From: Candidatus Poriferisocius sp.
Lineage (GTDB): Bacteria > Actinomycetota > Acidimicrobiia > Acidimicrobiales > Bin134
Direction of reading: 5' to 3'
Assembly: GCF_965208355.1 (NCBI RefSeq)
Contig: NZ_CBDBOM010000003.1
Coordinates: 3,262,058 to 3,326,057 of the forward strand
Length of the DNA: 64,000 nucleotides
The position numbers and the translations under genes were made by a program. Shown here in pieces: positions 1 through 64,000 of this stretch (positions are counted from its first letter, which is position 1; every line of letters begins with the position of its first letter). A model generated the notes under the pieces. That model did not search any database and was not told where the DNA came from. It saw nothing but the letters and a program-made list of their open reading frames with translations.

Positions 1-981
1 GCCGCTTCGGTGCCCGACCGGGCCCTGTACACAACCCGAGATCTCATCTTCGAAGTACTGGCCAACCGGCCCGACCTCATTGAGGCACTGGCCAAATCAG
101 GCATGCACGTCACGATGATGGCCGAAGGCACCGTGATCACCGAGATCCCGGAGTTCAGCAACTTGAATGAGGATTTCCCCGACAGAGATTGGAACGTCAC
201 AACCAAGGGAGGGGGTCTCGGGCCCACGACATCTCTCCCCCTGATGACCGCGGCGGTTGAGAACGTCCTCTGCCTGGAACACGATGTGTTCCCCCATGAT
301 GACGTCATGATCCATGAAATCGGCCATGCCGTTCTCAACATGGCGATCGAGGCCCAAATGGGAGACACCGAGTTTCGGTCCCGCGTCAGGGCGGCCTATG
401 AGAACGCCCTCGCTGCGGGCCTCTGGAAGCACACCTACGCCGCCACTGACGAAAACGAGTACTGGGCCGAGGGAACGGTGGGATGGTTCGACCTGAACGG
501 TCCTCCCAATCCAACCCACAACAACATCAACACCAGAGCTGAGCTGATCGACTACGACCCGGCGCTGGCCGCCCTCTTGCACGAAGTGTACGGCGACGCG
601 ACAGTCACGTCTTCGTGCCACGAGACCGTCGATACCGCGGCCTACAGCGTGGAAGGCGTGGTGCTGGGGCCCGATGATCAGCCGATAGAGGACTTCTTGT
701 TATGGATGTGGCCCGGAGAATCCACCAACAGCGCCTGGGCCATCACCGACGCCGACGGCTCGTTCTTCACCAGGGTGGTAAGCGGCTTTTTCGTGATCCA
801 CCTGTACGCAGACCGATACCACGAGTGCTCGTTCATCGGCTGGCACGGGGGCGAGGGCCTAACCAGCCGCATCGACCAAGCCGCATTCATCACAGTCGCC
901 GATGCGGATATCGACGGCATCGAGATCAAGCTGCCAGACGACCTGGCCAACCTTCCCTATATCGAATGGTGCGCAACCTGA
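1..981 (+). CDS. Zinc metallopeptidase (lethal-factor/PPEP-like zincin) with C-terminal beta-sandwich; 5' partial
   Basis: HEIGH (HExxH) motif plus YAATDENEYWAEG third-ligand motif; frame is open from position 1; C-terminal VEGVVLGPDDQPI...TDADGSF resembles a carboxypeptidase-regulatory-like domain. Confidence 0.7.
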   Translation, partial: AASVPDRALYTTRDLIFEVLANRPDLIEALAKSGMHVTMMAEGTVITEIPEFSNLNEDFPDRDWNVTTKGGGLGPTTSLPLMTAAVENVLCLEHDVFPHDDVMIHEIGHAVLNMAIEAQMGDTEFRSRVRAAYENALAAGLWKHTYAATDENEYWAEGTVGWFDLNGPPNPTHNNINTRAELIDYDPALAALLHEVYGDATVTSSCHETVDTAAYSVEGVVLGPDDQPIEDFLLWMWPGESTNSAWAITDADGSFFTRVVSGFFVIHLYADRYHECSFIGWHGGEGLTSRIDQAAFITVADADIDGIEIKLPDDLANLPYIEWCAT

Positions 982-1008
982 GCTAGCCGCTCGGTCTAGG
1001 CGGCTGGC
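982..1008. terminator. Hairpin between converging genes
   Basis: gctagccgc-N9-gcggctggc stem (one G-U pair) at the two stop codons. Confidence 0.4.
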
Positions 1009-3827
1009 GGTACCGTTGGTAGCGGTGTGCCTCGGTCTGGGATAGACGTTGGGGGCACGCTGCAATGGTCAGTGGCCAGGTCGGCTGCGCTGTCGCCGAA
1101 GTCGAGGGTGCCGAGGGCGGCGCAGGCGGCGGCAAGGGCGGCGTGGTATTGGGGGTGGTCAGCGGTAAAGGCGGCTTCGAGGGCGTTTTGTCGGGCTACG
1201 GCCGCGCGGCGGGTGTGGGCGAGCGAGCAGATGTCGGCCACGCCGTCGCCGTTGCTGTCGAAGGCGTGGAGGCGGGCGCCGCCCAGGCTGAAGTCGATGC
1301 AGAAGTAGGGGCCGGTGATCACCGGGCCGGAAAAGAACCGGGCGGCCTTGGTGGGATCGAGCGGGTCGGGCACCGAGGGCAGCCGGCGTTCGTCGGCCCC
1401 TTTGGACCCGCAGGCGTCGGCCGCCAGCGATGTTGCGGTATCGCCGGGAAAATCCATAGGGGCGCCAATGCAAGTGCCCAGGGAGGGATCGGACTCGTCG
1501 ATATCGGGCGTCGCCGGTATATCGGGCGGCCCGTGGAGGGCGTTGCGGTACTCGTCGGGGTTGAGGGCGGCCAGGCGCTCCAATGCGTGCTGGCGGGCGA
1601 TGGTGGCCCGTCTGGTGGAGTTGAGGGCACAGATGTCGGCCACGTGATCGCCATTTGAGTCCATCGGGTAGGTCTCCGGTCCGCCCAGGCTGCGATTGGC
1701 GCAGTAGTCGGGACCTTCTATGAGGCCAGAGAAGTAGCCGTTGACCACGGTGACGATCACGGTATCGGTGTGGGCTTGCTGGCCGGGCACGTTGCCGACG
1801 GTGAGGGCGAAGACGAGCTTGACGCTGTTGAACCCGTCTAGCCGAGGAGCGTCAAAATAGGGGTACCGCCCGGATACGGACTTGAGCCGGCCGCCGGCAG
1901 TCGGGTGGTAGGTGCCGTCGGCATTGGGGAACCACTCCCCCAGCACAAAGCCCTCGGCGGCTTCGGCCTGGGTGATCTGGGGTCGATCCTCGGTGCGGGG
2001 ATGGGTTTCGATGCCGGTATAGACCCATTGGTAGGTCGCCGCGCCCAGGGCCTCTTCGCTGACCAACCCGGTGCTGATTCGGCCCTGCAAGCGGACGAAG
2101 CTGCCGGGGAAAACTCGCTGATCCGGACCGGGTACGGCCCTGAGGTCGTCATCGCCGTCGCGAATGGTGATCCGCACAATGTCAGTATCCGACACACCCC
2201 ACCGGTCGGTAACGGTCAATTGGATGTACACAACGTATTGAGAACCCCGGGTGACCTCGGGCAAGGTGAACTGGGCAGAACGGGTATCGGCGCCAGCCAG
2301 CGACAAGCGCGGCCCCCTGTAAGCAAGCGTCAACGGTCTGCCCGAGGCGTTGAGCACTTGCTCCCACCGATAGTCCAGCTCAAAGCCATCAGGGTCGAAT
2401 CCCAGGCCTTGCAGCACGACGACCCCGCTCGGCGGATCGGTGTCCGGGAAGCCACCGTTGTTGCCGTCGGGGGTATCGATATCTTCGGGGGCCGCGGCCT
2501 CCGGGGGCAGGTTGTCGGCCACCATCAGCTCCACTGATGTCGATCCTGTGTGGTCGGCAGGATCAGCCACCTCCACGGTGACTGTAAACGACTCGCCCTG
2601 CTGCACGCCTTCGGGAGCGGTGAACAATGCGGTGGTGCGCGATCCAGGTCGGTTGTCGTCGTCGGGCTCCACTCCTTGGCCGCTCCAGGTGTGCTCCAAC
2701 ACCCTGGTGCGGGCAGTTCCGTCGGCGGTACCCACCGCGATGAGGGTGATGCCGTCCTCAGCCACCTCGGGGGATATCACATAGCGGTTCTCGCCGGCGG
2801 CTTGGATTCCCACCAAACGGTCTTCAGCGGTCGACGGATTGGGGTCAGTGGCGGACAATTCGATTTCCACAGTGGGCGCGGCATGGGCGTCGCGAATCAC
2901 GATCATGACGATTTGCTGCGCCGACGCTCCGTGCTCGTCAGTCACCGTCAGTCGGTAATACAAGAAGTAGGTATCGGCAGTATCTCCGCGTACAAACGGC
3001 AGCCGACCCACCGTCTCCGACGTGATGCTGCCCACGACATCGGGATCCTCATCGGTGCTCAGCGTCCTTTGACCGTCGGTAGAGACGGGCAGCGTGGCGG
3101 TGACTGAGGCCACATCGCTGGCGTAGATGCGCTCCCAGCGAAATGCGCTGTCAGGCAACGGGCCGTCGGGATCGTAGCTGGCCGATCCGTCTACCACGAG
3201 GAGCGAGCCCTCGCGGATGTCCCACTCGAAATCCCGGTTGCCGCCCTCACCGGGGGCGTGGATAACTCCCTCCACGGTATAGCGCTCTTCATTCTCATCC
3301 ACCAGGCCATTGCCGTTGTCGTCGTAACCGGTCACCTGCTGGCCTCTCGGAGCCGGCTGCTTGGCCGACACGGTTATCACTGCGGTTGGGTCGTGATTGA
3401 CGCTGGCTGACACTGTCGTGCTTCGAGAGGCTTCGGGAAATCCATTGTCGGTCACCGTCAACCGAAACTCGATGGAATCGACATTCTCTCTCACCAGCGC
3501 CCTGGTAAAGATCACAAAGGTCGCCGTACGTCCGGCCGGAATTCCATTTGCCTCATCAGCAGGAGACGGGGTTATAGGGATTCCGGCAAGGGACCCGGTC
3601 ACCACCTCCCACTCGTACTTGACGATGTCGCCGTCAATATCGAAACTTCTCGAGCCGTCCAGCTCAACGGTGGTTGTCCCGGCATCCCGATCTGTCGTCA
3701 CACCACCAACTGTGGCAACCGCAACTGGCCGCACCTGGGTTTGTTCCTGCGCCACCGCCCCAAGCACAGCCCACCCCGACAGCGCCACCGACAGCGCCAC
3801 CATTGAAAATGCCATTCTGATGGGCAT
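996..3827 (-). CDS. Secreted PKD/Ig-like repeat surface protein, paralog 1
   Basis: Signal peptide ending AVA-Q; repeated DGSxSxDxDG...YxW...LTVTD motifs; two copies of the C-terminal GPxxC..SLGG..DSNGDxVADIC module. Confidence 0.8.
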   Translation of the reverse strand: MPIRMAFSMVALSVALSGWAVLGAVAQEQTQVRPVAVATVGGVTTDRDAGTTTVELDGSRSFDIDGDIVKYEWEVVTGSLAGIPITPSPADEANGIPAGRTATFVIFTRALVRENVDSIEFRLTVTDNGFPEASRSTTVSASVNHDPTAVITVSAKQPAPRGQQVTGYDDNGNGLVDENEERYTVEGVIHAPGEGGNRDFEWDIREGSLLVVDGSASYDPDGPLPDSAFRWERIYASDVASVTATLPVSTDGQRTLSTDEDPDVVGSITSETVGRLPFVRGDTADTYFLYYRLTVTDEHGASAQQIVMIVIRDAHAAPTVEIELSATDPNPSTAEDRLVGIQAAGENRYVISPEVAEDGITLIAVGTADGTARTRVLEHTWSGQGVEPDDDNRPGSRTTALFTAPEGVQQGESFTVTVEVADPADHTGSTSVELMVADNLPPEAAAPEDIDTPDGNNGGFPDTDPPSGVVVLQGLGFDPDGFELDYRWEQVLNASGRPLTLAYRGPRLSLAGADTRSAQFTLPEVTRGSQYVVYIQLTVTDRWGVSDTDIVRITIRDGDDDLRAVPGPDQRVFPGSFVRLQGRISTGLVSEEALGAATYQWVYTGIETHPRTEDRPQITQAEAAEGFVLGEWFPNADGTYHPTAGGRLKSVSGRYPYFDAPRLDGFNSVKLVFALTVGNVPGQQAHTDTVIVTVVNGYFSGLIEGPDYCANRSLGGPETYPMDSNGDHVADICALNSTRRATIARQHALERLAALNPDEYRNALHGPPDIPATPDIDESDPSLGTCIGAPMDFPGDTATSLAADACGSKGADERRLPSVPDPLDPTKAARFFSGPVITGPYFCIDFSLGGARLHAFDSNGDGVADICSLAHTRRAAVARQNALEAAFTADHPQYHAALAAACAALGTLDFGDSAADLATDHCSVPPTSIPDRGTPLPTVPPAA

Positions 3828-4114
3828 AATAGCCAGTCTTATGCTTGCAATCGCCCAGACGGGTGGACGCAGGGCGCCGGTGGCAGGAGATAGCCAACCT
3901 GGAAATGAAGTCAGGCGGTCTCGATGGGAAAATCTTTAGCAGTCGTTACACATTTCGTATAACACCCCCATATTATCGACAGATTGCTCTTACTTGAGCC
4001 AGAACCAACGAAAACGTCCTTGAACCAAGCGACCTCGAAAGCGGTGGACATAGCGAGACACGTCGTTGAAGATGCTTCTCTCAGTAACAAAACCACTAAC
4101 AACTGGGAGGCACC

Positions 4115-5296
4115 ATGGCAGCGAGGCAGAGGCTCACGGCGAAGTTCGTGGCCACAGTGAAAGAGCCGGGAGCCTACGGCGACGGAGGCCACGGCTCCCA
4201 CGGGCTGATCCTGCGAGTGCGGGAGGCCAAGGACGGGGGCGTGACCAAATCGTGGGTGCAACGGCTCATCATCAACGGCAGGCCCACCCACATGGGGCTG
4301 GGCCCCACATGGCTGGTTTCGCCCGCCGAGGCCCGCGAGGCGGCGTTGGACAACCACCGCACGGTCCGCAGGGGAGGCGACCCCCGGCGCGGCGCCGGCA
4401 TCCCCACCTTTGCCGAGGCCGTGGAGCAGGTAATCGCCATGCACTCCGCCGGCTGGAAGAACGGGGGAGGCACCGCCGAGGCATGGCGCACCCAGCTCGC
4501 CCGCCACGCCGCTCCCCTGTCTGACAAGAAGGTGGACAGGATCACCCCCGGCGACGTTCTCGGCGTGTTGGAACCCATCTGGCTCACCTTGCCGGAGATC
4601 GCCAGAAAACAGCGCCGGCGCATCAACTCGGTGATGAAGTGGGCCATCGCCCAGGGCTATCGCAAAGACAACCCGGCGGGCGACGCACTGGCCGCTGCCC
4701 TGCCGAGACAGAACGGCGGAACGCACCACCCCGCCATTCCCGCCGAAAGGGTGGCCGACGTGATTGCCGCCGTCTATGCGTCGGGCGCCTGGCAGGGAAC
4801 CAAGCTGGCCTTTGAGTTCCTGGCCCTCACGGCGTGTCGCTCCGGTGAGGTTCGGTTCGCAACGTGGGAAGAGATCGACCGGGAGTCTCGGGTTTGGACC
4901 ATCCCAGCCCACCGCACCAAAACCTTCACCGAGCACCGCGTGCCGCTGACCGACGCGGCGCTAAAGGTGCTGGACGAGGCTGAGAAGATCATCGACAACA
5001 GCGGCCTGATCTTCCCCTCACTCACCGGGCGGCCGCAAAACGACAGCACCCTGTCGAAGCTGTTGAGAGAGATGGGCGCGGGCATGGTTCCCCACGGACT
5101 GCGGAGCTCGTTCAGAAGCTGGGCGGCCGAGGCCACCGACTACCCGTGGGAGATCGCCGAGATGGCCCTGGGCCACACCGTGGGCACCAAGGTGGAGCGG
5201 GCCTACCTGAGAACTGATCTGTTTGAGAAGCGGGTTAGCCTGATGGAGGAATGGGCCGACTTTCTTGCCCGCATCCCAAGAAGGACACACCAGTAG
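4115..5296 (+). CDS. Tyrosine recombinase/integrase, P4-like, with N-terminal arm-binding domain
   Basis: Arm domain (YGDGG..GLILRV..KSWVQR..MGLG..VSPAEAREAA); catalytic R (ACRSGE), K (RTKT), HxxR (HGLRSS), H (ALGH), Y (RAYLR); RBS GGGAGG upstream. Confidence 0.93.
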   Translation: MAARQRLTAKFVATVKEPGAYGDGGHGSHGLILRVREAKDGGVTKSWVQRLIINGRPTHMGLGPTWLVSPAEAREAALDNHRTVRRGGDPRRGAGIPTFAEAVEQVIAMHSAGWKNGGGTAEAWRTQLARHAAPLSDKKVDRITPGDVLGVLEPIWLTLPEIARKQRRRINSVMKWAIAQGYRKDNPAGDALAAALPRQNGGTHHPAIPAERVADVIAAVYASGAWQGTKLAFEFLALTACRSGEVRFATWEEIDRESRVWTIPAHRTKTFTEHRVPLTDAALKVLDEAEKIIDNSGLIFPSLTGRPQNDSTLSKLLREMGAGMVPHGLRSSFRSWAAEATDYPWEIAEMALGHTVGTKVERAYLRTDLFEKRVSLMEEWADFLARIPRRTHQ

Positions 5297-5349
5297 TAAC
5301 AATTCGTATCTTGCATTCCGCTGACCAGCCCCTATAGACCCGATCTGGC

Positions 5350-5491
5350 TCCGGCGGCGGGAGTGCTGCTGGTCGTCGCAGGTCCTTGCTCGCGCTAGGG
5401 GCGCTGTTGGCGTTGGTTGCAAGCGTGCTGATCTGGGCCGCGCCCGGCTCCCAGGCGCAAACCCCGCCCAACATCCCCCCTGTCGCGATCG
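5350..5491 (+). repeat. Left outer inverted repeat, pairs with 13343-13484
   Basis: 142 bp with 6 mismatches by manual alignment; 5350-5396 is a perfect 47-bp match to the reverse complement of 13438-13484. Confidence 0.95.
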
Positions 5492-8400
5492 GTGTCCTCG
5501 GCGCTGCCACGCCGAACGACAACGGCACGGCCACCGACCCAACGGACGACTATGTGGTCCAGGCGTTGACCGGAGATCGAAGCTTCGATCCCGACGCGGC
5601 CAGCGGCGCCGCCAACAACGGGATCGCACAGTTCCGCTGGGAAGTGGTGACCGATACCTATAAGGACTGGCTGGCCATCACCAATCCCAACGCGGCAAAT
5701 GCATCGTTCATCGTTCCGAACGACGCATCCATCGCCCGCTACGGCCAGACCATTGAATTCCGGTTGACGGTGTGGGACGCCGATCCGCGGACATCTGTTG
5801 GCGCCCTGTCTGATTCCGACACGGTGACCTATAACTTCCGGGCCGCCGAGAGCCCCACCGCCGACATCACCATCACCGCCTTGTTGCCCAACCCCACCGC
5901 CGTTGAGAATTACGACGACGACGGCGACGGGATGGTCGATGAGGATGACGAGCAGTTCACTGTTGACGCCATCATCTCCCGCCCAGGTGAAGGCGACAAC
6001 TCTGACTACGAGTGGCACATCAAGGAAGGCGCCCTGCTGACGATTGACGGTTCCGGCAGTTCCGACCCCGACACCCGCCTGACTGATGCCAACTTCACCT
6101 GGACCCGTGTCTACGACAGCAGCGAAGACACCGGTGTCTCGACAAATGCTGGCGCTGTGGACGACACCTTGCCTGGTGGCACTGATGCTGAGGGCGCTGG
6201 CGCCACCGGCATGAAGATCAGCTCCCACACCCCGGCTGCCGACGGCACCCCCGAAGCCCTCAGCCCAACCAATCTCCGGATTGTGGCGCCGCTGTACAAC
6301 GATGACGGCTCCGGCCCGCAACCGTTCTTCAGCTACTACCGCTTGACGATTGACGACAACGGTGCCACCGATGGCGGTAACACCGACACCGCCGACGTGC
6401 TGATCGTCATCCACGACCAGCCCAACGATCCGGTGGCCGGCACCCGCGCAGCCCCAATCACCGTGACCGCCGACGGTCCCGACGCTGATACGGATGCGGA
6501 TGACGGTGCTGTTGTTGAAAGCAAGCTGGGACCCAACCGGTACTTGGTTGAGCCCAACCACACTGTGACCATCACGGCGATGCCATTTGACGCCGATATC
6601 GGTGCCGCTGGTGGCAGCACCGGCCTCCTTACCTCGTTTGAGGGTGCCAGGCCGACTGCGCAAGGTGCGACCAGTGCCACGCTGATGATTCCGCGAACCG
6701 CTCCTCAGGGAACTGAGTACGAGGTCAACATCACCATCACCGATAATCTCGGTACGCCGATGCGCAGCTCTACGACCACGGTGACCATCGTGGCCGTCCG
6801 CAACTCGGCCCCCGAGGCGGTTGCGCCGGAGACCATCACCGTTGGCGATGGTCCTAACGGTGGCACCATCGGTGCCTTCAACCTGCCTACTGGTCAGGTC
6901 ATGCTGCGGGGTATCGGGTTCGACGCCGACGGCGACGACCTCGCCTTCACCTGGACTGAGCTGGCCTACCCGCTTGTCGATCCTGAACCTGCAACAGGCC
7001 CTGCACTCAACACTGATGGAACCCCAGCTGCGATCAGGTTGCCGAGGAAGCCCTATCTGAGCATCGACAACGCTGATCAGGAGACGGCCTCCTTCTCGGT
7101 GCCCGAGGTGGACAGCGTGAATCTGCCCATCGCCCAGATCAATCATGACGGCGACGACGGAACTACCCCCGCAATCAACGGCTATGCGATCCCCGTATCG
7201 TTCACCGTCACCGACAGCTGGGGCGAGTCCACTACTGGCATGGTGATTGTCAACATCTACGACAACGAGCAATACGCCACGGTGGCCAACGCTGGTGCCA
7301 ACCAGCAGGTTTCCTCCGGTGGGTTTGTCCGCCTGAATGGCTCTGGCAGTAGTCCTTCAAACCCCACTACGCAGCAGCTGGACTATCTGTGGACCTACAC
7401 CGGTATCACCACCGACCCGGCGACCCAGGACCGTCCGGCCATAACTCCGCAGGAGATGCGGGAGGGTTATCGCGAGGGCGTGTGGTTCCCGTATGACGGG
7501 CTGACCGAGCCGACTGATGGCTCCGACCCCGCCACCACCACTGACGACGACGATACCGTTGCTGGAGACCAGGGCCGTGGCAGCTACCACCCGACTGCTG
7601 GTGGGGAGCTGAAGCAGCAGACCACCAGGTTCCCGTACTTCGATGCTCCGAGCCTGCACGGCTTCAACAGCATCAAGCTGCACTTCTCGCTGCTGGTCTT
7701 CGTCGATGCAAACGACAATGACACGGCCGACGACGGTGAAGAGCAGAACACCGCTCGGGTGACCATCACGGTGAGCGACGGCTACTACTCGGGCATTATC
7801 ACCGGTCCTGACTTCTGCACCGGGTACAGCCTGGGCGGTCCTCAGACCTTCGCCTTCGACAGCAATGGCGACGGCGTGGCCGACATCTGCTCGCTGAAGA
7901 CCACCCGCCGCGAGGCGGTGGCCACTCAGAACGCTTTGAACGAGCTGGCCGCTCTGTTCCCGGAGACGTTCAAGGATCACCTGCACGGCATGCCTGTGGA
8001 GGATGACGACACCACTGCTGACGTTGACGAGAGCGAGCAGTCGATCGCCAGTCAGTGCGCTTCGGCGCCCAAGAACCTGGGTGACTCCGATGCGGCTTTG
8101 AATGCTGATGCTTGCGGTCCGGCTGGAACGTTCGCCCGTCGGGTGTCGAGTCCGCCGGCGCCGGTTGATCCTTCGGTGCGGGATGTGTTCTTCTCGGGCA
8201 TCGTCTCCGATGAGAACTTCTGCACCAACCTGAGCCTGGGCGGTCAGCCGCTGTACGCCTTCGACAGCGATGGCGACGGCGTTGCCGACATCTGCTCGCT
8301 GGGCTACACCCGCCGTGAGGCCGTGGCCCGCCAGAACGCTCTGCAAGCGGGCTTCCTAGAGCACGATCAGTTTGCTGCGGCTCTGGCCAGGGCCTGCGCC

Positions 8401-8511
8401 GAGTTGGGCACCACCGACTTCGGTGACAGCGCTGGCCACCTGGCCGCTGACCGGTGCAGCAACCCCAGGCCGAGCACGCCTGGCACGGCACTGCCAACCG
8501 CTACTAACTAG
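5350..8511 (+). CDS. PKD/Ig-like repeat surface protein, paralog 2; headless (probably silent) cassette
   Basis: Close paralog of 10338-13517; frame reads SGGGSAAGRRRSLLAL from 5350 but has an in-frame TAG at 5335-5337; first possible start is TTG 5386, inside the signal peptide. Confidence 0.85.
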   Translation, partial: SGGGSAAGRRRSLLALGALLALVASVLIWAAPGSQAQTPPNIPPVAIGVLGAATPNDNGTATDPTDDYVVQALTGDRSFDPDAASGAANNGIAQFRWEVVTDTYKDWLAITNPNAANASFIVPNDASIARYGQTIEFRLTVWDADPRTSVGALSDSDTVTYNFRAAESPTADITITALLPNPTAVENYDDDGDGMVDEDDEQFTVDAIISRPGEGDNSDYEWHIKEGALLTIDGSGSSDPDTRLTDANFTWTRVYDSSEDTGVSTNAGAVDDTLPGGTDAEGAGATGMKISSHTPAADGTPEALSPTNLRIVAPLYNDDGSGPQPFFSYYRLTIDDNGATDGGNTDTADVLIVIHDQPNDPVAGTRAAPITVTADGPDADTDADDGAVVESKLGPNRYLVEPNHTVTITAMPFDADIGAAGGSTGLLTSFEGARPTAQGATSATLMIPRTAPQGTEYEVNITITDNLGTPMRSSTTTVTIVAVRNSAPEAVAPETITVGDGPNGGTIGAFNLPTGQVMLRGIGFDADGDDLAFTWTELAYPLVDPEPATGPALNTDGTPAAIRLPRKPYLSIDNADQETASFSVPEVDSVNLPIAQINHDGDDGTTPAINGYAIPVSFTVTDSWGESTTGMVIVNIYDNEQYATVANAGANQQVSSGGFVRLNGSGSSPSNPTTQQLDYLWTYTGITTDPATQDRPAITPQEMREGYREGVWFPYDGLTEPTDGSDPATTTDDDDTVAGDQGRGSYHPTAGGELKQQTTRFPYFDAPSLHGFNSIKLHFSLLVFVDANDNDTADDGEEQNTARVTITVSDGYYSGIITGPDFCTGYSLGGPQTFAFDSNGDGVADICSLKTTRREAVATQNALNELAALFPETFKDHLHGMPVEDDDTTADVDESEQSIASQCASAPKNLGDSDAALNADACGPAGTFARRVSSPPAPVDPSVRDVFFSGIVSDENFCTNLSLGGQPLYAFDSDGDGVADICSLGYTRREAVARQNALQAGFLEHDQFAAALARACAELGTTDFGDSAGHLAADRCSNPRPSTPGTALPTATN

Positions 8512-8521
8512 CAAACCGACC

Positions 8522-8592
8522 CTGGTTCGCCAGAACCAGTAGCACAAAACGAAGTGGCCCGGCCCCAGCGGCCGGGCCACTCCGCGTTTGTT
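8522..8592 (+). terminator. Double hairpin / intrinsic terminator after paralog 2
   Basis: ctggttc/gaaccag stem, then 12-bp stem agtggcccggcc/ggccgggccact followed by T-rich gtttgtt. Confidence 0.8.
8544..8587 (+). repeat. Left inner inverted repeat, pairs with 10265-10308
   Basis: 44-bp perfect match to the reverse complement of 10265-10308. Confidence 0.93.
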
Positions 8593-8667
8593 GGTATCGG
8601 TTGATGGGAAGGGTGCAAAGTGTGTCGCGCTCCAACCTTTAGCGGCGACTGGGCTCTTGGAGTGGGG

Positions 8668-8976
8668 TTAGCCGGCTTCGGCGGGAGAGTCGACGTCGAG
8701 CTTGGCCTCGATACGGGTTGGGCGTTAGCCGTGACCTTCGAACTGGGTCTCGACCGCCTTGAGTTCGACGGTGACGTTGGTTTCCAGGTCCTTGATAGCG
8801 CCGGTGACGTTGGATTCCAGGTCCTTGATGGCGCCGGTGACCTTGGTGTCCAGGTTGTTGACCGCCTGCTCGAGGCTGGCAAACCTGGTGGACAGGTCAC
8901 GCAAGTAGTGGAAGAGCATCCCGATTAGCCCTGCGCCTAGCACGCTGATGAGTGTGGTGGAAATGACAGTGTTCAC
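8668..8976 (-). pseudogene. Small membrane-anchored coiled-coil protein with probable premature stop
   Basis: N-terminal TM helix, 11-aa repeats VTGAIKDLExN; after TAA at 8725-8727 the frame continues RPTRIEAKLDVDSPAEAG to a second TAA at 8668-8670. Confidence 0.55.
8769..8855. repeat. 33-bp tandem repeat, ~2.6 copies
   Basis: Unit cggtgacgttggWttccaggtccttgatRgcgc at 8769, 8802 and partial at 8835. Confidence 0.9.
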
Positions 8977-9137
8977 TGACCTCTCCCTCTCTACATGGAG
9001 GGTTGCTAGGGGGGAAGCTTTGTACCAGGCTACCCCGGCCAGCTCCTGCCGACCACAACAGCCTAGGGCTAGGCGGCTTCAAGAGCTCCCGATTCGAGTC
9101 TGCGATTTCGAGCTCTTGCGTTGCTGGGATGGTGGGA

Positions 9138-10085
9138 CTACGACGGTGGATTCGCCAAGAGTTCTTGGATGGGAAGAAAGTTGTCAGGCCAGCCGTAGGG
9201 TTGGCAATCCTCGGGAATGCACACGACGTGTTCGCGCAAGACCCACTCGCTTGGTTCCTGCTGCATGATTTCTCCAACTGAATTCATATCTGACATCACA
9301 AAGGACTGAAGATCATCGCCGTCATAGGTCACATCTTCAACGAAGGCGACAAATCCATACGGCCTTACATCATCAGCATTCCATTGTGCGACGGACCCTG
9401 GCACAACGGGTCGACCGGGTTCATCTAAGAATTCCAAACCAGCATCAATTGCAGCGTCGTCCCAGTCGGCCGCGTTTCCCCATATCCTTCCAGATGGAAG
9501 TGAGAATCTATTGTGGAATTCGACCCCAGTGCCGGCATCGTCTGAATTGAGCCGCCAAGCAACATAAGACGTGGCAAAGCCCGCCAAGAAGCACCACTGA
9601 TCCGATCCTCGTGCGCCGAGGCAGTCGTCCATTTTGACTTCACGCCGATACTGCTCGAGGAGATCCGATGATTCTGACGGTTCCGGGTTCTCAGATGTGC
9701 CGGAATTTGCTTCAGTTGGTTCTGCCTCGGGTAGGGCCGTCCCTGAGGGGTCAAGGGAGGAGCCTGATGGGCTAGTCGGGGATAGCACTTCGGATTCGGG
9801 CTCCTCCGCCTCAGAGACTTCAGGGGTAGAAGCCGCCGGGGTTTCAGATGGCGGGTTTTCGGAGCTACTGCCTTGATTGATGGTTTGGGAGCACCCGACA
9901 ATGACGGTGAGCGTACCGATGTTGACGAGGGCTACGGTTACCCCCCCTATTGCAAGACTCAAAAGAACGGTCTTAACGGGGTGAGCTAGCACCCAGCGCC
10001 CCCACTCCTTCATCCAGCGCAAAAACCTGCTAACGACAGTTTCAGGGGCTTCCTGTTCTGGGGCTTCTTGCTCCTGTTCGTTCAT
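9138..10085 (-). CDS. Membrane-anchored CHAP-domain-like protein, catalytic residues substituted
   Basis: TM helix, Ser/Pro/Glu linker, then TSYVAWRL..WGNAADW..PGSVAQW..GFVAFVE..SDMN, matching the CHAP motif layout. Confidence 0.75.
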   Translation of the reverse strand: MNEQEQEAPEQEAPETVVSRFLRWMKEWGRWVLAHPVKTVLLSLAIGGVTVALVNIGTLTVIVGCSQTINQGSSSENPPSETPAASTPEVSEAEEPESEVLSPTSPSGSSLDPSGTALPEAEPTEANSGTSENPEPSESSDLLEQYRREVKMDDCLGARGSDQWCFLAGFATSYVAWRLNSDDAGTGVEFHNRFSLPSGRIWGNAADWDDAAIDAGLEFLDEPGRPVVPGSVAQWNADDVRPYGFVAFVEDVTYDGDDLQSFVMSDMNSVGEIMQQEPSEWVLREHVVCIPEDCQPYGWPDNFLPIQELLANPPS

Positions 10086-10264
10086 TGAACTCTGGCCCTA
10101 GGCGGATGGGCAGGTTTGATTCGAATCTAGCAGCGTCGGCGAGGTCGATGATAGGACTTATTACTTAAGCCCAATCTGGTTGGGATCGGGTGGAGGTTGC
10201 CGCATTCCAGAATGGAATGGATAGGCCCGCCGACCAGAACGGCCCAGAGCCAATCTGTGGGTAG

Positions 10265-10330
10265 ACGCGGAGTGGCCCGGCCGCTGGGGCCGGGCCACTT
10301 CGTTTTGTATTACTGGTTCAGATGAACCAG
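10265..10330 (-). terminator. Double hairpin after paralog 3; contains right inner inverted repeat
   Basis: Same 12-bp stem (10271-10299) and ctggttc/gaaccag stem as after paralog 2. Confidence 0.75.
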
Positions 10331-10337
10331 GGTCGGT

Positions 10338-13300
10338 TTAGCTGCTAGGGGCTTGTGGCAGTGCCGTTCCCGGCGTGCTCGGCCTGGGGTTGCTGCACCG
10401 GTCGGCGGCCAGGTGGCCAGCGCTGTCACCGAAGTCGGTGGTGCCCAACTCGGCGCAAGCCCGGGCCAGAGCCGCAGCAAACTGGTCGTGGTTCAAGAAG
10501 CCCGCTTGCAGAGCGTTCTGGCGGGCCACGGCCTCACGGCGGGTGTAGCCCAGCGAGCAGATGTCGGCCACGCCGTCGCCGTCGCTGTCGAAGGCGTACA
10601 GCGGCTGGCCGCCCAGGCTCAGGTTGGTGCAGAAGTTCTCATCGGAGACGATGCCCGAGAAGAACACATCCCGCACCGCAGGATCAACCGGCGCCGGCGG
10701 ACTCGACACCCGGCGGGCGAACGTTCCAGCCGGACCGCACGCATCAGCATTCAAAGCAGCATCAGAGTCACCCAAGTTCTTGGGCGCCGAAGCGCACTGG
10801 CTGGGAATGGCATCTTCAGCTTCGACCGGCGGAGTCGCAGTGTCGTCAGCTTCCACAGCATCCTTGCCATGCAGGTGATCCTTGAACGTGTCCGGGAACA
10901 GAGCGGCCAGCTCGTTCAAAGCGTTCTGAGTGGCCACAGCCTCGCGGCGGGTGGTCTTCAGCGAGCAGATGTCGGCCACGCCGTCGCCATTGCTGTCGAA
11001 GGCGAAGGTCTGCGGACCGCCCAGGCTGTACCCGGTACAGAAGTCCGGACCGGTGATAATGCCGGAGTAGTAGCCGTCGCTCACCGTGATGGTTACCCGA
11101 GCAGTGTTGGTCTGCTCTGTGCCACCCGTCGGGGTGAAGGACACCGTCAGCGAGAAGTGGAGCTTGATGCTGTTGAAGCCGTGCAGGCTCGGAGCATCGA
11201 AGTACGGGAACCTGGTGGTCGCCTGCTTCAACTCCCCACCAGCAGTCGGGTGGTAGGTGCCGATTGTCCCGTAGTCGGGGTAGCCGGCGACCTGGCTGCC
11301 AGCATCGACCTCGTCGGCGGTGCCGTCAGTGGTGGTGTCGGCGTTGCCGTCATAGGGGAACCACTCGCCCTCGACATAACCACCGGCAACCTCCTGCGGA
11401 GTCAGGGCCGGACGGTCCTGGGTGGCCGGATCGGTGGTGATCCCGGTGTAGGTCCACAGATAGCTCAGGCCAACAGCGGTGCCCGCCGAGCTGCTGCTAC
11501 CAGAGCCATTCAGGCGGACGAACCCACCGGAGGACACCTGCTGGTTGGCACCAGCGTTGGCCACCGTGCGGTACTGCTCGTTGTCGTAGACCGTGACGAC
11601 CACATCGTCAGTGCTGGACTGGCCCCAGCTATCGGTCACCGTGAATCGGATGGGGATCTGATAGGCGTTGACGTTGGGAGTATTGGTGTCATCGTCGTGG
11701 TCGATCGAGATGATCGGCAGATTCACGCTGTCCACCTCGGGCACCGAGAAGGAAGCCGTCTCCTGATCAGCGTTGTCGATGCTCAGGTAGGCCTTCCTCG
11801 GCAGCCTGATGTCCACAATTTCAGCTACTGACCCTGTGAGGCCGGTGTCGGCTGAGGTATCAAGAGCCGGAGGAGTGGCAGTGGTGAGCGGATAGGCCCG
11901 CTCAGTCCAGCTGAAGGTGAGGTCGTTGGCATCGGCATCGAACCCGATACCCCGCAGCATGACCTGGCCGGTGGGCAGATTGAAGGCACCGATGGTACCG
12001 CCGTTGGGACCATCGCCAACCGAGATGTTCACCGGAGCAACCGCCTCGGGGGCCGTGTTGCGCACGGCCACGATGGTCACCGTGGTGGTGCTGCTGCGCA
12101 TCGTACTATCGGTCACAGTGATGTTGACCTCGTACTCGGTTCCTTGAGGAGCAGTCCGAGGAACCATCAGCGTGGCCACAGTCGGTGCGGCAGGATCAGG
12201 AACCCGAACGCCATCGCCTGAGAAAGAGGTGATAAGACCGGTATTGCCGCCAGTGAGGCCGATGTCGGCATCAAACGGCATCGCGGTGATGGTCACCGTG
12301 TTGTTTGGCGCAACCAGGAACCGGTTGGCGCCCAAGCTGCTGCGCACCAAAGGAGTCGCGGTTCCGTCGACATCATACGTTGCCGTGATCGGTGCAGTGC
12401 GGGTGCCGGCCACCGGATCGTTGGGCTGGTCGTGGATGACGATCAGCACGTCGGCGGTGTCGGTGTTGCCACCAGCAGTGGCGCCGTTGTCGTCAATTGT
12501 CAAGCGGTAGTAGGCGTAGAACGGATTGGGGCCAGAGCCGTCGGTGTTCGCCAGTGCAATAACGGTCCTGCCAGCGTCGTTGTCAGCGTCAGCAACTGAT
12601 TCGCTACCTACGCTGGAGCTGATCTTCTTACCAGTAGCGGCATTGTCCGAACCGCCGGGGAGGGACGGATCGAGATCGGCGGCGTTGTTGGAGACACCGG
12701 TATCGGCGCTGCTGTCATAGACGCGGGACCAGGAGAACATGGCATCAGTCAGGCGTGGGGTGTCGGGGTCGGTGCTGCCGGAACCGTCAAACGTCAGCAG
12801 GGCGCCTTCCTTGATGTGCCACTCGTAGTCAGCATTGTCGCCCTCACCTGGCCGGGAGATGATGGCGTCAATCGTGTATTCCTCGTCGTCCTCGTCGATC
12901 ATCCCGTCACCGTCGTCGTCGTAGTTGGCCACGGCAGTGGGGTTCTTCAAGAACGCGGACACGGTGATGTCGGCGGTGGGGCTCTCGGCGGCCCGGAAGT
13001 TGTAGGTCACCGTGTCAGTATCGGACAGGGCGCCAACATCGGTCCGCGGGTTGGCATCCCACACCGTCAACCGGAACTCGATGGACTGACCGTAGCGAGC
13101 AATGGATGCCTCATTCGGAACGATGAAGGTGACATCCGTTGTCGAGCCGGAAACAGGGGTGAGGGCAAGCCAGTCCTTATAGGTGTCGGTCACCACTTCC
13201 CACTGATGGAGGTTGATCCCGTCGCCGCCCGTGTTGTCGGGATCAAAGCTGCGAGAACCCACCAACGTCTGGACCACGTAGTCGTCCGCCGTGCCAGCAG

Positions 13301-13517
13301 TGCCGTCAGGGCCGTTATTGGGAGTGGCATCGCCGAGCGTTGCGATCGCGACTGGGGGGAGGTTGGGCGGGGTTTGCGCCTGGGAGCCGGGCGCGGTCCA
13401 GATCAGCACGCTCGCTACCAACGCCAACAGCGCCCCGAGCGCGAGCAAGGACCTGCGACGACCAGCAGCACTCCCGCCGCCGGACCAAACCGAGTGAAGC
13501 ATCGTCATCATGGGCAA
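10338..13517 (-). CDS. PKD/Ig-like repeat surface (S-layer-like) protein, paralog 3; complete copy at the putative expression site
   Basis: Full signal peptide (…GRRRSLLALGALLALVASVLIWTAPGSQA-Q), AGAAAG RBS-like sequence, PKD-like repeats, duplicated C-terminal module; start may be TTG 13517 or ATG 13511/13508. Confidence 0.88.
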   Translation of the reverse strand: MPMMTMLHSVWSGGGSAAGRRRSLLALGALLALVASVLIWTAPGSQAQTPPNLPPVAIATLGDATPNNGPDGTAGTADDYVVQTLVGSRSFDPDNTGGDGINLHQWEVVTDTYKDWLALTPVSGSTTDVTFIVPNEASIARYGQSIEFRLTVWDANPRTDVGALSDTDTVTYNFRAAESPTADITVSAFLKNPTAVANYDDDGDGMIDEDDEEYTIDAIISRPGEGDNADYEWHIKEGALLTFDGSGSTDPDTPRLTDAMFSWSRVYDSSADTGVSNNAADLDPSLPGGSDNAATGKKISSSVGSESVADADNDAGRTVIALANTDGSGPNPFYAYYRLTIDDNGATAGGNTDTADVLIVIHDQPNDPVAGTRTAPITATYDVDGTATPLVRSSLGANRFLVAPNNTVTITAMPFDADIGLTGGNTGLITSFSGDGVRVPDPAAPTVATLMVPRTAPQGTEYEVNITVTDSTMRSSTTTVTIVAVRNTAPEAVAPVNISVGDGPNGGTIGAFNLPTGQVMLRGIGFDADANDLTFSWTERAYPLTTATPPALDTSADTGLTGSVAEIVDIRLPRKAYLSIDNADQETASFSVPEVDSVNLPIISIDHDDDTNTPNVNAYQIPIRFTVTDSWGQSSTDDVVVTVYDNEQYRTVANAGANQQVSSGGFVRLNGSGSSSSAGTAVGLSYLWTYTGITTDPATQDRPALTPQEVAGGYVEGEWFPYDGNADTTTDGTADEVDAGSQVAGYPDYGTIGTYHPTAGGELKQATTRFPYFDAPSLHGFNSIKLHFSLTVSFTPTGGTEQTNTARVTITVSDGYYSGIITGPDFCTGYSLGGPQTFAFDSNGDGVADICSLKTTRREAVATQNALNELAALFPDTFKDHLHGKDAVEADDTATPPVEAEDAIPSQCASAPKNLGDSDAALNADACGPAGTFARRVSSPPAPVDPAVRDVFFSGIVSDENFCTNLSLGGQPLYAFDSDGDGVADICSLGYTRREAVARQNALQAGFLNHDQFAAALARACAELGTTDFGDSAGHLAADRCSNPRPSTPGTALPQAPSS
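13343..13484 (-). repeat. Right outer inverted repeat, pairs with 5350-5491
   Basis: Reverse complement of 5350-5491 with 6 mismatches. Confidence 0.95.
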
Positions 13518-13559
13518 CTTTCTATCAGACCGGGTCAGTGGTTCAAAGTCTATAGGGTC

Positions 13560-13626
13560 GCCGACACCCTAATGGGACAGAACCGCTCGGTTCTGTGTCG
13601 GCGGACTGAGCCCGACCCCGGCTCAG
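13560..13626 (-). promoter_or_regulatory. Structured 5' leader of paralog 3
   Basis: Stems ctgagcc/ggctcag (13606-13626), acagaaccg/cggttctgt (13577-13596), gccgacac/gtgtcggc (13560-13602). Confidence 0.5.
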
Positions 13627-13636
13627 CACGGGGAAT

Positions 13637-13665
13637 AGTTTGTCAGGTCTTGGGGGAAGTTTCAA
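13637..13665 (-). promoter_or_regulatory. Candidate sigma70-type promoter
   Basis: Minus strand TTGAAA-17 bp-CAAACT with TG extended -10, just upstream of the first leader hairpin. Confidence 0.4.
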
Positions 13666-13742
13666 ACACTCCCAGACAATCTTCCGACCATTTCTTGCAG
13701 GAAGGAACAGGTCAGCCCGCTAGAGAATCGCCAAAACCGCCC

Positions 13743-16301
13743 TCAGGCGCAGGCATCTCGGCTCAAGTGTCGGGGGTCGTCGCCGAAGTCGGCGGTGCCG
13801 AGTTCTCTACAGGCCAGGGCCAGGGCATTGTCAAAGGACGCTCGGGGGCTTGCGAAGACATTGAGGGCGTGCTGGCGGGCGACGGCCTCACGGCGGGTGT
13901 AGGGCAGCACGCAGGTGTCGGCCACGCCGTCGGCGTTGCTGTCGAAGGGGTAGAGGCGGGCGCCGCCCAGGCTCAGGTTGGTGCAGAAGTCGGGGCCGTC
14001 GACCAGCGCGCCGGAGAAGAACGTGTCAGCCAGGTGAGGGGGCACCGGGGGTGGCGGGCCGGCCACCCGGGAGGTGGCGCAGGCGTCTTGGGCCAGGTTG
14101 GCGGGATCGTCGCCGAAGTCGCCGGCGATGCGGTTGCAGGCCAAAAGCACCTGGGTGGTGAACCGGGTGTTGTTGAGCGAGGCCAGCGTGGCGAGCGCGT
14201 TTTGGCGGGCGATGGCCTCGCGGCGGGTGGTGCGCAAAGAGCAGGTGTCGGCCACGCCGTCGCGGTCGCTGTCGAAGGCGTAGGTGGGGGGGCCGCCCAG
14301 GCTCAGGTTGGTGCAGAAGTCGGGGCCGTTGATGACCCCGGAGAAGAACCGGCCGGCCACGGTGATGGTCACGGTGTCGGAGTCGGTGGCCCGGGTGCTG
14401 TCTCGCACGGTGAGGGTGAAGGTGAACGACACGCTGGTGTAGCTGCCGATGTCGGCGGGGGCGTCGAAGTAGGGAACCGCGCTGTTGGCCCCGAACAAGA
14501 TGTTGGGATAGACGTTGCTGGCGGGCAGAAAGCCCGCCAGGGCCAGGCGGTCGAACTGGGTGAGCGGGCGCTCGGATTGGGGCGGAGTGGTTTCGAATCC
14601 GGTGTAGGTCCAGCGCCAGGAGGTGATCCGGTTGGTGCGGTTGGGATCGATGCTGCCGGAGCCGTCGAGGCGGACCTGGGTGCCGGGCTCCACGCTCTGG
14701 TTGGGGCCGGCGTCGGCTTCGGGGGGATTGATGTTGCCCAGCACGATGACCGTGACGGTGTCGGTGTCGTTGGCGCCCCACTGGTCGATCACGATGAAGC
14801 CGAGGTACACCTCGAGCTCGCTGAAGCCGGCGACGTCGGGGGGTGTGAACGACACGGTGGCGGTGTCGGCGTTCATCAGCTCGAGGGTGGGCTCATCGAG
14901 GGGATCGCCGTTGGCGTCGGCCTGGAACCAGCGATAGCGCAGCGGATCGCCGTCGGCGTCGGAGCCGGTGCCGGTGAGGATCACCAGGCCTTGGCGGTTG
15001 GTGCCGCCCCGGGGGCCGTCGTCCACCACGGCATCGGCGGGGGCGGTGGCCCGGGGGCGGTTGTTGTCGGCCACGGTGAACACGACCACGTCTCGCCCGA
15101 TGCGGTTGGTGGGATCGGACACGGTAACGGTCACTACGTAGGTTTGGCCCTGGGGGGCGTTGGTGGGGGCTGAGAACGTGGCCCGGGAGGTGGGGCCGTG
15201 GGTGGCGTTGGAGGAGGCGGGGTTGACGCCGGTGCCCACCCAAGTGTGGACCAGCCTTGAGGCGTCGCCGGTGTCGCGGTCGGTGGCTCGGGCGATGAGC
15301 TCCACGGTGGCGCCGGGGCGGACCACGTAGTTGAGGGTGGGGTTGTCGGGATTGAGGGCGTTGGCGTCTTGGACCGGCTGGCGGGCGTTGTAGAGCTCGA
15401 GTTCGACCTCGGGGGCGAAGGGCTCGTCGACCACGTTGATGCGCACCGAGGCCACCACCTGCTGGCTGGTGCCGCTGGTGACGGTGAGGGTGTAGATGAC
15501 GACGGCGGTTTGGCCCTGGCGCAGGTTGGCGGGAAACAGCAGGGTGACGTCTTGGTCGTCGCGGTCTTCGAAGGGGACGCGGAACTCGTTGTAGGAGGGG
15601 ACGGCCGAGAGCCGGGTCCATTGGAATCGCAGCGTGCTGTTGGCGGTGGCGCCGACGCCGGAGCGGCCGACGCCGTTGAGGGTGACGCGGGCGCCCTCTC
15701 GCACCGTCCACTCGTCGTCGTCGTTGCCGCCTTGGCCGGGGCGGCGGACCACGCCGGGGACGGTGTAGCGCTCGTCGTCTTCGATGATGTGGTTGTTGTT
15801 GGCGTCTATGGGATTGGGGTCGGCGATGAAGGCGGTGAGGCCGATGGCCGCAGTGGGCGGGCCCTCGAAGTTGAGGGTGACGGTGTCGGTGCCGGTTGCG
15901 CCCTCGGGATCGGTGACGGTGAGGCGGAACTGGATGGTGTAGCCGTATCGGGCCGCTTCGGAGGGCGACGGGGATATGAACGTGGCGGTGCGGCCCCGGG
16001 GGAAGCCGGTGGGGGTGATGGCGAGCCAGGAATAGTTGGAGGTGATGACTTCCCAGCGGTAGTCGAGCACTTGGTTAGCGCCGTCGATGTCGAAGCTGCG
16101 GGTGGCGTCGAGGGTGACGAAGCCCGAGCCGAGGGCGACGGCGCGATCGGCGCCCGCTCGGGCGATTGGGGGGGAGTTCTGGGTTTGGGCCGCGGCGGTG
16201 GAGGCGGGGGCCAGAGCGAGGACGGCGGCTAACAGAGTGGCGGCGAGAACGGTGCTGAGGGCGCGCTTGTTAAGGGCGGGGAGTGGGCGGGCGATGGCCA
16301 T
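13743..16301 (-). CDS. Secreted PKD/Ig-like repeat surface protein, paralog 4
   Basis: Signal peptide ending AAA-Q; PxAxAGxD..LDxxxSxDxD PKD-like repeats; duplicated C-terminal GPDFCTNLSLGG module. Confidence 0.82.
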   Translation of the reverse strand: MAIARPLPALNKRALSTVLAATLLAAVLALAPASTAAAQTQNSPPIARAGADRAVALGSGFVTLDATRSFDIDGANQVLDYRWEVITSNYSWLAITPTGFPRGRTATFISPSPSEAARYGYTIQFRLTVTDPEGATGTDTVTLNFEGPPTAAIGLTAFIADPNPIDANNNHIIEDDERYTVPGVVRRPGQGGNDDDEWTVREGARVTLNGVGRSGVGATANSTLRFQWTRLSAVPSYNEFRVPFEDRDDQDVTLLFPANLRQGQTAVVIYTLTVTSGTSQQVVASVRINVVDEPFAPEVELELYNARQPVQDANALNPDNPTLNYVVRPGATVELIARATDRDTGDASRLVHTWVGTGVNPASSNATHGPTSRATFSAPTNAPQGQTYVVTVTVSDPTNRIGRDVVVFTVADNNRPRATAPADAVVDDGPRGGTNRQGLVILTGTGSDADGDPLRYRWFQADANGDPLDEPTLELMNADTATVSFTPPDVAGFSELEVYLGFIVIDQWGANDTDTVTVIVLGNINPPEADAGPNQSVEPGTQVRLDGSGSIDPNRTNRITSWRWTYTGFETTPPQSERPLTQFDRLALAGFLPASNVYPNILFGANSAVPYFDAPADIGSYTSVSFTFTLTVRDSTRATDSDTVTITVAGRFFSGVINGPDFCTNLSLGGPPTYAFDSDRDGVADTCSLRTTRREAIARQNALATLASLNNTRFTTQVLLACNRIAGDFGDDPANLAQDACATSRVAGPPPPVPPHLADTFFSGALVDGPDFCTNLSLGGARLYPFDSNADGVADTCVLPYTRREAVARQHALNVFASPRASFDNALALACRELGTADFGDDPRHLSRDACA

Positions 16302-16613
16302 GAACTGAGGATAGCGGTGGGTTGGGTTTGATTTAGGTCAGCGGCTGCGGGCGTCGCCGCGGGCCTCGCAGGAGGCGATGGTTGTCTTTCGGGCGGGCTT
16401 AGACGGGGGCGGTGTGGACGATGGCCGTCATTGCTCCGAGCATCGCCACCGAGACGCTGACGAAGGTGATAACCATCGTTCGGGTCATGCGCGCTAGCTG
16501 AAGGGCGACCACATCACCGTCGCCGAGTGATGGCCCAACCCTAACGGCTGACAGACCCTGTTACAACCGAGTCATACTGCCCCCATAGAGGCCTAAGGGA
16601 GGCTCTCTCTCCC

Positions 16614-19600
16614 CTATTGGGGCGAAGACAGGCCGTCGGTGTAGGTGAGGGTGTTGTAGGGGGTGGCGGGGGTTCTTGGGCCGTCTAAGAGGATGCCGGT
16701 GAGGTTGAGGGGGTCGCAGGCGGCGATGGTTACCTCTTGGTTGGTGCGGGGGCGGCGGCCGACCTTTTGGAGTTGGTCGGCGGCCGCGGGCAGGGCGAAC
16801 TGCTCGCCGCTTTGGCCGGCCACGAAGCGGCCCCCTCGCACCAGGCCGCGGTCTTCGAAGCGGCGCAGGGCCTTGAGGATGTCTCGCCAGGGGGTGGCGG
16901 TGGGGGTGGCGGGGTGGTGGGCGAGGCTGCGGAACACCACGCCCCAGCAGGCCAGAAGTTGCTGGGCGACGGCCTCGGCGAGGTCGTCGGCGGGGAGCTC
17001 CTCGGGCGATGGAACGAGCGACCAGCGGCCGGGGGCGGCGTGGGTTTCGCGAGACGCGCCATTGTTAAAGGCGCGATTCATGCGCGAGGCCCGGGTGCGC
17101 AGGGCTTGGGAGCGCAGGTTCTGGCCAGGACGGTGGCGGGTGGGGCGGCGGCCGGTGCGGTCGAGCAGGGCTCGCACCGCGGCGAAGCCGTCGGCGGTGA
17201 ACAGGCCGAGAGCGACGCCGTTCCAAAGGGCCCTTTCGATGTCGTCGGGCAGGCGGTGGGTGGCGTCGGCCAGATCTGGCAGGAAGCTGGCGCCCTGGGA
17301 CTGGAGGATGTCGGCGATCTCTTGAACGGGGCCGGCTTCGGGGGGCTCGGGGTTGTTGGTGCGGGCGGCGGCGAGGAGCCAGGGGAGGTCTTCTCGGAAG
17401 ACGAGGGTGATGGGGGTGGCTTTGCGGGGGGCCATGGAATTGGCCTTGGCGGGTGTGTTGGGGGGCGTGAGGCGGAGCCAGGCCAGCTCGCCGCGGTAGC
17501 AGAGCTCGTCGAGCCAAATCGGGTTGTAGTCGGGGAGGCGCTTTTGGATGATCTGGGATTCCCAGGCGCCGGCGGGGAGGTCGAGGCCTTGGAGCTGCTC
17601 GAGGACTTTGGTGAGGCCGGGGCGACCCCTAACTGTCGAATCAGGAGTTAGGTGATGCCAATCAAGCAAGAACCTCATGAAGTCTTGTGGACTGGCTGCT
17701 TGGACTGAGGATCGCTTCTGGCGACGCGAAAGATACGACATGCGCTGAAGAAGTCGACGGGAACACCACGAATCAGGAGCAGCGCCATCCAGATGGCTAG
17801 CCCTCATAGCTGCCCCTTCGGATTCAAGAGCTGCCAATGCTTGATTGACCGTCGGAAGGTCTAGGGCTGTTTTGTCTGCAAGTTGTTCGGGGGTGGTGGG
17901 GCCGGTGGATTCGAGGTGGCCTCGGATGGTTTCGGTGGCTTTTTCGGGGGTTAGGGCGGTTTCGACTAGTTCTGAGGTGGTCCAGAGGGGGTTTTCGGCG
18001 TTGTTCTTTAAGGTGCAGACCCGGTTCTTGGATTCCAGGGCCTCATAGAGCTCTTGCCAGGCAGGGTTGGGGCGGGTGATTACCTGGGTGGTCAGCAGGT
18101 CGTGGAGCTCGTCGGGGGTTCTTGGGTCGGGGGTTATCTCCTCGACCACCTGGGCGATGGCGTCGGGGGCGATTTGGGAGAGGGTTGAGGCATCGAGAGC
18201 GGGGGGCTGTTGTTCGCCTCGGGGGCGCAGGCCTCGGGGGACGGTGACGGCGTTGGTGCGGCGGTCGACGATCTCGGCGTCGTCCAAAAAGGCGTAGGGG
18301 CGGGCGTTGACGATCTCGTGGCTGAGCGGGGAGGGCTCGGCGGTGTCGCAGAAGTGGGTGCGGACTGCGCCGGAGCGGATATCGGTGAGGAGTTGCGTGA
18401 GGCCGTCCACGTCGAGAGCCTCATGGAGGGTGTCGTGGAGGGTTTGGCGCACCAGCAGGTGATCGGGGATCTCGATGGGTCCGGCCACGTTCTCCTGGCA
18501 AGCCGCCGCGCCGGGGAACACGGCGGCCATGATGTCGTCGGCCTCCATACGCTGGATGGGGGGCGGATTGCGCTTGCCGCCCCGGCTGCGCAGCACCACC
18601 AGGGCCCGATTGAGGTTCCAGCGCCAGCGGGCGGTGAACATGGGCGAATCCAGCACGGCCTGGGTGAGCACCTCCTCCACCGAGTCGGGGTGCAGGAATT
18701 GGGGGACGTCGCTGAGGGGGAAGCTGTGGTGGGGGCCGAGCGACAAGATGATGGCGTTGTCGTTGGCCGCCGCCTGGAGCTCAAAGTCGAAGCGGCGACA
18801 GAGGCGTTTGCGCAGGGCCAGGCCGAAGGCCCGGTTGATGCGCCCGCCATAGGGGCTGTGGACCACGAGCTGTTGGCCGCCGGTGTCGTCGAAGAAGCGC
18901 TCGAACACGATGTTTGTGTGGGTGGGGACGGTGCCGAGGGCGGCTTGGGCGGCGGCGACGTAGAGCACGGCCTGCTCGGCGATCTCGTTGGTGACGCCGT
19001 GGGATTGGGCGAATTGCTGGTTGGCCTGGGCCAGGGTGGTGTCGTTTAGGGGGTTTGCGTCGGCGGTGTCGGGAAACAGCGTTGATATATAGGCGCGCAG
19101 GTTGGACACCTGCTGGGACAGTTCGGCGGTGCGGGCGGGGGCCTCGCCCAGCCAGAAGGGCACGGTGGGCGGGGCGTCGCCGGCGTCGATCACCCGCACG
19201 GTGCCAGCGGCCACTTGCTTGATCCGCCAGGAGTGGGAGCCCAACAGGAAGATGTCGCCGGCCATCGACTCCACCGCCCAGTCTTCGTTGACGGTGCCGA
19301 TGAAGGTGTCGTCGGGCTCGGCCACCACCCGGTAGTCGCCGTTCTCGCCGATGGCGCCCCCGGAGGTGAGGGCGGCCAGCCGGGCGCCCAGTCGGCCCCG
19401 CACCTCGTGGTTGACGGAGTCGTGGTGGAGGTAGGCGCCCCGGGGGCCCCGGCCGGTGACCACTCCGGTGGCAGCCTGGTTGACGGCCTCGTCGAATTGC
19501 TCTTTGGTGAGGTTGGCGTAGGGGGCGGCCTTGGTGAACATGTCGTAGAGGCCACCGGTGGTGTGGTTGTCGTCGGCGGCAGCCTCGGCGATGAGCTGCT

Positions 19601-20930
19601 GGACGAGGATGTCGAGGGGGGCTTCAGGGGGGCGGACGGCGTCGAGCTGGCCCTGGTGGACGGCGTGGACGAGGGCGAGGCACTCGATGAGCTCGTCGCG
19701 GGTGAGGGGCCACAGGCGGCCCTTGGGGGTGCCGTGGCGGCTGTGGTTGGAGCGGCCCACCCGCTGGAGGAAGGTGGCGATGCTGCGGGGCGAGCCCACC
19801 TGGCACACCAGCTCCACGGGGCCGATGTCGATGCCCAGCTCGAGGGAGGCGGTGGCTACCAGGGCTTTTAGGTCGCCGGCCCGGAGGCGGTGCTCGGTGC
19901 GGATGCGGCGCTCGGTTGACAAGGAGCCGTGGTGGGCGGCCACCGCGTCTTCGCCCAGGCGCTCGGCCAGCTGGTGGGCGATGCGCTCGGACATGCGGCG
20001 GGTGTTGACGAACACGATGGTGGTGTGGTGCTCGCCGATGAGGGTGGCCATGCGGTCGAGGATCTGGTCCATCTGGGCATGGGAGACCACCGCGTCGAGC
20101 TCGTCGTCGATCAGCTCCAGGGCGATGTCGAGGTTTCGCTGGTGGCCGGTGTCAACGATGGTGCATTGGGGGGCGGGTTCGGCGGCGCCAGACTCGGTGG
20201 AGCCGGCGCCGTTGTCGGACCGGTCTGGGTGGATGCCGGTGAGCAGGTCGGCGATGGTGGCGATGGGGTGCTGGGTGGCCGACAGGCCAATGCGGGTGGG
20301 GCGGACGTCGGCGGCGTGCTCTAGGCGCTCGAGGGTGAGGGCCAGGTGGCTGCCCCGCTTGTCTCGGGCGGTGGCGTGGATCTCGTCGACGATCACGGTC
20401 TCCACGGTGCGTAGCACCTCTCGGCTCTTGGCCGCGGTCACCAGCAGGTAGAGCGACTCGGGGGTGGTGACCACGAAGTTGGCCGGTTTTTTGATCATGG
20501 CGGCCCGGGTGTGGGCCGGGGTGTCGCCGGTGCGCACCGCCACCGTCAGCGGCGGGGGCTCATGGCCTTGTTCCCGGGCGATCTCGGCGATCTCGGCCAG
20601 GGGGCGCTCCAGGTTCTCGGCGATGTCGGTGGCCAGCGCCTTGAGCGGCGACACGTACACCACCTGGCTGGCCTTGGCCACCGTTTGGCCTTGGACGTGG
20701 CGCTTGTAGAGGTTGTCGATGGCGATGAGGAATCCGGCCAGGGTCTTGCCCGACCCGGTGGGCGCGGCGATCAGCGTGTCTTGGCCCGAGGCGATGGCCG
20801 GCCACCCCTGGGCCTGGGCCTCCGTGGGCCCGCCGGGAAACCGCTGCTCAAACCACGCCGCCACCGCCGGGTGGAACTCAAAGCCGATATCGGCCAACAC
20901 GCTGGGCTCGGCGTGGATCGGGGAAGCCAC
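16614..20930 (-). CDS. lhr: Lhr-family ATP-dependent DEAD/H helicase
   Basis: APTGSGKT, YVSPLKAL, TTPESL, DEIH, LSAT, HHGSLS, SLELGID, QRVGRSNH; C-terminal winged-helix region. Confidence 0.9.
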   Translation of the reverse strand: MASPIHAEPSVLADIGFEFHPAVAAWFEQRFPGGPTEAQAQGWPAIASGQDTLIAAPTGSGKTLAGFLIAIDNLYKRHVQGQTVAKASQVVYVSPLKALATDIAENLERPLAEIAEIAREQGHEPPPLTVAVRTGDTPAHTRAAMIKKPANFVVTTPESLYLLVTAAKSREVLRTVETVIVDEIHATARDKRGSHLALTLERLEHAADVRPTRIGLSATQHPIATIADLLTGIHPDRSDNGAGSTESGAAEPAPQCTIVDTGHQRNLDIALELIDDELDAVVSHAQMDQILDRMATLIGEHHTTIVFVNTRRMSERIAHQLAERLGEDAVAAHHGSLSTERRIRTEHRLRAGDLKALVATASLELGIDIGPVELVCQVGSPRSIATFLQRVGRSNHSRHGTPKGRLWPLTRDELIECLALVHAVHQGQLDAVRPPEAPLDILVQQLIAEAAADDNHTTGGLYDMFTKAAPYANLTKEQFDEAVNQAATGVVTGRGPRGAYLHHDSVNHEVRGRLGARLAALTSGGAIGENGDYRVVAEPDDTFIGTVNEDWAVESMAGDIFLLGSHSWRIKQVAAGTVRVIDAGDAPPTVPFWLGEAPARTAELSQQVSNLRAYISTLFPDTADANPLNDTTLAQANQQFAQSHGVTNEIAEQAVLYVAAAQAALGTVPTHTNIVFERFFDDTGGQQLVVHSPYGGRINRAFGLALRKRLCRRFDFELQAAANDNAIILSLGPHHSFPLSDVPQFLHPDSVEEVLTQAVLDSPMFTARWRWNLNRALVVLRSRGGKRNPPPIQRMEADDIMAAVFPGAAACQENVAGPIEIPDHLLVRQTLHDTLHEALDVDGLTQLLTDIRSGAVRTHFCDTAEPSPLSHEIVNARPYAFLDDAEIVDRRTNAVTVPRGLRPRGEQQPPALDASTLSQIAPDAIAQVVEEITPDPRTPDELHDLLTTQVITRPNPAWQELYEALESKNRVCTLKNNAENPLWTTSELVETALTPEKATETIRGHLESTGPTTPEQLADKTALDLPTVNQALAALESEGAAMRASHLDGAAPDSWCSRRLLQRMSYLSRRQKRSSVQAASPQDFMRFLLDWHHLTPDSTVRGRPGLTKVLEQLQGLDLPAGAWESQIIQKRLPDYNPIWLDELCYRGELAWLRLTPPNTPAKANSMAPRKATPITLVFREDLPWLLAAARTNNPEPPEAGPVQEIADILQSQGASFLPDLADATHRLPDDIERALWNGVALGLFTADGFAAVRALLDRTGRRPTRHRPGQNLRSQALRTRASRMNRAFNNGASRETHAAPGRWSLVPSPEELPADDLAEAVAQQLLACWGVVFRSLAHHPATPTATPWRDILKALRRFEDRGLVRGGRFVAGQSGEQFALPAAADQLQKVGRRPRTNQEVTIAACDPLNLTGILLDGPRTPATPYNTLTYTDGLSSPQ

Positions 20931-20992
20931 GGCGTCAGACTACCGGCGGGCTGTGACAAGCTCGGCGGGTGGGATCGACTTGGGGTGGGCGG

Positions 20993-21538
20993 ATGTCGGG
21001 GCGGGACTATGACGCCCGGTGGGAGCGGCTCGAGGCCGAGGGGCACAACCCCCATGGGGAGGCCGATTTTGTGGACTCGCTGCTGGGAGGTTCCGGGCGG
21101 GTTCTCGATGCGGGCTGCGGGACAGGACGGATGGCGGTTGAGCTGGCCCGGCGGGGGTTTGACGTGGCCGGGGTGGATATCGACACGGAGATGATCTCGG
21201 GGGCTCGGGCCAAGGCGCCGGAGTTGGCCTGGCACCAGCTGGATTTGACGGTGTTCGACCTGGGCGAAGCCTTCGACGCGGTGGTGATGGCGGGGAACGT
21301 GCTGCTGTTCACCGGGCCGGGCACCGAGTCCGCAGTGGTGGCCCGCTGCGCCGCCCACCTCTCCCCCGGTGGCGCCCTGGTGGCCGGGTTCCAGCTGCGG
21401 GCCGGGGGCTACACCTTGGATCGCTACGACAGCGACTGTGCCGCGGCGGGATTGGCCCTGTCGGAGCGCTACTCGACGTGGGAGCGAGGGCCCTGGTCGG
21501 GCGGCGACTACGCCGTGTCGGTCCACCGCCCCATATAG
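20993..21538 (+). CDS. Class I SAM-dependent methyltransferase
   Basis: VLDAGCGTGR motif, FDAVVMAGNV, LSPGG. Confidence 0.85.
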   Translation: MSGRDYDARWERLEAEGHNPHGEADFVDSLLGGSGRVLDAGCGTGRMAVELARRGFDVAGVDIDTEMISGARAKAPELAWHQLDLTVFDLGEAFDAVVMAGNVLLFTGPGTESAVVARCAAHLSPGGALVAGFQLRAGGYTLDRYDSDCAAAGLALSERYSTWERGPWSGGDYAVSVHRPI

Positions 21539-21584
21539 CCCACCCATATAAGAGGCGCGCGGCGCGGGGCGCGAGACTGGGAGG

Positions 21585-21833
21585 GTGCTGGGCGGGCCGG
21601 AGATCATCACGTTCTTGTTGCTGGCGCTGGGGGGTGCGCTGGCGGTGGGGAACATTGCCGCGCTGATCAATCCTGACGGCCCTCGCAAGCGCCGGACGGG
21701 TCGGCCCGACATCCCTCCCCCGCCGGGTGCCCCCGACGAGCCAGCGACCCCGAAGGTGGGGCGCAGCGTGGTGATGATCGTGGTGGGCCTGGTGATCGTC
21801 ATCTGGGCCATCGCCAGCCTGATCGGCGGGTGA
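21585..21833 (+). CDS. Small two-TM membrane protein
   Basis: Two hydrophobic helices with a Pro-rich loop; GGAGG RBS. Confidence 0.65.
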   Translation: MLGGPEIITFLLLALGGALAVGNIAALINPDGPRKRRTGRPDIPPPPGAPDEPATPKVGRSVVMIVVGLVIVIWAIASLIGG

Positions 21834-21878
21834 GCCTTCCCGGCCCTGTCAGCCGAGCAGGGTAGGGTCGGGGGGGTT

Positions 21879-22640
21879 ATGGCGTTGTTGGATGTGGCGG
21901 GGGTCACGGTGCGGTTCGGGGGGGTCACCGCGCTGCGGGACCTGTCGTTCACCGTGGACGAGGGCAGCATCTGCGGGCTGATCGGGCCCAACGGGGCGGG
22001 CAAGACCACCTTGTTCAACGTGGTGAGCCGGGTGTACGACGCCCAAGAGGGCGCAGTGGCCTTTGAGGGCGCCGATCTGCTGGCCCGTCCGGCCCATGCC
22101 ATCAGCGGTTTGGGCATCGGGCGCACCTTCCAGAACCTGGCCCTGTGGCCGGGCATGACCGTGATGCAGAACGTGATGGTGGGCGCCCACCACCGCTCCA
22201 GCATCGGCGCGCTGCGGGCCGCGCTGCGGTGGGGGTCGGGGCAGGAGGAGGCCTCGCTGGCTCAAACCGCGTGGGAGGCACTGGAAGAGCTGTCGCTCAC
22301 CGACGTGGCCTTTCACCCCGCGGCGGGATTGCCGTTCGGGACCCTGAAGCGGGTAGAGCTGGCCCGGGCGCTGGTGGGCCGGCCCCGGCTGCTGATGCTG
22401 GACGAGCCGGCCACCGGGCTGACCCAGACCGAGGTGGGCGAATTGGCCGATTTGCTGGTGGCGCTGGCCCAGCGGCACTCGCTGACGCTGCTGTTGGTGG
22501 AGCACCACATGGGGATGGTGATGGGGGTGTCCGACAAGGTGGTGGTGCTGGACTTCGGGGCCAAGATCGCCGAGGGGACCCCCGCCGAGGTGCAGAACGA
22601 CCCGGCGGTGGTGGAGGCCTACCTGGGGGCCGAGCAATGA
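21879..22640 (+). CDS. livG: Branched-chain amino acid-type ABC ATPase (LivG-like)
   Basis: GPNGAGKTT, RTFQN, LDEPATG, VEHHM, VVEAYLG. Confidence 0.9.
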   Translation: MALLDVAGVTVRFGGVTALRDLSFTVDEGSICGLIGPNGAGKTTLFNVVSRVYDAQEGAVAFEGADLLARPAHAISGLGIGRTFQNLALWPGMTVMQNVMVGAHHRSSIGALRAALRWGSGQEEASLAQTAWEALEELSLTDVAFHPAAGLPFGTLKRVELARALVGRPRLLMLDEPATGLTQTEVGELADLLVALAQRHSLTLLLVEHHMGMVMGVSDKVVVLDFGAKIAEGTPAEVQNDPAVVEAYLGAEQ

Positions 22641-23350
22641 GCGGGCCGTATCTGGAGGTGTCCGGGCTGAAGGCGGCCTACGGCGACATCCAGGTGCTGC
22701 ACGGCATCGACTTCTCGGTGGACGAGGGCCAGATAGCGGTGATCTTGGGGGCCAATGGGGCGGGCAAGACCACCACGCTGCGGGCGCTGTGCGCCATGGT
22801 GTCGACTGAGGGCTCGGTGCGGCTGGCGGGCGAGGAGCTGTCGGGGCGGGGCACCGCTGACATCGTTCGCCGGGGGGTGGCCCACGTGCCCCAGGGGCGG
22901 GGGACGTTCCCCGACCTGAGCGTGGAGGAGAACCTGATGGCCGGGGCCTATGTGCGCTCCGACGCTGATGTGCGCTCAGACATGGAGCAGTGGTTTGAGA
23001 CGTTCCCGGTGCTGGGCGAGCGGCGGACCCAGACCGCGGGCAGCCTGAGCGGGGGCGAGCAGCAGATGTTGGCCATCGCCCGGGCGCTGATGCTGCGGCC
23101 GTCGCTTTTGCTGTTGGACGAGCCGTCGCTGGGGTTGGCGCCGATGATCACCCGATCGCTGTTCGAGCAGCTCACCGCCATCAACGCCGCCGCCGGGACC
23201 ACCATGCTGGTGGTGGAGCAGAACGCCAGCCTGGCCCTGGGGGTGGCCGATGTGGCCTATGTGCTGGAGGCCGGGGTGGTGGCTCTGTCGGGCCCCGCCG
23301 ACGAGTTGGCCGCCGACGACAGCGTCCGCCGGGCGTACCTGGGGTATTAG
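22637..23350 (+). CDS. livF: Branched-chain amino acid-type ABC ATPase (LivF-like)
   Basis: ATGA overlap; GANGAGKTT, LSGGEQQML, LDEPSLGL, VEQN. Confidence 0.9.
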   Translation: MSGPYLEVSGLKAAYGDIQVLHGIDFSVDEGQIAVILGANGAGKTTTLRALCAMVSTEGSVRLAGEELSGRGTADIVRRGVAHVPQGRGTFPDLSVEENLMAGAYVRSDADVRSDMEQWFETFPVLGERRTQTAGSLSGGEQQMLAIARALMLRPSLLLLDEPSLGLAPMITRSLFEQLTAINAAAGTTMLVVEQNASLALGVADVAYVLEAGVVALSGPADELAADDSVRRAYLGY

Positions 23351-23352
23351 CG

Positions 23353-24294
23353 GTGCAGGTATTGGCTTCTGTGCTCGGTGTGTTCGACATCACCCTCGAC
23401 AAGCTGTCCAACGGGGAGCTGTGGCTGGCCCAGTTCTTTAGGGGGCTGAGCGACGGGGCCACCTACGCCTCGGTGGCGCTGGCGCTGGTGATGATCTACA
23501 AGTCCACCGGGTTCATCAACTTCGCCCAGGGCTCGCTGGCGCTTCTGGGGGTGTACCTGGCCTACATCTTCAGCGTGGAACAGGGTTTGCCGGTAGCCGT
23601 GGCGGTGGTGTGCGCCATGGTGGCCAGCTCGGCGGTGGCGATGTTCGTGGAGAGGGTGTTCATCCGGCCGTTCCCGCCCGACCACGTGCTGCCCCTGGTG
23701 ATCGTGACACTGGGGCTGTTGTTGATCATCGACTCGGCGGTGGGGATCGTGTGGGGGTTCCGCACCCGAAGCCTGCCCAGCATGTTCCCCAGCGGTGCCC
23801 CCATCGAGTGGGGCATCGCCCAGCTCACCTGGCGCACCATCGGCAACCTGGGCACGGTGTTTGCGGTGGTGGGGCTGCTGTATCTGCTGCTGTCGCGCAC
23901 CAAGATCGGATTGGCGTTTCGGGCGGTGTCGTCGAATCTGGAATCGGCCCGGCTGGTGGGCATCCGGGTGGGGCCGACGCTGGGGTTCGGATGGGCGCTG
24001 GCCGCGTCCATCGGCACCCTGGGCGGGGCGCTGGTGGTGCCCGAACTGCTGCTCGAGCCCTCCATCATGCTGCGGGTGCTGATCTTCTCGCTGGCCGCCG
24101 CGGCCCTCGGCGGGTTGGACAGCTTGGTGGGGGCGGTGATCGGCGGACTGGTGGTGGGATTGGCCCGCAACCTGCTGGTGACGTTCTTGGACCTGAGCGA
24201 GCTGGCCCTGGCCACCGCGGTGGCGGTGATCTTGGTGGTGCTTCTGGTGCGGCCGACGGGGTTGTTCGGATCGACCCGGGTGGAGCGGGTGTGA
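23353..24294 (+). CDS. livH: LivH-like ABC permease
   Basis: INFAQG motif, multiple TM helices, operon position. Confidence 0.85.
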   Translation: MQVLASVLGVFDITLDKLSNGELWLAQFFRGLSDGATYASVALALVMIYKSTGFINFAQGSLALLGVYLAYIFSVEQGLPVAVAVVCAMVASSAVAMFVERVFIRPFPPDHVLPLVIVTLGLLLIIDSAVGIVWGFRTRSLPSMFPSGAPIEWGIAQLTWRTIGNLGTVFAVVGLLYLLLSRTKIGLAFRAVSSNLESARLVGIRVGPTLGFGWALAASIGTLGGALVVPELLLEPSIMLRVLIFSLAAAALGGLDSLVGAVIGGLVVGLARNLLVTFLDLSELALATAVAVILVVLLVRPTGLFGSTRVERV

Positions 24295-24334
24295 TGGGGG
24301 TGCATTGGGCTATCGGCGCAAGGATGCGGGTGTG

Positions 24335-25495
24335 ATGCGCGCCATGGGCGCAGTGGCCGCGGGCAGCCGCCAGCACCGGCGGCGCCAGGTGATCGGGTGG
24401 GTGCTGTTCGCCCTGGTGGTGGCGCTGATTCCGTTTCTGATCGCCGAAACCTACAGCCCGACCATCTTCGGCAACCGCTACACGTTCGGGTTGGGCAACT
24501 TGAGCCAGGCCATCGCCTTGATGGTGGCCATATTGGGGTTGAACATCGCCACCGGCTACAGCGGGCAGCTCTCCTTGGGCCACAGCTTCTTCGTGGGGTC
24601 GGGGGCGTACCTGACCGCGGTGCTGGTGAACGAGTTCCACTGGTCGTACCTGTCGACCCTTGGCGTGGTGGTGCCGGGACTGTTCGTGTTCGGCGTGCTG
24701 TTCGGGATCCCCGCCCTGCGCATCCAGGGGCTGTACCTGGGGCTGTTGACCTTTGCGGTGGCCGCGGTGTTCCCGTCGATCATCCGTCTTGATGAGATTA
24801 AGGACCGCACCGGGGGGAGCAACGGGCTTCTGATCGAGAGCGACCTAGAGCCGCCAACGTGGGCGCCGCTGGACACGGTGACCGGATGGCTCCATGCCAT
24901 ACCGGGAGTGGGGTCGCGGGTGCCCGACGGGCTGACCGGCCGCCAGGAGGAGGCGGTGTACAAATACTTCCTTTTGGTGATCGTGGCGCTGGTGTGCTTC
25001 TGGCTGGTGCGCAACATCCTGGCCGGCCGGGTGGGGCGGGCTTTGGTGGCTATTCGGGACAACCAGCTGGGTGCCGCGGCCAACGGCGTGAACCTGGCCG
25101 CCTACAAGACGTTGAGCTTCGGGATCAGCGCGGCGGTGGGCGGGGTGGCCGGAACCATGCTGGCCATGCATTCGGGGTTCGTGGGGCCCGACGAGTTCGG
25201 CTTCTCGATGGCCATTCTGCTGATCGTGGGACTGATCGTGGGCGGCGCGGGAACGCTGCACGGCGCGGTGGTGGGCGGGCTGGCCATCCAGTTCGTGCCG
25301 GTTTGGTCGAGCCAAACCCAGACCCTTCCCGGCACCGACGTGGCCCTGGAGGGGCCGTATGGCACGGCCATTCTGGGCGGGCTTCTGATCGCCATCATCT
25401 TCGCGCTGCCCGGCGGTGCGGCCCACGGGTTCCGGCGCATCAAATCCCGGCTGATGCCGGTGGCCCCCCAGCCCCCAACAGGATCGACTGGATGA
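24335..25495 (+). CDS. livM: LivM-like ABC permease
   Basis: GLNIATGYSGQLSLGH, GRALVAIRDN motifs. Confidence 0.85.
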   Translation: MRAMGAVAAGSRQHRRRQVIGWVLFALVVALIPFLIAETYSPTIFGNRYTFGLGNLSQAIALMVAILGLNIATGYSGQLSLGHSFFVGSGAYLTAVLVNEFHWSYLSTLGVVVPGLFVFGVLFGIPALRIQGLYLGLLTFAVAAVFPSIIRLDEIKDRTGGSNGLLIESDLEPPTWAPLDTVTGWLHAIPGVGSRVPDGLTGRQEEAVYKYFLLVIVALVCFWLVRNILAGRVGRALVAIRDNQLGAAANGVNLAAYKTLSFGISAAVGGVAGTMLAMHSGFVGPDEFGFSMAILLIVGLIVGGAGTLHGAVVGGLAIQFVPVWSSQTQTLPGTDVALEGPYGTAILGGLLIAIIFALPGGAAHGFRRIKSRLMPVAPQPPTGSTG

Positions 25496-25582
25496 GCTCT
25501 TCGGGGCTGTAATTGTCGCTATATAGGCGTAGGGTTACGAGACTGCTTCCATCCCGAAGCCAACCTCAGAAGGGATTTTTCA

Positions 25583-27070
25583 ATGTCGAAACTTCTGCGA
25601 ACCCTGTTCGGGCTGTTCGTTGTGTTCGCGCTGGTGGCCAGTGCCTGCGGCAACGATGACGATGACGCACCGGTGAGCGAGCCGGCGCCGGCCGCTCCCG
25701 AGGACGAGCCCGCTGCTGAGCCCGAGGATGAGGACGAGCCCGCGCCCGCTGCTGAGCCCGAGGACGAGGATGAGCCCGCGCCCGCTGCTGAGCCCGAGGA
25801 CGAGGATGAGCCCGCGCCTGCGCCTGAGCCCGAGGAGCCATCCGATCCCAACATCGTGGAGTTGGGCGGCGGCGCGATGATCGACATCACCGAATGCCCC
25901 GACGAGTGGGACAACTACCAAGGTGTGACCGACTCCGAGATCCGCTTCGGCAGCAGCCTGCCCCGATCGGGCGCGCTGGCCGGGTTCGGCACCATCAGCG
26001 ACGGTGTGCAGCTCTACTTCGACCACGTGGGCCCGATCGACGGCCGCAACGTGGTGATGGTGAGCCGAGACGACGGCTACGTCGCCGCCCGCACCAAGAC
26101 CAACGTGGAAGAGATGATCGACGTTGAGAATCTGTTGGGGTTTGCCGGAATTCTGGGCAGCCCCAACAACCTGGCCGTCCACGACCTGTTGAACGAGAAC
26201 TGCATCCCGCAGCTTCTGAACCTGACCGGTTTGCCGGAGTGGGGCGACCCCAACAACTACCCGTGGACCACCGGGGCGCTGATGTCTTATGAGACCGAGG
26301 CCCGGATCTGGTGCCAGCACGTGGCCGATGAAATCGGCTCGGGGGCCACGGTGGCCATCTTGTCGCTAGACAACGACGCCGGGGAGGCCTGGCGGGTGGC
26401 CTTCAACGAGTGCGCTCCCGGCTTGGGCCTGGACGTGGTGGACGAGGTTCAGCACGATCCGCAGGCCGATTCCGTAGGCCCTGATGTGACCACCCTGGCA
26501 GCCAGCGATGCCGACGTGCTGCTGGTGGCCTCATCGGGGGCCTTCTGCGTCCAAGCAGTGCTCCAGACGGCCACCATTGCGTGGGAGCCGCTGGTGCTGG
26601 TGGCCAACGGGTGCCAGCGCATCGCCCTGTTCTGGGCGCCAATAGGGCCTCTGGCCAACGGCATCCGATTGGTGAACACCCAGAAGGACCTGTCTGATGC
26701 CTCGCTGGCCGACGACGAGTGGGTGCAGTTTGTGCGGGGCGCACTGGACAGCCAAGGCGTCGACCCCGACGCCGAATCCCACGCCCTGGGCTACATCTTC
26801 GGCGAGATCCTGCACGAGGTTCTGCTGGATGCGGCCGACATGGACGGCGGCATCAACCGCACCAACCTGATGCGGGCCATGTGGCAGATGAGCTTCGACT
26901 CCCGGGGCGCGATCGGCAATACCCCGCGGTCCATGGACGGAGCCAACGACTCCTACATGGTGGAAGCGGGGCGTATCGAAGAGCTGGTGGTGGACGGCGA
27001 AGGTGCCCGCTACGTGCCCATCAGCGACGTGATCGACTACGAGGGCGAGACCGGCACGTTCGGCCAGTAG
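25583..27070 (+). CDS. ABC substrate-binding lipoprotein (LivJ/type 1 fold) with acidic Pro-rich linker
   Basis: Lipobox VASAC; GVTDSEIRFG, RDDGY motifs. Confidence 0.85.
   Translation: MSKLLRTLFGLFVVFALVASACGNDDDDAPVSEPAPAAPEDEPAAEPEDEDEPAPAAEPEDEDEPAPAAEPEDEDEPAPAPEPEEPSDPNIVELGGGAMIDITECPDEWDNYQGVTDSEIRFGSSLPRSGALAGFGTISDGVQLYFDHVGPIDGRNVVMVSRDDGYVAARTKTNVEEMIDVENLLGFAGILGSPNNLAVHDLLNENCIPQLLNLTGLPEWGDPNNYPWTTGALMSYETEARIWCQHVADEIGSGATVAILSLDNDAGEAWRVAFNECAPGLGLDVVDEVQHDPQADSVGPDVTTLAASDADVLLVASSGAFCVQAVLQTATIAWEPLVLVANGCQRIALFWAPIGPLANGIRLVNTQKDLSDASLADDEWVQFVRGALDSQGVDPDAESHALGYIFGEILHEVLLDAADMDGGINRTNLMRAMWQMSFDSRGAIGNTPRSMDGANDSYMVEAGRIEELVVDGEGARYVPISDVIDYEGETGTFGQ
25708..25836 (+). 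repeat. 36-bp coding tandem repeat (PAAEPEDEDEPA), ~3.5 copies
   Basis: Units at 25708, 25744, 25780 and partial at 25816. Confidence 0.9.
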
Positions 27071-27084
27071 CCGACGAGAACGAG

Positions 27085-27128
27085 GCGACCCCCGTCCGGC
27101 TGCTGTCGGGCGGGGGTCGTTTTGCTTT
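27085..27128 (+). terminator. Intrinsic terminator
   Basis: gcgacccccgtccg/cgggcgggggtcgt stem followed by tttgcttt, between converging genes. Confidence 0.75.
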
Positions 27129-27131
27129 CGG

Positions 27132-28334
27132 CTAGGAGACGGAGATCGGCACCGAGGAGTAGCCGGCCACATTCGACATCTGCACTCGGCGCAGGCCCTC
27201 CTCGTTGACCTCATAGGCGGGCCAGCGGCTGGCGATCTCCTCGATGGCCACCCGGCTCTCCAGGCGGGCTAGGGCCGCGCCAAGACACACGTGCAGGCCA
27301 TGGCCCAAGCTGACGCCCAGGCCGGGGTCGCGGGTGATGTCGAAGCGGTCGGGATCGTGGTAGCGGCGGGGATCGCGGTTGGCCGCCCCGGTGATCAGGA
27401 AAACGGGCTTGTGCTTGGGAATGGTCACCCCGTGCCATTCGGAGTCGATGGTGGAATATCGGCCCTGGTACTGCGAGGGGGCCCAGTAGCGGAGGATCTC
27501 CTCCACCGCGTTTCCTAATACAGAGGTGTCGTCGAGCACCTTGGCCCACTGGTCGGGGTGGCGACCGAACAGCACCACGGCGTTGCCCACCAGCTTGGTG
27601 ACCGTCTCGGAGCCAGCGGCGGCCAACAACGTGCCGAACCCGGCGATCTCGGCGTCGTCGAGGTGGGTGGTGGCTCCGTCTTCGGTCTCCACTTCGGCCT
27701 CGATCAGCGCGGTCAACATGTCGTCGGCCGGTTCGGCCCGCTTCTGCTGGGAGAGCTGGAACAGGTACATGCCCTGGGCCATGCCCGCCTCGGCGGCGGC
27801 CTGGCTGCCCATGGCCGAGCCCTCCTCGCGGTGGAGCATCTCGTCGGTCCAGTGCCGGATTTGCTGGCGGTCTTCGGCGGGCACGCCCAATATGGTGGAG
27901 ATGATCTCAACGGGGAATGGGGCGGCGAATTCCTCGAGGATGTCGAATTGGCGCCGGCCCATGAGCGGGTCGAGATAGCCGCTGATGATGTCGCGCACCA
28001 GCGCCTCGTAGTTGCCGATGGAGCGGGGGGTGAACGAGCGGGACACCAGCTTGCGATAGCGAGTGTGCTCGGGCGGGTCCATGGAGATGATTGAGCCCGT
28101 GTCGGTGGGCTCGCCCGTGGCCAGCTGCTCGTACATCTGGCCGTGGGTGGAGGTGAAGGTTTCGAAGTCGCGGTGGGCAGTCACCACGTCGTCGAAGCGG
28201 CTCAGGGCGTAGAAGTCGTACTGCTCGCTGTAGTAGCAGGGAGCGTGGTCCCGCAGGTCGGCGTAGGTGTCGTAGGGATCGTCGAAGAAGTCCCGGCTGA
28301 ACGGATCGAACTCAACAGTCTTGGTCTCTCCCAT
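27132..28334 (-). CDS. Cytochrome P450
   Basis: AAGSET I-helix, EEILR, LGHGLHVCLG heme motif. Confidence 0.93.
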   Translation of the reverse strand: MGETKTVEFDPFSRDFFDDPYDTYADLRDHAPCYYSEQYDFYALSRFDDVVTAHRDFETFTSTHGQMYEQLATGEPTDTGSIISMDPPEHTRYRKLVSRSFTPRSIGNYEALVRDIISGYLDPLMGRRQFDILEEFAAPFPVEIISTILGVPAEDRQQIRHWTDEMLHREEGSAMGSQAAAEAGMAQGMYLFQLSQQKRAEPADDMLTALIEAEVETEDGATTHLDDAEIAGFGTLLAAAGSETVTKLVGNAVVLFGRHPDQWAKVLDDTSVLGNAVEEILRYWAPSQYQGRYSTIDSEWHGVTIPKHKPVFLITGAANRDPRRYHDPDRFDITRDPGLGVSLGHGLHVCLGAALARLESRVAIEEIASRWPAYEVNEEGLRRVQMSNVAGYSSVPISVS

Positions 28335-28366
28335 GTCCCCAGTATGGACCATTTGTGGAGACGTTC

Positions 28367-28618
28367 TCACTTGCCGATCAGGTCAGTGACTGAGAGAACC
28401 CCTTGGGCCTCAAACACAACGAAGAATATGTACGCCTGCCCTAGGTCTTCCCAGCGGCGATTAGGAGGACGACCCGGCTGTGGCTTTCCCGGGAACTCAA
28501 ATGCCGGATGGTCAAGCAGCGTTGCCAGTCGTTCCAGGAGCTCCAGCCTGTCTTGAAGGTCTTTGTCCTCCGCCCACTGCTCGAAAGCAGTGTCGAGCGA
28601 CCTGAGCTTCCAGGCCAC
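28367..28618 (-). CDS. Putative RelE/ParE-like toxin
   Basis: 83 aa with beta-helix-helix-beta pattern ending YIFFVVFEAQGVLSVTDL; follows a small acidic ORF. Confidence 0.45.
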   Translation of the reverse strand: MAWKLRSLDTAFEQWAEDKDLQDRLELLERLATLLDHPAFEFPGKPQPGRPPNRRWEDLGQAYIFFVVFEAQGVLSVTDLIGK

Positions 28619-28623
28619 TAGGG

Positions 28624-28821
28624 CTATGCAGAGGTACGGTGGCGGGCCATTCGCTGCTTGATATCTTCAAGAGTCGTCAGGTCGTCCAAGGGGAGACCCT
28701 GGGCAATCCTCTCTTGAATCTCAGCTTCGGCCTGCTCGGATTTGCGATCGATTTCGCTGTAGTCGTAGTCGGGGGAGCCCGGATCAGGCTTGGTTAAGGC
28801 CTTATCGGCTTTCGGCTCCAT
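28624..28821 (-). CDS. Putative antitoxin
   Basis: 65 aa, acidic, ends TTLEDIKQRM; 5 bp upstream of the putative toxin. Confidence 0.4.
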   Translation of the reverse strand: MEPKADKALTKPDPGSPDYDYSEIDRKSEQAEAEIQERIAQGLPLDDLTTLEDIKQRMARHRTSA

Positions 28822-28865
28822 CCACCCAGGCTAACTGGAGGCACCTTCATTTGGACAGGGAACGC

Positions 28866-28934
28866 CTTAAGTTTTCTCGGACACAAAAGTTAAGTTGGGG
28901 GCGAAGCGACACAAAACTTAACTTTTGTGGTCGC
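28866..28934. repeat. AT-rich nested inverted/direct repeat cluster
   Basis: Perfect 15-bp IR cacaaaagttaagtt (28882-28896) / aacttaacttttgtg (28915-28929), plus a partial copy cttaagtttt at 28866. Confidence 0.8.
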
Positions 28935-29736
28935 CGCCGGTGTCAAACAGGGCGGTGCCGATGGCCTCGGCGGCTTCGTCGGTGGGGCCCTGCCAGGCGA
29001 TGGCGCCGTGGTCCAACAACACGGCCCGGTCACACAGGGCCAGGGCGTGGCCCATGTGCTGCTCGACGATGAGCAGCGAGGTGCCGGCGTCGCGGATGCG
29101 GCCCAGCACTGCGTAGACCTCGTCGGTGACGATTGGGGCCAGGCCCAGCGACAGCTCATCCGCGATGAGCAGGCGAGGGGTCTCCACCAGCACCCGGGCC
29201 ATGGCCAGCATGCGCTGCTCGCCGCCCGACAGGGTGCCGGCGATCTGGCGGCGGCGCTGGGCAATGGGGGGGAACAGCTCGAAGGCCCTGCTGAGGGCGT
29301 CGCGCACACCGGAGCGGTCGTGGGTGCGGGAGAAGGCCAGGGTGAGGTTCTCCTCTACCGAGAAATCGGGGAACACGGCCCGACCCTCGGGCACGTGGAC
29401 CACCCCGGCTTTGGCATAGCGGTGGGCCCGCACCTTGGTGAAGTCGTTGCCGTCGACCATCACCTCGCCCTCGGTGGGCTCCACCAGGCCGCTGGCCACC
29501 CGGGCCACGGTGGTCTTGCCCGCACCGTTGCGGCCCAAAAGGGCCACGGTTTCGCCCTCCCCCACCGACAGCGACACGTCGAACAGCGCCCGGAACGGCC
29601 CGTAGGCGGCGTTGACCCGGCGCATCTCCAGCACCGGGATGTCCAAGGGCGCGGGGGCGATCACGCCGTTGCCGCCTCCGTTGGCCATTTCAGCGGCCTC
29701 GGGGGTGCCCGCGGTGGGGTCGCCAGGGCTGGTCAT
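28918..29736 (-). CDS. livF: LivF-like ABC ATPase
   Basis: GRNGAGKTT, LSGGEQRML, ADELSLGL. Confidence 0.88.
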   Translation of the reverse strand: MTSPGDPTAGTPEAAEMANGGGNGVIAPAPLDIPVLEMRRVNAAYGPFRALFDVSLSVGEGETVALLGRNGAGKTTVARVASGLVEPTEGEVMVDGNDFTKVRAHRYAKAGVVHVPEGRAVFPDFSVEENLTLAFSRTHDRSGVRDALSRAFELFPPIAQRRRQIAGTLSGGEQRMLAMARVLVETPRLLIADELSLGLAPIVTDEVYAVLGRIRDAGTSLLIVEQHMGHALALCDRAVLLDHGAIAWQGPTDEAAEAIGTALFDTGGDHKS

Positions 29737-30503
29737 TGAGTGCCTGCCACAAAGTCGCCCAGGTAGGCGGCCCGCACCTCGGGGTCGCGCATCACATCGG
29801 GGGTGGGGCCTTGGGTGATCAGCTTGCCGAAGTCGAGGACATAGGTGCGCTCGGTGAACGAGGCCACCAGCTCCACGTCGTGTTCCACCAGCAGTAGGCC
29901 GAAGCCCTGCTCGTCCTGGATGCGGGCCAGGGTGTCGGCCAACGCGTTGGTCTCGTCCCGGTCGAGACCAGAGGAGGGCTCATCCAGCAGCACCACCCGG
30001 GGCTGGGTCATCAGGGCCCGGGCCACCTCCACCAGGCGGCTCTGACCCAGGCTGAGGGCCTCGATGGGCTCGTCGCCCATGCCTCCCAGACCGAGGCTTT
30101 CCAGCAGGGCGTCGCAGCGCTCTATCTCGGCGGGCTTGGGCAGGCCGAGGCCGAGCACGTCTTTCCACAGGGCGCCGGTGCCGCTGCGGATGCGGTGGGC
30201 GAATAGCAAGTGGTCGCGAACCGATGAGCCGCTGAACAGCTCCACCCGCTGAAAGGTGCGGCCGATGCCCAGGCGGGCCCGGCGATAGACAGGCAGGCGG
30301 GTGATGTTGTGACCGTCGAAGCTCACCGATCCGGCGTCGGGGCGCAGCAGGCCCAAAAGGCAGTTGAACAATGTGGTCTTGCCCGCACCGTTGGGGCCGA
30401 TGAGGCCGACCCGCTCCCCTGAGTCGAGCGCGATGTGTACGTCGTCGACCGCGGTGATGCCTGCGAACCGCTTGGTGATGCCGTCGGCCGCCAACAGGCT
30501 CAT
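29733..30503 (-). CDS. livG: LivG-like ABC ATPase
   Basis: GPNGAGKTT, RTFQ, LDEPSSGL, VEHD. Confidence 0.88.
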   Translation of the reverse strand: MSLLAADGITKRFAGITAVDDVHIALDSGERVGLIGPNGAGKTTLFNCLLGLLRPDAGSVSFDGHNITRLPVYRRARLGIGRTFQRVELFSGSSVRDHLLFAHRIRSGTGALWKDVLGLGLPKPAEIERCDALLESLGLGGMGDEPIEALSLGQSRLVEVARALMTQPRVVLLDEPSSGLDRDETNALADTLARIQDEQGFGLLLVEHDVELVASFTERTYVLDFGKLITQGPTPDVMRDPEVRAAYLGDFVAGTQ

Positions 30504-32554
30504 GGCTCGTCTCCTGTCTCAGCCCCCAATTCGGCTCCTGATCCGGCGGCGGCTGCGGCCATGGCTGGTTGTCGGCGGGAGAACATGCGCTGCATCATGG
30601 CCTGGGAGCGGCGCTTGCCGTGCTCAAGCAGGCCTTCGGGATGGCGGGCGAAGGAGATGGCGGCGAAGCCGAACAGCACGTACCGCCACGCCCCGTGCAA
30701 GCCCAGCCAGCGGTCGAGCACCAGTTCGGGGAAGATCACGAAGGCGACCCCGGCCTGGATGCCGCCCTCCACCGTGCGGGCCCCGAGCACCACCACGATG
30801 ACCAGCCAGAACAGGCCGGTCTGGGGATCGAAGTTGGCCTCGTAGCCCACCAGCCTCTCCTCCATGGCCAACAGCCCTCCGCCGATGGCGGCGATGCCCG
30901 CCGACACCGAGAACACGATGACCCGCGACCGCCAGGAGATGACCCCGATGGACTCAGCGGCGGTCTCCGAACCCCGCAGGGCCCGCAGCGCCATGCCGGT
31001 GCTGCTCTCTCGGATCAAGATGACCAGCACTCCCACCACCACCAAGATGGCGATGCACAAGATGAGGAAGTTCTCTCGACTGGAGAAGTCGACGCCCAAG
31101 AACTCGGGCCGGGGTACGCCGCGGCCGTGGAACAACGAGCCGCCTACCCAGCTGTATTTCACCAATACGTCGTGGAAGAACAACGCGAAGGCCAGGGTGG
31201 CGATAGCCAGCCAGATGCCGCCCAGGCGCATGACCGGAATGCTGAGCACCGCCCCCACCGCGGCGGCGATGGCCGCGCCCGCCACCATGCCCACGATCAC
31301 CGAGATGTCCCAGCGCTGGGCGAATTGCATGGCCCCGAACGCGCCGATGGCGGCGAAAGTTACTTGGCACAGGGCGATCTGGCCGCCGAGGCCGGTGAAC
31401 ACCACGATGGACAGAAAGATGATGGAGAAGATCACCGAGTGGGTGATGCGGGAGATCCAGAAGTTATTGGCGTAGGCGAAGGTCCATATGCCCACCGCGG
31501 TGAAGAAAGCCAGGGCCATGATGCGGGTGTAGATGGTCATGCCCCGACCGCGGCTGGTGGCGGCCAGCGCGGGCGGGGGCGGGGAGACGCCGAGCAGTGG
31601 GTCGGCCCCGGCGACCTGGCGGCGGATGGCGGGCCAGAACACGATGATGGCAAACAGCATCACGTAGGGCAGCGCCGGTCCTTGGAGCTCGGCCAAGATG
31701 ACGTTGTCGCGGGGAACGTGCGTGCGCATCTGGGTGGTTACCACCCCCAGCAGCAGACCCCCGAACAGGGCGGCGGGCAGGCTCACCAGCCGGCCCAGGG
31801 CGGCGGCGGCCAACGCCGATATCACGATGGGGAAGAACCCGGTTGGCTCCAAAACCGTGCCCAGCGATGAGGTGGTGGGCACGAGCAGCACCCCGGCAAG
31901 GCCGGCGAAGAAGCTGGACAGCATCCACGAGCCCGACGACACCCAGTCGGCGTTGACCCCGTTGAGCTCGGTCATGCGGGGGCTCTGCACCACCGCCCGG
32001 ATGCGAAGGCCCAAGCGGGTGTAGCGGAACAGGGCGGCCAGGGCCAGCGCGGCGGCCACCACGATCACGAAGGCGGCGATCTCGTCGCGGGTGACGGGGT
32101 AGCGGCCGAACAGCCGGTAGATGGTGGTGCCGTCGGGGATGATGCCCACCGCGCCGAAGGGCTGCTCGCGGTTGTAGTCGACGATGAGCTTGAAAAGCTC
32201 GGGCAGCGCCACCAGCAGGCCGAGCGAGATGACCAGCTTGGCCACCGCGGAGGCGGCGTGGACGTGGCGGAAGACCAGCCGCTCCAGCAGCAGGCCAAGC
32301 AACGGGGCCACCAACACCACCGCCACCAGCACGGCCGACCAGATGGGCCAGTCGCGCCGCACGTGCAGCTCGAAGTAGGTGGCGGCGCTGATGAAGGCCT
32401 GCGCTCCGAAGGCCAGATTGAACACCCCGGAGGTCTTGTAGGTGAGCACGAAGCTCATGGCCACCAAGGCGAAGCCCGCGCCGATGGGCAGGCCCTGGAA
32501 GAACGCCCGGATGGTGTCCTCCAGGACCCCGGCGGCGAGGACGCTGGTGGTCAT
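30500..32554 (-). CDS. Fused LivH-LivM ABC permease
   Basis: GVFNLAFG in the N-half, GLGGQIALCQ in the C-half, many TM helices. Confidence 0.85.
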   Translation of the reverse strand: MTTSVLAAGVLEDTIRAFFQGLPIGAGFALVAMSFVLTYKTSGVFNLAFGAQAFISAATYFELHVRRDWPIWSAVLVAVVLVAPLLGLLLERLVFRHVHAASAVAKLVISLGLLVALPELFKLIVDYNREQPFGAVGIIPDGTTIYRLFGRYPVTRDEIAAFVIVVAAALALAALFRYTRLGLRIRAVVQSPRMTELNGVNADWVSSGSWMLSSFFAGLAGVLLVPTTSSLGTVLEPTGFFPIVISALAAAALGRLVSLPAALFGGLLLGVVTTQMRTHVPRDNVILAELQGPALPYVMLFAIIVFWPAIRRQVAGADPLLGVSPPPPALAATSRGRGMTIYTRIMALAFFTAVGIWTFAYANNFWISRITHSVIFSIIFLSIVVFTGLGGQIALCQVTFAAIGAFGAMQFAQRWDISVIVGMVAGAAIAAAVGAVLSIPVMRLGGIWLAIATLAFALFFHDVLVKYSWVGGSLFHGRGVPRPEFLGVDFSSRENFLILCIAILVVVGVLVILIRESSTGMALRALRGSETAAESIGVISWRSRVIVFSVSAGIAAIGGGLLAMEERLVGYEANFDPQTGLFWLVIVVVLGARTVEGGIQAGVAFVIFPELVLDRWLGLHGAWRYVLFGFAAISFARHPEGLLEHGKRRSQAMMQRMFSRRQPAMAAAAAGSGAELGAETGDEP

Positions 32555-32584
32555 CGTCGGCTCAGCCTCCGCACAGCAGGGCTT

Positions 32585-34108
32585 TCAGTTCACAAACGTG
32601 AGGGCCTCGGGATCATGCCAGTCTTCTCGGACGACCTCCCAGCACAGCCACGGTTTGCCGGGCTCACCGGTCCACTGCTCGAAAGCGCCGCTCACGATCT
32701 TCACGGCGTTGATGCAGCGGTATTCGTAGTCGGCCTCGGGGTTGTCGTTGGGCAGGGCGATCTGGCGGCTGAAGTCGATCGGGTTGGCAAGGCCGTCGTG
32801 GCTGTAGTCGTCAAAGCTCCGCACCGCATCGACCAGGGAGGCCCGGTCGAACTCGGGGCCGGCGGCTAACAGGCCGTCGTAGAACAGGTGGGCGTTGAGC
32901 CAGCCGACGATGGTCTGCTCTTCGAGCTTGAGATCGGCGGTGTACTCGAAGAACCTCCGCTGGAGCTCGCTGTCGATCTCGGCCTCGAACGGCACGAACT
33001 GGGTGAACACCAAGTCGCCCTCGAACAGGTCGGCGTTGGCGGCCACAAACTCGTGGTTGTAGGTGTTCGGGTGGTACATGACCACCTGATCGCGGTAGTC
33101 CTGCTTGACCAGCTCCTGGGCGATGGTGCGCATGCCGTTGAGGTCGAGGCAGGTGTAGATGATGTCGACCCCTTTGTCCTTCATCTCTGACACTTGGGGG
33201 GCGACACCGCCGACCAGCCCGAACTCGATGGAGGTGTCGAAGAACTCCACGGTCATGCCGCCGGCCTCGGCGCTGTAGTGCTCGATGGAGTCGCGGGTGC
33301 CCTCGGCGCAGATCTTGGAGTTTTCACTGTTGCCGTAGCCGAAGATGCCGGCCTTGGTGGCCCCAACCTGGGTGGCGACATAGGGGAACAGCTGGTGGAT
33401 GCAGCCGATGCAGCTCGGAGCGAGGTTTCCAAAGATGTTGCGGCGATCGGCGAACTCATTGTGGATGTTCCATCCGAACGTGGGCACTCCGGCGTCGTTG
33501 AGGGTGTCGGCCCCGAAAAACAGCAGGGTGGCCACGAAGGCGGCCAGCGAGTCGTCTTCTTCAACCATGGCCAATGACTCGGGCAGGTTCTGGAAGAGCT
33601 GGTCGTCGCGCTTGGTGGCCAGCACCAGCTCGCGGCCATAGATGCCGCCGGTGTCGTTGATGAAGTTGAAGTAGGCCTCGATGCCGTCGTTGTAGGACCC
33701 GATGTTGGTGCCCAGGGCGTTGTTGCTGATGGTGACGATGGAGGTGACCTTGATCTCGTCGTCGTTCACCCCCGGCACGCCGGATATGGGCACGAAGGTG
33801 TGGCGGTGCTCGGGCTCCTTGGGCTCCTCGGGCTCGGGCTCAGCTTCGGGGGCGGGGGCGGGCTCGTCGTCGGACTCCTCGGGGGCGGGGGCGGGCTCGT
33901 CGTCGGACTCCTCGGGGGCCGGGGCGGGCTCGTCGTCGGACTCCTCAGGGGCCGGGGCGGGCTCGTCGTCGGACTCCTCAGGGGCCGGGGCGGCGGTAGG
34001 CGCGGGCGCGCCCCCTTCGTCGTCGTTCCCGGCGTTGCCGCAGGCCGTGGCCACCAGAGCCAGCACGGCCAGTGCAGTGAGAATGAGCTTCCACCAACGA
34101 ACAGTCAT
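32585..34108 (-). CDS. ABC substrate-binding lipoprotein with acidic Pro-rich linker
   Basis: Lipobox VATAC; GVNDDEIKV, GGIYGREL..RDD motifs. Confidence 0.85.
   Translation of the reverse strand: MTVRWWKLILTALAVLALVATACGNAGNDDEGGAPAPTAAPAPEESDDEPAPAPEESDDEPAPAPEESDDEPAPAPEESDDEPAPAPEAEPEPEEPKEPEHRHTFVPISGVPGVNDDEIKVTSIVTISNNALGTNIGSYNDGIEAYFNFINDTGGIYGRELVLATKRDDQLFQNLPESLAMVEEDDSLAAFVATLLFFGADTLNDAGVPTFGWNIHNEFADRRNIFGNLAPSCIGCIHQLFPYVATQVGATKAGIFGYGNSENSKICAEGTRDSIEHYSAEAGGMTVEFFDTSIEFGLVGGVAPQVSEMKDKGVDIIYTCLDLNGMRTIAQELVKQDYRDQVVMYHPNTYNHEFVAANADLFEGDLVFTQFVPFEAEIDSELQRRFFEYTADLKLEEQTIVGWLNAHLFYDGLLAAGPEFDRASLVDAVRSFDDYSHDGLANPIDFSRQIALPNDNPEADYEYRCINAVKIVSGAFEQWTGEPGKPWLCWEVVREDWHDPEALTFVN
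33846..33993 (-). repeat. 33-bp coding tandem repeat (PAPAPEESDDE), ~4.5 copies
   Basis: Units at 33846, 33879, 33912, 33945 and partial at 33978. Confidence 0.92.
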
Positions 34109-34142
34109 CAGATCCCCCTTGACGTTTGTCCCGGTCAAACTA

Positions 34143-34164
34143 GCCCAACCCAACCGGGTTGGGC
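34143..34164 (-). terminator. Hairpin after enoyl-CoA hydratase
   Basis: gcccaaccc-aacc-gggttgggc perfect 9-bp stem. Confidence 0.5.
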
Positions 34165-34171
34165 AGGGCGG

Positions 34172-34999
34172 TCAGTGGCTGGTGCGGTAGTCGCCGAACT
34201 TGGAGTCGCGCTCCGACAGGGTGGTGGTGAGGCCCTTCTTCTTGATGGAGCCCACGAAATCGGCCATGGCCTGGGTGTGGGTGCCCAGCGCACACAGCTC
34301 GGTGCCGGCCCGAATGCCGGATCGCATGCCCATGTGCTCCATCTGGCGGTGGACCACCCGCTTGTTCATCTGGAGCAGCTCGGTGGGCACCTGGGCGATG
34401 CGCTCGGCGATGTCGAGCACGGCGTCTTCTAGTTCGTCTTCGGGGTAAGCGGCGTTGGCCCAGCCCCGCTCCACAGCCTCGAGGCCGGTCACGTAGTCGC
34501 CGGTGAGCATCATCTCCATGGCCTTGCGCATGCCCAGGAACCAGGCGTGGAAGTGCATGTCGGGCACACCGAATCGCACCGCGGGATAGCCCATCTTGGC
34601 GTCCTCGGCCATGTAGACGAGGTCGCAGCCGGTGGCCAGCTCGCTGCCCCCGGCCAGGCAGTAGCCGTGGACCTGGGCGATGACCGGCTTGGCCAGGTCC
34701 CAGATGCTCATCCAGCCCTCGGTGACGTGGCGGGGCCACTGGCCTTCTCCTCCGGGGGTGTAAAAGGGCAGCTCATAGCCCTCGTTGCCCCCGCTCAAGT
34801 CGTAGCCGGCGGAAAACGACGGGCCGGCGCCACAGACGATGCTGACCTTGACGTCGTCGTCTCGGTCGGCTTCTTCCAGCGCTTCGAGAACCGCGCCCCG
34901 CAGCGGGTGGATGAGGCTGTTGCGCTTCTCAGGGCGGTTCATGGTGACACGCCGCACGTGGGGGCGGGGGTTGTCGATCAGGACGATGTTGTCGTTCAT
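34172..34999 (-). CDS. Enoyl-CoA hydratase/isomerase family
   Basis: MNRPEKRNSL, FSAGYDL, KPVIAQVHGYCLAGG. Confidence 0.9.
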   Translation of the reverse strand: MNDNIVLIDNPRPHVRRVTMNRPEKRNSLIHPLRGAVLEALEEADRDDDVKVSIVCGAGPSFSAGYDLSGGNEGYELPFYTPGGEGQWPRHVTEGWMSIWDLAKPVIAQVHGYCLAGGSELATGCDLVYMAEDAKMGYPAVRFGVPDMHFHAWFLGMRKAMEMMLTGDYVTGLEAVERGWANAAYPEDELEDAVLDIAERIAQVPTELLQMNKRVVHRQMEHMGMRSGIRAGTELCALGTHTQAMADFVGSIKKKGLTTTLSERDSKFGDYRTSH

Positions 35000-35063
35000 G
35001 GCCGCCAACCGTAACCTGCGGGCCGATGTTTGCTCTCACCGCAGCGGGACCGGTTCTTCGGCC

Positions 35064-35900
35064 ATGAGCGAGCCCCGGATCATTGCCTCAACCAAGGGGG
35101 CGCAGGTGGCGCTGCACGACCTGGGGGGCGACGGACCTAACCTGCTCTTGACCCACGCCAACGGCTTCTGCGGGCGGATGTGGGAGCCGGCGGCTCGGGA
35201 GCTGGCGTCGGTGGCCCACTGCTGGGCGCTGGACTTCCGGGGTCACGGCGACAGCGTGTCGGGCCCCGATGAGGACTACCACTGGGACGGGATGGCTGAT
35301 GATGTGCTGGCCGCGGTGGATGCGCTGGACCCGAAGCCCCGGCTGGCGGCGGGCCACTCATTGGGCGGGGCGTCGATCCTGAAGGCCGAACAGGCCCGAG
35401 CGGGCACGTTTGACCGGGCCTGGATGTTCGAGCCGGTGACCATACCGTCGTTCAGCCTGCCCCGCGACGGAGTCAAGGCGCTGGGCGACATTGCCCGAAT
35501 GCGCAAGGAGAACTTCGAGTCGCGCCAAGCGGCCTACGACCGGTACGGATCCCGGCCCCCGTTCAGCCTGTTGAACCCCGAGGTGCTGCGGGCCTATGTG
35601 GACCACGGTTTTCGGGATTTGGCCGACGGTACGGTGACCATGAAGTGCCCCCGCGATGTGGAGGCCACCATCTTCGAGAACCCCGACCGATCGGCGTTCG
35701 ACCGACTGGGCGAGGTAGCCACCGCGGTGACCGTGGCGGCGGGCACCGACGCCGACCCACCGGCCATGGCGGCGCCGCTAATCGCCGAGCAACTGCCCAA
35801 TAGCACCCTGTTGCGCTTCGACGACCTGACCCACTTCGGGCCCTTCCAAGACCCGCCCCGCATCGCCGCCTCCATCGCCGCCGCCCTATTCTCGGACTGA
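35064..35900 (+). CDS. Alpha/beta hydrolase
   Basis: HANGF, DFRGHG, GHSLGG nucleophile elbow, THFGP. Confidence 0.88.
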   Translation: MSEPRIIASTKGAQVALHDLGGDGPNLLLTHANGFCGRMWEPAARELASVAHCWALDFRGHGDSVSGPDEDYHWDGMADDVLAAVDALDPKPRLAAGHSLGGASILKAEQARAGTFDRAWMFEPVTIPSFSLPRDGVKALGDIARMRKENFESRQAAYDRYGSRPPFSLLNPEVLRAYVDHGFRDLADGTVTMKCPRDVEATIFENPDRSAFDRLGEVATAVTVAAGTDADPPAMAAPLIAEQLPNSTLLRFDDLTHFGPFQDPPRIAASIAAALFSD

Positions 35901-35904
35901 GACT

Positions 35905-36948
35905 ATGGAACTCCACAAACTACCCAGCAGGCTGAAGGCCGCATACCGCGGGTCGAACGTAGGCCATCGGGTGCAGCAATTCGAGGGATGGACTGATCGA
36001 GCGCAGGCCGACGGCGCCGACCCCTCCGCCTACAACCACGCCGAAACCGTCAGGGAGTACTACAACCTTTGCAGCGAATTCATGGTGTTCGGATGGGGCG
36101 AATCCCTGCACTTCGCTCCCCTGTCGCCCCAAGAGACCCTGGAAGACTCCAAGGTCCGCCACCAGCGACTGATGATCGACAAGCTGGAGCTGCGCGAGGG
36201 CATGACGGTGGTGGATGTGGGCTGCGGCATCGGCGGGCCGATGCGCCGGGTGGCTATTGAAGCCGGTGTGCGGGTGGTGGGAGTGAACAACAGCGAAGTC
36301 CAGTTGGAACGGACGAAGGCGTTGAACAAGGCGGCGGGGATCGAAGACATGGTCGATTACATGGCATGCAGCTTCATGGACATGGGCGCGGTCGCCGATG
36401 ACACGTTTGACCGGGCCTACGCCATCGAGTCGACGTGCCATGCCCCGGACAAGGCCGCCGCGTTCGCCGAGATCTACCGGGTGCTGAAGCCGGGCGCCCT
36501 GTTTTGGGGCCAGGAAATGTGCATGACCGACAAATTCGACCCCCAAGACGAACGGCATCAGGCCATCAAACAGGATCTGAGGCACGGCATCGCGCTCAAT
36601 GACATCGCCACAACGAGCGAGGTGGATCGGGCGCTCGAAAAGGCGGGATTTCAGATCATCGAGGGCAAGGACCGGGGAGTGGTGGACGATGATCTGTCGA
36701 CACCGTGGTATCAGCCCATGCAAACCGGGAAGGGCACGCGGGGCAGCGACTTGCACCGGATTCCGCTGAGCCGCAAGGTGATGTACGGGGTATCGAAACT
36801 GGCCCAGACGCTGAGAATCATCCCCAAGGACTCCGCCGATGTTGTGGAGCTGCTGGATGAAACCGCCAAGGCCTATGTGGCAGGGGGCCAGAACGGGATC
36901 TTCACACCGCTGTACTGCTTCTTGGCCCGCAAGCCCGAGACGGGGTAG
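35905..36948 (+). CDS. Sterol C24-methyltransferase-like (ERG6/SMT family)
   Basis: GWGESLHF, DVGCGIGGPMR, IESTCHAP, RVLKPG, PWYQP and C-terminal GIFTP motifs typical of SMTs. Confidence 0.85.
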   Translation: MELHKLPSRLKAAYRGSNVGHRVQQFEGWTDRAQADGADPSAYNHAETVREYYNLCSEFMVFGWGESLHFAPLSPQETLEDSKVRHQRLMIDKLELREGMTVVDVGCGIGGPMRRVAIEAGVRVVGVNNSEVQLERTKALNKAAGIEDMVDYMACSFMDMGAVADDTFDRAYAIESTCHAPDKAAAFAEIYRVLKPGALFWGQEMCMTDKFDPQDERHQAIKQDLRHGIALNDIATTSEVDRALEKAGFQIIEGKDRGVVDDDLSTPWYQPMQTGKGTRGSDLHRIPLSRKVMYGVSKLAQTLRIIPKDSADVVELLDETAKAYVAGGQNGIFTPLYCFLARKPETG

Positions 36949-36973
36949 CGACTAGCCCCGGGGGGTCGTCGGG

Positions 36974-38215
36974 CTAGAGGATCGCCCCCGACTCCTTCAT
37001 GGCGGCGATGTCGTCCCAGGGGATTCCGGTTTCGAGGAGGAGGGTCTCGGTGTGCTCGCCGTGTTCGGGGGCGCGGTCGACGGTGACCGGCTGCTCGTTG
37101 AACATGGCGGGGTTGGCCACGAGCTGGACCTCTTGGCCGTTGCCGGTGGTCATGGCCGGGAGATAGCCGTTGGCGACGACCTGGGGGTCTTCGTAGAGCT
37201 CGCTGAGGGTCTGGAACGGGATCCACACCCCTTTGAAGTCGGCCAGGGCCTCCTTCCAGTAGGCCAGGGGCTGGGACTCGAACACCTCGTCGAGGAGGGC
37301 GACGCACTCTTGGTTGTTCTCGGCCCGGGCGGCCATGTCGGCGAACCGGGGGTCGTCGGTCAACTCGGGGCGGCCGATGCACTCGCAGAGCTGGGCCCAG
37401 TGCTTGTCGGCCTGGAGCAGGATGAAGCTGAGAAAGCGGTCGTCGGATGTGCGGTAGGTGTTGACCACGGGGTTGGGCGTTTTTGTGCGGTCGTGGGGCG
37501 GGAGCCGGTCCATGCCGAAGAGCTTGCCCGCTATGACCAGGGGCGAGAGCTGCCACATGGCGGTGGCCAGCAGCGACACGTCGACAATGGAGGGCTCACC
37601 GGTGGACGCCCGCTGGTAGAGGGCGGCGGCGATGGCGCCAGCGGTGGCCATGCCCCCCATGACGTCGCCGAAAGCAGGGGCGGGCTGGCTCATGGGCCAG
37701 CCATCGGGGCGGGCTGGCAGGGTGGCGCCCATGCCGCCCCGGGCCCAGAAGGAGGCACCGTCGTAGCCGCCCTTCTCAGCGTCGGGGCCGTGAGGGCCCT
37801 GGCCCGAGCCCCGGGCAATGATGATCTGGGGGTTGCGCTCGCGCAGATCGTCGGTGTCGATGCGGAGCTTGCGGCGCACCGGAGGCATGTAGTTGGTGAG
37901 GAACACATCGGCGGTCTCCACCAGCTTCATCAGCATCTCCCGGCCGTCGGGATGGGCCAGGTTCAGCCCGATGGAGCGCTTGCCCCGGTTGGGCTGCTCG
38001 ATCATGAAGTTCACGCCGCCGGCGCCGCCGGGAACGAGGCCCGAAGTGATTAGCCCCCGCTGGGGGTCGCCGGTGACCGGGTGCTCCACTTTGATGACGT
38101 CGGCCCCCCAGTCGACCAGCACCGAGCCGCCGGAGGGGACGAACATCCAGCTGGCCACCTCGATGACGCGGACGCCCTCGAGAGGGCGGCTGACAGGGAC
38201 TGTGTTCTCGCTCAC
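36974..38215 (-). CDS. CaiB/BaiF family CoA-transferase
   Basis: PLEGVRVIE, GADVIKVE, NRGKRSIGL, GYD. Confidence 0.9.
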   Translation of the reverse strand: MSENTVPVSRPLEGVRVIEVASWMFVPSGGSVLVDWGADVIKVEHPVTGDPQRGLITSGLVPGGAGGVNFMIEQPNRGKRSIGLNLAHPDGREMLMKLVETADVFLTNYMPPVRRKLRIDTDDLRERNPQIIIARGSGQGPHGPDAEKGGYDGASFWARGGMGATLPARPDGWPMSQPAPAFGDVMGGMATAGAIAAALYQRASTGEPSIVDVSLLATAMWQLSPLVIAGKLFGMDRLPPHDRTKTPNPVVNTYRTSDDRFLSFILLQADKHWAQLCECIGRPELTDDPRFADMAARAENNQECVALLDEVFESQPLAYWKEALADFKGVWIPFQTLSELYEDPQVVANGYLPAMTTGNGQEVQLVANPAMFNEQPVTVDRAPEHGEHTETLLLETGIPWDDIAAMKESGAIL

Positions 38216-39393
38216 CACACCAGCTCCAGGTTGTCGATTTGGCGGATGCCGGGGCTGTAGCGCAGCTCCAAGCCGTCGGCCAGACCGTAGTCGGGCACCC
38301 GGGCGTGCCACTCCTCAAGGGCCACCCGCAGCTCCATGCGGGCTAGATGGGAGCCCAGGCAACGGTGGACGCCGCCGCCGAAGCCCAAGTGCTTGTTGGA
38401 CTCCCGATCGAAGTCCACCTCATTGGGATTGTCCCAGAACCGCTCGTCGGTGTTGGCCGAGCCGAGCAGAACGGTTATGCGGGATCCGGCGGAGATGGGA
38501 CAGCCGGCCACCTCGGTTTCGGTTGCGGTGATACGGGGCACGACGGGCACCGGGCTCTCGTAGCGCAGCAGCTCCTCGATGGCGTGGGGGATGACGGCCG
38601 GGTCGTCGGCCACCCGCTGGCGGTGACCGGGGTTCTGGGCCAAGTAGGCCACGATGCACTCCAGCGAGGCCGACACGGTGTCGAGCCCGGCCAGGAAGAA
38701 CAAGTAGCCGATGTCGACCACGTCGTCGCGGCTGAGGGGTTGGCCGTCGACCTTGGCGTCGATGATGGTGGACAAGAAGTCGTCTTGGCGCTCGGCCATG
38801 CGGGCTTCCACCACCTCTTCAAGCACGGCGTAGATCTTCTGGCCGGTGGCCTTCACCATCTCATAGCGCTCCTCCAGGGAGCGGGCCGGCGGGCGGATGA
38901 TGCCGTCTTTGAGGGCCAAGAACTCGTCTACCCGGCTGACCGGCAGACCGAGCAGCTCCAAGAAGATGGTGGAGGGCAGGGGCTCGGCGATGGCCTCATG
39001 GAAGTTGCAATGGCCTTGGTCGGCCACCTCGTCGATGAGCTCGCGGATCAGCTCCCGCACCCGGGGCTCGTACTTGACCATCTGCTTGGGGGCGAACAGG
39101 GGATCGAGCGCCTTGCGGTGCTTGCTGTGGTGGGGCGGATCGACCTGGAGTGGGACCAAGGGGCGGATGTTGCCGATTTGGACCGCGGAGGAGTCGGAGG
39201 AGTACACGTCGGGGGTGCGCAGGGCACTCATCACGTCTTCGTGGCGGGAAATGGTGATCGTGCCGGTGGTGGACCGCCCGGAAAGCTGGACGACCGGGGC
39301 GTTGTCGCGCAGTTCCCGGTAGATGCTCTGGGGGTCGATAGCTTCTTCGGGGCGCTCCAGCGTGTAGCGGGATTGGGGAACGGCGTCGGTCAT
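38212..39393 (-). CDS. Cytochrome P450
   Basis: AGLDT, EELLR, FGGGVHRCLG. Confidence 0.93.
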   Translation of the reverse strand: MTDAVPQSRYTLERPEEAIDPQSIYRELRDNAPVVQLSGRSTTGTITISRHEDVMSALRTPDVYSSDSSAVQIGNIRPLVPLQVDPPHHSKHRKALDPLFAPKQMVKYEPRVRELIRELIDEVADQGHCNFHEAIAEPLPSTIFLELLGLPVSRVDEFLALKDGIIRPPARSLEERYEMVKATGQKIYAVLEEVVEARMAERQDDFLSTIIDAKVDGQPLSRDDVVDIGYLFFLAGLDTVSASLECIVAYLAQNPGHRQRVADDPAVIPHAIEELLRYESPVPVVPRITATETEVAGCPISAGSRITVLLGSANTDERFWDNPNEVDFDRESNKHLGFGGGVHRCLGSHLARMELRVALEEWHARVPDYGLADGLELRYSPGIRQIDNLELVW

Positions 39394-39593
39394 CGGGTCT
39401 CCTCGGTCAGGATGATGGCGTCTTCGGGGCAGTTCATGAACGCCCGGCGGGCTTGGTCGGCCAGCTCAGGGCCCACGGTGCGCTCGACGGTGGGTTGGCT
39501 GTAGCCGTCGTCGTCGGCGTCGAACAGGTCGGGGGCCAGCATGTAGCAGCGGCCGTGGCCCTGGCAGAGCTTGGTGTCGACCCGGATGCGCAT
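39390..39593 (-). CDS. Ferredoxin (P450 partner)
   Basis: CQGHGRC...CP motif; ATGA-coupled to the P450. Confidence 0.9.
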   Translation of the reverse strand: MRIRVDTKLCQGHGRCYMLAPDLFDADDDGYSQPTVERTVGPELADQARRAFMNCPEDAIILTEETR

Positions 39594-39638
39594 CAGCGCG
39601 AAGCGTAGTGCCGCTGCGGGGGAGACTCATTGTGGGCG

Positions 39639-42590
39639 TTATGGGATGGGGAGGACGCCGAGGCCGTCGGGGAAGTTGAGGCCGTAGTCGATGGTCTCGG
39701 GGGGCAGGGGCTGGTTGTCGGCGTCGAAGCGGATGCGGCGCACGGTGCCCTGGCCACCAGTGGGGCCGATGTTTCCGTTGTTCAGGGCCAGGGCCAAATC
39801 GGCGTAGTAGAGGGTGCCGTCGAGGCCCACGGCGATGCCCAGGGGGGAACCGGTGCTGATGGGCTCTAGGCCCAGCCCCTCGCCCTCGGGCGGGGCCAGC
39901 ACGGTGCGCAGGTAGTGGCCGTCGCCGTCGTACTGGTTGATGACGCCGGTGAGCGTGTCGGATACGTACCAGCCGCCGTGGCCGTCGGCCGCGATGCCGG
40001 TGGTGAGGGTCACGCCGTCGCCCACGGCGATGAACAGCTCGACGGTGACCGCAGCGGGATCGCACTCCTGCTCGGTGCGGGGCAGGTTGGAGAAGCGCTG
40101 CACCCCGATGGTGGGGGCGCGGGCCGAGGCCACCAGCACATCGTTGCCGTCGGCGGCCAGCTGCTGGGCGGTGGCGATGTCGTCGGCCACCACGCAGCGG
40201 GCGTCGTCGTAGGGCGGGAACCACACGGTGAGCTGGCCGGTGCCCGGACCCGATGCCTGGTTGCCTACGTCGGTGGTGAGCAGGCGGCCGTCGGGCAAGA
40301 AGGCGCAGCCGTAGGGCTCGGGCTGGTTGTCGGCGGCTTCGAAATCGGGGGTGAGCTTGCCGACCTGGGTGGCGGTGAGGCTGCCCAGCTTGTCGCCTTC
40401 GAGTTGGAATATGCCGAAACCGGCGGGGATCTCGGGCTGGCCGGTGTCCTCGCCTGCGATGAACCGGCCGTCGCCGGTGAAGCACACCTGGCCGTTGATG
40501 TCGCGGCCGTTGGGATCTTCTCGGGCGTTGGTGATGAGGCGCTGGGTGGCGCCGTTGTCGCCGTACACCACCAGGTTGTTGCCCTGGGGGCTGAACACCA
40601 GGTAGGTGGGCGGGTCGAGGGGCTCGGTTTGCAGCGGCGGATTGAAGCCGATGCTGGCCACCAGACGGTCGAATCCGTCGGCGGGACCGGGAATGGTGGT
40701 CGTGTCGTTGAGGGCCAGCAGGCTGATGCGGTTGTAGGAGGCGCCAGGGCGAGGCACGGTTCGGGCAGTGCAGCCGCCGTCTTCTCCGAGCACACACAGG
40801 TAGCCGCCGGAGGGGCGGTCGTCGCGCTCGGACACCAGCACGCCATAGGCCGAGGCCCCTACGGCGGCGGCGTCGCTGCCCTCCCGCAGCCAGGCGGCAG
40901 GGTCGCCCAGGCCGCTGGAGGTGGCGGTGAGCTCGAAGGGGTCGGTTTGGATCGACAGGGTGAGATGGGGGTCGGTTCCCGGCGGCGGTGTCTTGAAGTC
41001 GAAGCCGACGTCGCAAGGGGCGTCGATGCAGCGGCCCGACGCTCCTACCAGGCGGACCTGGCCGGCCTCGGGCTCCGGCTCGGCGGTGGGGGCGGTTTGC
41101 TCGGCGGCCTCCACCTCGGGGGCCACGGTGTAGCGGAATACCCCGGAGGTTTCCGACGGGCCGGGCGATCCCGGCTCGCGAAAGCCGGCCACCGCCCACA
41201 TGTCATCGCCGACAATGGCCACTCCCCCGGAGATGAGCCCGGTGAGCTCGTCGGACCACAGCACCTCGCCGTTGTCGAGGCGCAGGGCTCGCAGGGTGAA
41301 GTCGAGCGACCCCACGAACACCACGCCGTTGACCTCGGTGGTGGGCGAGTAGGTGGGGCCGACGGCCTGCTGCTGCCAGACGATGTCGCCGGTGGCGGCG
41401 TCGAAGGCGTGCATGCAGGGGCAGTCGGCCACCCCGGTGCCGCCGGCGATGATCCCGTCGGCGTAGGCCGCGGGGCCGATGAAGCCGCCGCTGGCGAAGT
41501 TGGGGCGGATCACGTTGTCGTTGGTGGCCCGGGTGCTCCACACCAGCTCGCCGGTGTCGCGGTTCACCACGTAGAACACGGCATCCTTGTTGCCCAAGCC
41601 GACCAGGTCTTGGTCGTTGGCGGTGAACAACACCGGCACGCCGGCAAAGTCGGAGTCGTCGTTGTTGGGTGGGTGGGGCTGGAAGCTCCAGGCCGGCTCG
41701 CCGGTGTCGATGTTCACCGCGAACAGGGCCTCGGTGTAGGGCCCCCACCCGTCAGGGGAGGTGGGGCAGTTGGCGCTGCCGGCGAACATGAGGCGGCGCT
41801 CGAGGTCGACCGACGGCGATCCCCACACGCCCCCACAGCCCCGGTGGTCGCCGTCTTCCAAGTCGAAGTGCCACAGTTGCTCGCCAGTGGCCAGGCCGAC
41901 GGCCACCACGCCGGCGGGGAACGGGGCGTTGTGGGTGTCGAAGGTGGCGATCACCCGGTCTTCCACCACGATGGGGGTGGTTTCCAGCTCGGTGGGCCAG
42001 CCGGGCTCACCCAGGGCGTGGGTCCAGATCACGGTGCCGTCGTTGGCGTTGAGGGCGTGGATGGTGCGCCCGGCGTTGAACACCACTGCGGGGGTGCCGT
42101 TGATGACGGTGTAGGAGGCCGACGAGGTGATCTGCCCGGCGTAGACGTTGTCGTGGTACTCGGCGTCAAAGTGCCAGAGCTCGGTGCCGTCGTCGGCGTT
42201 CAGGGCATAGAAGCGACCGGCCCAATCGCCCACGTAGAGCACGCCGTCGACCACCACCGGGGCAGCGGTGACCACGTCGCTGGTGTTGAAGTACCAGATG
42301 CGGCGGAGTCTGCCGGCGGTGTCGGGGCTGATGCCGCTGTCGCAGGGGTAGGAGAAGGTGCGGTCGATGCCGTGGCCCCACATGGGCCAGTCGCAGGAGG
42401 GACCGGTGGGCGCAGCGTCGGGTTGGGAGGTGTCGGGCGCCGCCTCGGTTGGGGCGGGAGTCCCGGTTGGCGCGGCTGTTGGCGCGGCTGTCGGCTCAGG
42501 AGCGGCGGGTTGGTCGTCGTCGCCTCCGCAGGCGGCAGCCATGAGGGAGAGCGCGAGGCAGAGGGCGGCTAGGCGCAGTGCCCGAGTCAT
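39639..42590 (-). CDS. Lipoprotein with PQQ-like beta-propeller and a second propeller-like domain
   Basis: Lipobox MAAC; repeated AxxxxTGxxxW Trp-docking motifs; C-terminal PLGIAV/FPDGL blades. Confidence 0.75.
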   Translation of the reverse strand: MTRALRLAALCLALSLMAAACGGDDDQPAAPEPTAAPTAAPTGTPAPTEAAPDTSQPDAAPTGPSCDWPMWGHGIDRTFSYPCDSGISPDTAGRLRRIWYFNTSDVVTAAPVVVDGVLYVGDWAGRFYALNADDGTELWHFDAEYHDNVYAGQITSSASYTVINGTPAVVFNAGRTIHALNANDGTVIWTHALGEPGWPTELETTPIVVEDRVIATFDTHNAPFPAGVVAVGLATGEQLWHFDLEDGDHRGCGGVWGSPSVDLERRLMFAGSANCPTSPDGWGPYTEALFAVNIDTGEPAWSFQPHPPNNDDSDFAGVPVLFTANDQDLVGLGNKDAVFYVVNRDTGELVWSTRATNDNVIRPNFASGGFIGPAAYADGIIAGGTGVADCPCMHAFDAATGDIVWQQQAVGPTYSPTTEVNGVVFVGSLDFTLRALRLDNGEVLWSDELTGLISGGVAIVGDDMWAVAGFREPGSPGPSETSGVFRYTVAPEVEAAEQTAPTAEPEPEAGQVRLVGASGRCIDAPCDVGFDFKTPPPGTDPHLTLSIQTDPFELTATSSGLGDPAAWLREGSDAAAVGASAYGVLVSERDDRPSGGYLCVLGEDGGCTARTVPRPGASYNRISLLALNDTTTIPGPADGFDRLVASIGFNPPLQTEPLDPPTYLVFSPQGNNLVVYGDNGATQRLITNAREDPNGRDINGQVCFTGDGRFIAGEDTGQPEIPAGFGIFQLEGDKLGSLTATQVGKLTPDFEAADNQPEPYGCAFLPDGRLLTTDVGNQASGPGTGQLTVWFPPYDDARCVVADDIATAQQLAADGNDVLVASARAPTIGVQRFSNLPRTEQECDPAAVTVELFIAVGDGVTLTTGIAADGHGGWYVSDTLTGVINQYDGDGHYLRTVLAPPEGEGLGLEPISTGSPLGIAVGLDGTLYYADLALALNNGNIGPTGGQGTVRRIRFDADNQPLPPETIDYGLNFPDGLGVLPIP

Positions 42591-42661
42591 GATCTGGCGA
42601 TGCTAGTAAACCTCCCATCCGGTGAGACGGGGACCGGCATGGAATGGGAGACTGAGGGCGA

Positions 42662-42991
42662 ATGACCGTTGACACCGCGCCGGCCCAAGTCGAGGTTCCC
42701 AACACGGCCGAGCGCCGGTTCAGCCAGTCGATGGTGGTGTCGGGAACCCGGTGCCTGCTGACTTATCTGGTGCTCCCGTTTCTGCTGCCGGTGCTGGGGG
42801 TGGCCGACTCAGTGGGGCCAGCCATAAGCCTGCCTATCGGGCTGGTGGCCATCGTGTTCAACGGGCTGAGCATCCGACGGTTCTGGGGTTCCGACCACCG
42901 GCTGAAGTGGCCGGTGAGCACGATCAACGTTCTGGTGATCGGGTTGCTGTGCTACCTGACTGTCAGTGACATCGTCGAGCTCGCCGGCTGA
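42662..42991 (+). CDS. Small membrane protein
   Basis: Three TM helices, RCLLTY motif. Confidence 0.7.
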   Translation: MTVDTAPAQVEVPNTAERRFSQSMVVSGTRCLLTYLVLPFLLPVLGVADSVGPAISLPIGLVAIVFNGLSIRRFWGSDHRLKWPVSTINVLVIGLLCYLTVSDIVELAG

Positions 42992-43406
42992 CCCCGGCGA
43001 TTCCGCTGCCCTTAGCCACTCCAAGGTGGCCAGCAACCCGCTGGTGCGGGGATTGTGGATTCTGGCAGGGCTGCTGTGCGTTGGGCTGGGGGCTCTGGGA
43101 GTAATCGTTCCCGGCCTGCCGTCCACCGTGTTCTTCATCATGGCGGCAGCAGCTTTTTCTCGTTCCAGCGAGCGTATGGAGCGGTGGGTGCTGAACCTGC
43201 CCGGCGTAGGCAAGCTGGTGGCCGACTACCGGTCGGGGTTGGGGATGCCGTGGCGGGCGAAGATCATTGCCGGGACCATGATCGTGGTGGCGGTGGGGTT
43301 GAGTACGGGCCTGGCTTTGAGCTCGTGGACGTGGAGGGGTGTGGTGATTGGGTTGGGACTTGTGGGGCTGGCGTACATCTTTGGTCGAGTGCCTACGAGG
43401 CGTTAG
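42966..43406 (+). CDS. YbaN/DUF454 family membrane protein
   Basis: LGxLGxxVPGLPST.F..AA..F.RSS..GMP.RAK pattern. Confidence 0.8.
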   Translation: MTSSSSPADPGDSAALSHSKVASNPLVRGLWILAGLLCVGLGALGVIVPGLPSTVFFIMAAAAFSRSSERMERWVLNLPGVGKLVADYRSGLGMPWRAKIIAGTMIVVAVGLSTGLALSSWTWRGVVIGLGLVGLAYIFGRVPTRR

Positions 43407-44710
43407 AGGTTGGCTATCTCGTGTTCGATGCGGGATTCGATGTAGGCGCGGGCGTTGGCTATGCGGGTGGGGAGGTGCATGGAGGGGAAGAGGCCGTCGG
43501 AGGGCTTGTAGCTCTTGAGGATCTGCTTGGCGATGGTGTCTTTGTGGACCTCGGTGGGGCCGTCGGCGATGCCCATGACCGGGCCGCTCAGCCACATTGA
43601 GGTGAGGGGCATTTGGTTGGACACGCCGAGGGAGCCGTGGGCGTGCATGGCCCGGTACACCACGTCGATCAGCACCTTGGGGGTGGCCACTTTGACGCCG
43701 GCGATGTGCTGGCGGACCTTGGCGTAGTCGCCCTCGTTGTCGATCAGCCAGGCGGTGTGGAGCACCTGGAGGCGGAACTGCTGGATCTGGATCCAAGAGT
43801 CGGCGATCCAGTGCTGGATGGACTGTTTCTCGCCAATCAGCGAGCCCTTGGTCTCCCGGGACAGCACCCGCTCGCACATCATGTCGAGGGCCCGCTGGGC
43901 CACGCCCACCGAGCGCATGCCGTGGTGAACCCGCCCGCCGCCGAGGCGGGTTTGGGCGATCTTGAACCCCGACCCCTCCTCGCCGAGCAGGTTCTCGGCG
44001 GGCACCCGCACGTCGTTGAAGCGGAGGTAGGCGTGGTCGCCTTCTTCGAGGTCCTCGGTGCCGAGACCCACATCGGCCACCACCTCGATGCCGGGGGTGT
44101 CGGTGGGCACCAGCATCATCGACGAACCTCGGTACACCGGCACGTCGGGGTTGGTGATGAGCATGACGATCATGAACTTGGCGTACTTGAAGTTGGAGGC
44201 GAACCACTTCTCGCCGTTGATCACCCACTCGTCGCCGTCGCGGTGGGCTCCGCAGGTGAAGTAGTTGGGGTCGGAACCGCCCTGGGGCTCGGTCATGGCG
44301 TAGGTGGAGGAGATCTTGCTGTCGAGCAGGGGCTGGAGATAGAGCTCCTTCTGCTCGTCGGTGCCGTAGTGGGCGATAATCTCGGCGTTGCCCGAATCGG
44401 GGGCCTGGCAGCCGAATACCACCTGGGCCCACAGCGCCCGGCCCAGGATCTCGTTCATCAGGGCCAGCTTCACCTGGCCGTAGCCGAGGCCGCCGAGGTG
44501 GGGGCCCATGTGGCAAGCCCACAGGCCGTTGTCTTTCACCTGCTTCTGGAGCGGGCGGATCAGGGCATTGGCCGTCTCGTTGGTGCGGTCGAAAGGATTG
44601 ACCTCGCCGCGGAAGTAAAGGTCGATGGGCTCGACTTCCTCAGTGACAAAGGAGTCCATCCAGTCGAGCTTCTCTTGGAATTCGGGTTCGACGGAAAAAT
44701 CGATGGCCAT
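43403..44710 (-). CDS. Acyl-CoA dehydrogenase
   Basis: QAPDSGN, AMTEP.GGSD, NGEKWF, RLGGGR, IADGPTEVH. Confidence 0.92.
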   Translation of the reverse strand: MAIDFSVEPEFQEKLDWMDSFVTEEVEPIDLYFRGEVNPFDRTNETANALIRPLQKQVKDNGLWACHMGPHLGGLGYGQVKLALMNEILGRALWAQVVFGCQAPDSGNAEIIAHYGTDEQKELYLQPLLDSKISSTYAMTEPQGGSDPNYFTCGAHRDGDEWVINGEKWFASNFKYAKFMIVMLITNPDVPVYRGSSMMLVPTDTPGIEVVADVGLGTEDLEEGDHAYLRFNDVRVPAENLLGEEGSGFKIAQTRLGGGRVHHGMRSVGVAQRALDMMCERVLSRETKGSLIGEKQSIQHWIADSWIQIQQFRLQVLHTAWLIDNEGDYAKVRQHIAGVKVATPKVLIDVVYRAMHAHGSLGVSNQMPLTSMWLSGPVMGIADGPTEVHKDTIAKQILKSYKPSDGLFPSMHLPTRIANARAYIESRIEHEIANL

Positions 44711-44752
44711 AGGACTACCGCACTCTCTGGGTTGGATTTACAGTGGTTCAAT

Positions 44753-46036
44753 ATGAAGTTCGAGATGACTCCGGCCGAGATTTTAGCGGCCGCCCGAGCC
44801 CCCGAGCCCGGTGACGAAGGGTACGACCCGTTCGACGCTTTCGACCAAGCCCAGGGGGCTGAGCACTCCATCAATCCCTACGAGGTTTACACCGAGCTGC
44901 TGGCCAAGTGCCCGGTTCACCATGGCAGCGTGTCGCAGATGCTGGGGGCGGTAAGCGTGAGCGACCTGATGGCCGGCGACCGGGACATCGTGAACGTGCT
45001 CTCGTATGACGGGGTGGAGGCCGTGCTGCGGGACGGGGCCACGTTCTCGTCGGCGGGCTATGCGGAGTCGATGGGGCTGGTGATGGGCCACACCATCTTG
45101 GAGATGGACGAGCCCGAGCACGGGCAGTACCGCAAGCTGATTCAGCAGGCGTTCACCCGCCGGGAGATGGAGCGGTGGGAGCACGAGATCGTGAACCCGG
45201 TGCTGGAGCACTACATCGACGCCTTCATAGACCGGGGGCGGGCCGATCTGGTACACGAATTGATGTTCGTGTTCCCGATACACGTGATCGCCATCGCGCT
45301 GGGTTTGCCGGAGTCCGACCTGCCCGCCTTCTACCGCCGGGCGGTGGAGATCACCAACATGGCCTCTGAGATCGAGCGGGGCTTCGCCGCGTCGCAATGG
45401 CTGTACGAATACCTGGAGCCGGTGGTGGAGAAGCGACGGGCCGAGCCCCAGGACGACCTGATCAGCCTGCTGGCCCATGCCGAGCTGGACGGGCAGCGGC
45501 TCACCAACGACGAGATCATCGCCTTTTGCCGGTTGCTCTTGCCGGCGGGAGCGGAAACCACCTACCGGGCGGCCAGCAACATGATGGTGGGGCTGCTGTC
45601 GCATCCGGACCAGCTCGACGCCGTGCGGGCCGACCGGTCGCTGGTGACCACGGCGGTGGAGGAAGCGCTGCGGTGGGAGACGCCCCTGACCGGCATCTCC
45701 CGCACCGCGACAGCCGATGCAGTGGTGGACGGCATCGAGGTTCGGGCCGGGACGTCGGTGAACACCTCGTTGGGGTCGGCCAACCACGACCCCTCCCGCT
45801 GGGACGATCCCGAGGTGTTCGACATTTTCCGCCAGCCCAAATCGCATATTGCCTTCGCCACCGGGCCGCACCTGTGCCTGGGCATCCACTTGGCCCGGAT
45901 GGAGATGCGCGCCGTGCTCGAGCACCTGCTCGACCGCCTCCCCGGCCTGCGCCTCGACCCCGACGCCGAGCCCCCTAACATCGCCGGTCTCGCCTTCCGC
46001 TCCCCCGCAGTGCTGCGGGTGCTCTGGGACGTTTGA
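44753..46036 (+). CDS. Cytochrome P450
   Basis: AGAETT, EEALR, FATGPHLCLG; start ATG 44753 or 44765. Confidence 0.92.
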   Translation: MKFEMTPAEILAAARAPEPGDEGYDPFDAFDQAQGAEHSINPYEVYTELLAKCPVHHGSVSQMLGAVSVSDLMAGDRDIVNVLSYDGVEAVLRDGATFSSAGYAESMGLVMGHTILEMDEPEHGQYRKLIQQAFTRREMERWEHEIVNPVLEHYIDAFIDRGRADLVHELMFVFPIHVIAIALGLPESDLPAFYRRAVEITNMASEIERGFAASQWLYEYLEPVVEKRRAEPQDDLISLLAHAELDGQRLTNDEIIAFCRLLLPAGAETTYRAASNMMVGLLSHPDQLDAVRADRSLVTTAVEEALRWETPLTGISRTATADAVVDGIEVRAGTSVNTSLGSANHDPSRWDDPEVFDIFRQPKSHIAFATGPHLCLGIHLARMEMRAVLEHLLDRLPGLRLDPDAEPPNIAGLAFRSPAVLRVLWDV

Positions 46037-46040
46037 GCTG

Positions 46041-47150
46041 CTAGAGCTCGGTGGTTTGGGCCAAGTCGGCGGCGTCTCGGGCTAGGTCTAAGACGACGCG
46101 GCCGAAGGCCTCCATGCGGGGGTTGTCGGCGCCGCCTGCCACGAAGCGGGCGTAGCCGCCCTCGAGCACGATGGCTAGCTTGAAGCGGGCCAGGATCACG
46201 TAGTAGTCGATCTCGTCGACATCTCGGCCCGACATGGTGGCGTAGCGCTCCAGCAAGTCGTCGCGGAAGGGCAGGCCCTCGTAGTCGACATAGCCCACCG
46301 AGGGGCGGCTGGCCTCGTCCTCGGGCCAGTTCATCACCACCCACGCGAGGTCGAGCAGCGGGTCGCCCACGGTGCCCATCTCCCAGTCGACGATGGCGGC
46401 CATGCGGGCGGGGGCGCCGTGGTGGAACATCACATTGGCGAACTGGTAGTCGCCGTGCATGATGCCCGGTGTATAGCTGCGGGGAGTGCGGCCCCGGAGC
46501 CAGTCGCCAGCGCTGTCGAGGCCGGGGATGTCGCGGAACTTGAACCGGTCGAGGTGGGCGTACCAGCGGTCGACCTGGCGCTCGTGGAAGCCGTCGGGGC
46601 GCCCCAGCCCCTCGAGGCCGTTGGCCTGCCAGTCGACCTTGGACAGCCGGGCGATGGCGTCGACCAACTCGAAGGCCAGCGCGGGGCGGGCGTCCATGTC
46701 GGAGGCAAACGGCTCGGGCCAGCCGGGCTCGCTGATGGGCGACCAGCCGTCGACGAAGTCCATGAGGTAGAAGGCAGCTCCGATGATGCTGGTGTCGTCG
46801 GTGCCGGCCGCGGCCCGGGCGTGGGGGACATCGGTGTCGGCCAGTGCGGAGAGGATGCGGTACTCCCGCATCATGGTCTCGTTGCGGCCGTCGGGGACTT
46901 TGCGGGGCGGGCGGCGCAGGGCCCAGCGGTGCTCGCCCCGGCACACCTCGAAGATCTCGTTGGAAGCGCCGCCGGAGATGAACCGGCTGGTGATGGGTTC
47001 ACCCTGGCCGGGGAGGCCTTGGGCGTCCATCCACTCCCCCAGCGCGACCGGCTCGATCAGGCCTTTGGTGCGCTCGGCCTCGGAGGCATCGTCGGTGTCG
47101 GTGCGCGAGAAGACGCTTGAATCCGTGGTTGACTTGGCTGGTTCGCTCAT
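46041..47150 (-). CDS. Phosphotransferase family protein (APH/ACAD10-like)
   Basis: GGASN, LRRPP, HGDY, VDWEM, GDPLLDL. Confidence 0.88.
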   Translation of the reverse strand: MSEPAKSTTDSSVFSRTDTDDASEAERTKGLIEPVALGEWMDAQGLPGQGEPITSRFISGGASNEIFEVCRGEHRWALRRPPRKVPDGRNETMMREYRILSALADTDVPHARAAAGTDDTSIIGAAFYLMDFVDGWSPISEPGWPEPFASDMDARPALAFELVDAIARLSKVDWQANGLEGLGRPDGFHERQVDRWYAHLDRFKFRDIPGLDSAGDWLRGRTPRSYTPGIMHGDYQFANVMFHHGAPARMAAIVDWEMGTVGDPLLDLAWVVMNWPEDEASRPSVGYVDYEGLPFRDDLLERYATMSGRDVDEIDYYVILARFKLAIVLEGGYARFVAGGADNPRMEAFGRVVLDLARDAADLAQTTEL

Positions 47151-47187
47151 GCGGCAGGTCGAAGCGTGAGCAGCCTCTGGCGGTTGG

Positions 47188-48372
47188 TCATGCTGCTGGC
47201 CTCAAAGTGAGCAATTCTTGGAGGTTCTCGGACATGACCTTGCGCTGGTTTTCGGGGCTTTCGTGCTCCACTTCCTTGAAGAAGTCGAGCGGGTTGGCGA
47301 GGCCCTCGGGGTGGGGGAAGTCGGAGCCGAACAGCACCCGGTCGATACCGATGTCGTCGATCAGGCCGGGGACGTCCTCCTCGTAGAACGGGCTCACCGA
47401 GATGTGGCGGCGGAAGGTCTCCACCGGATCTTCGGCGAATTCCTGGGGCATCTTGGCGTAGGTCTGGGAGAGCTCCGACAACAGCGGACCCACCCAGGTG
47501 GAGCCGTTCTCGATGCAGGCCACCCGCACATTGGGATGGCGCTCGAACAGGCCGTGGCAGATCATGGCGGCGATGGTGTCGAAGATGGGCCGGCCGTGGC
47601 TGATGACCAGTCGGAAGGCGGCGGGCTTGAACGGCAGGAACTCGTCGCGGCCGCCCTCCCAGTCGCTGGCGTAGGTGTCGTAGCCGGAGTCGGAGGCGTG
47701 GCAGGTGACCAGGATCCCGGTCTGCTCCACCGCATTCCAGAAGTCGTCGAACTCAGGCAGTCCCATGGAGCGGGAACCCCGCACGGCGGGCACCGGTGCG
47801 GGCCGGATGAGCACGGCTCGGGCGCCGTTGTCCACGGCCCACTCCAGCTCCTCGATGGCCCGGCGGGGGTCGGGCAGGGTGATGATCGGGGCGGGGAAGA
47901 TGCGGTCGTGGTAGTTGAAGGTCCACTCGTCCAGCATCCAGCGGTTGAAGGACGAAATGGCGGCGTGGGTGAGGTCGATGTCGTCCTTCATCCGCTCTTC
48001 GAGCAGCGAGGCCAAGGTGGGGAACAGCAGCGTGGCGTACACCCCCTGCTCGTCGAGCAGCTTGACGCGGTCTTCGGGGTTGCGGAAGGCAGGCAGGCAG
48101 CGGATGGGCTTGCCGGTGAACTCCCGAAGGGTCATTCCGTCGGGATTGATGCCCCGGTGGTAGTCCTCCCAGGCGCCGGGTCGGGCGACTACCTCGAAGG
48201 TGGGGTTGGGGATGTACTCGCTGATCTTGTTGTTGATGGCGATCTTGGTGCGGCCCTCGATGTCCACGTAGCGGATGGCGCTGCTATAGCGCTCGGGCAG
48301 GTGGCGGGTGAAGGCGTCGATGGGCTCGTAGAGATGGTTGTCGGCGTCGTAGGCGTCGTAGTTGAGTTTCAT
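47188..48372 (-). CDS. Amidohydrolase family protein
   Basis: DADNH, LFPT, FGSDFPHPEG. Confidence 0.88.
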   Translation of the reverse strand: MKLNYDAYDADNHLYEPIDAFTRHLPERYSSAIRYVDIEGRTKIAINNKISEYIPNPTFEVVARPGAWEDYHRGINPDGMTLREFTGKPIRCLPAFRNPEDRVKLLDEQGVYATLLFPTLASLLEERMKDDIDLTHAAISSFNRWMLDEWTFNYHDRIFPAPIITLPDPRRAIEELEWAVDNGARAVLIRPAPVPAVRGSRSMGLPEFDDFWNAVEQTGILVTCHASDSGYDTYASDWEGGRDEFLPFKPAAFRLVISHGRPIFDTIAAMICHGLFERHPNVRVACIENGSTWVGPLLSELSQTYAKMPQEFAEDPVETFRRHISVSPFYEEDVPGLIDDIGIDRVLFGSDFPHPEGLANPLDFFKEVEHESPENQRKVMSENLQELLTLRPAA

Positions 48373-49310
48373 GGCTCCTCCGGGGAGAGGACTTCAGGGG
48401 TTGATTCGGTTACAAGAACCGTGTCGCGAGCATATTCCTCGCCGGTGCCCGCGCTCACGCTGAGCACCATGTGTTCTTCGAGGACTTCGTCGGCGCCGTA
48501 GCGGGCGTTGATGACCGGGGGCTCGAATCCCATGCCGCTTCCCCGCACCAGCCAATCGCCGTCGGGAGCGGCTCGGCGGAGGTCTTGGCCGGTGGCACCG
48601 GGAACGCAGGCGGCGATGAGGGCGGCGTGGGGGCGAGCGTTGGGCGGGGTGGCGCCGGCGGTGCGGCCCAGGCCGCCCTCGTAGTGGGAGCGGATGCAGC
48701 TGAAGTCGACGATGTTGCCCTTGACTTGAGGCTCGGCGGCAGGGGTGGACGATCCGGCCAGGGCCATGGCCTCCACCCCGGCGGCCAGACGCTGGGCGTC
48801 GGTGCCGGGATGGGCGAGGCCGGCGGCCACCGCTTCGGCGGCCACGGCGCAAGCCGCCCGGATGGCGTCGACCTCGGAGGGCATTTTGGTGCGGCGGGCC
48901 TGGAGCAAGATGTCGTCGACGGCGACGACATCGGCGTTGGGGGCCACGGCCCTGATCAGCCCGGCCATGCCCGGCGACCACGCGTCAACGCCGACCCGCT
49001 GGGCGGCGGCCATGCCCGGGTTGGCGGCCAGGCGCTGATAGATGATGGCCCCGTTCCAGGTGATGCCGTGGAGGTGGTCAAGGTCGATGTCATCGGGAAC
49101 GCCCTCGTCCCAGGTGGACAACAGGAAGATCTCGCCGTTGGCAGTGTTGAGGGTGCAGACCGGGCCGAACGGGCGGGTGCCGGCGGTCCAGAGCTGGTGG
49201 GCGCCGGTGATGTAGTTGATGTGGTCTTGTCGGCCGGCGACCAGCATGTCAATCCCGGCGGCGGCCAGGGCGTCGACGGCTCGGGCCCGGCGCTGGAGGT
49301 GCAGGCTCAT
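48369..49310 (-). CDS. Degenerate M24 (Xaa-Pro peptidase/creatinase-like) protein
   Basis: ARRTK..EVDAIR, YEGGLGRT; most metal ligands substituted; GAGGTG RBS. Confidence 0.7.
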   Translation of the reverse strand: MSLHLQRRARAVDALAAAGIDMLVAGRQDHINYITGAHQLWTAGTRPFGPVCTLNTANGEIFLLSTWDEGVPDDIDLDHLHGITWNGAIIYQRLAANPGMAAAQRVGVDAWSPGMAGLIRAVAPNADVVAVDDILLQARRTKMPSEVDAIRAACAVAAEAVAAGLAHPGTDAQRLAAGVEAMALAGSSTPAAEPQVKGNIVDFSCIRSHYEGGLGRTAGATPPNARPHAALIAACVPGATGQDLRRAAPDGDWLVRGSGMGFEPPVINARYGADEVLEEHMVLSVSAGTGEEYARDTVLVTESTPEVLSPEEP

Positions 49311-49344
49311 GTCGGCACCTCGATGAGGGACGAAGATAGATGGG

Positions 49345-50568
49345 TCATCGCGGCACCTCGAAGGGGTCGTAGGGGTGGCCGCCGCCCAGCGGGATCCAGC
49401 CGTCCTCGGTGACGGCCACGATCTCCTCGGACCGGTAGCCCCCGGTGCCGTCTTCCCAGATGGCGGGCTCCAGCACCAACACCATGCCGGGTTGCAGGGT
49501 GTTGGCGGCGTCGAATTCGGGGCCGTTGTCGGTGCCCAAAAAGGGCATCTCGGCGCTCTCGATGCCCACCCCGTGAACGAGGTAGAAGTGGGGCATCCAC
49601 GGGCGCTCGCCGTCGGGCTGGTGGGCGGCATCGGCCGCGGTGGCGGCGGCGCACACCTCGGCGAAGGTGACGCCGGGGGCGATGGCGTCGTAAGTGGCGT
49701 CCATGACCGCCAGCCACCGCTCGAAGCAGCGCTGCTCGGCGGGGGTGGGCGGGCGGCCGACCGTCCAGGTGCGGCCGAAGTCGGAGGCGTAGCCGTGGTA
49801 GTCGCTGCCGGCGTCCACCCAGATGAGGTCGCCCTCGGCGTAGACGGGATCGCCCGACCAGGTGGGGAAGGCCAGATGCCCGGTGGTGGTGCGGGGGCCG
49901 TCGGCCATGCGCCGGGCCATGGGCTGGAAGATGACGTCGATCATGTTGGCGTCGATGCCCTCTTCTCGGAGGCGGCGGAGGAACACGGCGGCCAGCTCAC
50001 TGCGGCGCACGCCGGGGGCCAGGGCCTCCTGCACCGAGGCCATAGCCCGGCTGGTGCGGACTTGGGCCTGGTGGATGCAGGCCAGCTCGTCGACAGTCTT
50101 GCGGAGTTTGACCGCTCCCATGGTGTTAGACGCGTCGGTGATCTGGGCGGCCGAAAGCACGCCGGTGCGACGCATGGCCCCAGTCATCAGATCGATACCG
50201 ACGCGTCCGCCGCGGGCGTGTTGGCCGAGTAGGGCATCGAGTTGGGCACCGAGGTCGGCGGCACCTTCGTCGATATCGGGCCATACCGCCGGATGGGGAT
50301 CGACGTCGAGGCCATCGGGATCGCCGCCCAGCAAATGGGGCTGGGGGTGGTCGGCGAGGACCACGGCCACCGGGCGGTTGGCCGAGGCGTGGGTGGCGTC
50401 GATGCCCTTGGGAAGGCAGTCGGTGGCGTAGGCCACATGGGGTGCGTGGAGCAGCACCAAGGCGTCGAGCCCGTCGACGGCCATCTGGAATTGCAGCTTG
50501 GCGTAGCGATCCCGCCGCAGCCGCTCTACGTCAAGCTCAAGAACCGGAGCGGCGTGGGCGTTGGGCAT
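49345..50568 (-). CDS. M24 family metallopeptidase
   Basis: VDAG..YASDFGRT, HGVG, LEP, RSEE ligand motifs. Confidence 0.85.
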   Translation of the reverse strand: MPNAHAAPVLELDVERLRRDRYAKLQFQMAVDGLDALVLLHAPHVAYATDCLPKGIDATHASANRPVAVVLADHPQPHLLGGDPDGLDVDPHPAVWPDIDEGAADLGAQLDALLGQHARGGRVGIDLMTGAMRRTGVLSAAQITDASNTMGAVKLRKTVDELACIHQAQVRTSRAMASVQEALAPGVRRSELAAVFLRRLREEGIDANMIDVIFQPMARRMADGPRTTTGHLAFPTWSGDPVYAEGDLIWVDAGSDYHGYASDFGRTWTVGRPPTPAEQRCFERWLAVMDATYDAIAPGVTFAEVCAAATAADAAHQPDGERPWMPHFYLVHGVGIESAEMPFLGTDNGPEFDAANTLQPGMVLVLEPAIWEDGTGGYRSEEIVAVTEDGWIPLGGGHPYDPFEVPR

Positions 50569-50592
50569 GGGCTGAGCTTATGGCGATGCCGA

Positions 50593-51843
50593 TTAGGTGA
50601 TGCCGTCGGCTCGCAGGGAGGCCAACTCGTCGGCAGTGAGGTTGCACAGCTCGGTGAGTACTTCGTCGGTGTGCTGGCCGAGACGGGGGGCACCGGCGGG
50701 GACGGGCGGGGGTTGGCCGTCGAAGCGGGGGTAGGGAGCTTGCTGGTTGAGTAGGCCGATTACCGGGTCGTCGATGGCGACAAGGTCGCCGCGTGCGATG
50801 ACGTGGGAGTCAGCGGCGATGTCGGCGGCGTCGTAGGCGGTGGCCGCTGGCACATCGTGGGCCACACAGCGGGCCTCGATGTCGGCGGCTTCGAGCCCGG
50901 TGGTCCAGTCGCTCACGATCTGGTTGATCTCGCCGCCGTTGGCGACTCGGGCGCTGGCGGTGGCGAATTTGGGATCCTCTATCAGCTCGGGTCGGTCCAT
51001 GGCAGTGCATAAGCGGGTGAAATTGGCCTGGGTGGCCGCGGTGATGCACACCCAGCGGCCGTCGCGGCTGGGGTAGTTGTTGATCGGCGCCGAGTGGTCG
51101 GCCTGGTTACCGCTGCGGTTTCGCACTAGGCCGAGGTGGTGGTAGGCGGCGTGGGTCCACTCCATGATCCGCAACACCGAGCCGTACAGGTAGGCGTCGA
51201 TCACCCCACCCTCCCCGCTACCGCCGATGTCCCGGTCATACAACAGGGCGGTGGCAGCCTGCGCGGCGAACACCCCGGTGAGGTAGTCGGCAACAGTGAC
51301 GCCGGGTCGGACAGGGGTACGGTCGGACTCACCGGTGAGGTGAAGCAGCCCGCCGTAGGCCACGCCGTTGCGGTCGAGGCCGGGGAGCAGCGACTTGGGG
51401 CCGTCCTGGCCGTATCCGCTAATGCGCACGGTGACCAGGCGGCGAGGCAACACCTCGGGGTGGATGTTCCAGCGCTCCAGGGTGCCGGGGCGGAAGTTCT
51501 CGCACAGCACGTCGGCCTGGGCGGCCAGCTGGCGAAACAGCTCCTGGCCCCGGGATTGGCGCAGGTCGAGGGTGACCGATTTTCGGCCCCGGCCCTCCAC
51601 CGCCCAGTACAGCGAATAGGGATGGTCGCTCCCCTCCCCTGGCTCCCCCTCCTCTGGCTCTCTCTTCTCTGGCTCAAGGCCGGGGTTGGCGTAGGGGCCG
51701 AGGGTGCGCAGGGGATCGCCGGTGCCGGGCTGTTCGATCTTGATGACCTCGGCGCCTTGCTCGCCGAGGATGCCGGCACAGAACGGGGCGGCAATCCGGG
51801 TGCCCACGTCGAGTACCCGCAGCCCGGCCAGCGGTCTACGCAT
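50593..51843 (-). CDS. CaiB/BaiF family CoA-transferase
   Basis: PLAGLRVLD, GAEVIKIE, RGRKSVTLDL, ENFRPG. Confidence 0.9.
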   Translation of the reverse strand: MRRPLAGLRVLDVGTRIAAPFCAGILGEQGAEVIKIEQPGTGDPLRTLGPYANPGLEPEKREPEEGEPGEGSDHPYSLYWAVEGRGRKSVTLDLRQSRGQELFRQLAAQADVLCENFRPGTLERWNIHPEVLPRRLVTVRISGYGQDGPKSLLPGLDRNGVAYGGLLHLTGESDRTPVRPGVTVADYLTGVFAAQAATALLYDRDIGGSGEGGVIDAYLYGSVLRIMEWTHAAYHHLGLVRNRSGNQADHSAPINNYPSRDGRWVCITAATQANFTRLCTAMDRPELIEDPKFATASARVANGGEINQIVSDWTTGLEAADIEARCVAHDVPAATAYDAADIAADSHVIARGDLVAIDDPVIGLLNQQAPYPRFDGQPPPVPAGAPRLGQHTDEVLTELCNLTADELASLRADGIT

Positions 51844-51875
51844 CCCGGTGCTCGTTCATTGGGCCTGCGGGCGCT

Positions 51876-52709
51876 TTAGTCATCCCGGTGCTCGGCGAAG
51901 ACTTCCTTCATCGACGACTTCTGCATGCGCCGCTCCAGTGCCCCCAGCGCGGTGTCGGTGTTGTGCATCCAGTGATGGGCCATGAAGTGGTAGTCCCAGG
52001 AATCCCTCTGGCCCATGAACTCCAGCGTCTTGTTGATGGACCGCTTCACCACCGCGGCGGTGGCCGGGGGTACCAAGGCGATGGCCTCGGCCATCTCTTT
52101 GGTAGTTGCGGCCAGATCGTCGCGGGGCACCACCCGGTTGACCATGCCCAGGCGCTCGGCGTCGGCCGCGGAGATGGTCTGGGCGGTGAGCAGGAACTCC
52201 TTGGCCTTGCGGGGCGGCATCTCCCACGGCTCGATGAGGATCTCCACCGCGGCGCCGGTCATGCGCAGCACCGGGTTTTGGAAGGAGGCGTCGTCGGAGG
52301 CCACGATCAGATCGCACATGCAGGCCAGCATCACGCCGGCGGCGATGCATTTGCCGTGGACGGCGGCGATGGTGGGCTTGGGGAAATCCCGGATACGCAG
52401 GCAGCGGTCGAAGTACATGGTCTTCTCGTGGTGGAACTTGCCCTCCGGGGTGGCCCGCATCTGCCTCCACTTGTCAGGCTCCACGTCGCCCACCAGGGCT
52501 TTGAGATCGTGGCCCGCGGAGAAGTGGCGGCCGTTGGCGGCCATGACCACCACCCGCACCTCGTCGTCGGCCTCGGCCAGGTCGAAGGCGGCGTCGAGCT
52601 CGTCGAGGAGCTGGGTGTCTTGGGCGTTGGCCACATCAGGCCGATTCAAGGTGATGGTTGCCACCGCCTCGTCGACCCTGTATTCGATGGTGTCGAAATC
52701 GGTGCTCAT
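51876..52709 (-). CDS. Enoyl-CoA hydratase
   Basis: TITLNRP..NA, FSAGHDL, KPTIAAVHG. Confidence 0.9.
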   Translation of the reverse strand: MSTDFDTIEYRVDEAVATITLNRPDVANAQDTQLLDELDAAFDLAEADDEVRVVVMAANGRHFSAGHDLKALVGDVEPDKWRQMRATPEGKFHHEKTMYFDRCLRIRDFPKPTIAAVHGKCIAAGVMLACMCDLIVASDDASFQNPVLRMTGAAVEILIEPWEMPPRKAKEFLLTAQTISAADAERLGMVNRVVPRDDLAATTKEMAEAIALVPPATAAVVKRSINKTLEFMGQRDSWDYHFMAHHWMHNTDTALGALERRMQKSSMKEVFAEHRDD

Positions 52710-52717
52710 GGGTGCTC

Positions 52718-53899
52718 CTAACGGGGTTCTCTCGGTAGGCCGAGGGTTCTTTCCCCGATGATGTTGCGCTGGATTTCGTTGGTTCCGGCGAAGATCGTCG
52801 CAGCTTGATAGTACAGCCAGGATCGCTGCCAGCGGCCCTCGCCGGGGTTGTGGGGGTCGCCCCGCCACAGGGGGCCGGCGGCGCCCAGCACATCCATGGC
52901 GGTGCGGTGCAGGCGCTGGCTCATCTCGCTCCAGAAGAGCTTGGCGGTGGCCGACTCCGGGCCGTGGTCGCGGCCGTGGGCCAGCCGGGACAGCACCCGC
53001 CAATTCTGGAGCTGGAAGAGGCGGACCTCGGTGTAGGAGCGGGCCAGGGCCTGGCGGATCACGGGGTCTTGGTTGCGGCCGGTCTCGGCGGCCAGGCGGA
53101 AGAGCTCCTCGAGGAGCTGGAGATGGATGACGAGCTGGCGGGGGTTGGTGCCCCGCTCCACGCTGAGGGTGGACTGCGATACTCGCCAGCCGTTGCCCGG
53201 CTCGCCGATCACCTGGTCGTGGGCCACGAACACGTCGTTGAGGAAGACCTCGTTGAAGTCGGACTCGTCGGTCATCTGGCGCAGGGGGTGGATGTCGACG
53301 CCGGGGGCGTGCATGTCGACCATGAAGGCGGTGATACCGCGGTGCTTGGGCTCATCGGGGTGGGAGCGGGCCAGGCACAAGCCCCAGTCGGCGAACTGGG
53401 CGTAGGAGGTCCACACCTTCTGGCCGCTGAGCCGCCAACCGCCGTCGGCGGGGGTGGCCTGGGTAGACAGCGAGGCCAGGTCGCTGCCGGCGTCGGGTTC
53501 GCTGAACAGCTGGCAGAAGAGCTGCTCGGCGGGGAGGATCGAGGGGAGCCAGCGCTGCTTCTGCTCGGCGGTGCCGTGGGCCAGGATGGTGGGGCCGATC
53601 AGGTTCACGCCCAAGCGGCCCACCAGCTCGGGGGCCCGGGCTCGGGCCAGCTCCTCCTGGACGATGTAGTGGTGCAGAGGACCGGCGCCCCGGCCGCCGA
53701 ATTCGGCCGGCCAGGAGACGCCGACGAAGCGAGCTTCGGCCAGAGCGGCCTGCCACTTTCGGAGGTAGGCGACCTCTTCAGCCAGATCGTCGAATAGCGG
53801 GGGCAGCCCTTGGCCGTACTCCCAGGGCAGGTTCTCCTGGAGCCACTGGCGGCACTCGTGTCGGAACGCCTCTTGCTCCGGTGTGGGGGCTAGGTCCAC
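52718..53899 (-). CDS. Acyl-CoA dehydrogenase
   Basis: CQLFSEPDAGSDL, GQKVWTS, FNEVFL, TIFAGTNEIQ. Confidence 0.92.
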   Translation of the reverse strand: MDLAPTPEQEAFRHECRQWLQENLPWEYGQGLPPLFDDLAEEVAYLRKWQAALAEARFVGVSWPAEFGGRGAGPLHHYIVQEELARARAPELVGRLGVNLIGPTILAHGTAEQKQRWLPSILPAEQLFCQLFSEPDAGSDLASLSTQATPADGGWRLSGQKVWTSYAQFADWGLCLARSHPDEPKHRGITAFMVDMHAPGVDIHPLRQMTDESDFNEVFLNDVFVAHDQVIGEPGNGWRVSQSTLSVERGTNPRQLVIHLQLLEELFRLAAETGRNQDPVIRQALARSYTEVRLFQLQNWRVLSRLAHGRDHGPESATAKLFWSEMSQRLHRTAMDVLGAAGPLWRGDPHNPGEGRWQRSWLYYQAATIFAGTNEIQRNIIGERTLGLPREPR

Positions 53900-53909
53900 T
53901 GGCGCCCGA

Positions 53910-54581
53910 CTAGGCGGCGGTGACGAAGATGCGCTCGCTGGCGAAGCCGCCGATGCCGACGTGGTTGCCGTCGATCTCCACGGTGGTGGTGCCGTCGGGC
54001 GAGGAAGCGGTGATGATCCCCTGTGCACCGGGGATCACCGATGAGCCCTCCAGGAAGTCGAGCAGCCCCTCGGTGAACTCCAGCTCCTCGGTGATGCGGG
54101 TGACCACGAAGCGCTGGCCCACTCCGACTTCGGCCAATGCCTGCGTTGGGGGAGCCTGGTAGGCAGACCCGGGGATGGGGTTTCCGTGGGGGCAGGTTGT
54201 GGGGTCGTCGAGCACCCGCATCATGGCCTGCTCCACCAGAGGCGAGATGACGTGCTCCCACTTGCCAGCCTCGGCATGGGCGTCGGCCCACGACAGGCCC
54301 AGAACCTGGGTGAGGAACACCTCGGCCAGACGGTGGCGGCGCACCACCCGCTCGGCTAGATCCATCCCGTCGGGGGACAGCTCGATGGAGCGGCCCTTGA
54401 GGGTGACCAAGCCCTCGGCCTGCATCCGGTGGATCATCTCGGACACCGCCGGGCGGGACACCTCGAGGCGCTCGGCCACCCGTGCCTGGATCACGTCGAC
54501 ATCGTCTTCGGCCAGCTCGAAGATGGTCTCGCAGTATTCTTCAAAGGCCGGATGCCACTCGGGGGTCACGTAGTGAGCCAC
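53910..54581 (-). CDS. DtxR/MntR-family metal-dependent regulator with FeoA domain
   Basis: EEYCETI, VSRPAVSEM HTH, RRHRLAE, WEH, CPHGNPIP. Confidence 0.9.
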   Translation of the reverse strand: MAHYVTPEWHPAFEEYCETIFELAEDDVDVIQARVAERLEVSRPAVSEMIHRMQAEGLVTLKGRSIELSPDGMDLAERVVRRHRLAEVFLTQVLGLSWADAHAEAGKWEHVISPLVEQAMMRVLDDPTTCPHGNPIPGSAYQAPPTQALAEVGVGQRFVVTRITEELEFTEGLLDFLEGSSVIPGAQGIITASSPDGTTTVEIDGNHVGIGGFASERIFVTAA

Positions 54582-54591
54582 GACTGGCAGT

Positions 54592-55959
54592 TTATCGAGT
54601 GGATTCTTGCAACAGCCGGGCCAACTCCGACCGGTCGGGCTTTCCCGAGGGCATGGTGGGCATGTCGTGGATCGGGATCAGCCGTTCCGGGGTCATGAAG
54701 CGGGCGGCCCCGGACTCGGCGAACCAGCGGAGGCATTCATCCAGGTCGAAGGAACCGTCGACCACCACGAAGGCGGCCACCCGCTCGCCGAGGCGATCGT
54801 CGGGCTCCCCCAGCGCCACCGCCTGGCTCACCGCGGGATGGGATTCGAGGATGGCCTCCACCTCGATGGCATCGATGTTCTCCCCTCCCCGGATGATCTT
54901 GTGGCCCAGTCGTCCAATCACGGTGAGCCAGCCTTCTTCATCGATGTGGCCTAGGTCGCCGGTGCGGAACCAGCCGTCTTCGGTAAAGGCGGCCGCGGTG
55001 TGGGCGGGATCGAGATAGCCAACGGTCACCTCGGGGCCGTGGACCTGGATCTCGCCGTGCTCGTCGACCCTGATCTGGGTGGGTGAGAACGGGCGGCCGT
55101 CGGTGTTGGCCATGTACTCGGGATCGTCGTCGTTGGTGCAGGTGGTGATGGTGGGGGCCTCGGTGGAGCCGTAGGCCCGCTTGACAATGCAACCGAAGGC
55201 ATCTCGGGCCCGGTGCACGAACGCGGGGGTCACGCTGGAACCGCCGATGGAGAGGAAGCGGATGGAGGCGGTCCGGCTGGGGCTGAAGTCGGGGTGGCCC
55301 ATGAGGTCGTTGAAGAAGGTGGGCGGGCCGATCATGTAGGTGGCCTGCTCTTGTTCGATGAGCCGCAGGGCTTCGCCGGGATCCCAGCGGGCCATGAGCA
55401 CGGTTTTCATGGGGATCGCGCCGGGGATGAGCACTCCGTGCAGGAGGCCGGCCACATGGGCCAGGGAGGCGGGAAACAGCACGGTGTCGTCAGCAGTGAG
55501 GCCGCTGATGTGGATGTACTGGCGCACCTTGTAGCAGATGGTCGCCTGGGTGTGGACCACTCCTTTGGGCACGCCTGACGATCCGGAGGTGAACATGATA
55601 AGGGCCCGGTCGTCAGGGTTGACCTGGACCAGCGGGCGGCGGGACGCATCGCCCGAGGGGTGAATGGAAGCGGGGTCGAATAGACGGTCGATGCCCAAGA
55701 GGCTGAAGGCATGCTCCTTTTGGCGGCCCCCGTCGGCGTGGAGCAGCGGGACCGGCACCGCTCCGGCCTGCCAACAGGCCCGATAGGCCACCACCCCCTC
55801 TAGGCCGGTGGGCAGCTGGAAGGCGGTGGGCTGGCCTGGTTCCAGAGTGGCGGCGGCCTCGGCCGACCAGGCGACCACTTCCTCGGTAGAAAGGCGTCGA
55901 TCGCCGGCCACGATGAAGTCGTCCCGCGGGGGTACGACGGTGAGCAGCTCGTGGATCAT
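54592..55959 (-). CDS. AMP-binding acyl-CoA synthetase
   Basis: FTSGSSGVPKG, YGSTE, TGDLG, IRGGENI, SGK. Confidence 0.9.
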   Translation of the reverse strand: MIHELLTVVPPRDDFIVAGDRRLSTEEVVAWSAEAAATLEPGQPTAFQLPTGLEGVVAYRACWQAGAVPVPLLHADGGRQKEHAFSLLGIDRLFDPASIHPSGDASRRPLVQVNPDDRALIMFTSGSSGVPKGVVHTQATICYKVRQYIHISGLTADDTVLFPASLAHVAGLLHGVLIPGAIPMKTVLMARWDPGEALRLIEQEQATYMIGPPTFFNDLMGHPDFSPSRTASIRFLSIGGSSVTPAFVHRARDAFGCIVKRAYGSTEAPTITTCTNDDDPEYMANTDGRPFSPTQIRVDEHGEIQVHGPEVTVGYLDPAHTAAAFTEDGWFRTGDLGHIDEEGWLTVIGRLGHKIIRGGENIDAIEVEAILESHPAVSQAVALGEPDDRLGERVAAFVVVDGSFDLDECLRWFAESGAARFMTPERLIPIHDMPTMPSGKPDRSELARLLQESTR

Positions 55960-55963
55960 CGCC

Positions 55964-57619
55964 TCAGTGGTCGGCGAAGCGCTCGCTGAGAAGCCGCTTC
56001 ACACCCATCAGGTCGATCTTGCCCGAATCGAGCCAAGGCAGCTCGTCGGGGGTGTTGAACACGGCGACGTGGCGGGGAACTTTGTAGGACGCCACCCGAT
56101 CGGCGGTGTAAGCCCTGAGCTCTTCTGCGGTGAGCGGCTGTTCCGGCCGCACGACCACCGCGGCAGCCACGTCTTCGAGCCGGTCGGGATGGGGAACACC
56201 GCACACAAAGGCGTTCAAGACCTCGTCGAGTTCCTCCAGCACCAGCTCGATTTCTCGGGGAGCGATGTTCATGCCCGACGACTTGATGAGATCGCCCATA
56301 CGGCCGGTGAAGTAGAAGTGGCCGTCGTCGTCGAAGTAGCCGCTGTCGCCGGTGCGGTACCAGCCATCGGGGGTGAAGGCATCGGCTCGCTCCACCTTGT
56401 ATAGGCCGACCATCAGGGAATAGCCCCGCATCCACACCTCGCCCCGCTGGCCAGTGGGGCATTCGAGGCCGGTCACCGGATCGACGATCTTGTGCTCGAC
56501 CCCGGGCACCGACCATCCGAAGGATCCCCGCTTCTCTTCGGGCAATTCGTCTCCCATCACGCCCAGAGTGTGGGGTCCGAGCGTCTCGGTCATGCCCAGT
56601 GAGTTGACCCGCAGCTCGGGATCCTCGATCTGCTCTTCGGGAGGCAGGAGGGCATAGAGGCTGCCGCCGCGGACCGACGACAAGTCGCGTTTGGCAAAGT
56701 CGGGGTGCTCGGTGAGCAGCTTGGCCATGTGGGGCCAACCTGAGACCGTGGTTACCCTCTCCCGCTCGATGAGAGCCAGAGTTTCTCCAGGCTCGAACCG
56801 CTCCTCGAACACCATGCAGGCACCGGCATGGATTACCGCCACCAGCATGAACGACATGCCCCCCACCCAGAAGAGGGGCATGGGCGTGTAAATGCGGTCG
56901 TCGGCCACCAGATCCCGGAACGGCCACAGGTTGTAGGCGTGGCGAACGACCGCACCCTGGGTATGGACCGCTCCCTTGGGCGCGGCCGTGCTTCCCGAGG
57001 TGTAGATCATGGCGAACTCGTCGGCGGGGACCACCTCGGCCTCCGCCGCAGCCAGCAGATCGTCGCTGACGGCCTCTCCTGCCGCTCGCAGGTCGTCGAT
57101 CGAACCGGCCCAAGGCCGGTCGGACCGCCCCCAGACCCACACCGAGCGCAGGAACGGGTGCGACGGGGCTTGGATCACCGGGTCATCACCGGGGGCGGCG
57201 ATCTCCTCGAGGCGGGCCAGGTAGTCGTGGTTGAGATGGCGGGAAACGCTGAGCAGTACCTGGACGTCGGCGTGGCGCAGTACCCAGTCGAGTTCTCGTG
57301 GCTTGTAATAGGTATTAAGCAGAACCCCGAGGGCGCCTATGCGTCCAATGGCCAGCCAGGCCGCGATCCAGTTGGGGCTGTTGGGAGCAAGCAGTCCCAC
57401 CCGGGTGCCCTTGCCGACTCCGATAGCCAGCAGACCCTTGGCTATCGCCGCGGAGGCGGTGTCGGCGTCGGCGTAGGTCATCCGCTGGTCGTCGAGCACG
57501 GCGAACTCCCGTTGCCCGAAGGCGTCGGTGAACGCCCGGATCATCTGGGGGATGGTCGGCTCGTATGGGGGGAAGTCGACCGGTTGGGTGCCGGGGCCTG
57601 GCTTGGCGGTGTTTGGCAT
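55964..57619 (-). CDS. AMP-binding acyl-CoA synthetase
   Basis: YTSGSTAAPKG, LGMTE, TGD, SGKID. Confidence 0.9.
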   Translation of the reverse strand: MPNTAKPGPGTQPVDFPPYEPTIPQMIRAFTDAFGQREFAVLDDQRMTYADADTASAAIAKGLLAIGVGKGTRVGLLAPNSPNWIAAWLAIGRIGALGVLLNTYYKPRELDWVLRHADVQVLLSVSRHLNHDYLARLEEIAAPGDDPVIQAPSHPFLRSVWVWGRSDRPWAGSIDDLRAAGEAVSDDLLAAAEAEVVPADEFAMIYTSGSTAAPKGAVHTQGAVVRHAYNLWPFRDLVADDRIYTPMPLFWVGGMSFMLVAVIHAGACMVFEERFEPGETLALIERERVTTVSGWPHMAKLLTEHPDFAKRDLSSVRGGSLYALLPPEEQIEDPELRVNSLGMTETLGPHTLGVMGDELPEEKRGSFGWSVPGVEHKIVDPVTGLECPTGQRGEVWMRGYSLMVGLYKVERADAFTPDGWYRTGDSGYFDDDGHFYFTGRMGDLIKSSGMNIAPREIELVLEELDEVLNAFVCGVPHPDRLEDVAAAVVVRPEQPLTAEELRAYTADRVASYKVPRHVAVFNTPDELPWLDSGKIDLMGVKRLLSERFADH

Positions 57620-58549
57620 CTACGAGGCTCGCGAAGGAGCGATGACCGTTTCGCCGTAGCGGCGCATGGTGTCGAGGGTGGCTTCGATGTCGTCGCCGGG
57701 GAGGTTGACGGTGATCCACGTCACCCCCAGCGCTTCCAGATCGGCCAGCCCGGCAATGTGGGCGTCGGCATCGAAGTCGGCGTCGGCCGGTCGGCCGCCG
57801 ACGTGGTTCAGATAGCTGATGTCGATGTCGGCCGGATCGCGGCCGGCCTCGTCCACGTAGGTCCACAGCTCGTCGAGCAGGGCCGCCAAGTCGTCCAGGG
57901 TCTCCAGCGGCGGGGTCCTGGCGGTGGTGGCCAACACTCGGGGGGCGGGAAACGGGGTCCACCCGTTGGCCACGGTGGCCACCCGGCGGCGGGCTCGCTT
58001 GGAATTGCCGCCGATCCAGATGGGGGGATGGGGTTTCTGGACCGGCTTGGGGTTGGCGGTTTGGCCCAGGGCGGTGAAATTGCTGCCCTCGTAGGCGAAA
58101 TCGTCGGTGGTCCAGATGCCGATCATTGCTTCGAGGGCCTCGTCGAAGATCTGGTTGCGGTTGTTGAAGTCCACGCCGAGGGCCTTGAACTCGCCCTTGA
58201 GGTAGCCGGAGCCGGTGGCGAAGATGAACCGACCGCCGGAGAAGGCGTCGATGGTGGCGATGGCCTTGGCCATGATGAACGGGTTCCGATAGGGCACCAC
58301 CACAATGTTGGGTATGAGCTTGATGCGGTCGGTGATGGCGGCGCAGAAGGCCAGGGCGGCGAACGGATCCACCGCGTCGTGGCCGCCGGCATTGAGCCAG
58401 CGGTCAGTGGGAGCGGGATGATCGGTGAAGCCCAGTCCGTCGAATCCGGACTCCTCGGCGGTGCGGGCGAAATCCACCACGCCCTGCTTGGTGATCAGCT
58501 TCTGGTCCCACGGGTGGGCCACCATCGGAAACGTCACTGCGAACTTCAT
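57620..58549 (-). CDS. LLM-class F420-dependent oxidoreductase
   Basis: AEESGFD..TDH, DPF, PYRNP, PPIWIGG. Confidence 0.88.
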   Translation of the reverse strand: MKFAVTFPMVAHPWDQKLITKQGVVDFARTAEESGFDGLGFTDHPAPTDRWLNAGGHDAVDPFAALAFCAAITDRIKLIPNIVVVPYRNPFIMAKAIATIDAFSGGRFIFATGSGYLKGEFKALGVDFNNRNQIFDEALEAMIGIWTTDDFAYEGSNFTALGQTANPKPVQKPHPPIWIGGNSKRARRRVATVANGWTPFPAPRVLATTARTPPLETLDDLAALLDELWTYVDEAGRDPADIDISYLNHVGGRPADADFDADAHIAGLADLEALGVTWITVNLPGDDIEATLDTMRRYGETVIAPSRAS

Positions 58550-58572
58550 GGATCTCCTCTTTTGTGCGCGCT

Positions 58573-59886
58573 CTACTGTGCAGCCTCGCTCTCCTGATCG
58601 CAAGCGGCACGCCATTGGGGATAACGGCGGTCGCAGGCTTCGGCCCATTCGGATCGGGGCTCGACCCGATGGCCGGTGCGGGCCCAGCGACGGGCGTCGG
58701 CCAGGTCGCTGGCTTCCAACCCAGCGGTGACCCGGGCCATCCATGCCGCTCCCCTCGCTGCCCCTTCGGGTACGGCGGTGACGTCTACCGGCAAGCTGGT
58801 GGCGTCGGCTAGGGCTTGCATCCAGCGTTCAACGTGGGTTCCTCCGCCGACGGCCACGATGCGCTCGGGAGTTGCGCTGGCCACCTCCAGATGGTGGCGG
58901 ACGACGAATCCGGCGGCCTCGTAGGCCGCGGCCAGCACATCGGAGGGGCCGTGGCCGACGTCGAGGCCGACTAGCGCAGCCCGCAGATTGGGGTCGTGGA
59001 GGGGGGTGCGCTCGCCCCGGATATAGGGCACCCACAGCGGCAGGCGGTCAGGGTGGGACGGCTCGGCGACCGGGTCGCCGGTGAGGGTTCGGATCCGCTC
59101 CAGGAATAGGCCGCCAGCGTTGCTCGGCCCGCCGATGGCGGACAGGCCGGGTTGGAGATGGGGGATGGTCCAAAGCCCCTTGGCTTCGGGCCACCCCTCG
59201 CACACCGCCCAAGTAATGAGGGTGGTGCCGCAGATCACCAGCACGTCACCGGGAGAGTCGGCTCCGGCAACGAGTTGCTCGGCCAGCGCATCCACCGTGC
59301 CCGCAGCAACTGGGATATCTTCCCGGTGCCCGACGGGGGCGGAGTCCATGGCCAGTTGGGGAAGTTTCGCGGGATCGCACCATTGGGCGTCCCAGCCGTC
59401 GGCACCGAAGACGGGCAGGCAGGTCATAGCGGTGATCGCGTCGATGGCGGCGACGCCGCAGAGGGCCTGGCTGGCCACCCCCTGGGCGGGCCAGTAGGCG
59501 TGGGCGTCGGGCACGGCCTGCTCCAATGACCGCAGGAACCCGACAAACTCGCCGTCGGGATGATGGCCCCGGTGGTCGCCGTACAGGATGCCCGGTGAGA
59601 TCGCTTTCCCGTCGACGTCGACCGCAGCTAGCGACGGGACCATGGCGGCCAGGCCGATGCCCGCCACTCGGTTCCCGGCCGAAACGGCGTCGCAGGCCTC
59701 GACCACACTGGTGCCCCACACCGCGGTGGCATCGTGTTCGAGCACCGCGGGAGAGGGGGCATTCACAGCGTGAGGGATGCGGGTGCGGGCGCGCACACCG
59801 CCGTCGGCGTCCACGGCTACCGCCTTCACCGAAGTGGTGCCGATGTCGATGCCCACCGTCACCTGGACTGCCTCATCCACAGCCAT
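58573..59886 (-). CDS. FGGY-family carbohydrate kinase
   Basis: GIDIGTTSVK, PYIRGERTP, VGGG. Confidence 0.88.
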   Translation of the reverse strand: MAVDEAVQVTVGIDIGTTSVKAVAVDADGGVRARTRIPHAVNAPSPAVLEHDATAVWGTSVVEACDAVSAGNRVAGIGLAAMVPSLAAVDVDGKAISPGILYGDHRGHHPDGEFVGFLRSLEQAVPDAHAYWPAQGVASQALCGVAAIDAITAMTCLPVFGADGWDAQWCDPAKLPQLAMDSAPVGHREDIPVAAGTVDALAEQLVAGADSPGDVLVICGTTLITWAVCEGWPEAKGLWTIPHLQPGLSAIGGPSNAGGLFLERIRTLTGDPVAEPSHPDRLPLWVPYIRGERTPLHDPNLRAALVGLDVGHGPSDVLAAAYEAAGFVVRHHLEVASATPERIVAVGGGTHVERWMQALADATSLPVDVTAVPEGAARGAAWMARVTAGLEASDLADARRWARTGHRVEPRSEWAEACDRRYPQWRAACDQESEAAQ

Positions 59887-59904
59887 CAACCCTACGCTTG
59901 TGGC

Positions 59905-60876
59905 GTGAGCAAACCGAGAGCGCTGGTCACTGCCCCGCTGAGGGGACCGGGCTTGGACCGGCTGCGGGATGCGGCCGACGTGGTATTCGATCCTTGGATC
60001 GAATACCAGCCCATCCGGCTGTACAGCGCCGACGACTTGGCCGCCCGATTGGCGGAGGTGTCAGCCGATCTTCTGGTGTCCGAGGCCGACGAGTGTCGGG
60101 GACCAGTGTTCGAGCAGCCGCTGCGGGTGGTGGCCTCCACCCGGGGTGACCCCACCAACGTGGATGTGGACGAGGCCACCGCGGCGGGCATACCGGTGCT
60201 GCACGCCCCAGGGCGCAACGCCGACGGGGTGGCCGAGATGGCGGTGGCGCTGATGCTTGCTGTCAACCGCCATCTGATTATGGGCGACCGGGACATGCGG
60301 GCGGGCACGGTGTTTGCCGAGACCATCCCCTACCAGCGTTATCGGGCCTGGCAGGTGGCGGGCCGCACAGTGGGGTTGGTGGGGCTGGGCGCGGTCGGAC
60401 GAGCGGCCAAATGGCGCTTCGAGGGCTTGGGGATGAAGGTGATCGCCTACGACCCCTATCAGCCCGACGCCGACTCCGACCTGGACGAGCTGCTGGCGAC
60501 CGCCGACGTGGTGTCGATGCATGCTCCAGCCATACCGGAGACAGCGGGGATGATCGGCGCTGAGCAGTTCGCGGCCATGCGGCCGGGAACCATTTACCTG
60601 AACACCGCCCGGGCTGCACTGCACGACACCGACGCTTTGGTCGAGGCCTTGGCCTCGGGACATTTGGGGGGCGCGGGCCTCGACCATGTGCAGGGGGAGA
60701 TCCTCCCGCCCGACCATCCGCTGACCAAGCTCGACAACGTGGTGCTGACGCCGCACATCGGCGGCGCAACCTACGACACCGAGGTCAACCAGACTGACAT
60801 GGTGGTGGAGGACATCTGCCGGCTGCTGGCCGGCGAGCGCCCCCACCGCCTGGCCAACCCGGAGGTATGGCGATGA
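59905..60876 (+). CDS. D-2-hydroxyacid dehydrogenase family
   Basis: PGRNA, GLGAVG, NTAR, TPHIGGA. Confidence 0.88.
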   Translation: MSKPRALVTAPLRGPGLDRLRDAADVVFDPWIEYQPIRLYSADDLAARLAEVSADLLVSEADECRGPVFEQPLRVVASTRGDPTNVDVDEATAAGIPVLHAPGRNADGVAEMAVALMLAVNRHLIMGDRDMRAGTVFAETIPYQRYRAWQVAGRTVGLVGLGAVGRAAKWRFEGLGMKVIAYDPYQPDADSDLDELLATADVVSMHAPAIPETAGMIGAEQFAAMRPGTIYLNTARAALHDTDALVEALASGHLGGAGLDHVQGEILPPDHPLTKLDNVVLTPHIGGATYDTEVNQTDMVVEDICRLLAGERPHRLANPEVWR

Positions 60877-61532
60877 CCGACAACGCCGACATTCGAGCCC
60901 AAGTGGTGGCGGCAGCTCAGGCCATGGACAACGCGGGGCTGGTGGTGGGCACCGCGGGAAACGTGTCGGGACGGGCCGACGACGGCATGATCTGGCTGAC
61001 GCCGTCGTCGCTGCCCTACGACCAGGTGAGCATCGACAACCTGGCCGCGGTGGACCTGGACGGGAACCTGTTGGAGGGCACGTCGCGGCCGTCCACCGAG
61101 AAGGCCATGCACCTGGCCTGCTATCGGGCCTTCCCCGAGGTAGGCGGGGTGGTGCACTGCCACCCGATTCACGCCTCGATGTTCGCGGTGGCCCACCAGA
61201 GCATCCCTGCGGTGATCGAGGAGGTCATCGTGTATCTGGGCGGAGATGTGGCGGTGACCGACTATCGGACCACCGGCTCCGAGGAGTTAGGCGAAGAGGT
61301 GGTGCGCCACCTGGCCGACCGCTCAGCGGTGCTGATGGCCAACCACGGGATGCTGTGCATCGGCGAGTCGCCCGACCACGCCCTGCACGCCGCCCTGGTG
61401 GCCGAGCACACCGCCCGCATCGTGTGGGGCGCCAGCCGCCTCGGTGACGTCGTGGACTTGCCCGACAAAGCCCGCTCCGACTTCGAAGGCGTCTACACCT
61501 ACCTCCGCAGCGAAACCTGGTCGGCCTCGTAG
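60873..61532 (+). CDS. Class II aldolase/adducin family (fuculose-phosphate aldolase-like)
   Basis: GTAGNVS, PSTE..MH, VHCH, ANHG. Confidence 0.88.
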   Translation: MTDNADIRAQVVAAAQAMDNAGLVVGTAGNVSGRADDGMIWLTPSSLPYDQVSIDNLAAVDLDGNLLEGTSRPSTEKAMHLACYRAFPEVGGVVHCHPIHASMFAVAHQSIPAVIEEVIVYLGGDVAVTDYRTTGSEELGEEVVRHLADRSAVLMANHGMLCIGESPDHALHAALVAEHTARIVWGASRLGDVVDLPDKARSDFEGVYTYLRSETWSAS

Positions 61533-61535
61533 CGC

Positions 61536-62105
61536 TCAGACGGCGGCGAGCTCCAGGGGGACGATTTCTTCGAGGCTGATGGGCCGGTCGGCGACGCCTT
61601 CGAAGGCGTCGTTGGCCGAGTAGACCTCTTCACCCCGGAGGCGGGCCTCGGGATCGTCGAGGTCGACCGGCCACACGATGCCCATGCGGGACTGGGCGAG
61701 GTAGTACGAGTCCACGTCGGGAACGCTTATGCCCATGGCCTGAAGCGTGCGGCCGGGGTAGGCCATGCTCATCATCCCTTCGGTGAACACGGCGTCATCA
61801 TCGACGATGACCCGGTCGCAGTCGAACTCCAGGCGGTGGGCGCCGGTCTGCACGATGCTGCGGTCATAGAAGCCTCGAATGGCGTCGCGGTCACCGCCAG
61901 GGCTGGCGATGGGATCATCGGGGTTCGACCAGATGATGTACTGGGGCTTTTCGCTGAGGGTGGCCACCACGCCCTCGATGTCGGCCTGGGCCTCGCACTT
62001 CATGTGATCCAGCACCAGCCCCAGAACATGGCGCCGACGAGGGTCGGTCTCGGCCTCCAGCCGCTCTTCCACCAACCGCCACGTCTTGTTGGGATTCATC
62101 TTCAT
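61536..62105 (-). CDS. SnoaL/NTF2-like protein
   Basis: HMxxE..D.EGV..TL, GEEVY; tandem paralog of the next gene. Confidence 0.7.
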   Translation of the reverse strand: MKMNPNKTWRLVEERLEAETDPRRRHVLGLVLDHMKCEAQADIEGVVATLSEKPQYIIWSNPDDPIASPGGDRDAIRGFYDRSIVQTGAHRLEFDCDRVIVDDDAVFTEGMMSMAYPGRTLQAMGISVPDVDSYYLAQSRMGIVWPVDLDDPEARLRGEEVYSANDAFEGVADRPISLEEIVPLELAAV

Positions 62106-62159
62106 CGGTCTCGCCTTTCACTTTGGCTTCGACGTAGAGGCTAACGGTCAAGCCTCGGC

Positions 62160-62717
62160 CTACTCCAAGGGAGCGATCTCGTCGAGGCTGATGGGCCGGT
62201 CGGCGATGCCCTCGAAGCGATCGCCCTCGGCGTAAACCTCTTCGCCCGACAGCCGGGCCTCGGGGTCGTCAGGGTCGATGGGCCACACGATGCCCATGCG
62301 GACTTGGGACAGGTAGTAGGACTCGGCGTCGGGCACGGCGATGCCCATGGCCTCAAGCGTGCGACCGGGGTAGGCCATGCGCATGACCCCTTCGGTGAAC
62401 ACGGCGTGGTCGTCGACGATTACCCGGTCGAGTTCCAGCTCCCAGCGGTGGGCACCGGTCTGCACCAGGGCACGGTCGTAGAGGTCGCGGATGGCGTCTC
62501 TGGAGCCGCCGGGGCTGGCCACAGGATCGTCGGCGTGGGGCCAGATCTTGTATTGGGGCTTGTCGCTGAGGGTCTCGATAACCCCTTCGATGTCGAGGCG
62601 GAGCTCCCGCTTCATATGGTCAAGCACCAGTTCGAGAACATGGCGCCGCCGGAGATCGGTTTCGACTTCCAGCCGCTCGGCCACTAGCCGCCACGAGTTG
62701 TCGGGATTGATCTTCAT
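62160..62717 (-). CDS. SnoaL/NTF2-like protein, tandem paralog
   Basis: Collinear and highly similar to 61536-62105. Confidence 0.7.
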   Translation of the reverse strand: MKINPDNSWRLVAERLEVETDLRRRHVLELVLDHMKRELRLDIEGVIETLSDKPQYKIWPHADDPVASPGGSRDAIRDLYDRALVQTGAHRWELELDRVIVDDHAVFTEGVMRMAYPGRTLEAMGIAVPDAESYYLSQVRMGIVWPIDPDDPEARLSGEEVYAEGDRFEGIADRPISLDEIAPLE

Positions 62718-62797
62718 CGGGACCGTCCTTGCTCGAGTCCTGACGATAGGGGTTGGGCAACGGCTCCGACACTGCCGACCATTAGTGTGCCTAGCCG

Positions 62798-63946
62798 ATG
62801 AGCGATCGGAAGTTTGCCGGGAAGACGGCCATCGTCGGCATCGGCAGCAGCGACTTTGCGCGGTTGTATCGCACGACCGATCCGGAGCGGACCGGAGAGG
62901 CGCTGGCCACCAAGGCCATCGCCGCGGCTATCGCTGACGCCGGGTTGGAGAAGTCGCAGATCGACGGGCTCATCACCGGGGGGCTGCCCCACTATGAACC
63001 GGTGGCCTACCGCACCGGGCTCACCGATGTGCGCTTTGTGGTGGACTACCCGATAGCCGGTCGCATGTGCGCCACAGCGCTGATGCACGCCGCCACCGCC
63101 GTACACCACGGATTGGCGGACTACGTGGTGCTGTTCAACTCGGTGGCGTTCCGCTCTCAGGGCGTCAAGTTCGGGGCCCAGGGCCAAGGGCTGCTGTACG
63201 ACACCATCTACGGGATGGCCTCGCCGGGGGCGCAGTACTCGCTGGCCTTCACCCGCTACCAGGCGGAATACGGCGGCACTGAGGAGCAGCTGGGGGCCAT
63301 ACCGGTGGCCATCCGCTCCCATGCTCGGATGACTCCAGGGGCCATCATGCAGGCCGAGATGACCATCGACGACTACCTGGCAGCCCGGTACATCGCCCAG
63401 CCATTGCGCCTGTTCGACTACTGCCTGATCAACGACGGGGCGGTGGCCTATGTGGTGACCACCGCGGAGCGGGCTAGGGATCTGGCTCATCCCCCGGTGC
63501 TGATCGCCGGTACCGCAGGCCGGGCCAACTTCCGGGAGTGGTACGTGGACCTGGGGTTCTGGGACGAGGCCTGCCGATCGATGAAGGCCGACCTGTTCGA
63601 CCCGCTGGGGGTGACCACTGACGACATCGACTGCCTCCAGGTGTACGACAACTTCAGCGTGTCGGTGCTGTGGGGGCTGGAGGGATTCGGCTTCGCCCCT
63701 CGGGGCGAAGGGTTGGAGTGGGTGCAGAACGGCCGCATCGCGTTGGGCGGGGAGCTGCCGGTGAACACCAGCGGGGGGATGCTGAGCGAGTCGTACCTCC
63801 AAGGGTGGAACCAGCACGCCGAGGCGGTGCGCCAACTGCGGGGCCAGGCCGGCGAGCGTCAGGTTCCCGACTGCGACTGGTCGCTGTACTGGTGCCTGTC
63901 GGCCTTGCCGGGGGCGTCGCTGTTGTGCCGGGACGGGCTGCTGTGA
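62798..63946 (+). CDS. Thiolase-like lipid-transfer protein (Ltp2/SCPx-type)
   Basis: AIVGIG, PLRLFDYC..DGA, YDNF, NTSGG.LSE, AGERQV. Confidence 0.85.
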   Translation: MSDRKFAGKTAIVGIGSSDFARLYRTTDPERTGEALATKAIAAAIADAGLEKSQIDGLITGGLPHYEPVAYRTGLTDVRFVVDYPIAGRMCATALMHAATAVHHGLADYVVLFNSVAFRSQGVKFGAQGQGLLYDTIYGMASPGAQYSLAFTRYQAEYGGTEEQLGAIPVAIRSHARMTPGAIMQAEMTIDDYLAARYIAQPLRLFDYCLINDGAVAYVVTTAERARDLAHPPVLIAGTAGRANFREWYVDLGFWDEACRSMKADLFDPLGVTTDDIDCLQVYDNFSVSVLWGLEGFGFAPRGEGLEWVQNGRIALGGELPVNTSGGMLSESYLQGWNQHAEAVRQLRGQAGERQVPDCDWSLYWCLSALPGASLLCRDGLL

Positions 63947-64000
63947 GCGACGGGGGCGGCTACACCAAGCCGTTGCCGACAGTGACCCACGAGGATCGGG
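63943..64000 (+). CDS. Probable Zn-ribbon/OB-fold (DUF35) partner protein; 3' partial
   Basis: GTGA overlap; starts ..KPLPTVT.., typical of DUF35 N-termini next to Ltp thiolases; only 19 codons visible. Confidence 0.45.
   Translation, partial: MSDGGGYTKPLPTVTHEDR

Follow-up and report, generated by a model that had tools for sequence, protein, structure and literature searches.

A lone P4-type integrase beside an inverted pair of surface-protein cassettes: a candidate DNA-inversion switch in an uncultured high-GC bacterium

Most known cases of programmed surface variation by DNA inversion come from animal pathogens and gut commensals, with Xer-like, Fim-like, Rci-like or serine recombinases as the enzymes; those of the vsa, vpma and vsp systems are Xer-like. 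In Campylobacter fetus, an inversion of several kb exchanges large, oppositely oriented S-layer homologs (sapA) at a single promoter; it requires RecA and extended conserved 5' sequence. P4-type integrases normally move genomic islands into tRNA genes. Mycoplasma pulmonis vsa/HvsR, M. agalactiae vpma/Xer1 and M. bovis vsp/Mbr combine one promoter-bearing site, promoter-less silent genes and site-specific inversion (excerpts of PMC2268961). The sfx sites of the R64/IncI shufflon have a conserved 7-bp spacer, a conserved 12-bp right arm and a variable left arm, an asymmetry thought to limit the reaction to inversion (excerpts of PMC11852207). The hsdS invertons (S. pneumoniae PsrA/CreX, Mycoplasma hsd) consist of an expressed gene, 5'-truncated inverted silent copies and an adjacent tyrosine recombinase (excerpts of PMC4948785, PMC7672463 and PMC7096588).

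The locus compared here with these systems lies in the window, by which we mean the whole stretch of DNA analysed (64,000 nucleotides), and its features are collected in Table 1. A sequence-only reading had noted an intact tyrosine recombinase gene ending at 5296 and a repeat beginning at 5350, and both were confirmed by ORF, Pfam and repeat analysis. The arms of the inverted repeat together span two whole genes (5350-8587 and 10265-13484). The first arms (5350-5516 and 13318-13484) are 92% identical; the repeats extend over 3.2 kb at 80-94%, with single arms of up to 540 nt at 94%. The expressed and the silent cassettes share 79% amino acid identity, and their nucleotide identity is mosaic (80-94%), which suggests that gene conversion may also occur. 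The earliest possible start of the silent cassette is a TTG at 5386, within the hydrophobic core of the signal peptide. The leader of the expression site starts at 13517 or 13511 (9-11 codons), and this head occurs only once in the genome; a PKD gene and an Lhr helicase gene are its neighbours. The CHAP peptidoglycan-hydrolase gene encodes the sole notable domain among the neighbouring ORFs. The cassette protein and the small ORFs had no match in NCBIfam or PHROGs, and the C-terminal module of the cassette had no usable match in the ESM Atlas. The small ORF at 8508-8900 extends back into the repeat arm.

Table 1. Features of the integrase locus and of the predicted invertible segment (window positions)
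Feature	Position	Strand	Remarks
Intergenic DNA 5' of INT	3828-4114	+	Promoter-like site 3947-3976 and GGGAGG ribosome-binding site; no tRNA remnant
INT, P4-type tyrosine integrase, 393 aa	4115-5296	+	Arm-binding, central and catalytic domains; candidate invertase
Spacer from INT stop to silent core, 53 nt	5297-5349	+	In-frame stop 5335-5337; without start codon
Silent-site core, TCCGGCGGCGGGAGTGCT(GCTG)	5350-5371	+	First base shared with the expression site; encodes SGGGSAA, signal-peptide n-region
Silent cassette (paralog 2), open frame of 1053 codons counted from core	5350-8511	+	Without promoter, ribosome-binding site or start before the signal peptide
Terminator hairpin, 16-bp stem, 3' of silent cassette	8549-8585	.	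Inside the inverted repeat
Unique middle segment, would move with an inversion	8588-10264	-	CHAP-domain gene 9138-10085 and small ORFs 8508-8900, 8897-9277
Twin terminator hairpin, 3' of expressed cassette	10267-10303	.	
Expressed PKD-repeat surface-protein gene (paralog 1), 1059 aa	10338-13517	-	
Expressed cassette body, core to stop	10338-13484	-	
Expression-site core	13463-13484	-	Reverse complement of 5350-5371
Fixed expression-site head	13485-13684	-	Leader codons M(P)MMTMLHSVW, ribosome-binding region and ~200 nt of strongly conserved upstream DNA with conserved stem-loop

The integrase gene (INT) starts with an ATG preceded by its GGGAGG Shine-Dalgarno sequence; the start at 3940 given in the sequence-only reading takes in about 175 nt of intergenic DNA. 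The protein matched Arm-DNA-bind_3 (E 7e-9), Phage_int_M (3e-19) and Phage_integrase (2.5e-16), each above the curated Pfam cut-off, and shows with them the three-domain build of P4-type integrases. Among PHROGs it matched PHROG 1, integrase (1e-49). The nearest NCBIfam model was PRK09692 (integrase domain), at 101 bits far below its cut-off of 434. The solved structure that matched, 2khv, covers a phage integrase central domain only and gave no aid in placing the catalytic residues. The motifs TACRSGE, RTKT, HGLRSSFR, LGH and ERAY were unchanged in nine of nine orthologs, and by the usual motif pattern of tyrosine recombinases we take them to hold the catalytic R, K, HxxR, H and Y, respectively. 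No terminator was found between INT and the silent cassette, so that the cassette may be transcribed by read-through. In the spacer, the motif GCTGACCAG was kept in six of the seven integrase-adjacent copies set out, the variant in G044 being GTCAACCAG. A core-like string within INT (4441-4453) was considered as the cause of the truncated INT in G019 and in the metagenome contig L059, and was rejected, as the break points lie elsewhere.

Nothing of an island was detected around INT. The sequence-only reading had seen no tRNA, excisionase, replication or phage genes nearby, and this held: ARAGORN predicted neither tRNA nor tmRNA genes anywhere in the 64 kb of the window, and Pfam/PHROG scans of the neighbouring ORFs gave no excisionase, replication or phage structural genes and no island transfer cargo. 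There was no tRNA fragment beside INT (the best blastn-short match was 10 nt, E 0.8). Direct att repeats around the gene were likewise absent, the only repeats of the core being inverted. A search for an island remnant accordingly found neither tRNA fragments nor repeats around the gene. An Rfam scan of 3700-14000 returned one match at chance level (E 0.78). Both neighbours proved by Pfam to be PKD/K319L-like repeat proteins (996-3827 on the minus strand, and the cassette from 5350 on the plus strand), in agreement with the reading that one surface-protein family flanks INT on both sides. Paralogous P4-type integrases of the same genome, 46-57% identical to INT, adjoin tRNA genes in the classical arrangement: distances are 186 nt from tRNA-Arg-cct and 184 nt from tRNA-Ser-gct, and none of these paralogs has an inverted repeat beside it.

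The homology of the two cassettes starts at one base, at an 18-nt core (TCCGGCGGYGGGAGTGCT) in the signal-peptide coding region. This core was present at 29 of 29 sites (12 expression and 17 silent sites, 12 genomes). Positions 4-18 were invariant, apart from position 5 (89%) and a C or T at position 9. Over the 30 nt that precede the core, expression and silent sites of the same genome were only 20-43% identical. The exact 18-mer occurred 34 times, in 19 of 40 genus genomes (reversed control: one occurrence), and the two copies in this genome are both at this locus. Here, 47 nt counted from the core are identical between the expression and the silent site. In G007 and G016, by contrast, the expression and the integrase-adjacent silent sites have exactly 18 nt in common, and beyond these the ungapped identity over 100 nt is 42-48%; a stretch of 18 nt is too short for efficient RecA recombination, and long homology at the exchange point is missing from these two genomes, whereas the repeats of this genome are long. 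The silent cassettes stand behind at least eight unrelated upstream sequences, none of which provides a start codon before the signal peptide.

Twelve genomes of the genus, this one included, have a single promoter-bearing expression site and one to three promoter-less, start-less silent cassettes, every cassette beginning at the core. Full-length INT orthologs (75-94% amino acid identity) lay directly upstream of the core of a start-less cassette in 9/9 cases, and the integrase-adjacent core was inverted relative to the expression site in all six contiguous assemblies (separation 8.1-15.9 kb), counts that are not independent observations, the G-numbered genomes being congeners. The expectation that orthologs stay beside inverted cassette pairs in relatives was thereby borne out. 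The distance from INT to the core was approximately 53-105 nt in eight orthologs and 1.6 kb in G018. INT was intact in all nine and under purifying selection (pairwise dN/dS 0.06-0.30, median 0.18; 36 pairs, dS 0.24-0.77). Among the 62 other ORFs of nine loci there was no match to any recombinase other than INT, and a second recombinase serving the loci without INT was rejected as a candidate on this result.

Head-less cassettes also begin at this core in four genomes (G004, G024, G055 and G023) that have no INT ortholog in the locus, and no match to INT at E <= 1e-100 in the genome. Silent cassettes were open over 1038-1250 codons in 8/8 cases in INT-positive genomes vs. 2/7 in INT-negative ones, and truncated in 0/8 and 5/7 cases respectively, a comparison between congeners that leaves out cassettes running off a contig and whose entries are not independent. 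The INT-negative G024 retained two intact silent cassettes. In L059, a frameshifted and truncated INT lies beside cassette debris. The sequence-only reading had offered as an alternative that insertion of INT removed the head of paralog 2. However, cassettes not adjacent to INT (G016 S2, G046 S2 and those of G004, G024, G055 and G023) are cut at the identical base, and the same junction behind at least eight unrelated upstream sequences leads us to reject head-clipping by insertion. Relatives lacking INT but carrying a full-length paralog 2, which would have favoured that alternative, were not found: the four genomes named are head-less, and G047 and G054, also without integrase, have plain tandem duplicates with their own heads at another position. 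In both G016 and G024 one silent cassette (S2 and 7014+, respectively) lies behind unrelated flanks in direct orientation and, because of that orientation, could not invert with the expression site until another inversion turned it. The cargo of the middle segment varied among species. In G007 and G046, where this segment carries RCC1 and Fic genes, the gene order is not reducible to a single inversion.

In the assembly of G046, the 15.9-kb segment bounded by the expression-site core and the core next to the integrase is present in both orientations, isomers which rest on the assembly and not on reads. The contig ends overlap (C1:3793463-3801808 = C1:1-8345, 99.88%). From the expression-site core on, the end copy matches, at 99.97% over 11,622 nt, the reverse complement of C1:23449-11830, a stretch beginning at the integrase-adjacent core. 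In the 818-nt repeat downstream of the core (98.9%), 9/9 informative sites were of the silent-cassette type, which puts the crossover no further than 185 nt from the core. Moreover, cassette types expressed in one species were silent in another: over 1257 aa, the cassette silent in G018 shares 84% identity with the one expressed in G023, and the cassette that G018 expresses has its closest counterparts among the silent ones of G046. Cassette turnover between species is fast (G000 vs. G007: INT 94% identical, cassettes approximately 47%). For this genome, Logan contigs of the four runs with the highest shares among six (0.86-0.92) break at every repeat boundary over 3000-16000 and show no joint at 5350 or 13484; their 31-letter words cannot phase this junction because 47 identical nt follow the core. 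Logan joints and loose ends elsewhere (such as 5935>8260; 10264, 10299) have short sides or possibly come from related strains. A metagenome scan with the expression-site head returned three contigs, none of this species, and no alternative isomer of the locus.

Taken together, these features make the locus a probable DNA-inversion switch, acting on a large PKD-repeat protein that is secreted or placed on the surface, with INT as the inferred invertase. The fixed expression site, with its promoter, ribosome-binding region and leader of 9-11 codons, ends at an 18-22-nt core in the signal-peptide n-region, and a second complete, start-less cassette begins, inverted, at the same core 53 nt downstream of INT. 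INT, a P4-family recombinase no longer part of any island, would pair the two cores and exchange strands there. This exchange would invert the 8.1-kb segment 5350-13484 while the INT gene stays outside it, joining the silent body to the promoter and leader and silencing the formerly expressed body. Of the earlier proposal that an island integrase has been co-opted to flip the cassette, the conserved linkage and the inversion in G046 rest on observation; that INT, and not RecA or a trans-acting recombinase, catalyses the flip, that the exact crossover point falls within the core, and that switching takes place in this genome we infer.

Inversion might instead proceed by RecA-dependent homologous recombination between the gene-length repeats, INT being a vertically inherited island remnant without a role. 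The repeats of this genome (arms of up to 540 nt at 94%, full identity over the 47 nt from the core) and of G046 are long, so inversion by RecA is possible as well; in G046 the crossover is resolved no further than 185 nt, silent cassettes persist in the four genomes without INT, and the mosaic identity of the cassettes points to gene conversion. Nevertheless, we consider this account unlikely. A junction at the same base in at least eight unrelated contexts is not a product of homologous recombination, and in G007 and G016 just the 18 nt of the core are common to the expression and integrase-adjacent sites. Nor would a bystander integrase be expected to stay intact in nine species, at a dN/dS of 0.06-0.30 and a fixed distance from the core, and neither island genes nor direct att repeats are present.

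It is still less probable that INT mainly captures and excises cassettes at the core, by integron-like circular insertion or by deletion between direct cores, with the inverted pair as a by-product. P4-type integrases do normally integrate and excise, and the direct-orientation cassettes behind unrelated flanks and the fast cassette turnover are what such an activity might leave; but the integrase-adjacent core was inverted in 6/6 contiguous assemblies, the sole rearrangement observed (G046) is an inversion, and no excisionase-like gene was found among the neighbours or in the congener loci. A static locus, in which convergent paralogs descend from an old inverted duplication and paralog 2 is expressed from TTG 5386 or by read-through from INT, with no switching here, appears very improbable. 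The Logan contigs of this genome, which cannot phase the junction, contain no inversion joint, and read-through is possible where no terminator separates INT from the cassette. However, a start at TTG 5386 would lose the charged n-region of the signal peptide, an in-frame stop lies at 5335 and there is no other start, the head-less architecture is repeated in 11 other genomes, both isomers are present in G046, and cassette types swap expressed and silent positions among species.

Having preferred an inversion switch driven by INT, we also lean towards a wider reading, namely that a domesticated island integrase of the P4 family, arm domain included, serves as the dedicated invertase of a chromosomal coat switch. 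It would act on a one-sided 18-22-nt site in signal-peptide coding sequence, exchange whole surface proteins of at least 1000 aa behind a 9-11-codon leader, and be inherited vertically through a genus of uncultured bacteria, with decay where INT was lost. As far as the literature searched shows, INT would be the first invertase of the P4 integrase family: no report of this system, or of a P4-like integrase as an invertase, was found in that literature, outside which subscription journals largely fall. If the reading is correct, evolution can turn an island integrase into an invertase of the chromosome, a short asymmetric site inside coding sequence can serve an arm-domain integrase, and programmed surface variation occurs in a lineage for which the literature searched describes none. 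The lineage would then be under a pressure that selects coat switching, such as, speculatively, host recognition or phage attack. The 18-nt core and the compact 393-aa enzyme would also be candidates for a new tool for inversion. When genomes are annotated, a lone integrase of the INT clade should not count as a mobile-element marker, nor should start-less cassettes be labelled pseudogenes. As weak hints of habitat, a share of 0.05 of the words was present in one sponge-metagenome run, and some INT relatives come from MAGs named as sponge-associated.

By its anatomy, and by analogy, the locus is of the vsa/vpma and shufflon kind, as a variant with a P4-type integrase in an uncultured high-GC bacterium. 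INT has the same three-domain architecture as the P4 / CP4-57-type island integrases. By contrast with these, its site lies downstream of the 3' end of the gene and not upstream of the 5' end, and its two sites are inverted; it also lacks a tRNA, direct att repeats and cargo, and is inherited with a chromosomal locus across at least nine species. Compared with C. fetus sap, loci of this type have a linked gene for a dedicated recombinase, and their shared sequence can be just 18 nt. The arm-binding domain sets INT apart from the Xer-like recombinases of vsa, vpma and vsp. Those systems vary lipoproteins of wall-less animal pathogens, whereas here the PKD-repeat proteins (at least 1000 aa) belong to an uncultured high-GC bacterium.

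The likeness to vsa, vpma and vsp lies in the single expression site, the silent surface-protein genes and a tyrosine recombinase gene by the locus, as excerpts of PMC2268961 describe them. According to the same excerpts, the fixed part of vsa includes the 5' end of the gene because the crossover is inside the coding region, but that fixed coding part is 714 nt long vs. 9-11 codons here, and the vpma and vsp sites are in the 5' UTR while the core described here is in coding sequence (PMC2268961). With the hsdS invertons, as excerpted in PMC4948785, PMC7672463 and PMC7096588, the locus shares the layout of an expressed gene, 5'-truncated inverted silent copies and a tyrosine recombinase; what they vary, however, is a DNA-specificity subunit rather than a surface protein, and their repeats within the gene body give chimeras, whereas here the exchange point precedes the whole mature protein. 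The shufflon, in the excerpts of PMC11852207, resembles the locus in its logic of multiple inversions, in its one-sided site, which here is conserved on the cassette side only and unrelated upstream, and in a recombinase gene placed immediately beyond the invertible DNA; the likeness is one of working, not of membership. In the shufflon, which is carried by a plasmid, the exchange affects the C-terminal ends of the adhesin PilV, whereas this chromosomal locus would exchange nearly the whole protein behind a fixed N-terminal leader (PMC11852207). Cooperative binding by Rci is ascribed in those excerpts to an extra C-terminal domain (PMC11852207), while INT, set beside Rci here by description, has an N-terminal Arm-DNA-bind_3 domain.

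The inverted repeat consists of two convergent paralogs, which share 79% protein identity and a mosaic nucleotide identity of 80-94%. The N-terminus of the minus-strand copy, M(P)MMTMLHSVW-SGGGSAAGRRRSLLALGALLALVAS..., is a signal peptide. Homology of the plus-strand copy begins only at SGGGSAA; 5' of this point there is an in-frame stop (5335) and no start codon, and the first candidate start (TTG at 5386) lies within the hydrophobic core of the signal peptide. The genome contains a single copy of the head with its upstream DNA (13485-13760). The single head and the start-less plus-strand copy therefore indicate that the locus is composed of one expression site and one silent cassette, complete but start-less. 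Both hairpins behind the cassettes were scored as terminators pointing at the middle segment, and they look like bidirectional terminators insulating the middle cargo in either orientation.

Coordinates of the features of the locus and of related integrase genes (window positions, unless a contig of the same genome, C2 or C3, is named)
Feature	Position	Strand	Description
Integrase gene (INT)	4115-5296	plus	393-aa product
Silent cassette (paralog 2)	5350-8511	plus	start-less
Expressed cassette (paralog 1)	10338-13517	minus
Terminator hairpins	8549-8585 and 10267-10303		identical, GC-rich, 16-bp stem; behind each cassette, just inside the repeat arms
Unique middle segment	between the paralogs		1.7 kb; carries a CHAP-domain gene
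Small ORF	8508-8900	minus	three 33-nt (11-aa) repeats, tandem units at 8746-8844
C-terminal module, ~65 aa	1162-1760, 10492-11096, 13846-14372		repeat family D1
Compound stem-loop	13558-13603	minus	~75-120 nt upstream of the expression-site core
Left-flank gene	10-981	plus	conserved; synteny anchor; 1-2 copies in relatives
P4-type INT paralogs	C2:253062-254207, C3:2646144-2647265, C2:231478-232623, C3:3422667-3423809		46-57% identical to INT

Homologs of the small ORF were found in the middle segments of two congeners (G016 and G018), and small ORFs in the loci of five relatives (including G004, G055, G016 and G018) gave weak coiled-coil-type Pfam matches; an ORF of this type is a recurring companion of the cassettes. 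All four PKD-repeat genes in the window end in two copies of the ~65-aa module, which contains paired cysteines and a D-x-D-G-D-G-V-A-D-I-C-S-L motif and matched no Pfam, NCBIfam or PHROG model. It may be a module for anchoring or for calcium binding that the four proteins share. The left-flank gene showed a weak, sub-threshold Pfam match to ATLF (E 0.0014, 18.8 bits; cut-off 27.4).

INT is preceded by a GGGAGG ribosome-binding site. Its product contains Arm-DNA-bind_3, Phage_int_M and Phage_integrase domains, each above the Pfam cut-offs, matches PHROG 1 (integrase) and carries the motifs that would be expected of an active tyrosine recombinase. The sequence-only reading had described an intact integrase beside the left inverted repeat, with no tRNA nearby and with surface-protein genes of one family on both sides, and this description was confirmed. 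The INT stop ends at 5296 and the repeat starts at 5350; ARAGORN detected no tRNA or tmRNA over the 64-kb window, and no tRNA fragments adjoin the gene; PKD/K319L-like repeats are present in both the 996-3827 gene (minus strand) and the ORF from 5350 (plus strand). The INT protein belongs to the P4-type integrase family. The locus, as a system, does not qualify as an integrated island, having no tRNA, no direct att repeats and no cargo.

The junctions were analysed in two ways, by aligning 11 of them and by profiling 29 sites in 12 genomes without gaps, and both agree. Every silent cassette becomes homologous to the expression site at the same base, with an 18-nt core, TCCGGCGGYGGGAGTGCT, in which positions 4-18 never vary apart from position 5 (89%) and position 9 (C or T). 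Upstream of the core, identity over 30 nt is 20-43%, as in random sequence. Silent cassettes sit behind at least eight unrelated upstream sequences, and several are far from INT (the second silent cassettes of G016 and G046, and those of G004, G024, G055 and G023). The sequence common to the expression site and the INT-adjacent site is exactly 18 nt long in G007 and G016, after which the two sites diverge. Exact copies of the 18-mer number 34, spread over 19 of 40 genomes (only two in this genome; one match for the reversed control), a count that is a lower bound, as the core variant of G046 has two changes. The same cut is thus found in many contexts, including cassettes far from INT, and the alternative that insertion of the integrase had removed the head of paralog 2 is rejected; no single accidental truncation could account for it, and a defined crossover site can explain it.

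A 10-nt string, CCCTATAGAC, is common to the spacer between INT and the silent core (5297-5349) and to 13550-13570, ~80 nt upstream of the expression-site core. The corresponding common string in G046 (C1, around 7450 and 23455) is CCTGATATGG; the string varies between genomes and matches within each. The GCTGACCAG motif is kept in six of the seven INT-adjacent spacers printed. These strings are candidate arm-type sites, or the two flanks may share ancestry. The compound stem-loop lies in a strongly conserved 200-nt leader, and its pairing is preserved via changes on both sides in several pairs across seven genomes. It matched no Rfam family and may be a regulatory RNA or a DNA element of the expression site.

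In the mechanism that we propose, INT would bind each of the two inverted cores on its conserved side and bring them together. Strands would then be exchanged in the left portion of the core, at some point in TCCGRCGG, which would invert 5350-13484; the promoter, leader codons and INT would stay put, while the cassette bodies, terminators and middle cargo would turn over.

We searched 40 genomes of the same genus (the host genome is 3.7 Mb in 3 contigs). Full-length INT orthologs (75-94% identity) were found in nine genomes; in G005 the copy is partial, and in G019 an N-terminal fragment is present. That orthologs stay beside inverted cassette pairs was borne out: INT is directly upstream of a start-less cassette in 9/9, at ~53-105 nt in eight and at 1.6 kb in G018, with an AAA-ATPase gene between. 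As the assemblies of G003, G044 and G002 break at the repeat, orientation was counted in six contiguous loci (this genome, G007, G016, G018, G051 and G046), and in all six the INT-adjacent cassette lies in the opposite orientation to a single expression site, which always adjoins a PKD gene and an Lhr helicase gene; the cores are 8.1-15.9 kb apart. At two loci without integrase (G047 and G054), complete copies of the gene, each with its head and leader, follow one another on the same strand (100% and 72% identical respectively). Unlike the head-less cassettes, these are ordinary duplications at the same locus.

G046, whose INT is 90-91% identical, is a one-contig assembly whose ends overlap and were left untrimmed (99.88% identity between C1:3793463-3801808 and C1:1-8345). 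Starting at the expression-site core, the end copy is the reverse complement of C1:23449-11830 (99.97% over 11,622 nt), a stretch that starts at the INT-adjacent core; the 15.9-kb segment is therefore present as both isomers in this assembly. All nine informative positions of the 818-nt repeat are of the silent-cassette type in the recombinant copy, and upstream of the core this copy is of the expression-site type, which places the crossover at most 185 nt from the first base of the core. This evidence is assembly-level, and homologous recombination within the 185-nt interval is also possible. Between species, the G018 silent cassette shares 84% identity over 1257 aa with the cassette expressed in G023 and 71% with the one expressed in G024, and the G018 expressed cassette is closest to the two G046 silent cassettes. 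Such exchange of status is the expected product of switching over evolutionary time; duplication followed by loss could also give this pattern. In four public runs with this sequence, the contigs break at the repeats and could show neither orientation joint. G016 and G024 each have one direct-orientation cassette, which reaches the expression site only after another inversion turns it; in multi-site inversion systems, cassettes are turned by prior inversion. Overall, the locus is very probably an inversion-based cassette switch.

Inversion by RecA-type homologous recombination is possible: this genome's repeats have the length that RecA would need, and cassettes persist without INT in four genomes. 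Several observations point to INT. It is intact in 9/9 species with invariant putative catalytic motifs, is under purifying selection (dN/dS 0.06-0.30, median 0.18; 36 pairs, dS 0.24-0.77) and stays at a fixed place next to a core. No other recombinase was detected at the loci (no recombinase matches among 62 other ORFs). Silent cassettes are open over 1038-1250 codons in 8/8 cases where INT is present; where it is absent, 2/7 are intact (both in G024) and the others are open over 503 (G004), 632, 137 and 359 (G055) and 733 codons (G023), counts that omit cassettes running off contig ends (G044, G003, G019 and G002). All compared genomes are kin, and the linkage and intactness counts are non-independent. 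We consider it likely that INT is the invertase of the locus.

The INT clade is discrete (16 clusters at ≥75% identity, then a gap to ≤60% and thousands of P4-type relatives). Of the four INT paralogs in this genome, two show the classical island arrangement, at 184-186 nt from tRNA-Ser(gct) and tRNA-Arg(cct). The matched frame is interrupted by an internal stop in two, and no inverted repeats neighbour any of the four. C2 carries two further integrase fragments. The 20.6-kb contig C1 of this genome harbours tRNA-Arg(tct) and tRNA-Gly(tcc), a pair also present at C3:745999-746195, and may be a redundant haplotype contig. In G019 (L027, C34:124-450), INT is cut at approximately residue 104 and runs straight into a silent core; on a metagenome contig (L059:1-250), INT has a frameshift behind MHSAG, breaks off near residue 130 and lies beside cassette debris. 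Both look like decaying versions. The INT codons for MHSAG (4441-4453) contain a string, GCACTCCGCCGGC, resembling the reverse complement of the core; it was rejected as the cause of truncated integrases because the break points lie elsewhere, and the resemblance is probably due to chance in GC-rich DNA.

The locus has the testable features of an expression-site/silent-cassette inversion switch. In the literature searched, with most subscription journals outside its scope, we found no comparable system in sponge symbionts, no P4-like integrase acting in DNA inversion and no expression-site/silent-cassette inversion within a signal peptide. The overall logic of the proposed mechanism matches that of the Mycoplasma vsa, vsp and vpma loci. 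As described in passages of PMC2268961, site-specific inversions join silent genes to a unique promoter in vsp and vpma, and to a promoter plus the 5' end of a gene in vsa, and hvsR, mbr or xer1 adjoins the respective locus.

Follow-up and report, generated by a model that had tools for sequence, protein, structure and literature searches.

A probable programmed inversion switch between two secreted PKD-repeat protein cassettes beside a P4-type integrase gene in Candidatus Poriferisocius

Introduction

DNA inversion that swaps surface-protein cassettes is textbook knowledge for a few pathogens and gut commensals. In shufflons and in tail-fibre and pilin systems (R64 Rci/pilV, Mu Gin, Moraxella Piv) a constant 5' part is joined to alternative 3' parts. 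In the sap system of Campylobacter fetus, switching is RecA-dependent and uses as its substrate a long conserved 5' block that is common to all cassettes. The system closest to the locus reported here is vsa of Mycoplasma pulmonis, in which, according to the part of the source used here, an expression site carries the promoter, the ribosome-binding site (RBS) and a 5' coding part that the silent genes do not have. Site-specific inversion joins a silent vsa gene to this site, and the gene of a tyrosine recombinase, HvsR, is located nearby (PMC2268961). In Lactobacillus acidophilus, as the consulted section of another report describes, the paralogs slpA and slpB face each other with one active promoter, and inversion of the segment moves the silent gene to the expression site; one orientation is dominant, with 0.3% of the chromosomes flipped in culture (PMC3666127). 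Gene-altering inversions with inverted repeats in coding sequences, a nearby recombinase and a start-less partner have been catalogued by Milman, Yelin and Kishony (2023), and the portion of that work drawn on here adds that the heterogeneity of such loci is visible in long-read data (PMC9881135). In that same portion no mention of the cassette family or lineage studied here was found, and the supplementary tables might list related loci. Our literature search turned up no description of such an inversion in Acidimicrobiia or in symbionts of sponges or corals, and the Poriferisocius literature that it returned concerned the coral microbiome.

The window analysed is a stretch of 64,000 nucleotides from Candidatus Poriferisocius sp. 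A preliminary description of this DNA had compared the locus with slpA/slpB, which is apt, vsa being the closer relative in design. As in vsa, so far as the available part of that source goes, there are one expression site, silent genes and a nearby tyrosine recombinase gene. Unlike vsa, the constant part comprises 9-11 codons instead of the first 714 nt, the site lies in the signal-peptide n-region, the recombinase is a 393-aa P4-type enzyme with an arm-binding domain, and the proteins are PKD-repeat proteins of ~1050 aa instead of lipoproteins. The host is an uncultured member of the Acidimicrobiia, not a Mycoplasma, and the cassettes number two at this locus and as many as three in relatives. 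With slpA/slpB, as presented in the section consulted, the locus shares two facing paralogs and a single promoter (promoter-like here), whereas the proteins are unrelated and a dedicated tyrosine integrase gene is adjacent. The term S-layer-like, which had been applied to these proteins, is not upheld, since neither Pfam nor NCBIfam found a known S-layer or SLH-type domain in them. Shufflon-type systems swap C-terminal parts of small proteins; here, nearly the whole 1050-aa protein would be exchanged, and the recombinase belongs to another family.

We conclude that the locus is a real programmed inversion switch, of a known type for which no case was found described in this lineage. With a probability of roughly 80%, it is a gene-altering inversion that selects which of two secreted PKD-repeat protein variants is made. 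This reading is carried by the fit of geometry and reading frame, the recurrence of the module in the genus, the sharp boundary at the core, the two orientations in a congener and the purifying selection on both copies.

Organization of the locus

Two genes converge on each other in the region: a left ORF (5386-8511, + strand, 1041 aa counted from a TTG, with the frame open from 5338) and a right ORF (10338-13517, - strand, 1059 aa). The convergent ~1050-aa paralogs of the preliminary description are thus borne out, with an identity of 76-79% (79% by tblastn, 76% by blastp). The features of the region are as follows.

3947-3976, + strand: promoter-like site TACACA-18-TATTAT, a weak consensus match ~140 nt 5' of the integrase start
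4115-5296, + strand: P4-type tyrosine recombinase gene (393 aa; Pfam, NCBIfam), the presumptive invertase
5297-5349, + strand: 53-nt spacer from the integrase stop to the core, with CTGACCAG (5321-5328) and an in-frame TAG (5335-5337)
5350-5367, + strand: proposed core recombination site TCCGGCGGCGGGAGTGCT, silent-side copy
5350-8511, + strand: silent cassette L, 1053 codons and stop, lacking its own start codon before the signal-peptide core
8549-8585, no strand assigned: palindromic G+C-rich hairpin that follows cassette L and, with its leading A-run and trailing T-rich tail, looks like a bidirectional terminator
8725-8976, - strand: 83-aa protein, hydrophobic at its N-terminus and containing repeats of 11 residues, within the invertible segment
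9138-10085, - strand: 315-aa CHAP-domain protein (a peptidoglycan-hydrolase-type domain), within the invertible segment
10267-10303, no strand assigned: second copy of the terminator hairpin, inverted and located behind cassette R
10338-13484, - strand: cassette R, currently joined to the expression site
13467-13484, - strand: proposed core recombination site, expression-site copy
13485-13517, - strand: constant first 11 codons, preceded by an RBS-like GAAAG
13518-13665, - strand: promoter-like sequence and 5' leader of the expression site (conservation, covariation)

The 5' coding ends of the paralogs form an inverted repeat, which the repeat search delimits at 167 nt (5350-5516 / 13318-13484, 92% identical). 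It had been given as 142 bp, and the alignment of 5350-5491 indeed contains six mismatches, with the outer 47 bp (5350-5396) perfect. The abrupt end of homology at T5350/T13484 was also confirmed: the 60 nt upstream are only 25% identical, and what similarity there is remains patchy (CCGCTGACCAG..TATAG versus CCACTGACCCGG..GATAG). The position of these repeats, within the 5' coding ends of two paralogs that face each other, is that of a gene-altering inversion, and a site-specific recombinase gene is present at the locus, as in inversion switches. The gene duplication covers the whole genes together with the terminator hairpins (inverted repeat 8048-8587 / 10265-10804, 94%). The integrase gene, this whole-gene and terminator duplication and the two-copy inverted core had been overlooked in the preliminary description.

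From their sequences, a promoter-like sequence, an RBS-like sequence and a start appear at the right copy only, and the left copy would be in frame but start-less. The latter had been claimed and holds: the TAG of the spacer is in frame, and none of the 16 codons of 5338-5385 is ATG, GTG or TTG. The codons TCC GGC GGC GGG AGT GCT of the core are in the same phase in L and R, so that an exchange would fuse them in frame, which supports the proposed fusion of the left cassette to the single start.

At the expression site, the promoter-like elements are TTGAAA (13665-13660) and CAAACT (13642-13637) on the - strand, separated by a 17-nt spacer, and the leader of ~110-120 nt contains three covarying hairpins and an outer helix. 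The promoter-like sequence and structured leader reported earlier for the right copy were therefore confirmed and are strengthened by conservation and covariation; the first 11 codons and the RBS-like sequence are likewise present outside the repeat. These codons read LPMMTMLHSVW from TTG 13517, the conserved ATG 13508 being the likelier start, and their DNA is invariant in nearly all of 23 aligned leaders. The leader occurs once in the genome and had no match in Rfam. A simple sigma-70 scan left the upstream sequence unflagged, and it is termed promoter-like on the basis of its conservation. Since no orthologous integrase was found in 13 of the 23 genomes that keep the expression-site sequence, this conservation is not due to the switch.

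The cassette product is a secreted PKD-repeat protein. In Pfam, the cassette proteins matched K319L-like PKD, REJ and Sde0182_C only, and NCBIfam returned nothing; their C-terminal 309 aa gave sub-threshold matches to EF-hand and FG-GAP, and the ESM Atlas no usable match for the C-terminal part. Relatives of the 83-aa protein were detected by tblastn in the cassette loci of G016, G018, G046, G051 and G004.

The core site and the integrase

The exact core is found in only two copies, inverted, in the 3,719,227-bp genome. In a comparison of 11 expressed-versus-silent cassette pairs from 10 genomes, homology begins at the same core base in ten pairs and one base later in the other (G016/b), while the 60 nt 5' of the core are 17-32% identical between partners. 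Cores within a genome are identical in 10/11 pairs, and four core variants exist between genomes. Among the pairs with flank available, the uninterrupted match is just 18 bp in G007, G016/dist and G051, compared with 47 bp here, and the cassettes have no long common 5' block of the sap type. The constant onset and these 18-bp matches point to site-specific rather than homologous recombination. Most likely, the exchange would take place within the 18-bp core and be performed by the neighbouring P4-type integrase. The preliminary description had proposed a crossover in the 47-bp repeat; its idea of an inversion is supported, and the site is more likely the core.

The integrase matches Arm-DNA-bind_3, Phage_int_M and Phage_integrase in Pfam, all over their cut-offs (60.4 bits against 27.1 for the catalytic domain PF00589), and NCBIfam also gives an integrase-domain match. 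Read by eye, its translation contains the motifs TACRSGE, HRTKT, HGLR, GH and ERAYLR, which we take to hold the catalytic R-K-H-R-H/W-Y residues. A PDB sequence search was limited to a match with an NMR structure of the central domain. The normal role of P4-type integrases with an arm-binding domain is the integration and excision of islands, and the enzyme has the same domain set as these. In contrast to them, it has no tRNA target, its sites are inverted and not direct, the gene ends 53 nt before the site, and its orthologs form a group of at least 71% identity that travels with the cassettes. An island-integration model, with a tRNA target and direct repeats, was rejected: no tRNA gene is present in the window or within 1.5 kb of the integrase gene, and the only two cores are in inverted orientation to each other. 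Paralogous integrases in the same genome are 46-57% identical to it, and two of the four adjoin tRNA genes.

No serine recombinase of the Hin/Gin/Din type was detected among seven Pfam-scanned ORFs of 996-16301, a set of ORFs of at least 130 aa plus 8725-8976. For the slp inversion, a Din-type site has reportedly been proposed. Neither an accessory factor for the integrase nor arm sites came to light, and no terminator-like site was found between the integrase stop and cassette L. The region has two promoter-like sites of the kind seen 5' of the gene, where shuffled sequences lead one to expect 1.7, which is no evidence of function. The distance from the integrase to the core is 50-53 nt in G000, G007, G016, G051 and G046, and CTGACCAG is also found in the spacers of G007, G016, G046 and G003.

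The module in the genus

Among 40 genomes, a 25-mer of the expression site is present in 23, and an orthologous integrase (at least 71% identity) in 10, with a partial copy in G019. The integrase orthologs, 71-94% identical, adjoin the silent cassette in the relatives. In all six contiguous assemblies examined (G000, G007, G016, G018, G051 and G046), 8-16 kb separate the integrase from the expression site, a start-less cassette lies just 3' of the integrase in the same direction, and the expressed gene is convergent; the cassettes themselves are quite different between these six. The module, consisting of one expression site, the integrase and one or two start-less cassettes, is thus present in at least six contiguous assemblies of the genus (Candidatus Poriferisocius, Acidimicrobiia). 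The three cassettes of G016 and G046 would need nested inversions, as in shufflons. A distance of 1.1-1.6 kb separates integrase and core in G018 and G005, and the G005 copy, whose match is confined to residues 96-388, has an internal stop.

The silent cassette of G018 resembles the expressed cassette of G023 (88%), and its expressed cassette the silent one of G004 (79%); judging from these matches, the state of orthologous cassettes differs between species. The fragmented assemblies G003, G019 and G044 contain six exact cores, each no more than ~350 nt away from a contig end, and one G003 contig terminates with the final core base. The segment interiors of G000 and G051, its nearest relative, are too dissimilar for gene orientation to be compared.

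A comparison of orientation among relatives had been suggested, and both orientations were found in the congener G046. Its single contig closes with a direct repeat of the 8.3 kb at its start (99.88% identical) and, past the core, continues with bases 23449 to 11830 of the start in reverse (99.97-99.98% over 11.6 kb). This terminal copy joins the expression site to the cassette on the integrase side, with no mismatch over 900 nt. An untrimmed terminal overlap that is reversed past the core means that both orientations of a 15.9-kb segment are present in one assembly. This evidence is at the level of the assembly, and a true 20-kb inverted segmental duplication is an unlikely explanation for it.

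Regarding the integrity of the cassettes, L and R differ with a dN/dS of 0.33 (dS 0.45), and both copies are under purifying selection. Silent cassettes are open at full length in 8/8 cases in the integrase-bearing contiguous assemblies, whereas in the two genomes that have a silent cassette but yielded no orthologous integrase this cassette is frameshifted with a degenerate core (G023) or shortened to 514 codons (G004), a contrast of eight against two cases in related genomes, the G004 assembly being fragmented and 91% complete.

Proposed mechanism and alternative explanations

Inversion of the DNA between the paralogs is very probably the work of the integrase-type enzyme encoded next to them. 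A single expression site (13485-13665, - strand), made up of the promoter-like sequence, the structured leader, the RBS-like sequence and the first 9-11 codons, would stay outside the invertible segment and is now fused to R through the core at 13467-13484. Cassette L, 53 nt 3' of the integrase gene, would offer the same core in frame (5350-5367), with no start codon, RBS or leader. The integrase could attach to both inverted cores and carry out a strand exchange within them, which would flip the 8.1-kb segment 5350-13484, join L in frame to the expression site and park R behind the integrase gene; the step should be reversible. The integrase is thus the presumed catalyst and the core the presumed place of crossover, and this genome, by homology with its relatives, may still be switching. 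The pay-off could lie in varying an exposed protein, be it to counter recognition by the host or phages.

The flip could also be the work of RecA, through homologous recombination or gene conversion between the 5' ends, the integrase being a bystander. A repeat of 142-167 bp with 47 perfect bases would suit this route, and the identity runs 3' of the core, which extend to 184 bp in G046 and to 109-139 bp or more in G005 and G019, suggest homogenisation. However, the partners in G007, G016 and G051 share only 18 uninterrupted bases, the homology onset is at one base in 10/11 pairs, the integrase-core distance is held at 50-53 nt in five genomes and the cassettes are decayed where the integrase was not found, all of which make a RecA route improbable.

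It is equally improbable that the left copy is a 5'-truncated relic, left by an integrase-bearing mobile element that landed in or near the gene, with no switching today. The usual island-borne nature of P4-type integrases, the tRNA neighbours of two paralogous integrases and the G+C content (~0.54-0.66 across 3600-13600, against ~0.67-0.73 to the right) agree with such an origin, as does the fact that neither reads nor contigs display the flipped arrangement for this genome. A relic would not be expected to retain 1053 in-frame codons with a dN/dS of 0.33 against the expressed copy, to lie in a window without tRNA genes and between two inverted cores with no direct repeat, or to recur in the same layout with quite different cassettes in six contiguous assemblies, and both orientations exist in G046. 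Less probable still is a plain pair of expressed paralogs, with L co-transcribed with the integrase and translated from TTG 5386. This codon is in frame, with AGG 6-8 nt upstream, and there is no terminator-like site before L; the TTG could yield some independent L translation if the integrase transcript reads through. Nevertheless, the TTG and its upstream bases also occur inside the expressed copy, and thus are not a dedicated start; the product from 5386 would be deprived of the charged RRR portion of its signal peptide. In G007, the silent copy has its first in-frame start even further inside the hydrophobic core, and in all genomes examined the silent copies maintain an open frame back across the core.

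Significance

Returning to the programmed inversion, a wider reading can be put forward, which we favour with less assurance: a P4-family island integrase, together with its arm-binding domain, may have been domesticated to serve as dedicated invertase in an antigenic variation system that resembles a shufflon, with two or three cassettes, in a clade of Acidimicrobiia. This system would swap nearly all of a major secreted PKD-repeat protein and would be kept across an uncultured clade; its expression site also includes a conserved, structured leader RNA without a match in Rfam. The genus name Poriferisocius marks its members as sponge associates. If this reading is true, presumably mutualistic symbionts of hosts without adaptive immunity would be under host-recognition or phage selection such as drives the antigenic variation of pathogens. 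If the switch works, it would provide a testable handle on what uncultured symbionts show to their host or to phages, and would add a recombinase type not usually tied to inversion, with a short, defined 18-bp site for assays. Moreover, the case of G046 indicates that untrimmed overlaps of long-read MAG assemblies can expose such switches.

Read and metagenome data

Contig C1 (20.6 kb) was considered as a haplotig in the alternative orientation and discarded, as it actually duplicates C3:745-765 kb at 82-88% identity; no overlap exists between the ends of C2 and C3. Six sequencing runs were listed as containing this DNA, with no RNA run among them. Logan contigs from four runs over 4600-14300 are fragmented, bridge neither core and gave no joint with a change of strand, so they are not informative on inversion either way; we assume that the 47-bp perfect repeat probably breaks such contigs. 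One run labelled as a sponge metagenome contained merely 0.06 of the words, and hence gives no evidence on habitat. A search of a metagenome collection with the flipped-junction pattern returned no records, and the collection seems to lack these communities. The core pattern gave 29 records in the same collection, one of which (L051) belongs to this system.

Paired cassettes and their inverted repeat

The preliminary description had proposed an invertible switch of about 8.1 kb between two convergent genes. The feature is real and was correctly seen, and the interpretation is essentially right; what was overlooked is an integrase gene beside the left cassette. The elements of the locus are listed below.

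Features of the candidate switch (coordinates of the window)
4115..5296, + strand: ORF of a P4-type tyrosine integrase, stop codon 53 nt before the repeat
5350-5367 and 13467-13484, inverted: 18-bp core, the putative recombination site
5386..8511, + strand: left ORF (cassette L, start-less), 1041 aa counted from TTG
8725-8976, - strand: protein of 83 aa, N-terminus hydrophobic, with repeats of 11 residues (TGAIKDLE type), inside the segment
9138-10085, - strand: protein with a CHAP domain (peptidoglycan-hydrolase type), a membrane segment and a linker of low complexity, inside the segment
8048-8587 and 10265-10804: repeat containing one G+C-rich terminator-like hairpin after each of L and R
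10338..13517, - strand: right ORF (cassette R, joined to the expression site), 1059 aa
13485-13665, - strand: expression site (promoter-like sequence, leader, RBS-like sequence, constant codons)

As had been described, two paralogs of about 1050 aa converge on each other (protein identity of 79% by tblastn and 76% by blastp). The inverted repeat at their 5' ends, initially given as 142 bp, covers 167 nt at 92% identity (5350-5516 / 13318-13484), and pairwise alignment agrees on the 6 mismatches within its first 142 nt and on the perfect outer 47 nt. The likeness spans the whole genes and the downstream hairpins (94% in 8048-8587 / 10265-10804). The left copy, said to be without a start before the signal-peptide core and otherwise intact, has an in-frame TAG at 5335-5337 and a frame open from 5338, with no ATG, GTG or TTG among the 16 codons preceding TTG 5386. 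The right copy alone extends upstream, as claimed, with 11 extra codons, a GAAAG RBS-like sequence and a long leader. The codons TCC GGC GGC GGG AGT GCT are common to L and R in identical phase, which makes the suggested in-frame fusion of L to the single start feasible.

Concerning the divergence of the two cassettes, dS is 0.45, dN 0.15 and dN/dS 0.33, and every length difference is in frame. This divergence is patchy, with amino acid identities of 55-65% in alignment blocks 61-120, 241-480, 541-600 and 721-780, and of 78-98% in the Cys-rich C-terminal 240 residues. At the level of sequence, selection is evident on both copies.

The integrase gene

The ORF next to L carries the domains Arm-DNA-bind_3, Phage_int_M and Phage_integrase, each above its Pfam cut-off, and NCBIfam also gave an integrase-domain match. 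Its translation contains TACRSGE, HRTKT, HGLR, GH and ERAYLR, which we take to be the motifs bearing the catalytic R, K, H-x-x-R, H and Y. The product is predicted to be a tyrosine recombinase with the full P4-type integrase domain set. No tRNA gene lies in the window or closer than 1.5 kb to the integrase, but of its four paralogs in other parts of the genome two adjoin tRNA genes. When 40 genomes were searched, an orthologous integrase (71-94% identity) was found in 10 and a partial copy in an 11th, the next best integrases being at most 57% identical.

In G018, a relative, a 3'-end fragment of the integrase abuts the silent core and an intact integrase lies 1.6 kb upstream (L024:4700-6320), a layout that suggests an insertion or partial duplication. 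Furthermore, at the start of a contig of another relative (G019:C34; L083:1-500), codons 1 to ~104 of the integrase ortholog lead straight into core and cassette, which is due either to a chimeric end of the contig or to an aberrant recombination event in which the integrase was destroyed.

The 18-bp core and its boundary

The outermost 18-mer of the repeat, TCCGGCGGCGGGAGTGCT, has exactly two copies, inverted, in the genome of 3,719,227 bp; all remaining matches in this genome need 2-3 mismatches, and none of them then leads into a signal peptide. The site was analyzed in 11 comparisons of expressed and silent cassettes drawn from 10 genomes. Identity begins at the T of TCCGG in 10 of them and one base later in G016/b, one of the separate comparisons within G016. 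Upstream of this boundary only 0-3 extra bases match, and identity over 60 nt is at random level (17-32%). In G007, G051 and the other G016 comparison (G016/dist), the uninterrupted match is the 18-bp core and no longer. Both cores of one genome are identical in 10/11 comparisons, and between genomes there are four core variants, with the centre GGCGGCG, GGCGGTG, GACGGTG or GGCGAAG. Tyrosine recombinases require matching overlap regions in their partner sites. The cores are therefore read as sites of the tyrosine-recombinase type, because the boundary is fixed, the core is short and both partners change together; such features would be expected of these sites and would be unexpected under general homologous recombination.

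Conservation of the module in the genus

All 24 sampled genomes of the genus have the protein family, and the 16 genomes taken from other families of the order yielded no member. Congener records are titled Candidatus Poriferisocius or carry the broader names Acidimicrobiia, Acidimicrobiales or marine group Sva0996. Of 40 genomes of the genus, 23 have a 25-mer that runs from the constant codons into the beginning of the core (single in 20, double in 3).

A comparison of layout in relatives gave the same arrangement of integrase, silent and expressed cassette in all six contiguous assemblies that were mapped (this genome, G007, G016, G018, G051 and G046). In each, a start-less cassette lies directly downstream of the integrase, co-directional with it and convergent with the expressed gene, and the integrase is 8-16 kb from the expression site. 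The distance from integrase stop to core is 50-53 nt in five, G018 being the exception, and G016 and G046 have three cassettes each. The silent cassettes of the integrase-bearing contiguous assemblies are all full-length and open (8/8), a state that, like the selection on L and R, speaks indirectly for the use of the silent copies. Silent cassettes were seen in two genomes where no orthologous integrase turned up. In one of them, G023, the cassette is frameshifted (734 + 429 codons) and its core is degenerate. The silent cassette of the other, G004, has just 514 codons; the integrase was not found in this fragmented assembly, which does not imply its absence. Moreover, in G047 (L085) and G054 (L086), where the orthologous integrase was not found, two family genes follow one another in tandem (100% and 72% identical, respectively), and both possess an entire expression-site 5' end.

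Over the variable 400 residues, the silent cassette of G018 matches the cassette expressed in G023 (88% identity), and the cassette expressed in G018 matches the silent cassette of G004 (79%). Judged by these matches, the same orthologous cassettes hold differing positions between species. In the fragmented assemblies G003, G019 and G044, 6/6 exact cores lie within ~350 nt of a contig end, and one G003 contig terminates on the last base of the core, a break not expected from an 18-bp repeat by itself; this observation is no more than suggestive.

Both orientations in G046

The relative G046 is assembled as one contig of 3,812,606 bp that contains both states. Positions 3793463-3801808 duplicate the first 8345 bases in direct orientation (99.88%), with all 9 mismatches located past the core. 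The terminal part that begins at 3800986 is the reverse of start bases 23449 to 11830, at 99.97-99.98% over 11.6 kb, with zero mismatches and 2-3 single gaps. At this end junction the expression-site flank lies upstream of the core, and the 900 nt downstream are identical to the integrase-side cassette of the contig start; compared with the expressed cassette of that region, they show differences at +184, +295 and 7 more positions. The simplest reading is a circular chromosome with an untrimmed assembly overlap, left so because the segment of 15.9 kb between the cores (7526 and 23445) was present in the reads in either orientation. The alternative is that the terminal redundancy is a real 20-kb inverted duplication.

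Expression site and leader

An alignment of 23 leaders showed that TGTTTGAAA, which includes TTGAAA (13665-13660), is invariant, as is the 17-nt spacer between TTGAAA and a CAAACT-type hexamer (13642-13637) with constant positions 2, 4 and 6. The stretch from TCTGATAGAAAG through the constant codons up to the core is nearly unchanged. RNAalifold predicted 33 pairs, 12 of them with compensatory changes. A hand-drawn structure (three hairpins, an enclosing helix and a distal helix), derived from the same sequences used to score covariation, is 92.8% paired, with 13 pairs changed on both sides versus 6.0 +/- 1.6 in shuffled controls (0/500 reach 13) and at most 7 when slid. The leader is conserved across members of the genus and occurs once in this genome; no Rfam family matches it, and it may represent a cis-regulatory RNA not yet described. 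Genomes without the integrase conserve it just as well, and it is therefore attributed to the gene family and not to the switch. It was also observed that the invariant stretch near the RBS and the first codons could self-pair within the leader (13518-13665, - strand).

Proposed mechanism and alternatives

Most likely, to judge from these comparisons, the integrase inverts 5350-13484 via the cores. It would synapse the two inverted cores and flip the segment, fusing 9-11 constant codons in frame to L and parking R behind the integrase gene, while the interior genes (CHAP-domain protein and 83-aa repeat protein) would turn with it. Sequence comparison establishes the geometry, the conservation, the boundary of the site, the two states in G046 and the selection on both copies. 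The integrase is the presumed catalyst, the exact crossover would fall at the cores, and the switch is probably active in this genome and of benefit to the cell.

A RecA-dependent exchange could also invert the segment here, where 47 identical bases are common to both copies, but it does not suit the 18-bp partners of the relatives and is considered improbable. An equally low probability is given to a static relic of island insertion, against which stand the inverted orientation of the sites, the missing tRNA, the selection on L and the recurrence of the layout in relatives. Even less probable is the independent expression of L from TTG 5386, since identical bases also lie within the expressed copy and the product would be without the charged part of the signal peptide.

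Relation to known inversion systems

Inversion by the integrase would resemble in its working principle two known systems, as far as the excerpts of the respective papers go: vsa/HvsR of Mycoplasma pulmonis, where inversion places promoter, RBS and 5' coding part before a silent gene and the tyrosine recombinase HvsR lies near the vsa locus (PMC2268961), and slpA/slpB of Lactobacillus acidophilus (PMC3666127). The locus also fits the class of gene-altering programmed inversions, which, in the excerpted text, show the same asymmetry of a complete gene facing a partner that lacks a start (PMC9881135). It differs from vsa/HvsR, slpA/slpB and the catalogued inversions, as portrayed in these excerpts, in its lineage, in its protein family, in how very short the constant part is, and in having a P4-type integrase with an arm-binding domain. 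The literature search for 'Poriferisocius' returned coral microbiome work only, and no paper joining sponge or Acidimicrobiia with inversion or phase variation was found, supplementary tables lying outside the search. This is a known kind of inversion system in a new form.

The protein and neighbouring genes

The label 'S-layer-like' was not upheld for the cassette proteins: Pfam gives K319L-like PKD domains instead, together with weak REJ and Sde0182_C matches, and NCBIfam gives nothing. Two Cys-rich repeats with loops of the sequence DSDGDGVAD lie in the C-terminal 309 residues, for which the EF-hand and FG-GAP matches are sub-threshold only. The N-terminus (RRR, a hydrophobic core and SQA preceding Q) reads as a signal peptide, Sec or Tat, and a secreted PKD-repeat protein is the supported prediction for the cassette product.

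The genome has three more paralogs, two of which flank the switch (996..3827 and 13743..16301). The closest DNA match of the left-hand one (- strand) is 76%, at L076:10995-13838, within the invertible segment of G051, and therefore the cluster has been rearranged between species. As for the interior genes, relatives of the 83-aa protein occur in the cassette loci of G016, G018, G046, G051 and G004, and no homolog of the CHAP-domain protein was found in the searched segments of relatives. The right flank is ordinary chromosome, with a large Lhr-type helicase (16614-20930, - strand), followed further to the right by an ABC transporter operon for branched-chain amino acids and by a P450 gene. Finally, contig C1 of this genome (20,640 bp) duplicates C3:745-765 kb at 82-88% identity and probably derives from a related strain or species, as a fragment that was binned into the assembly.
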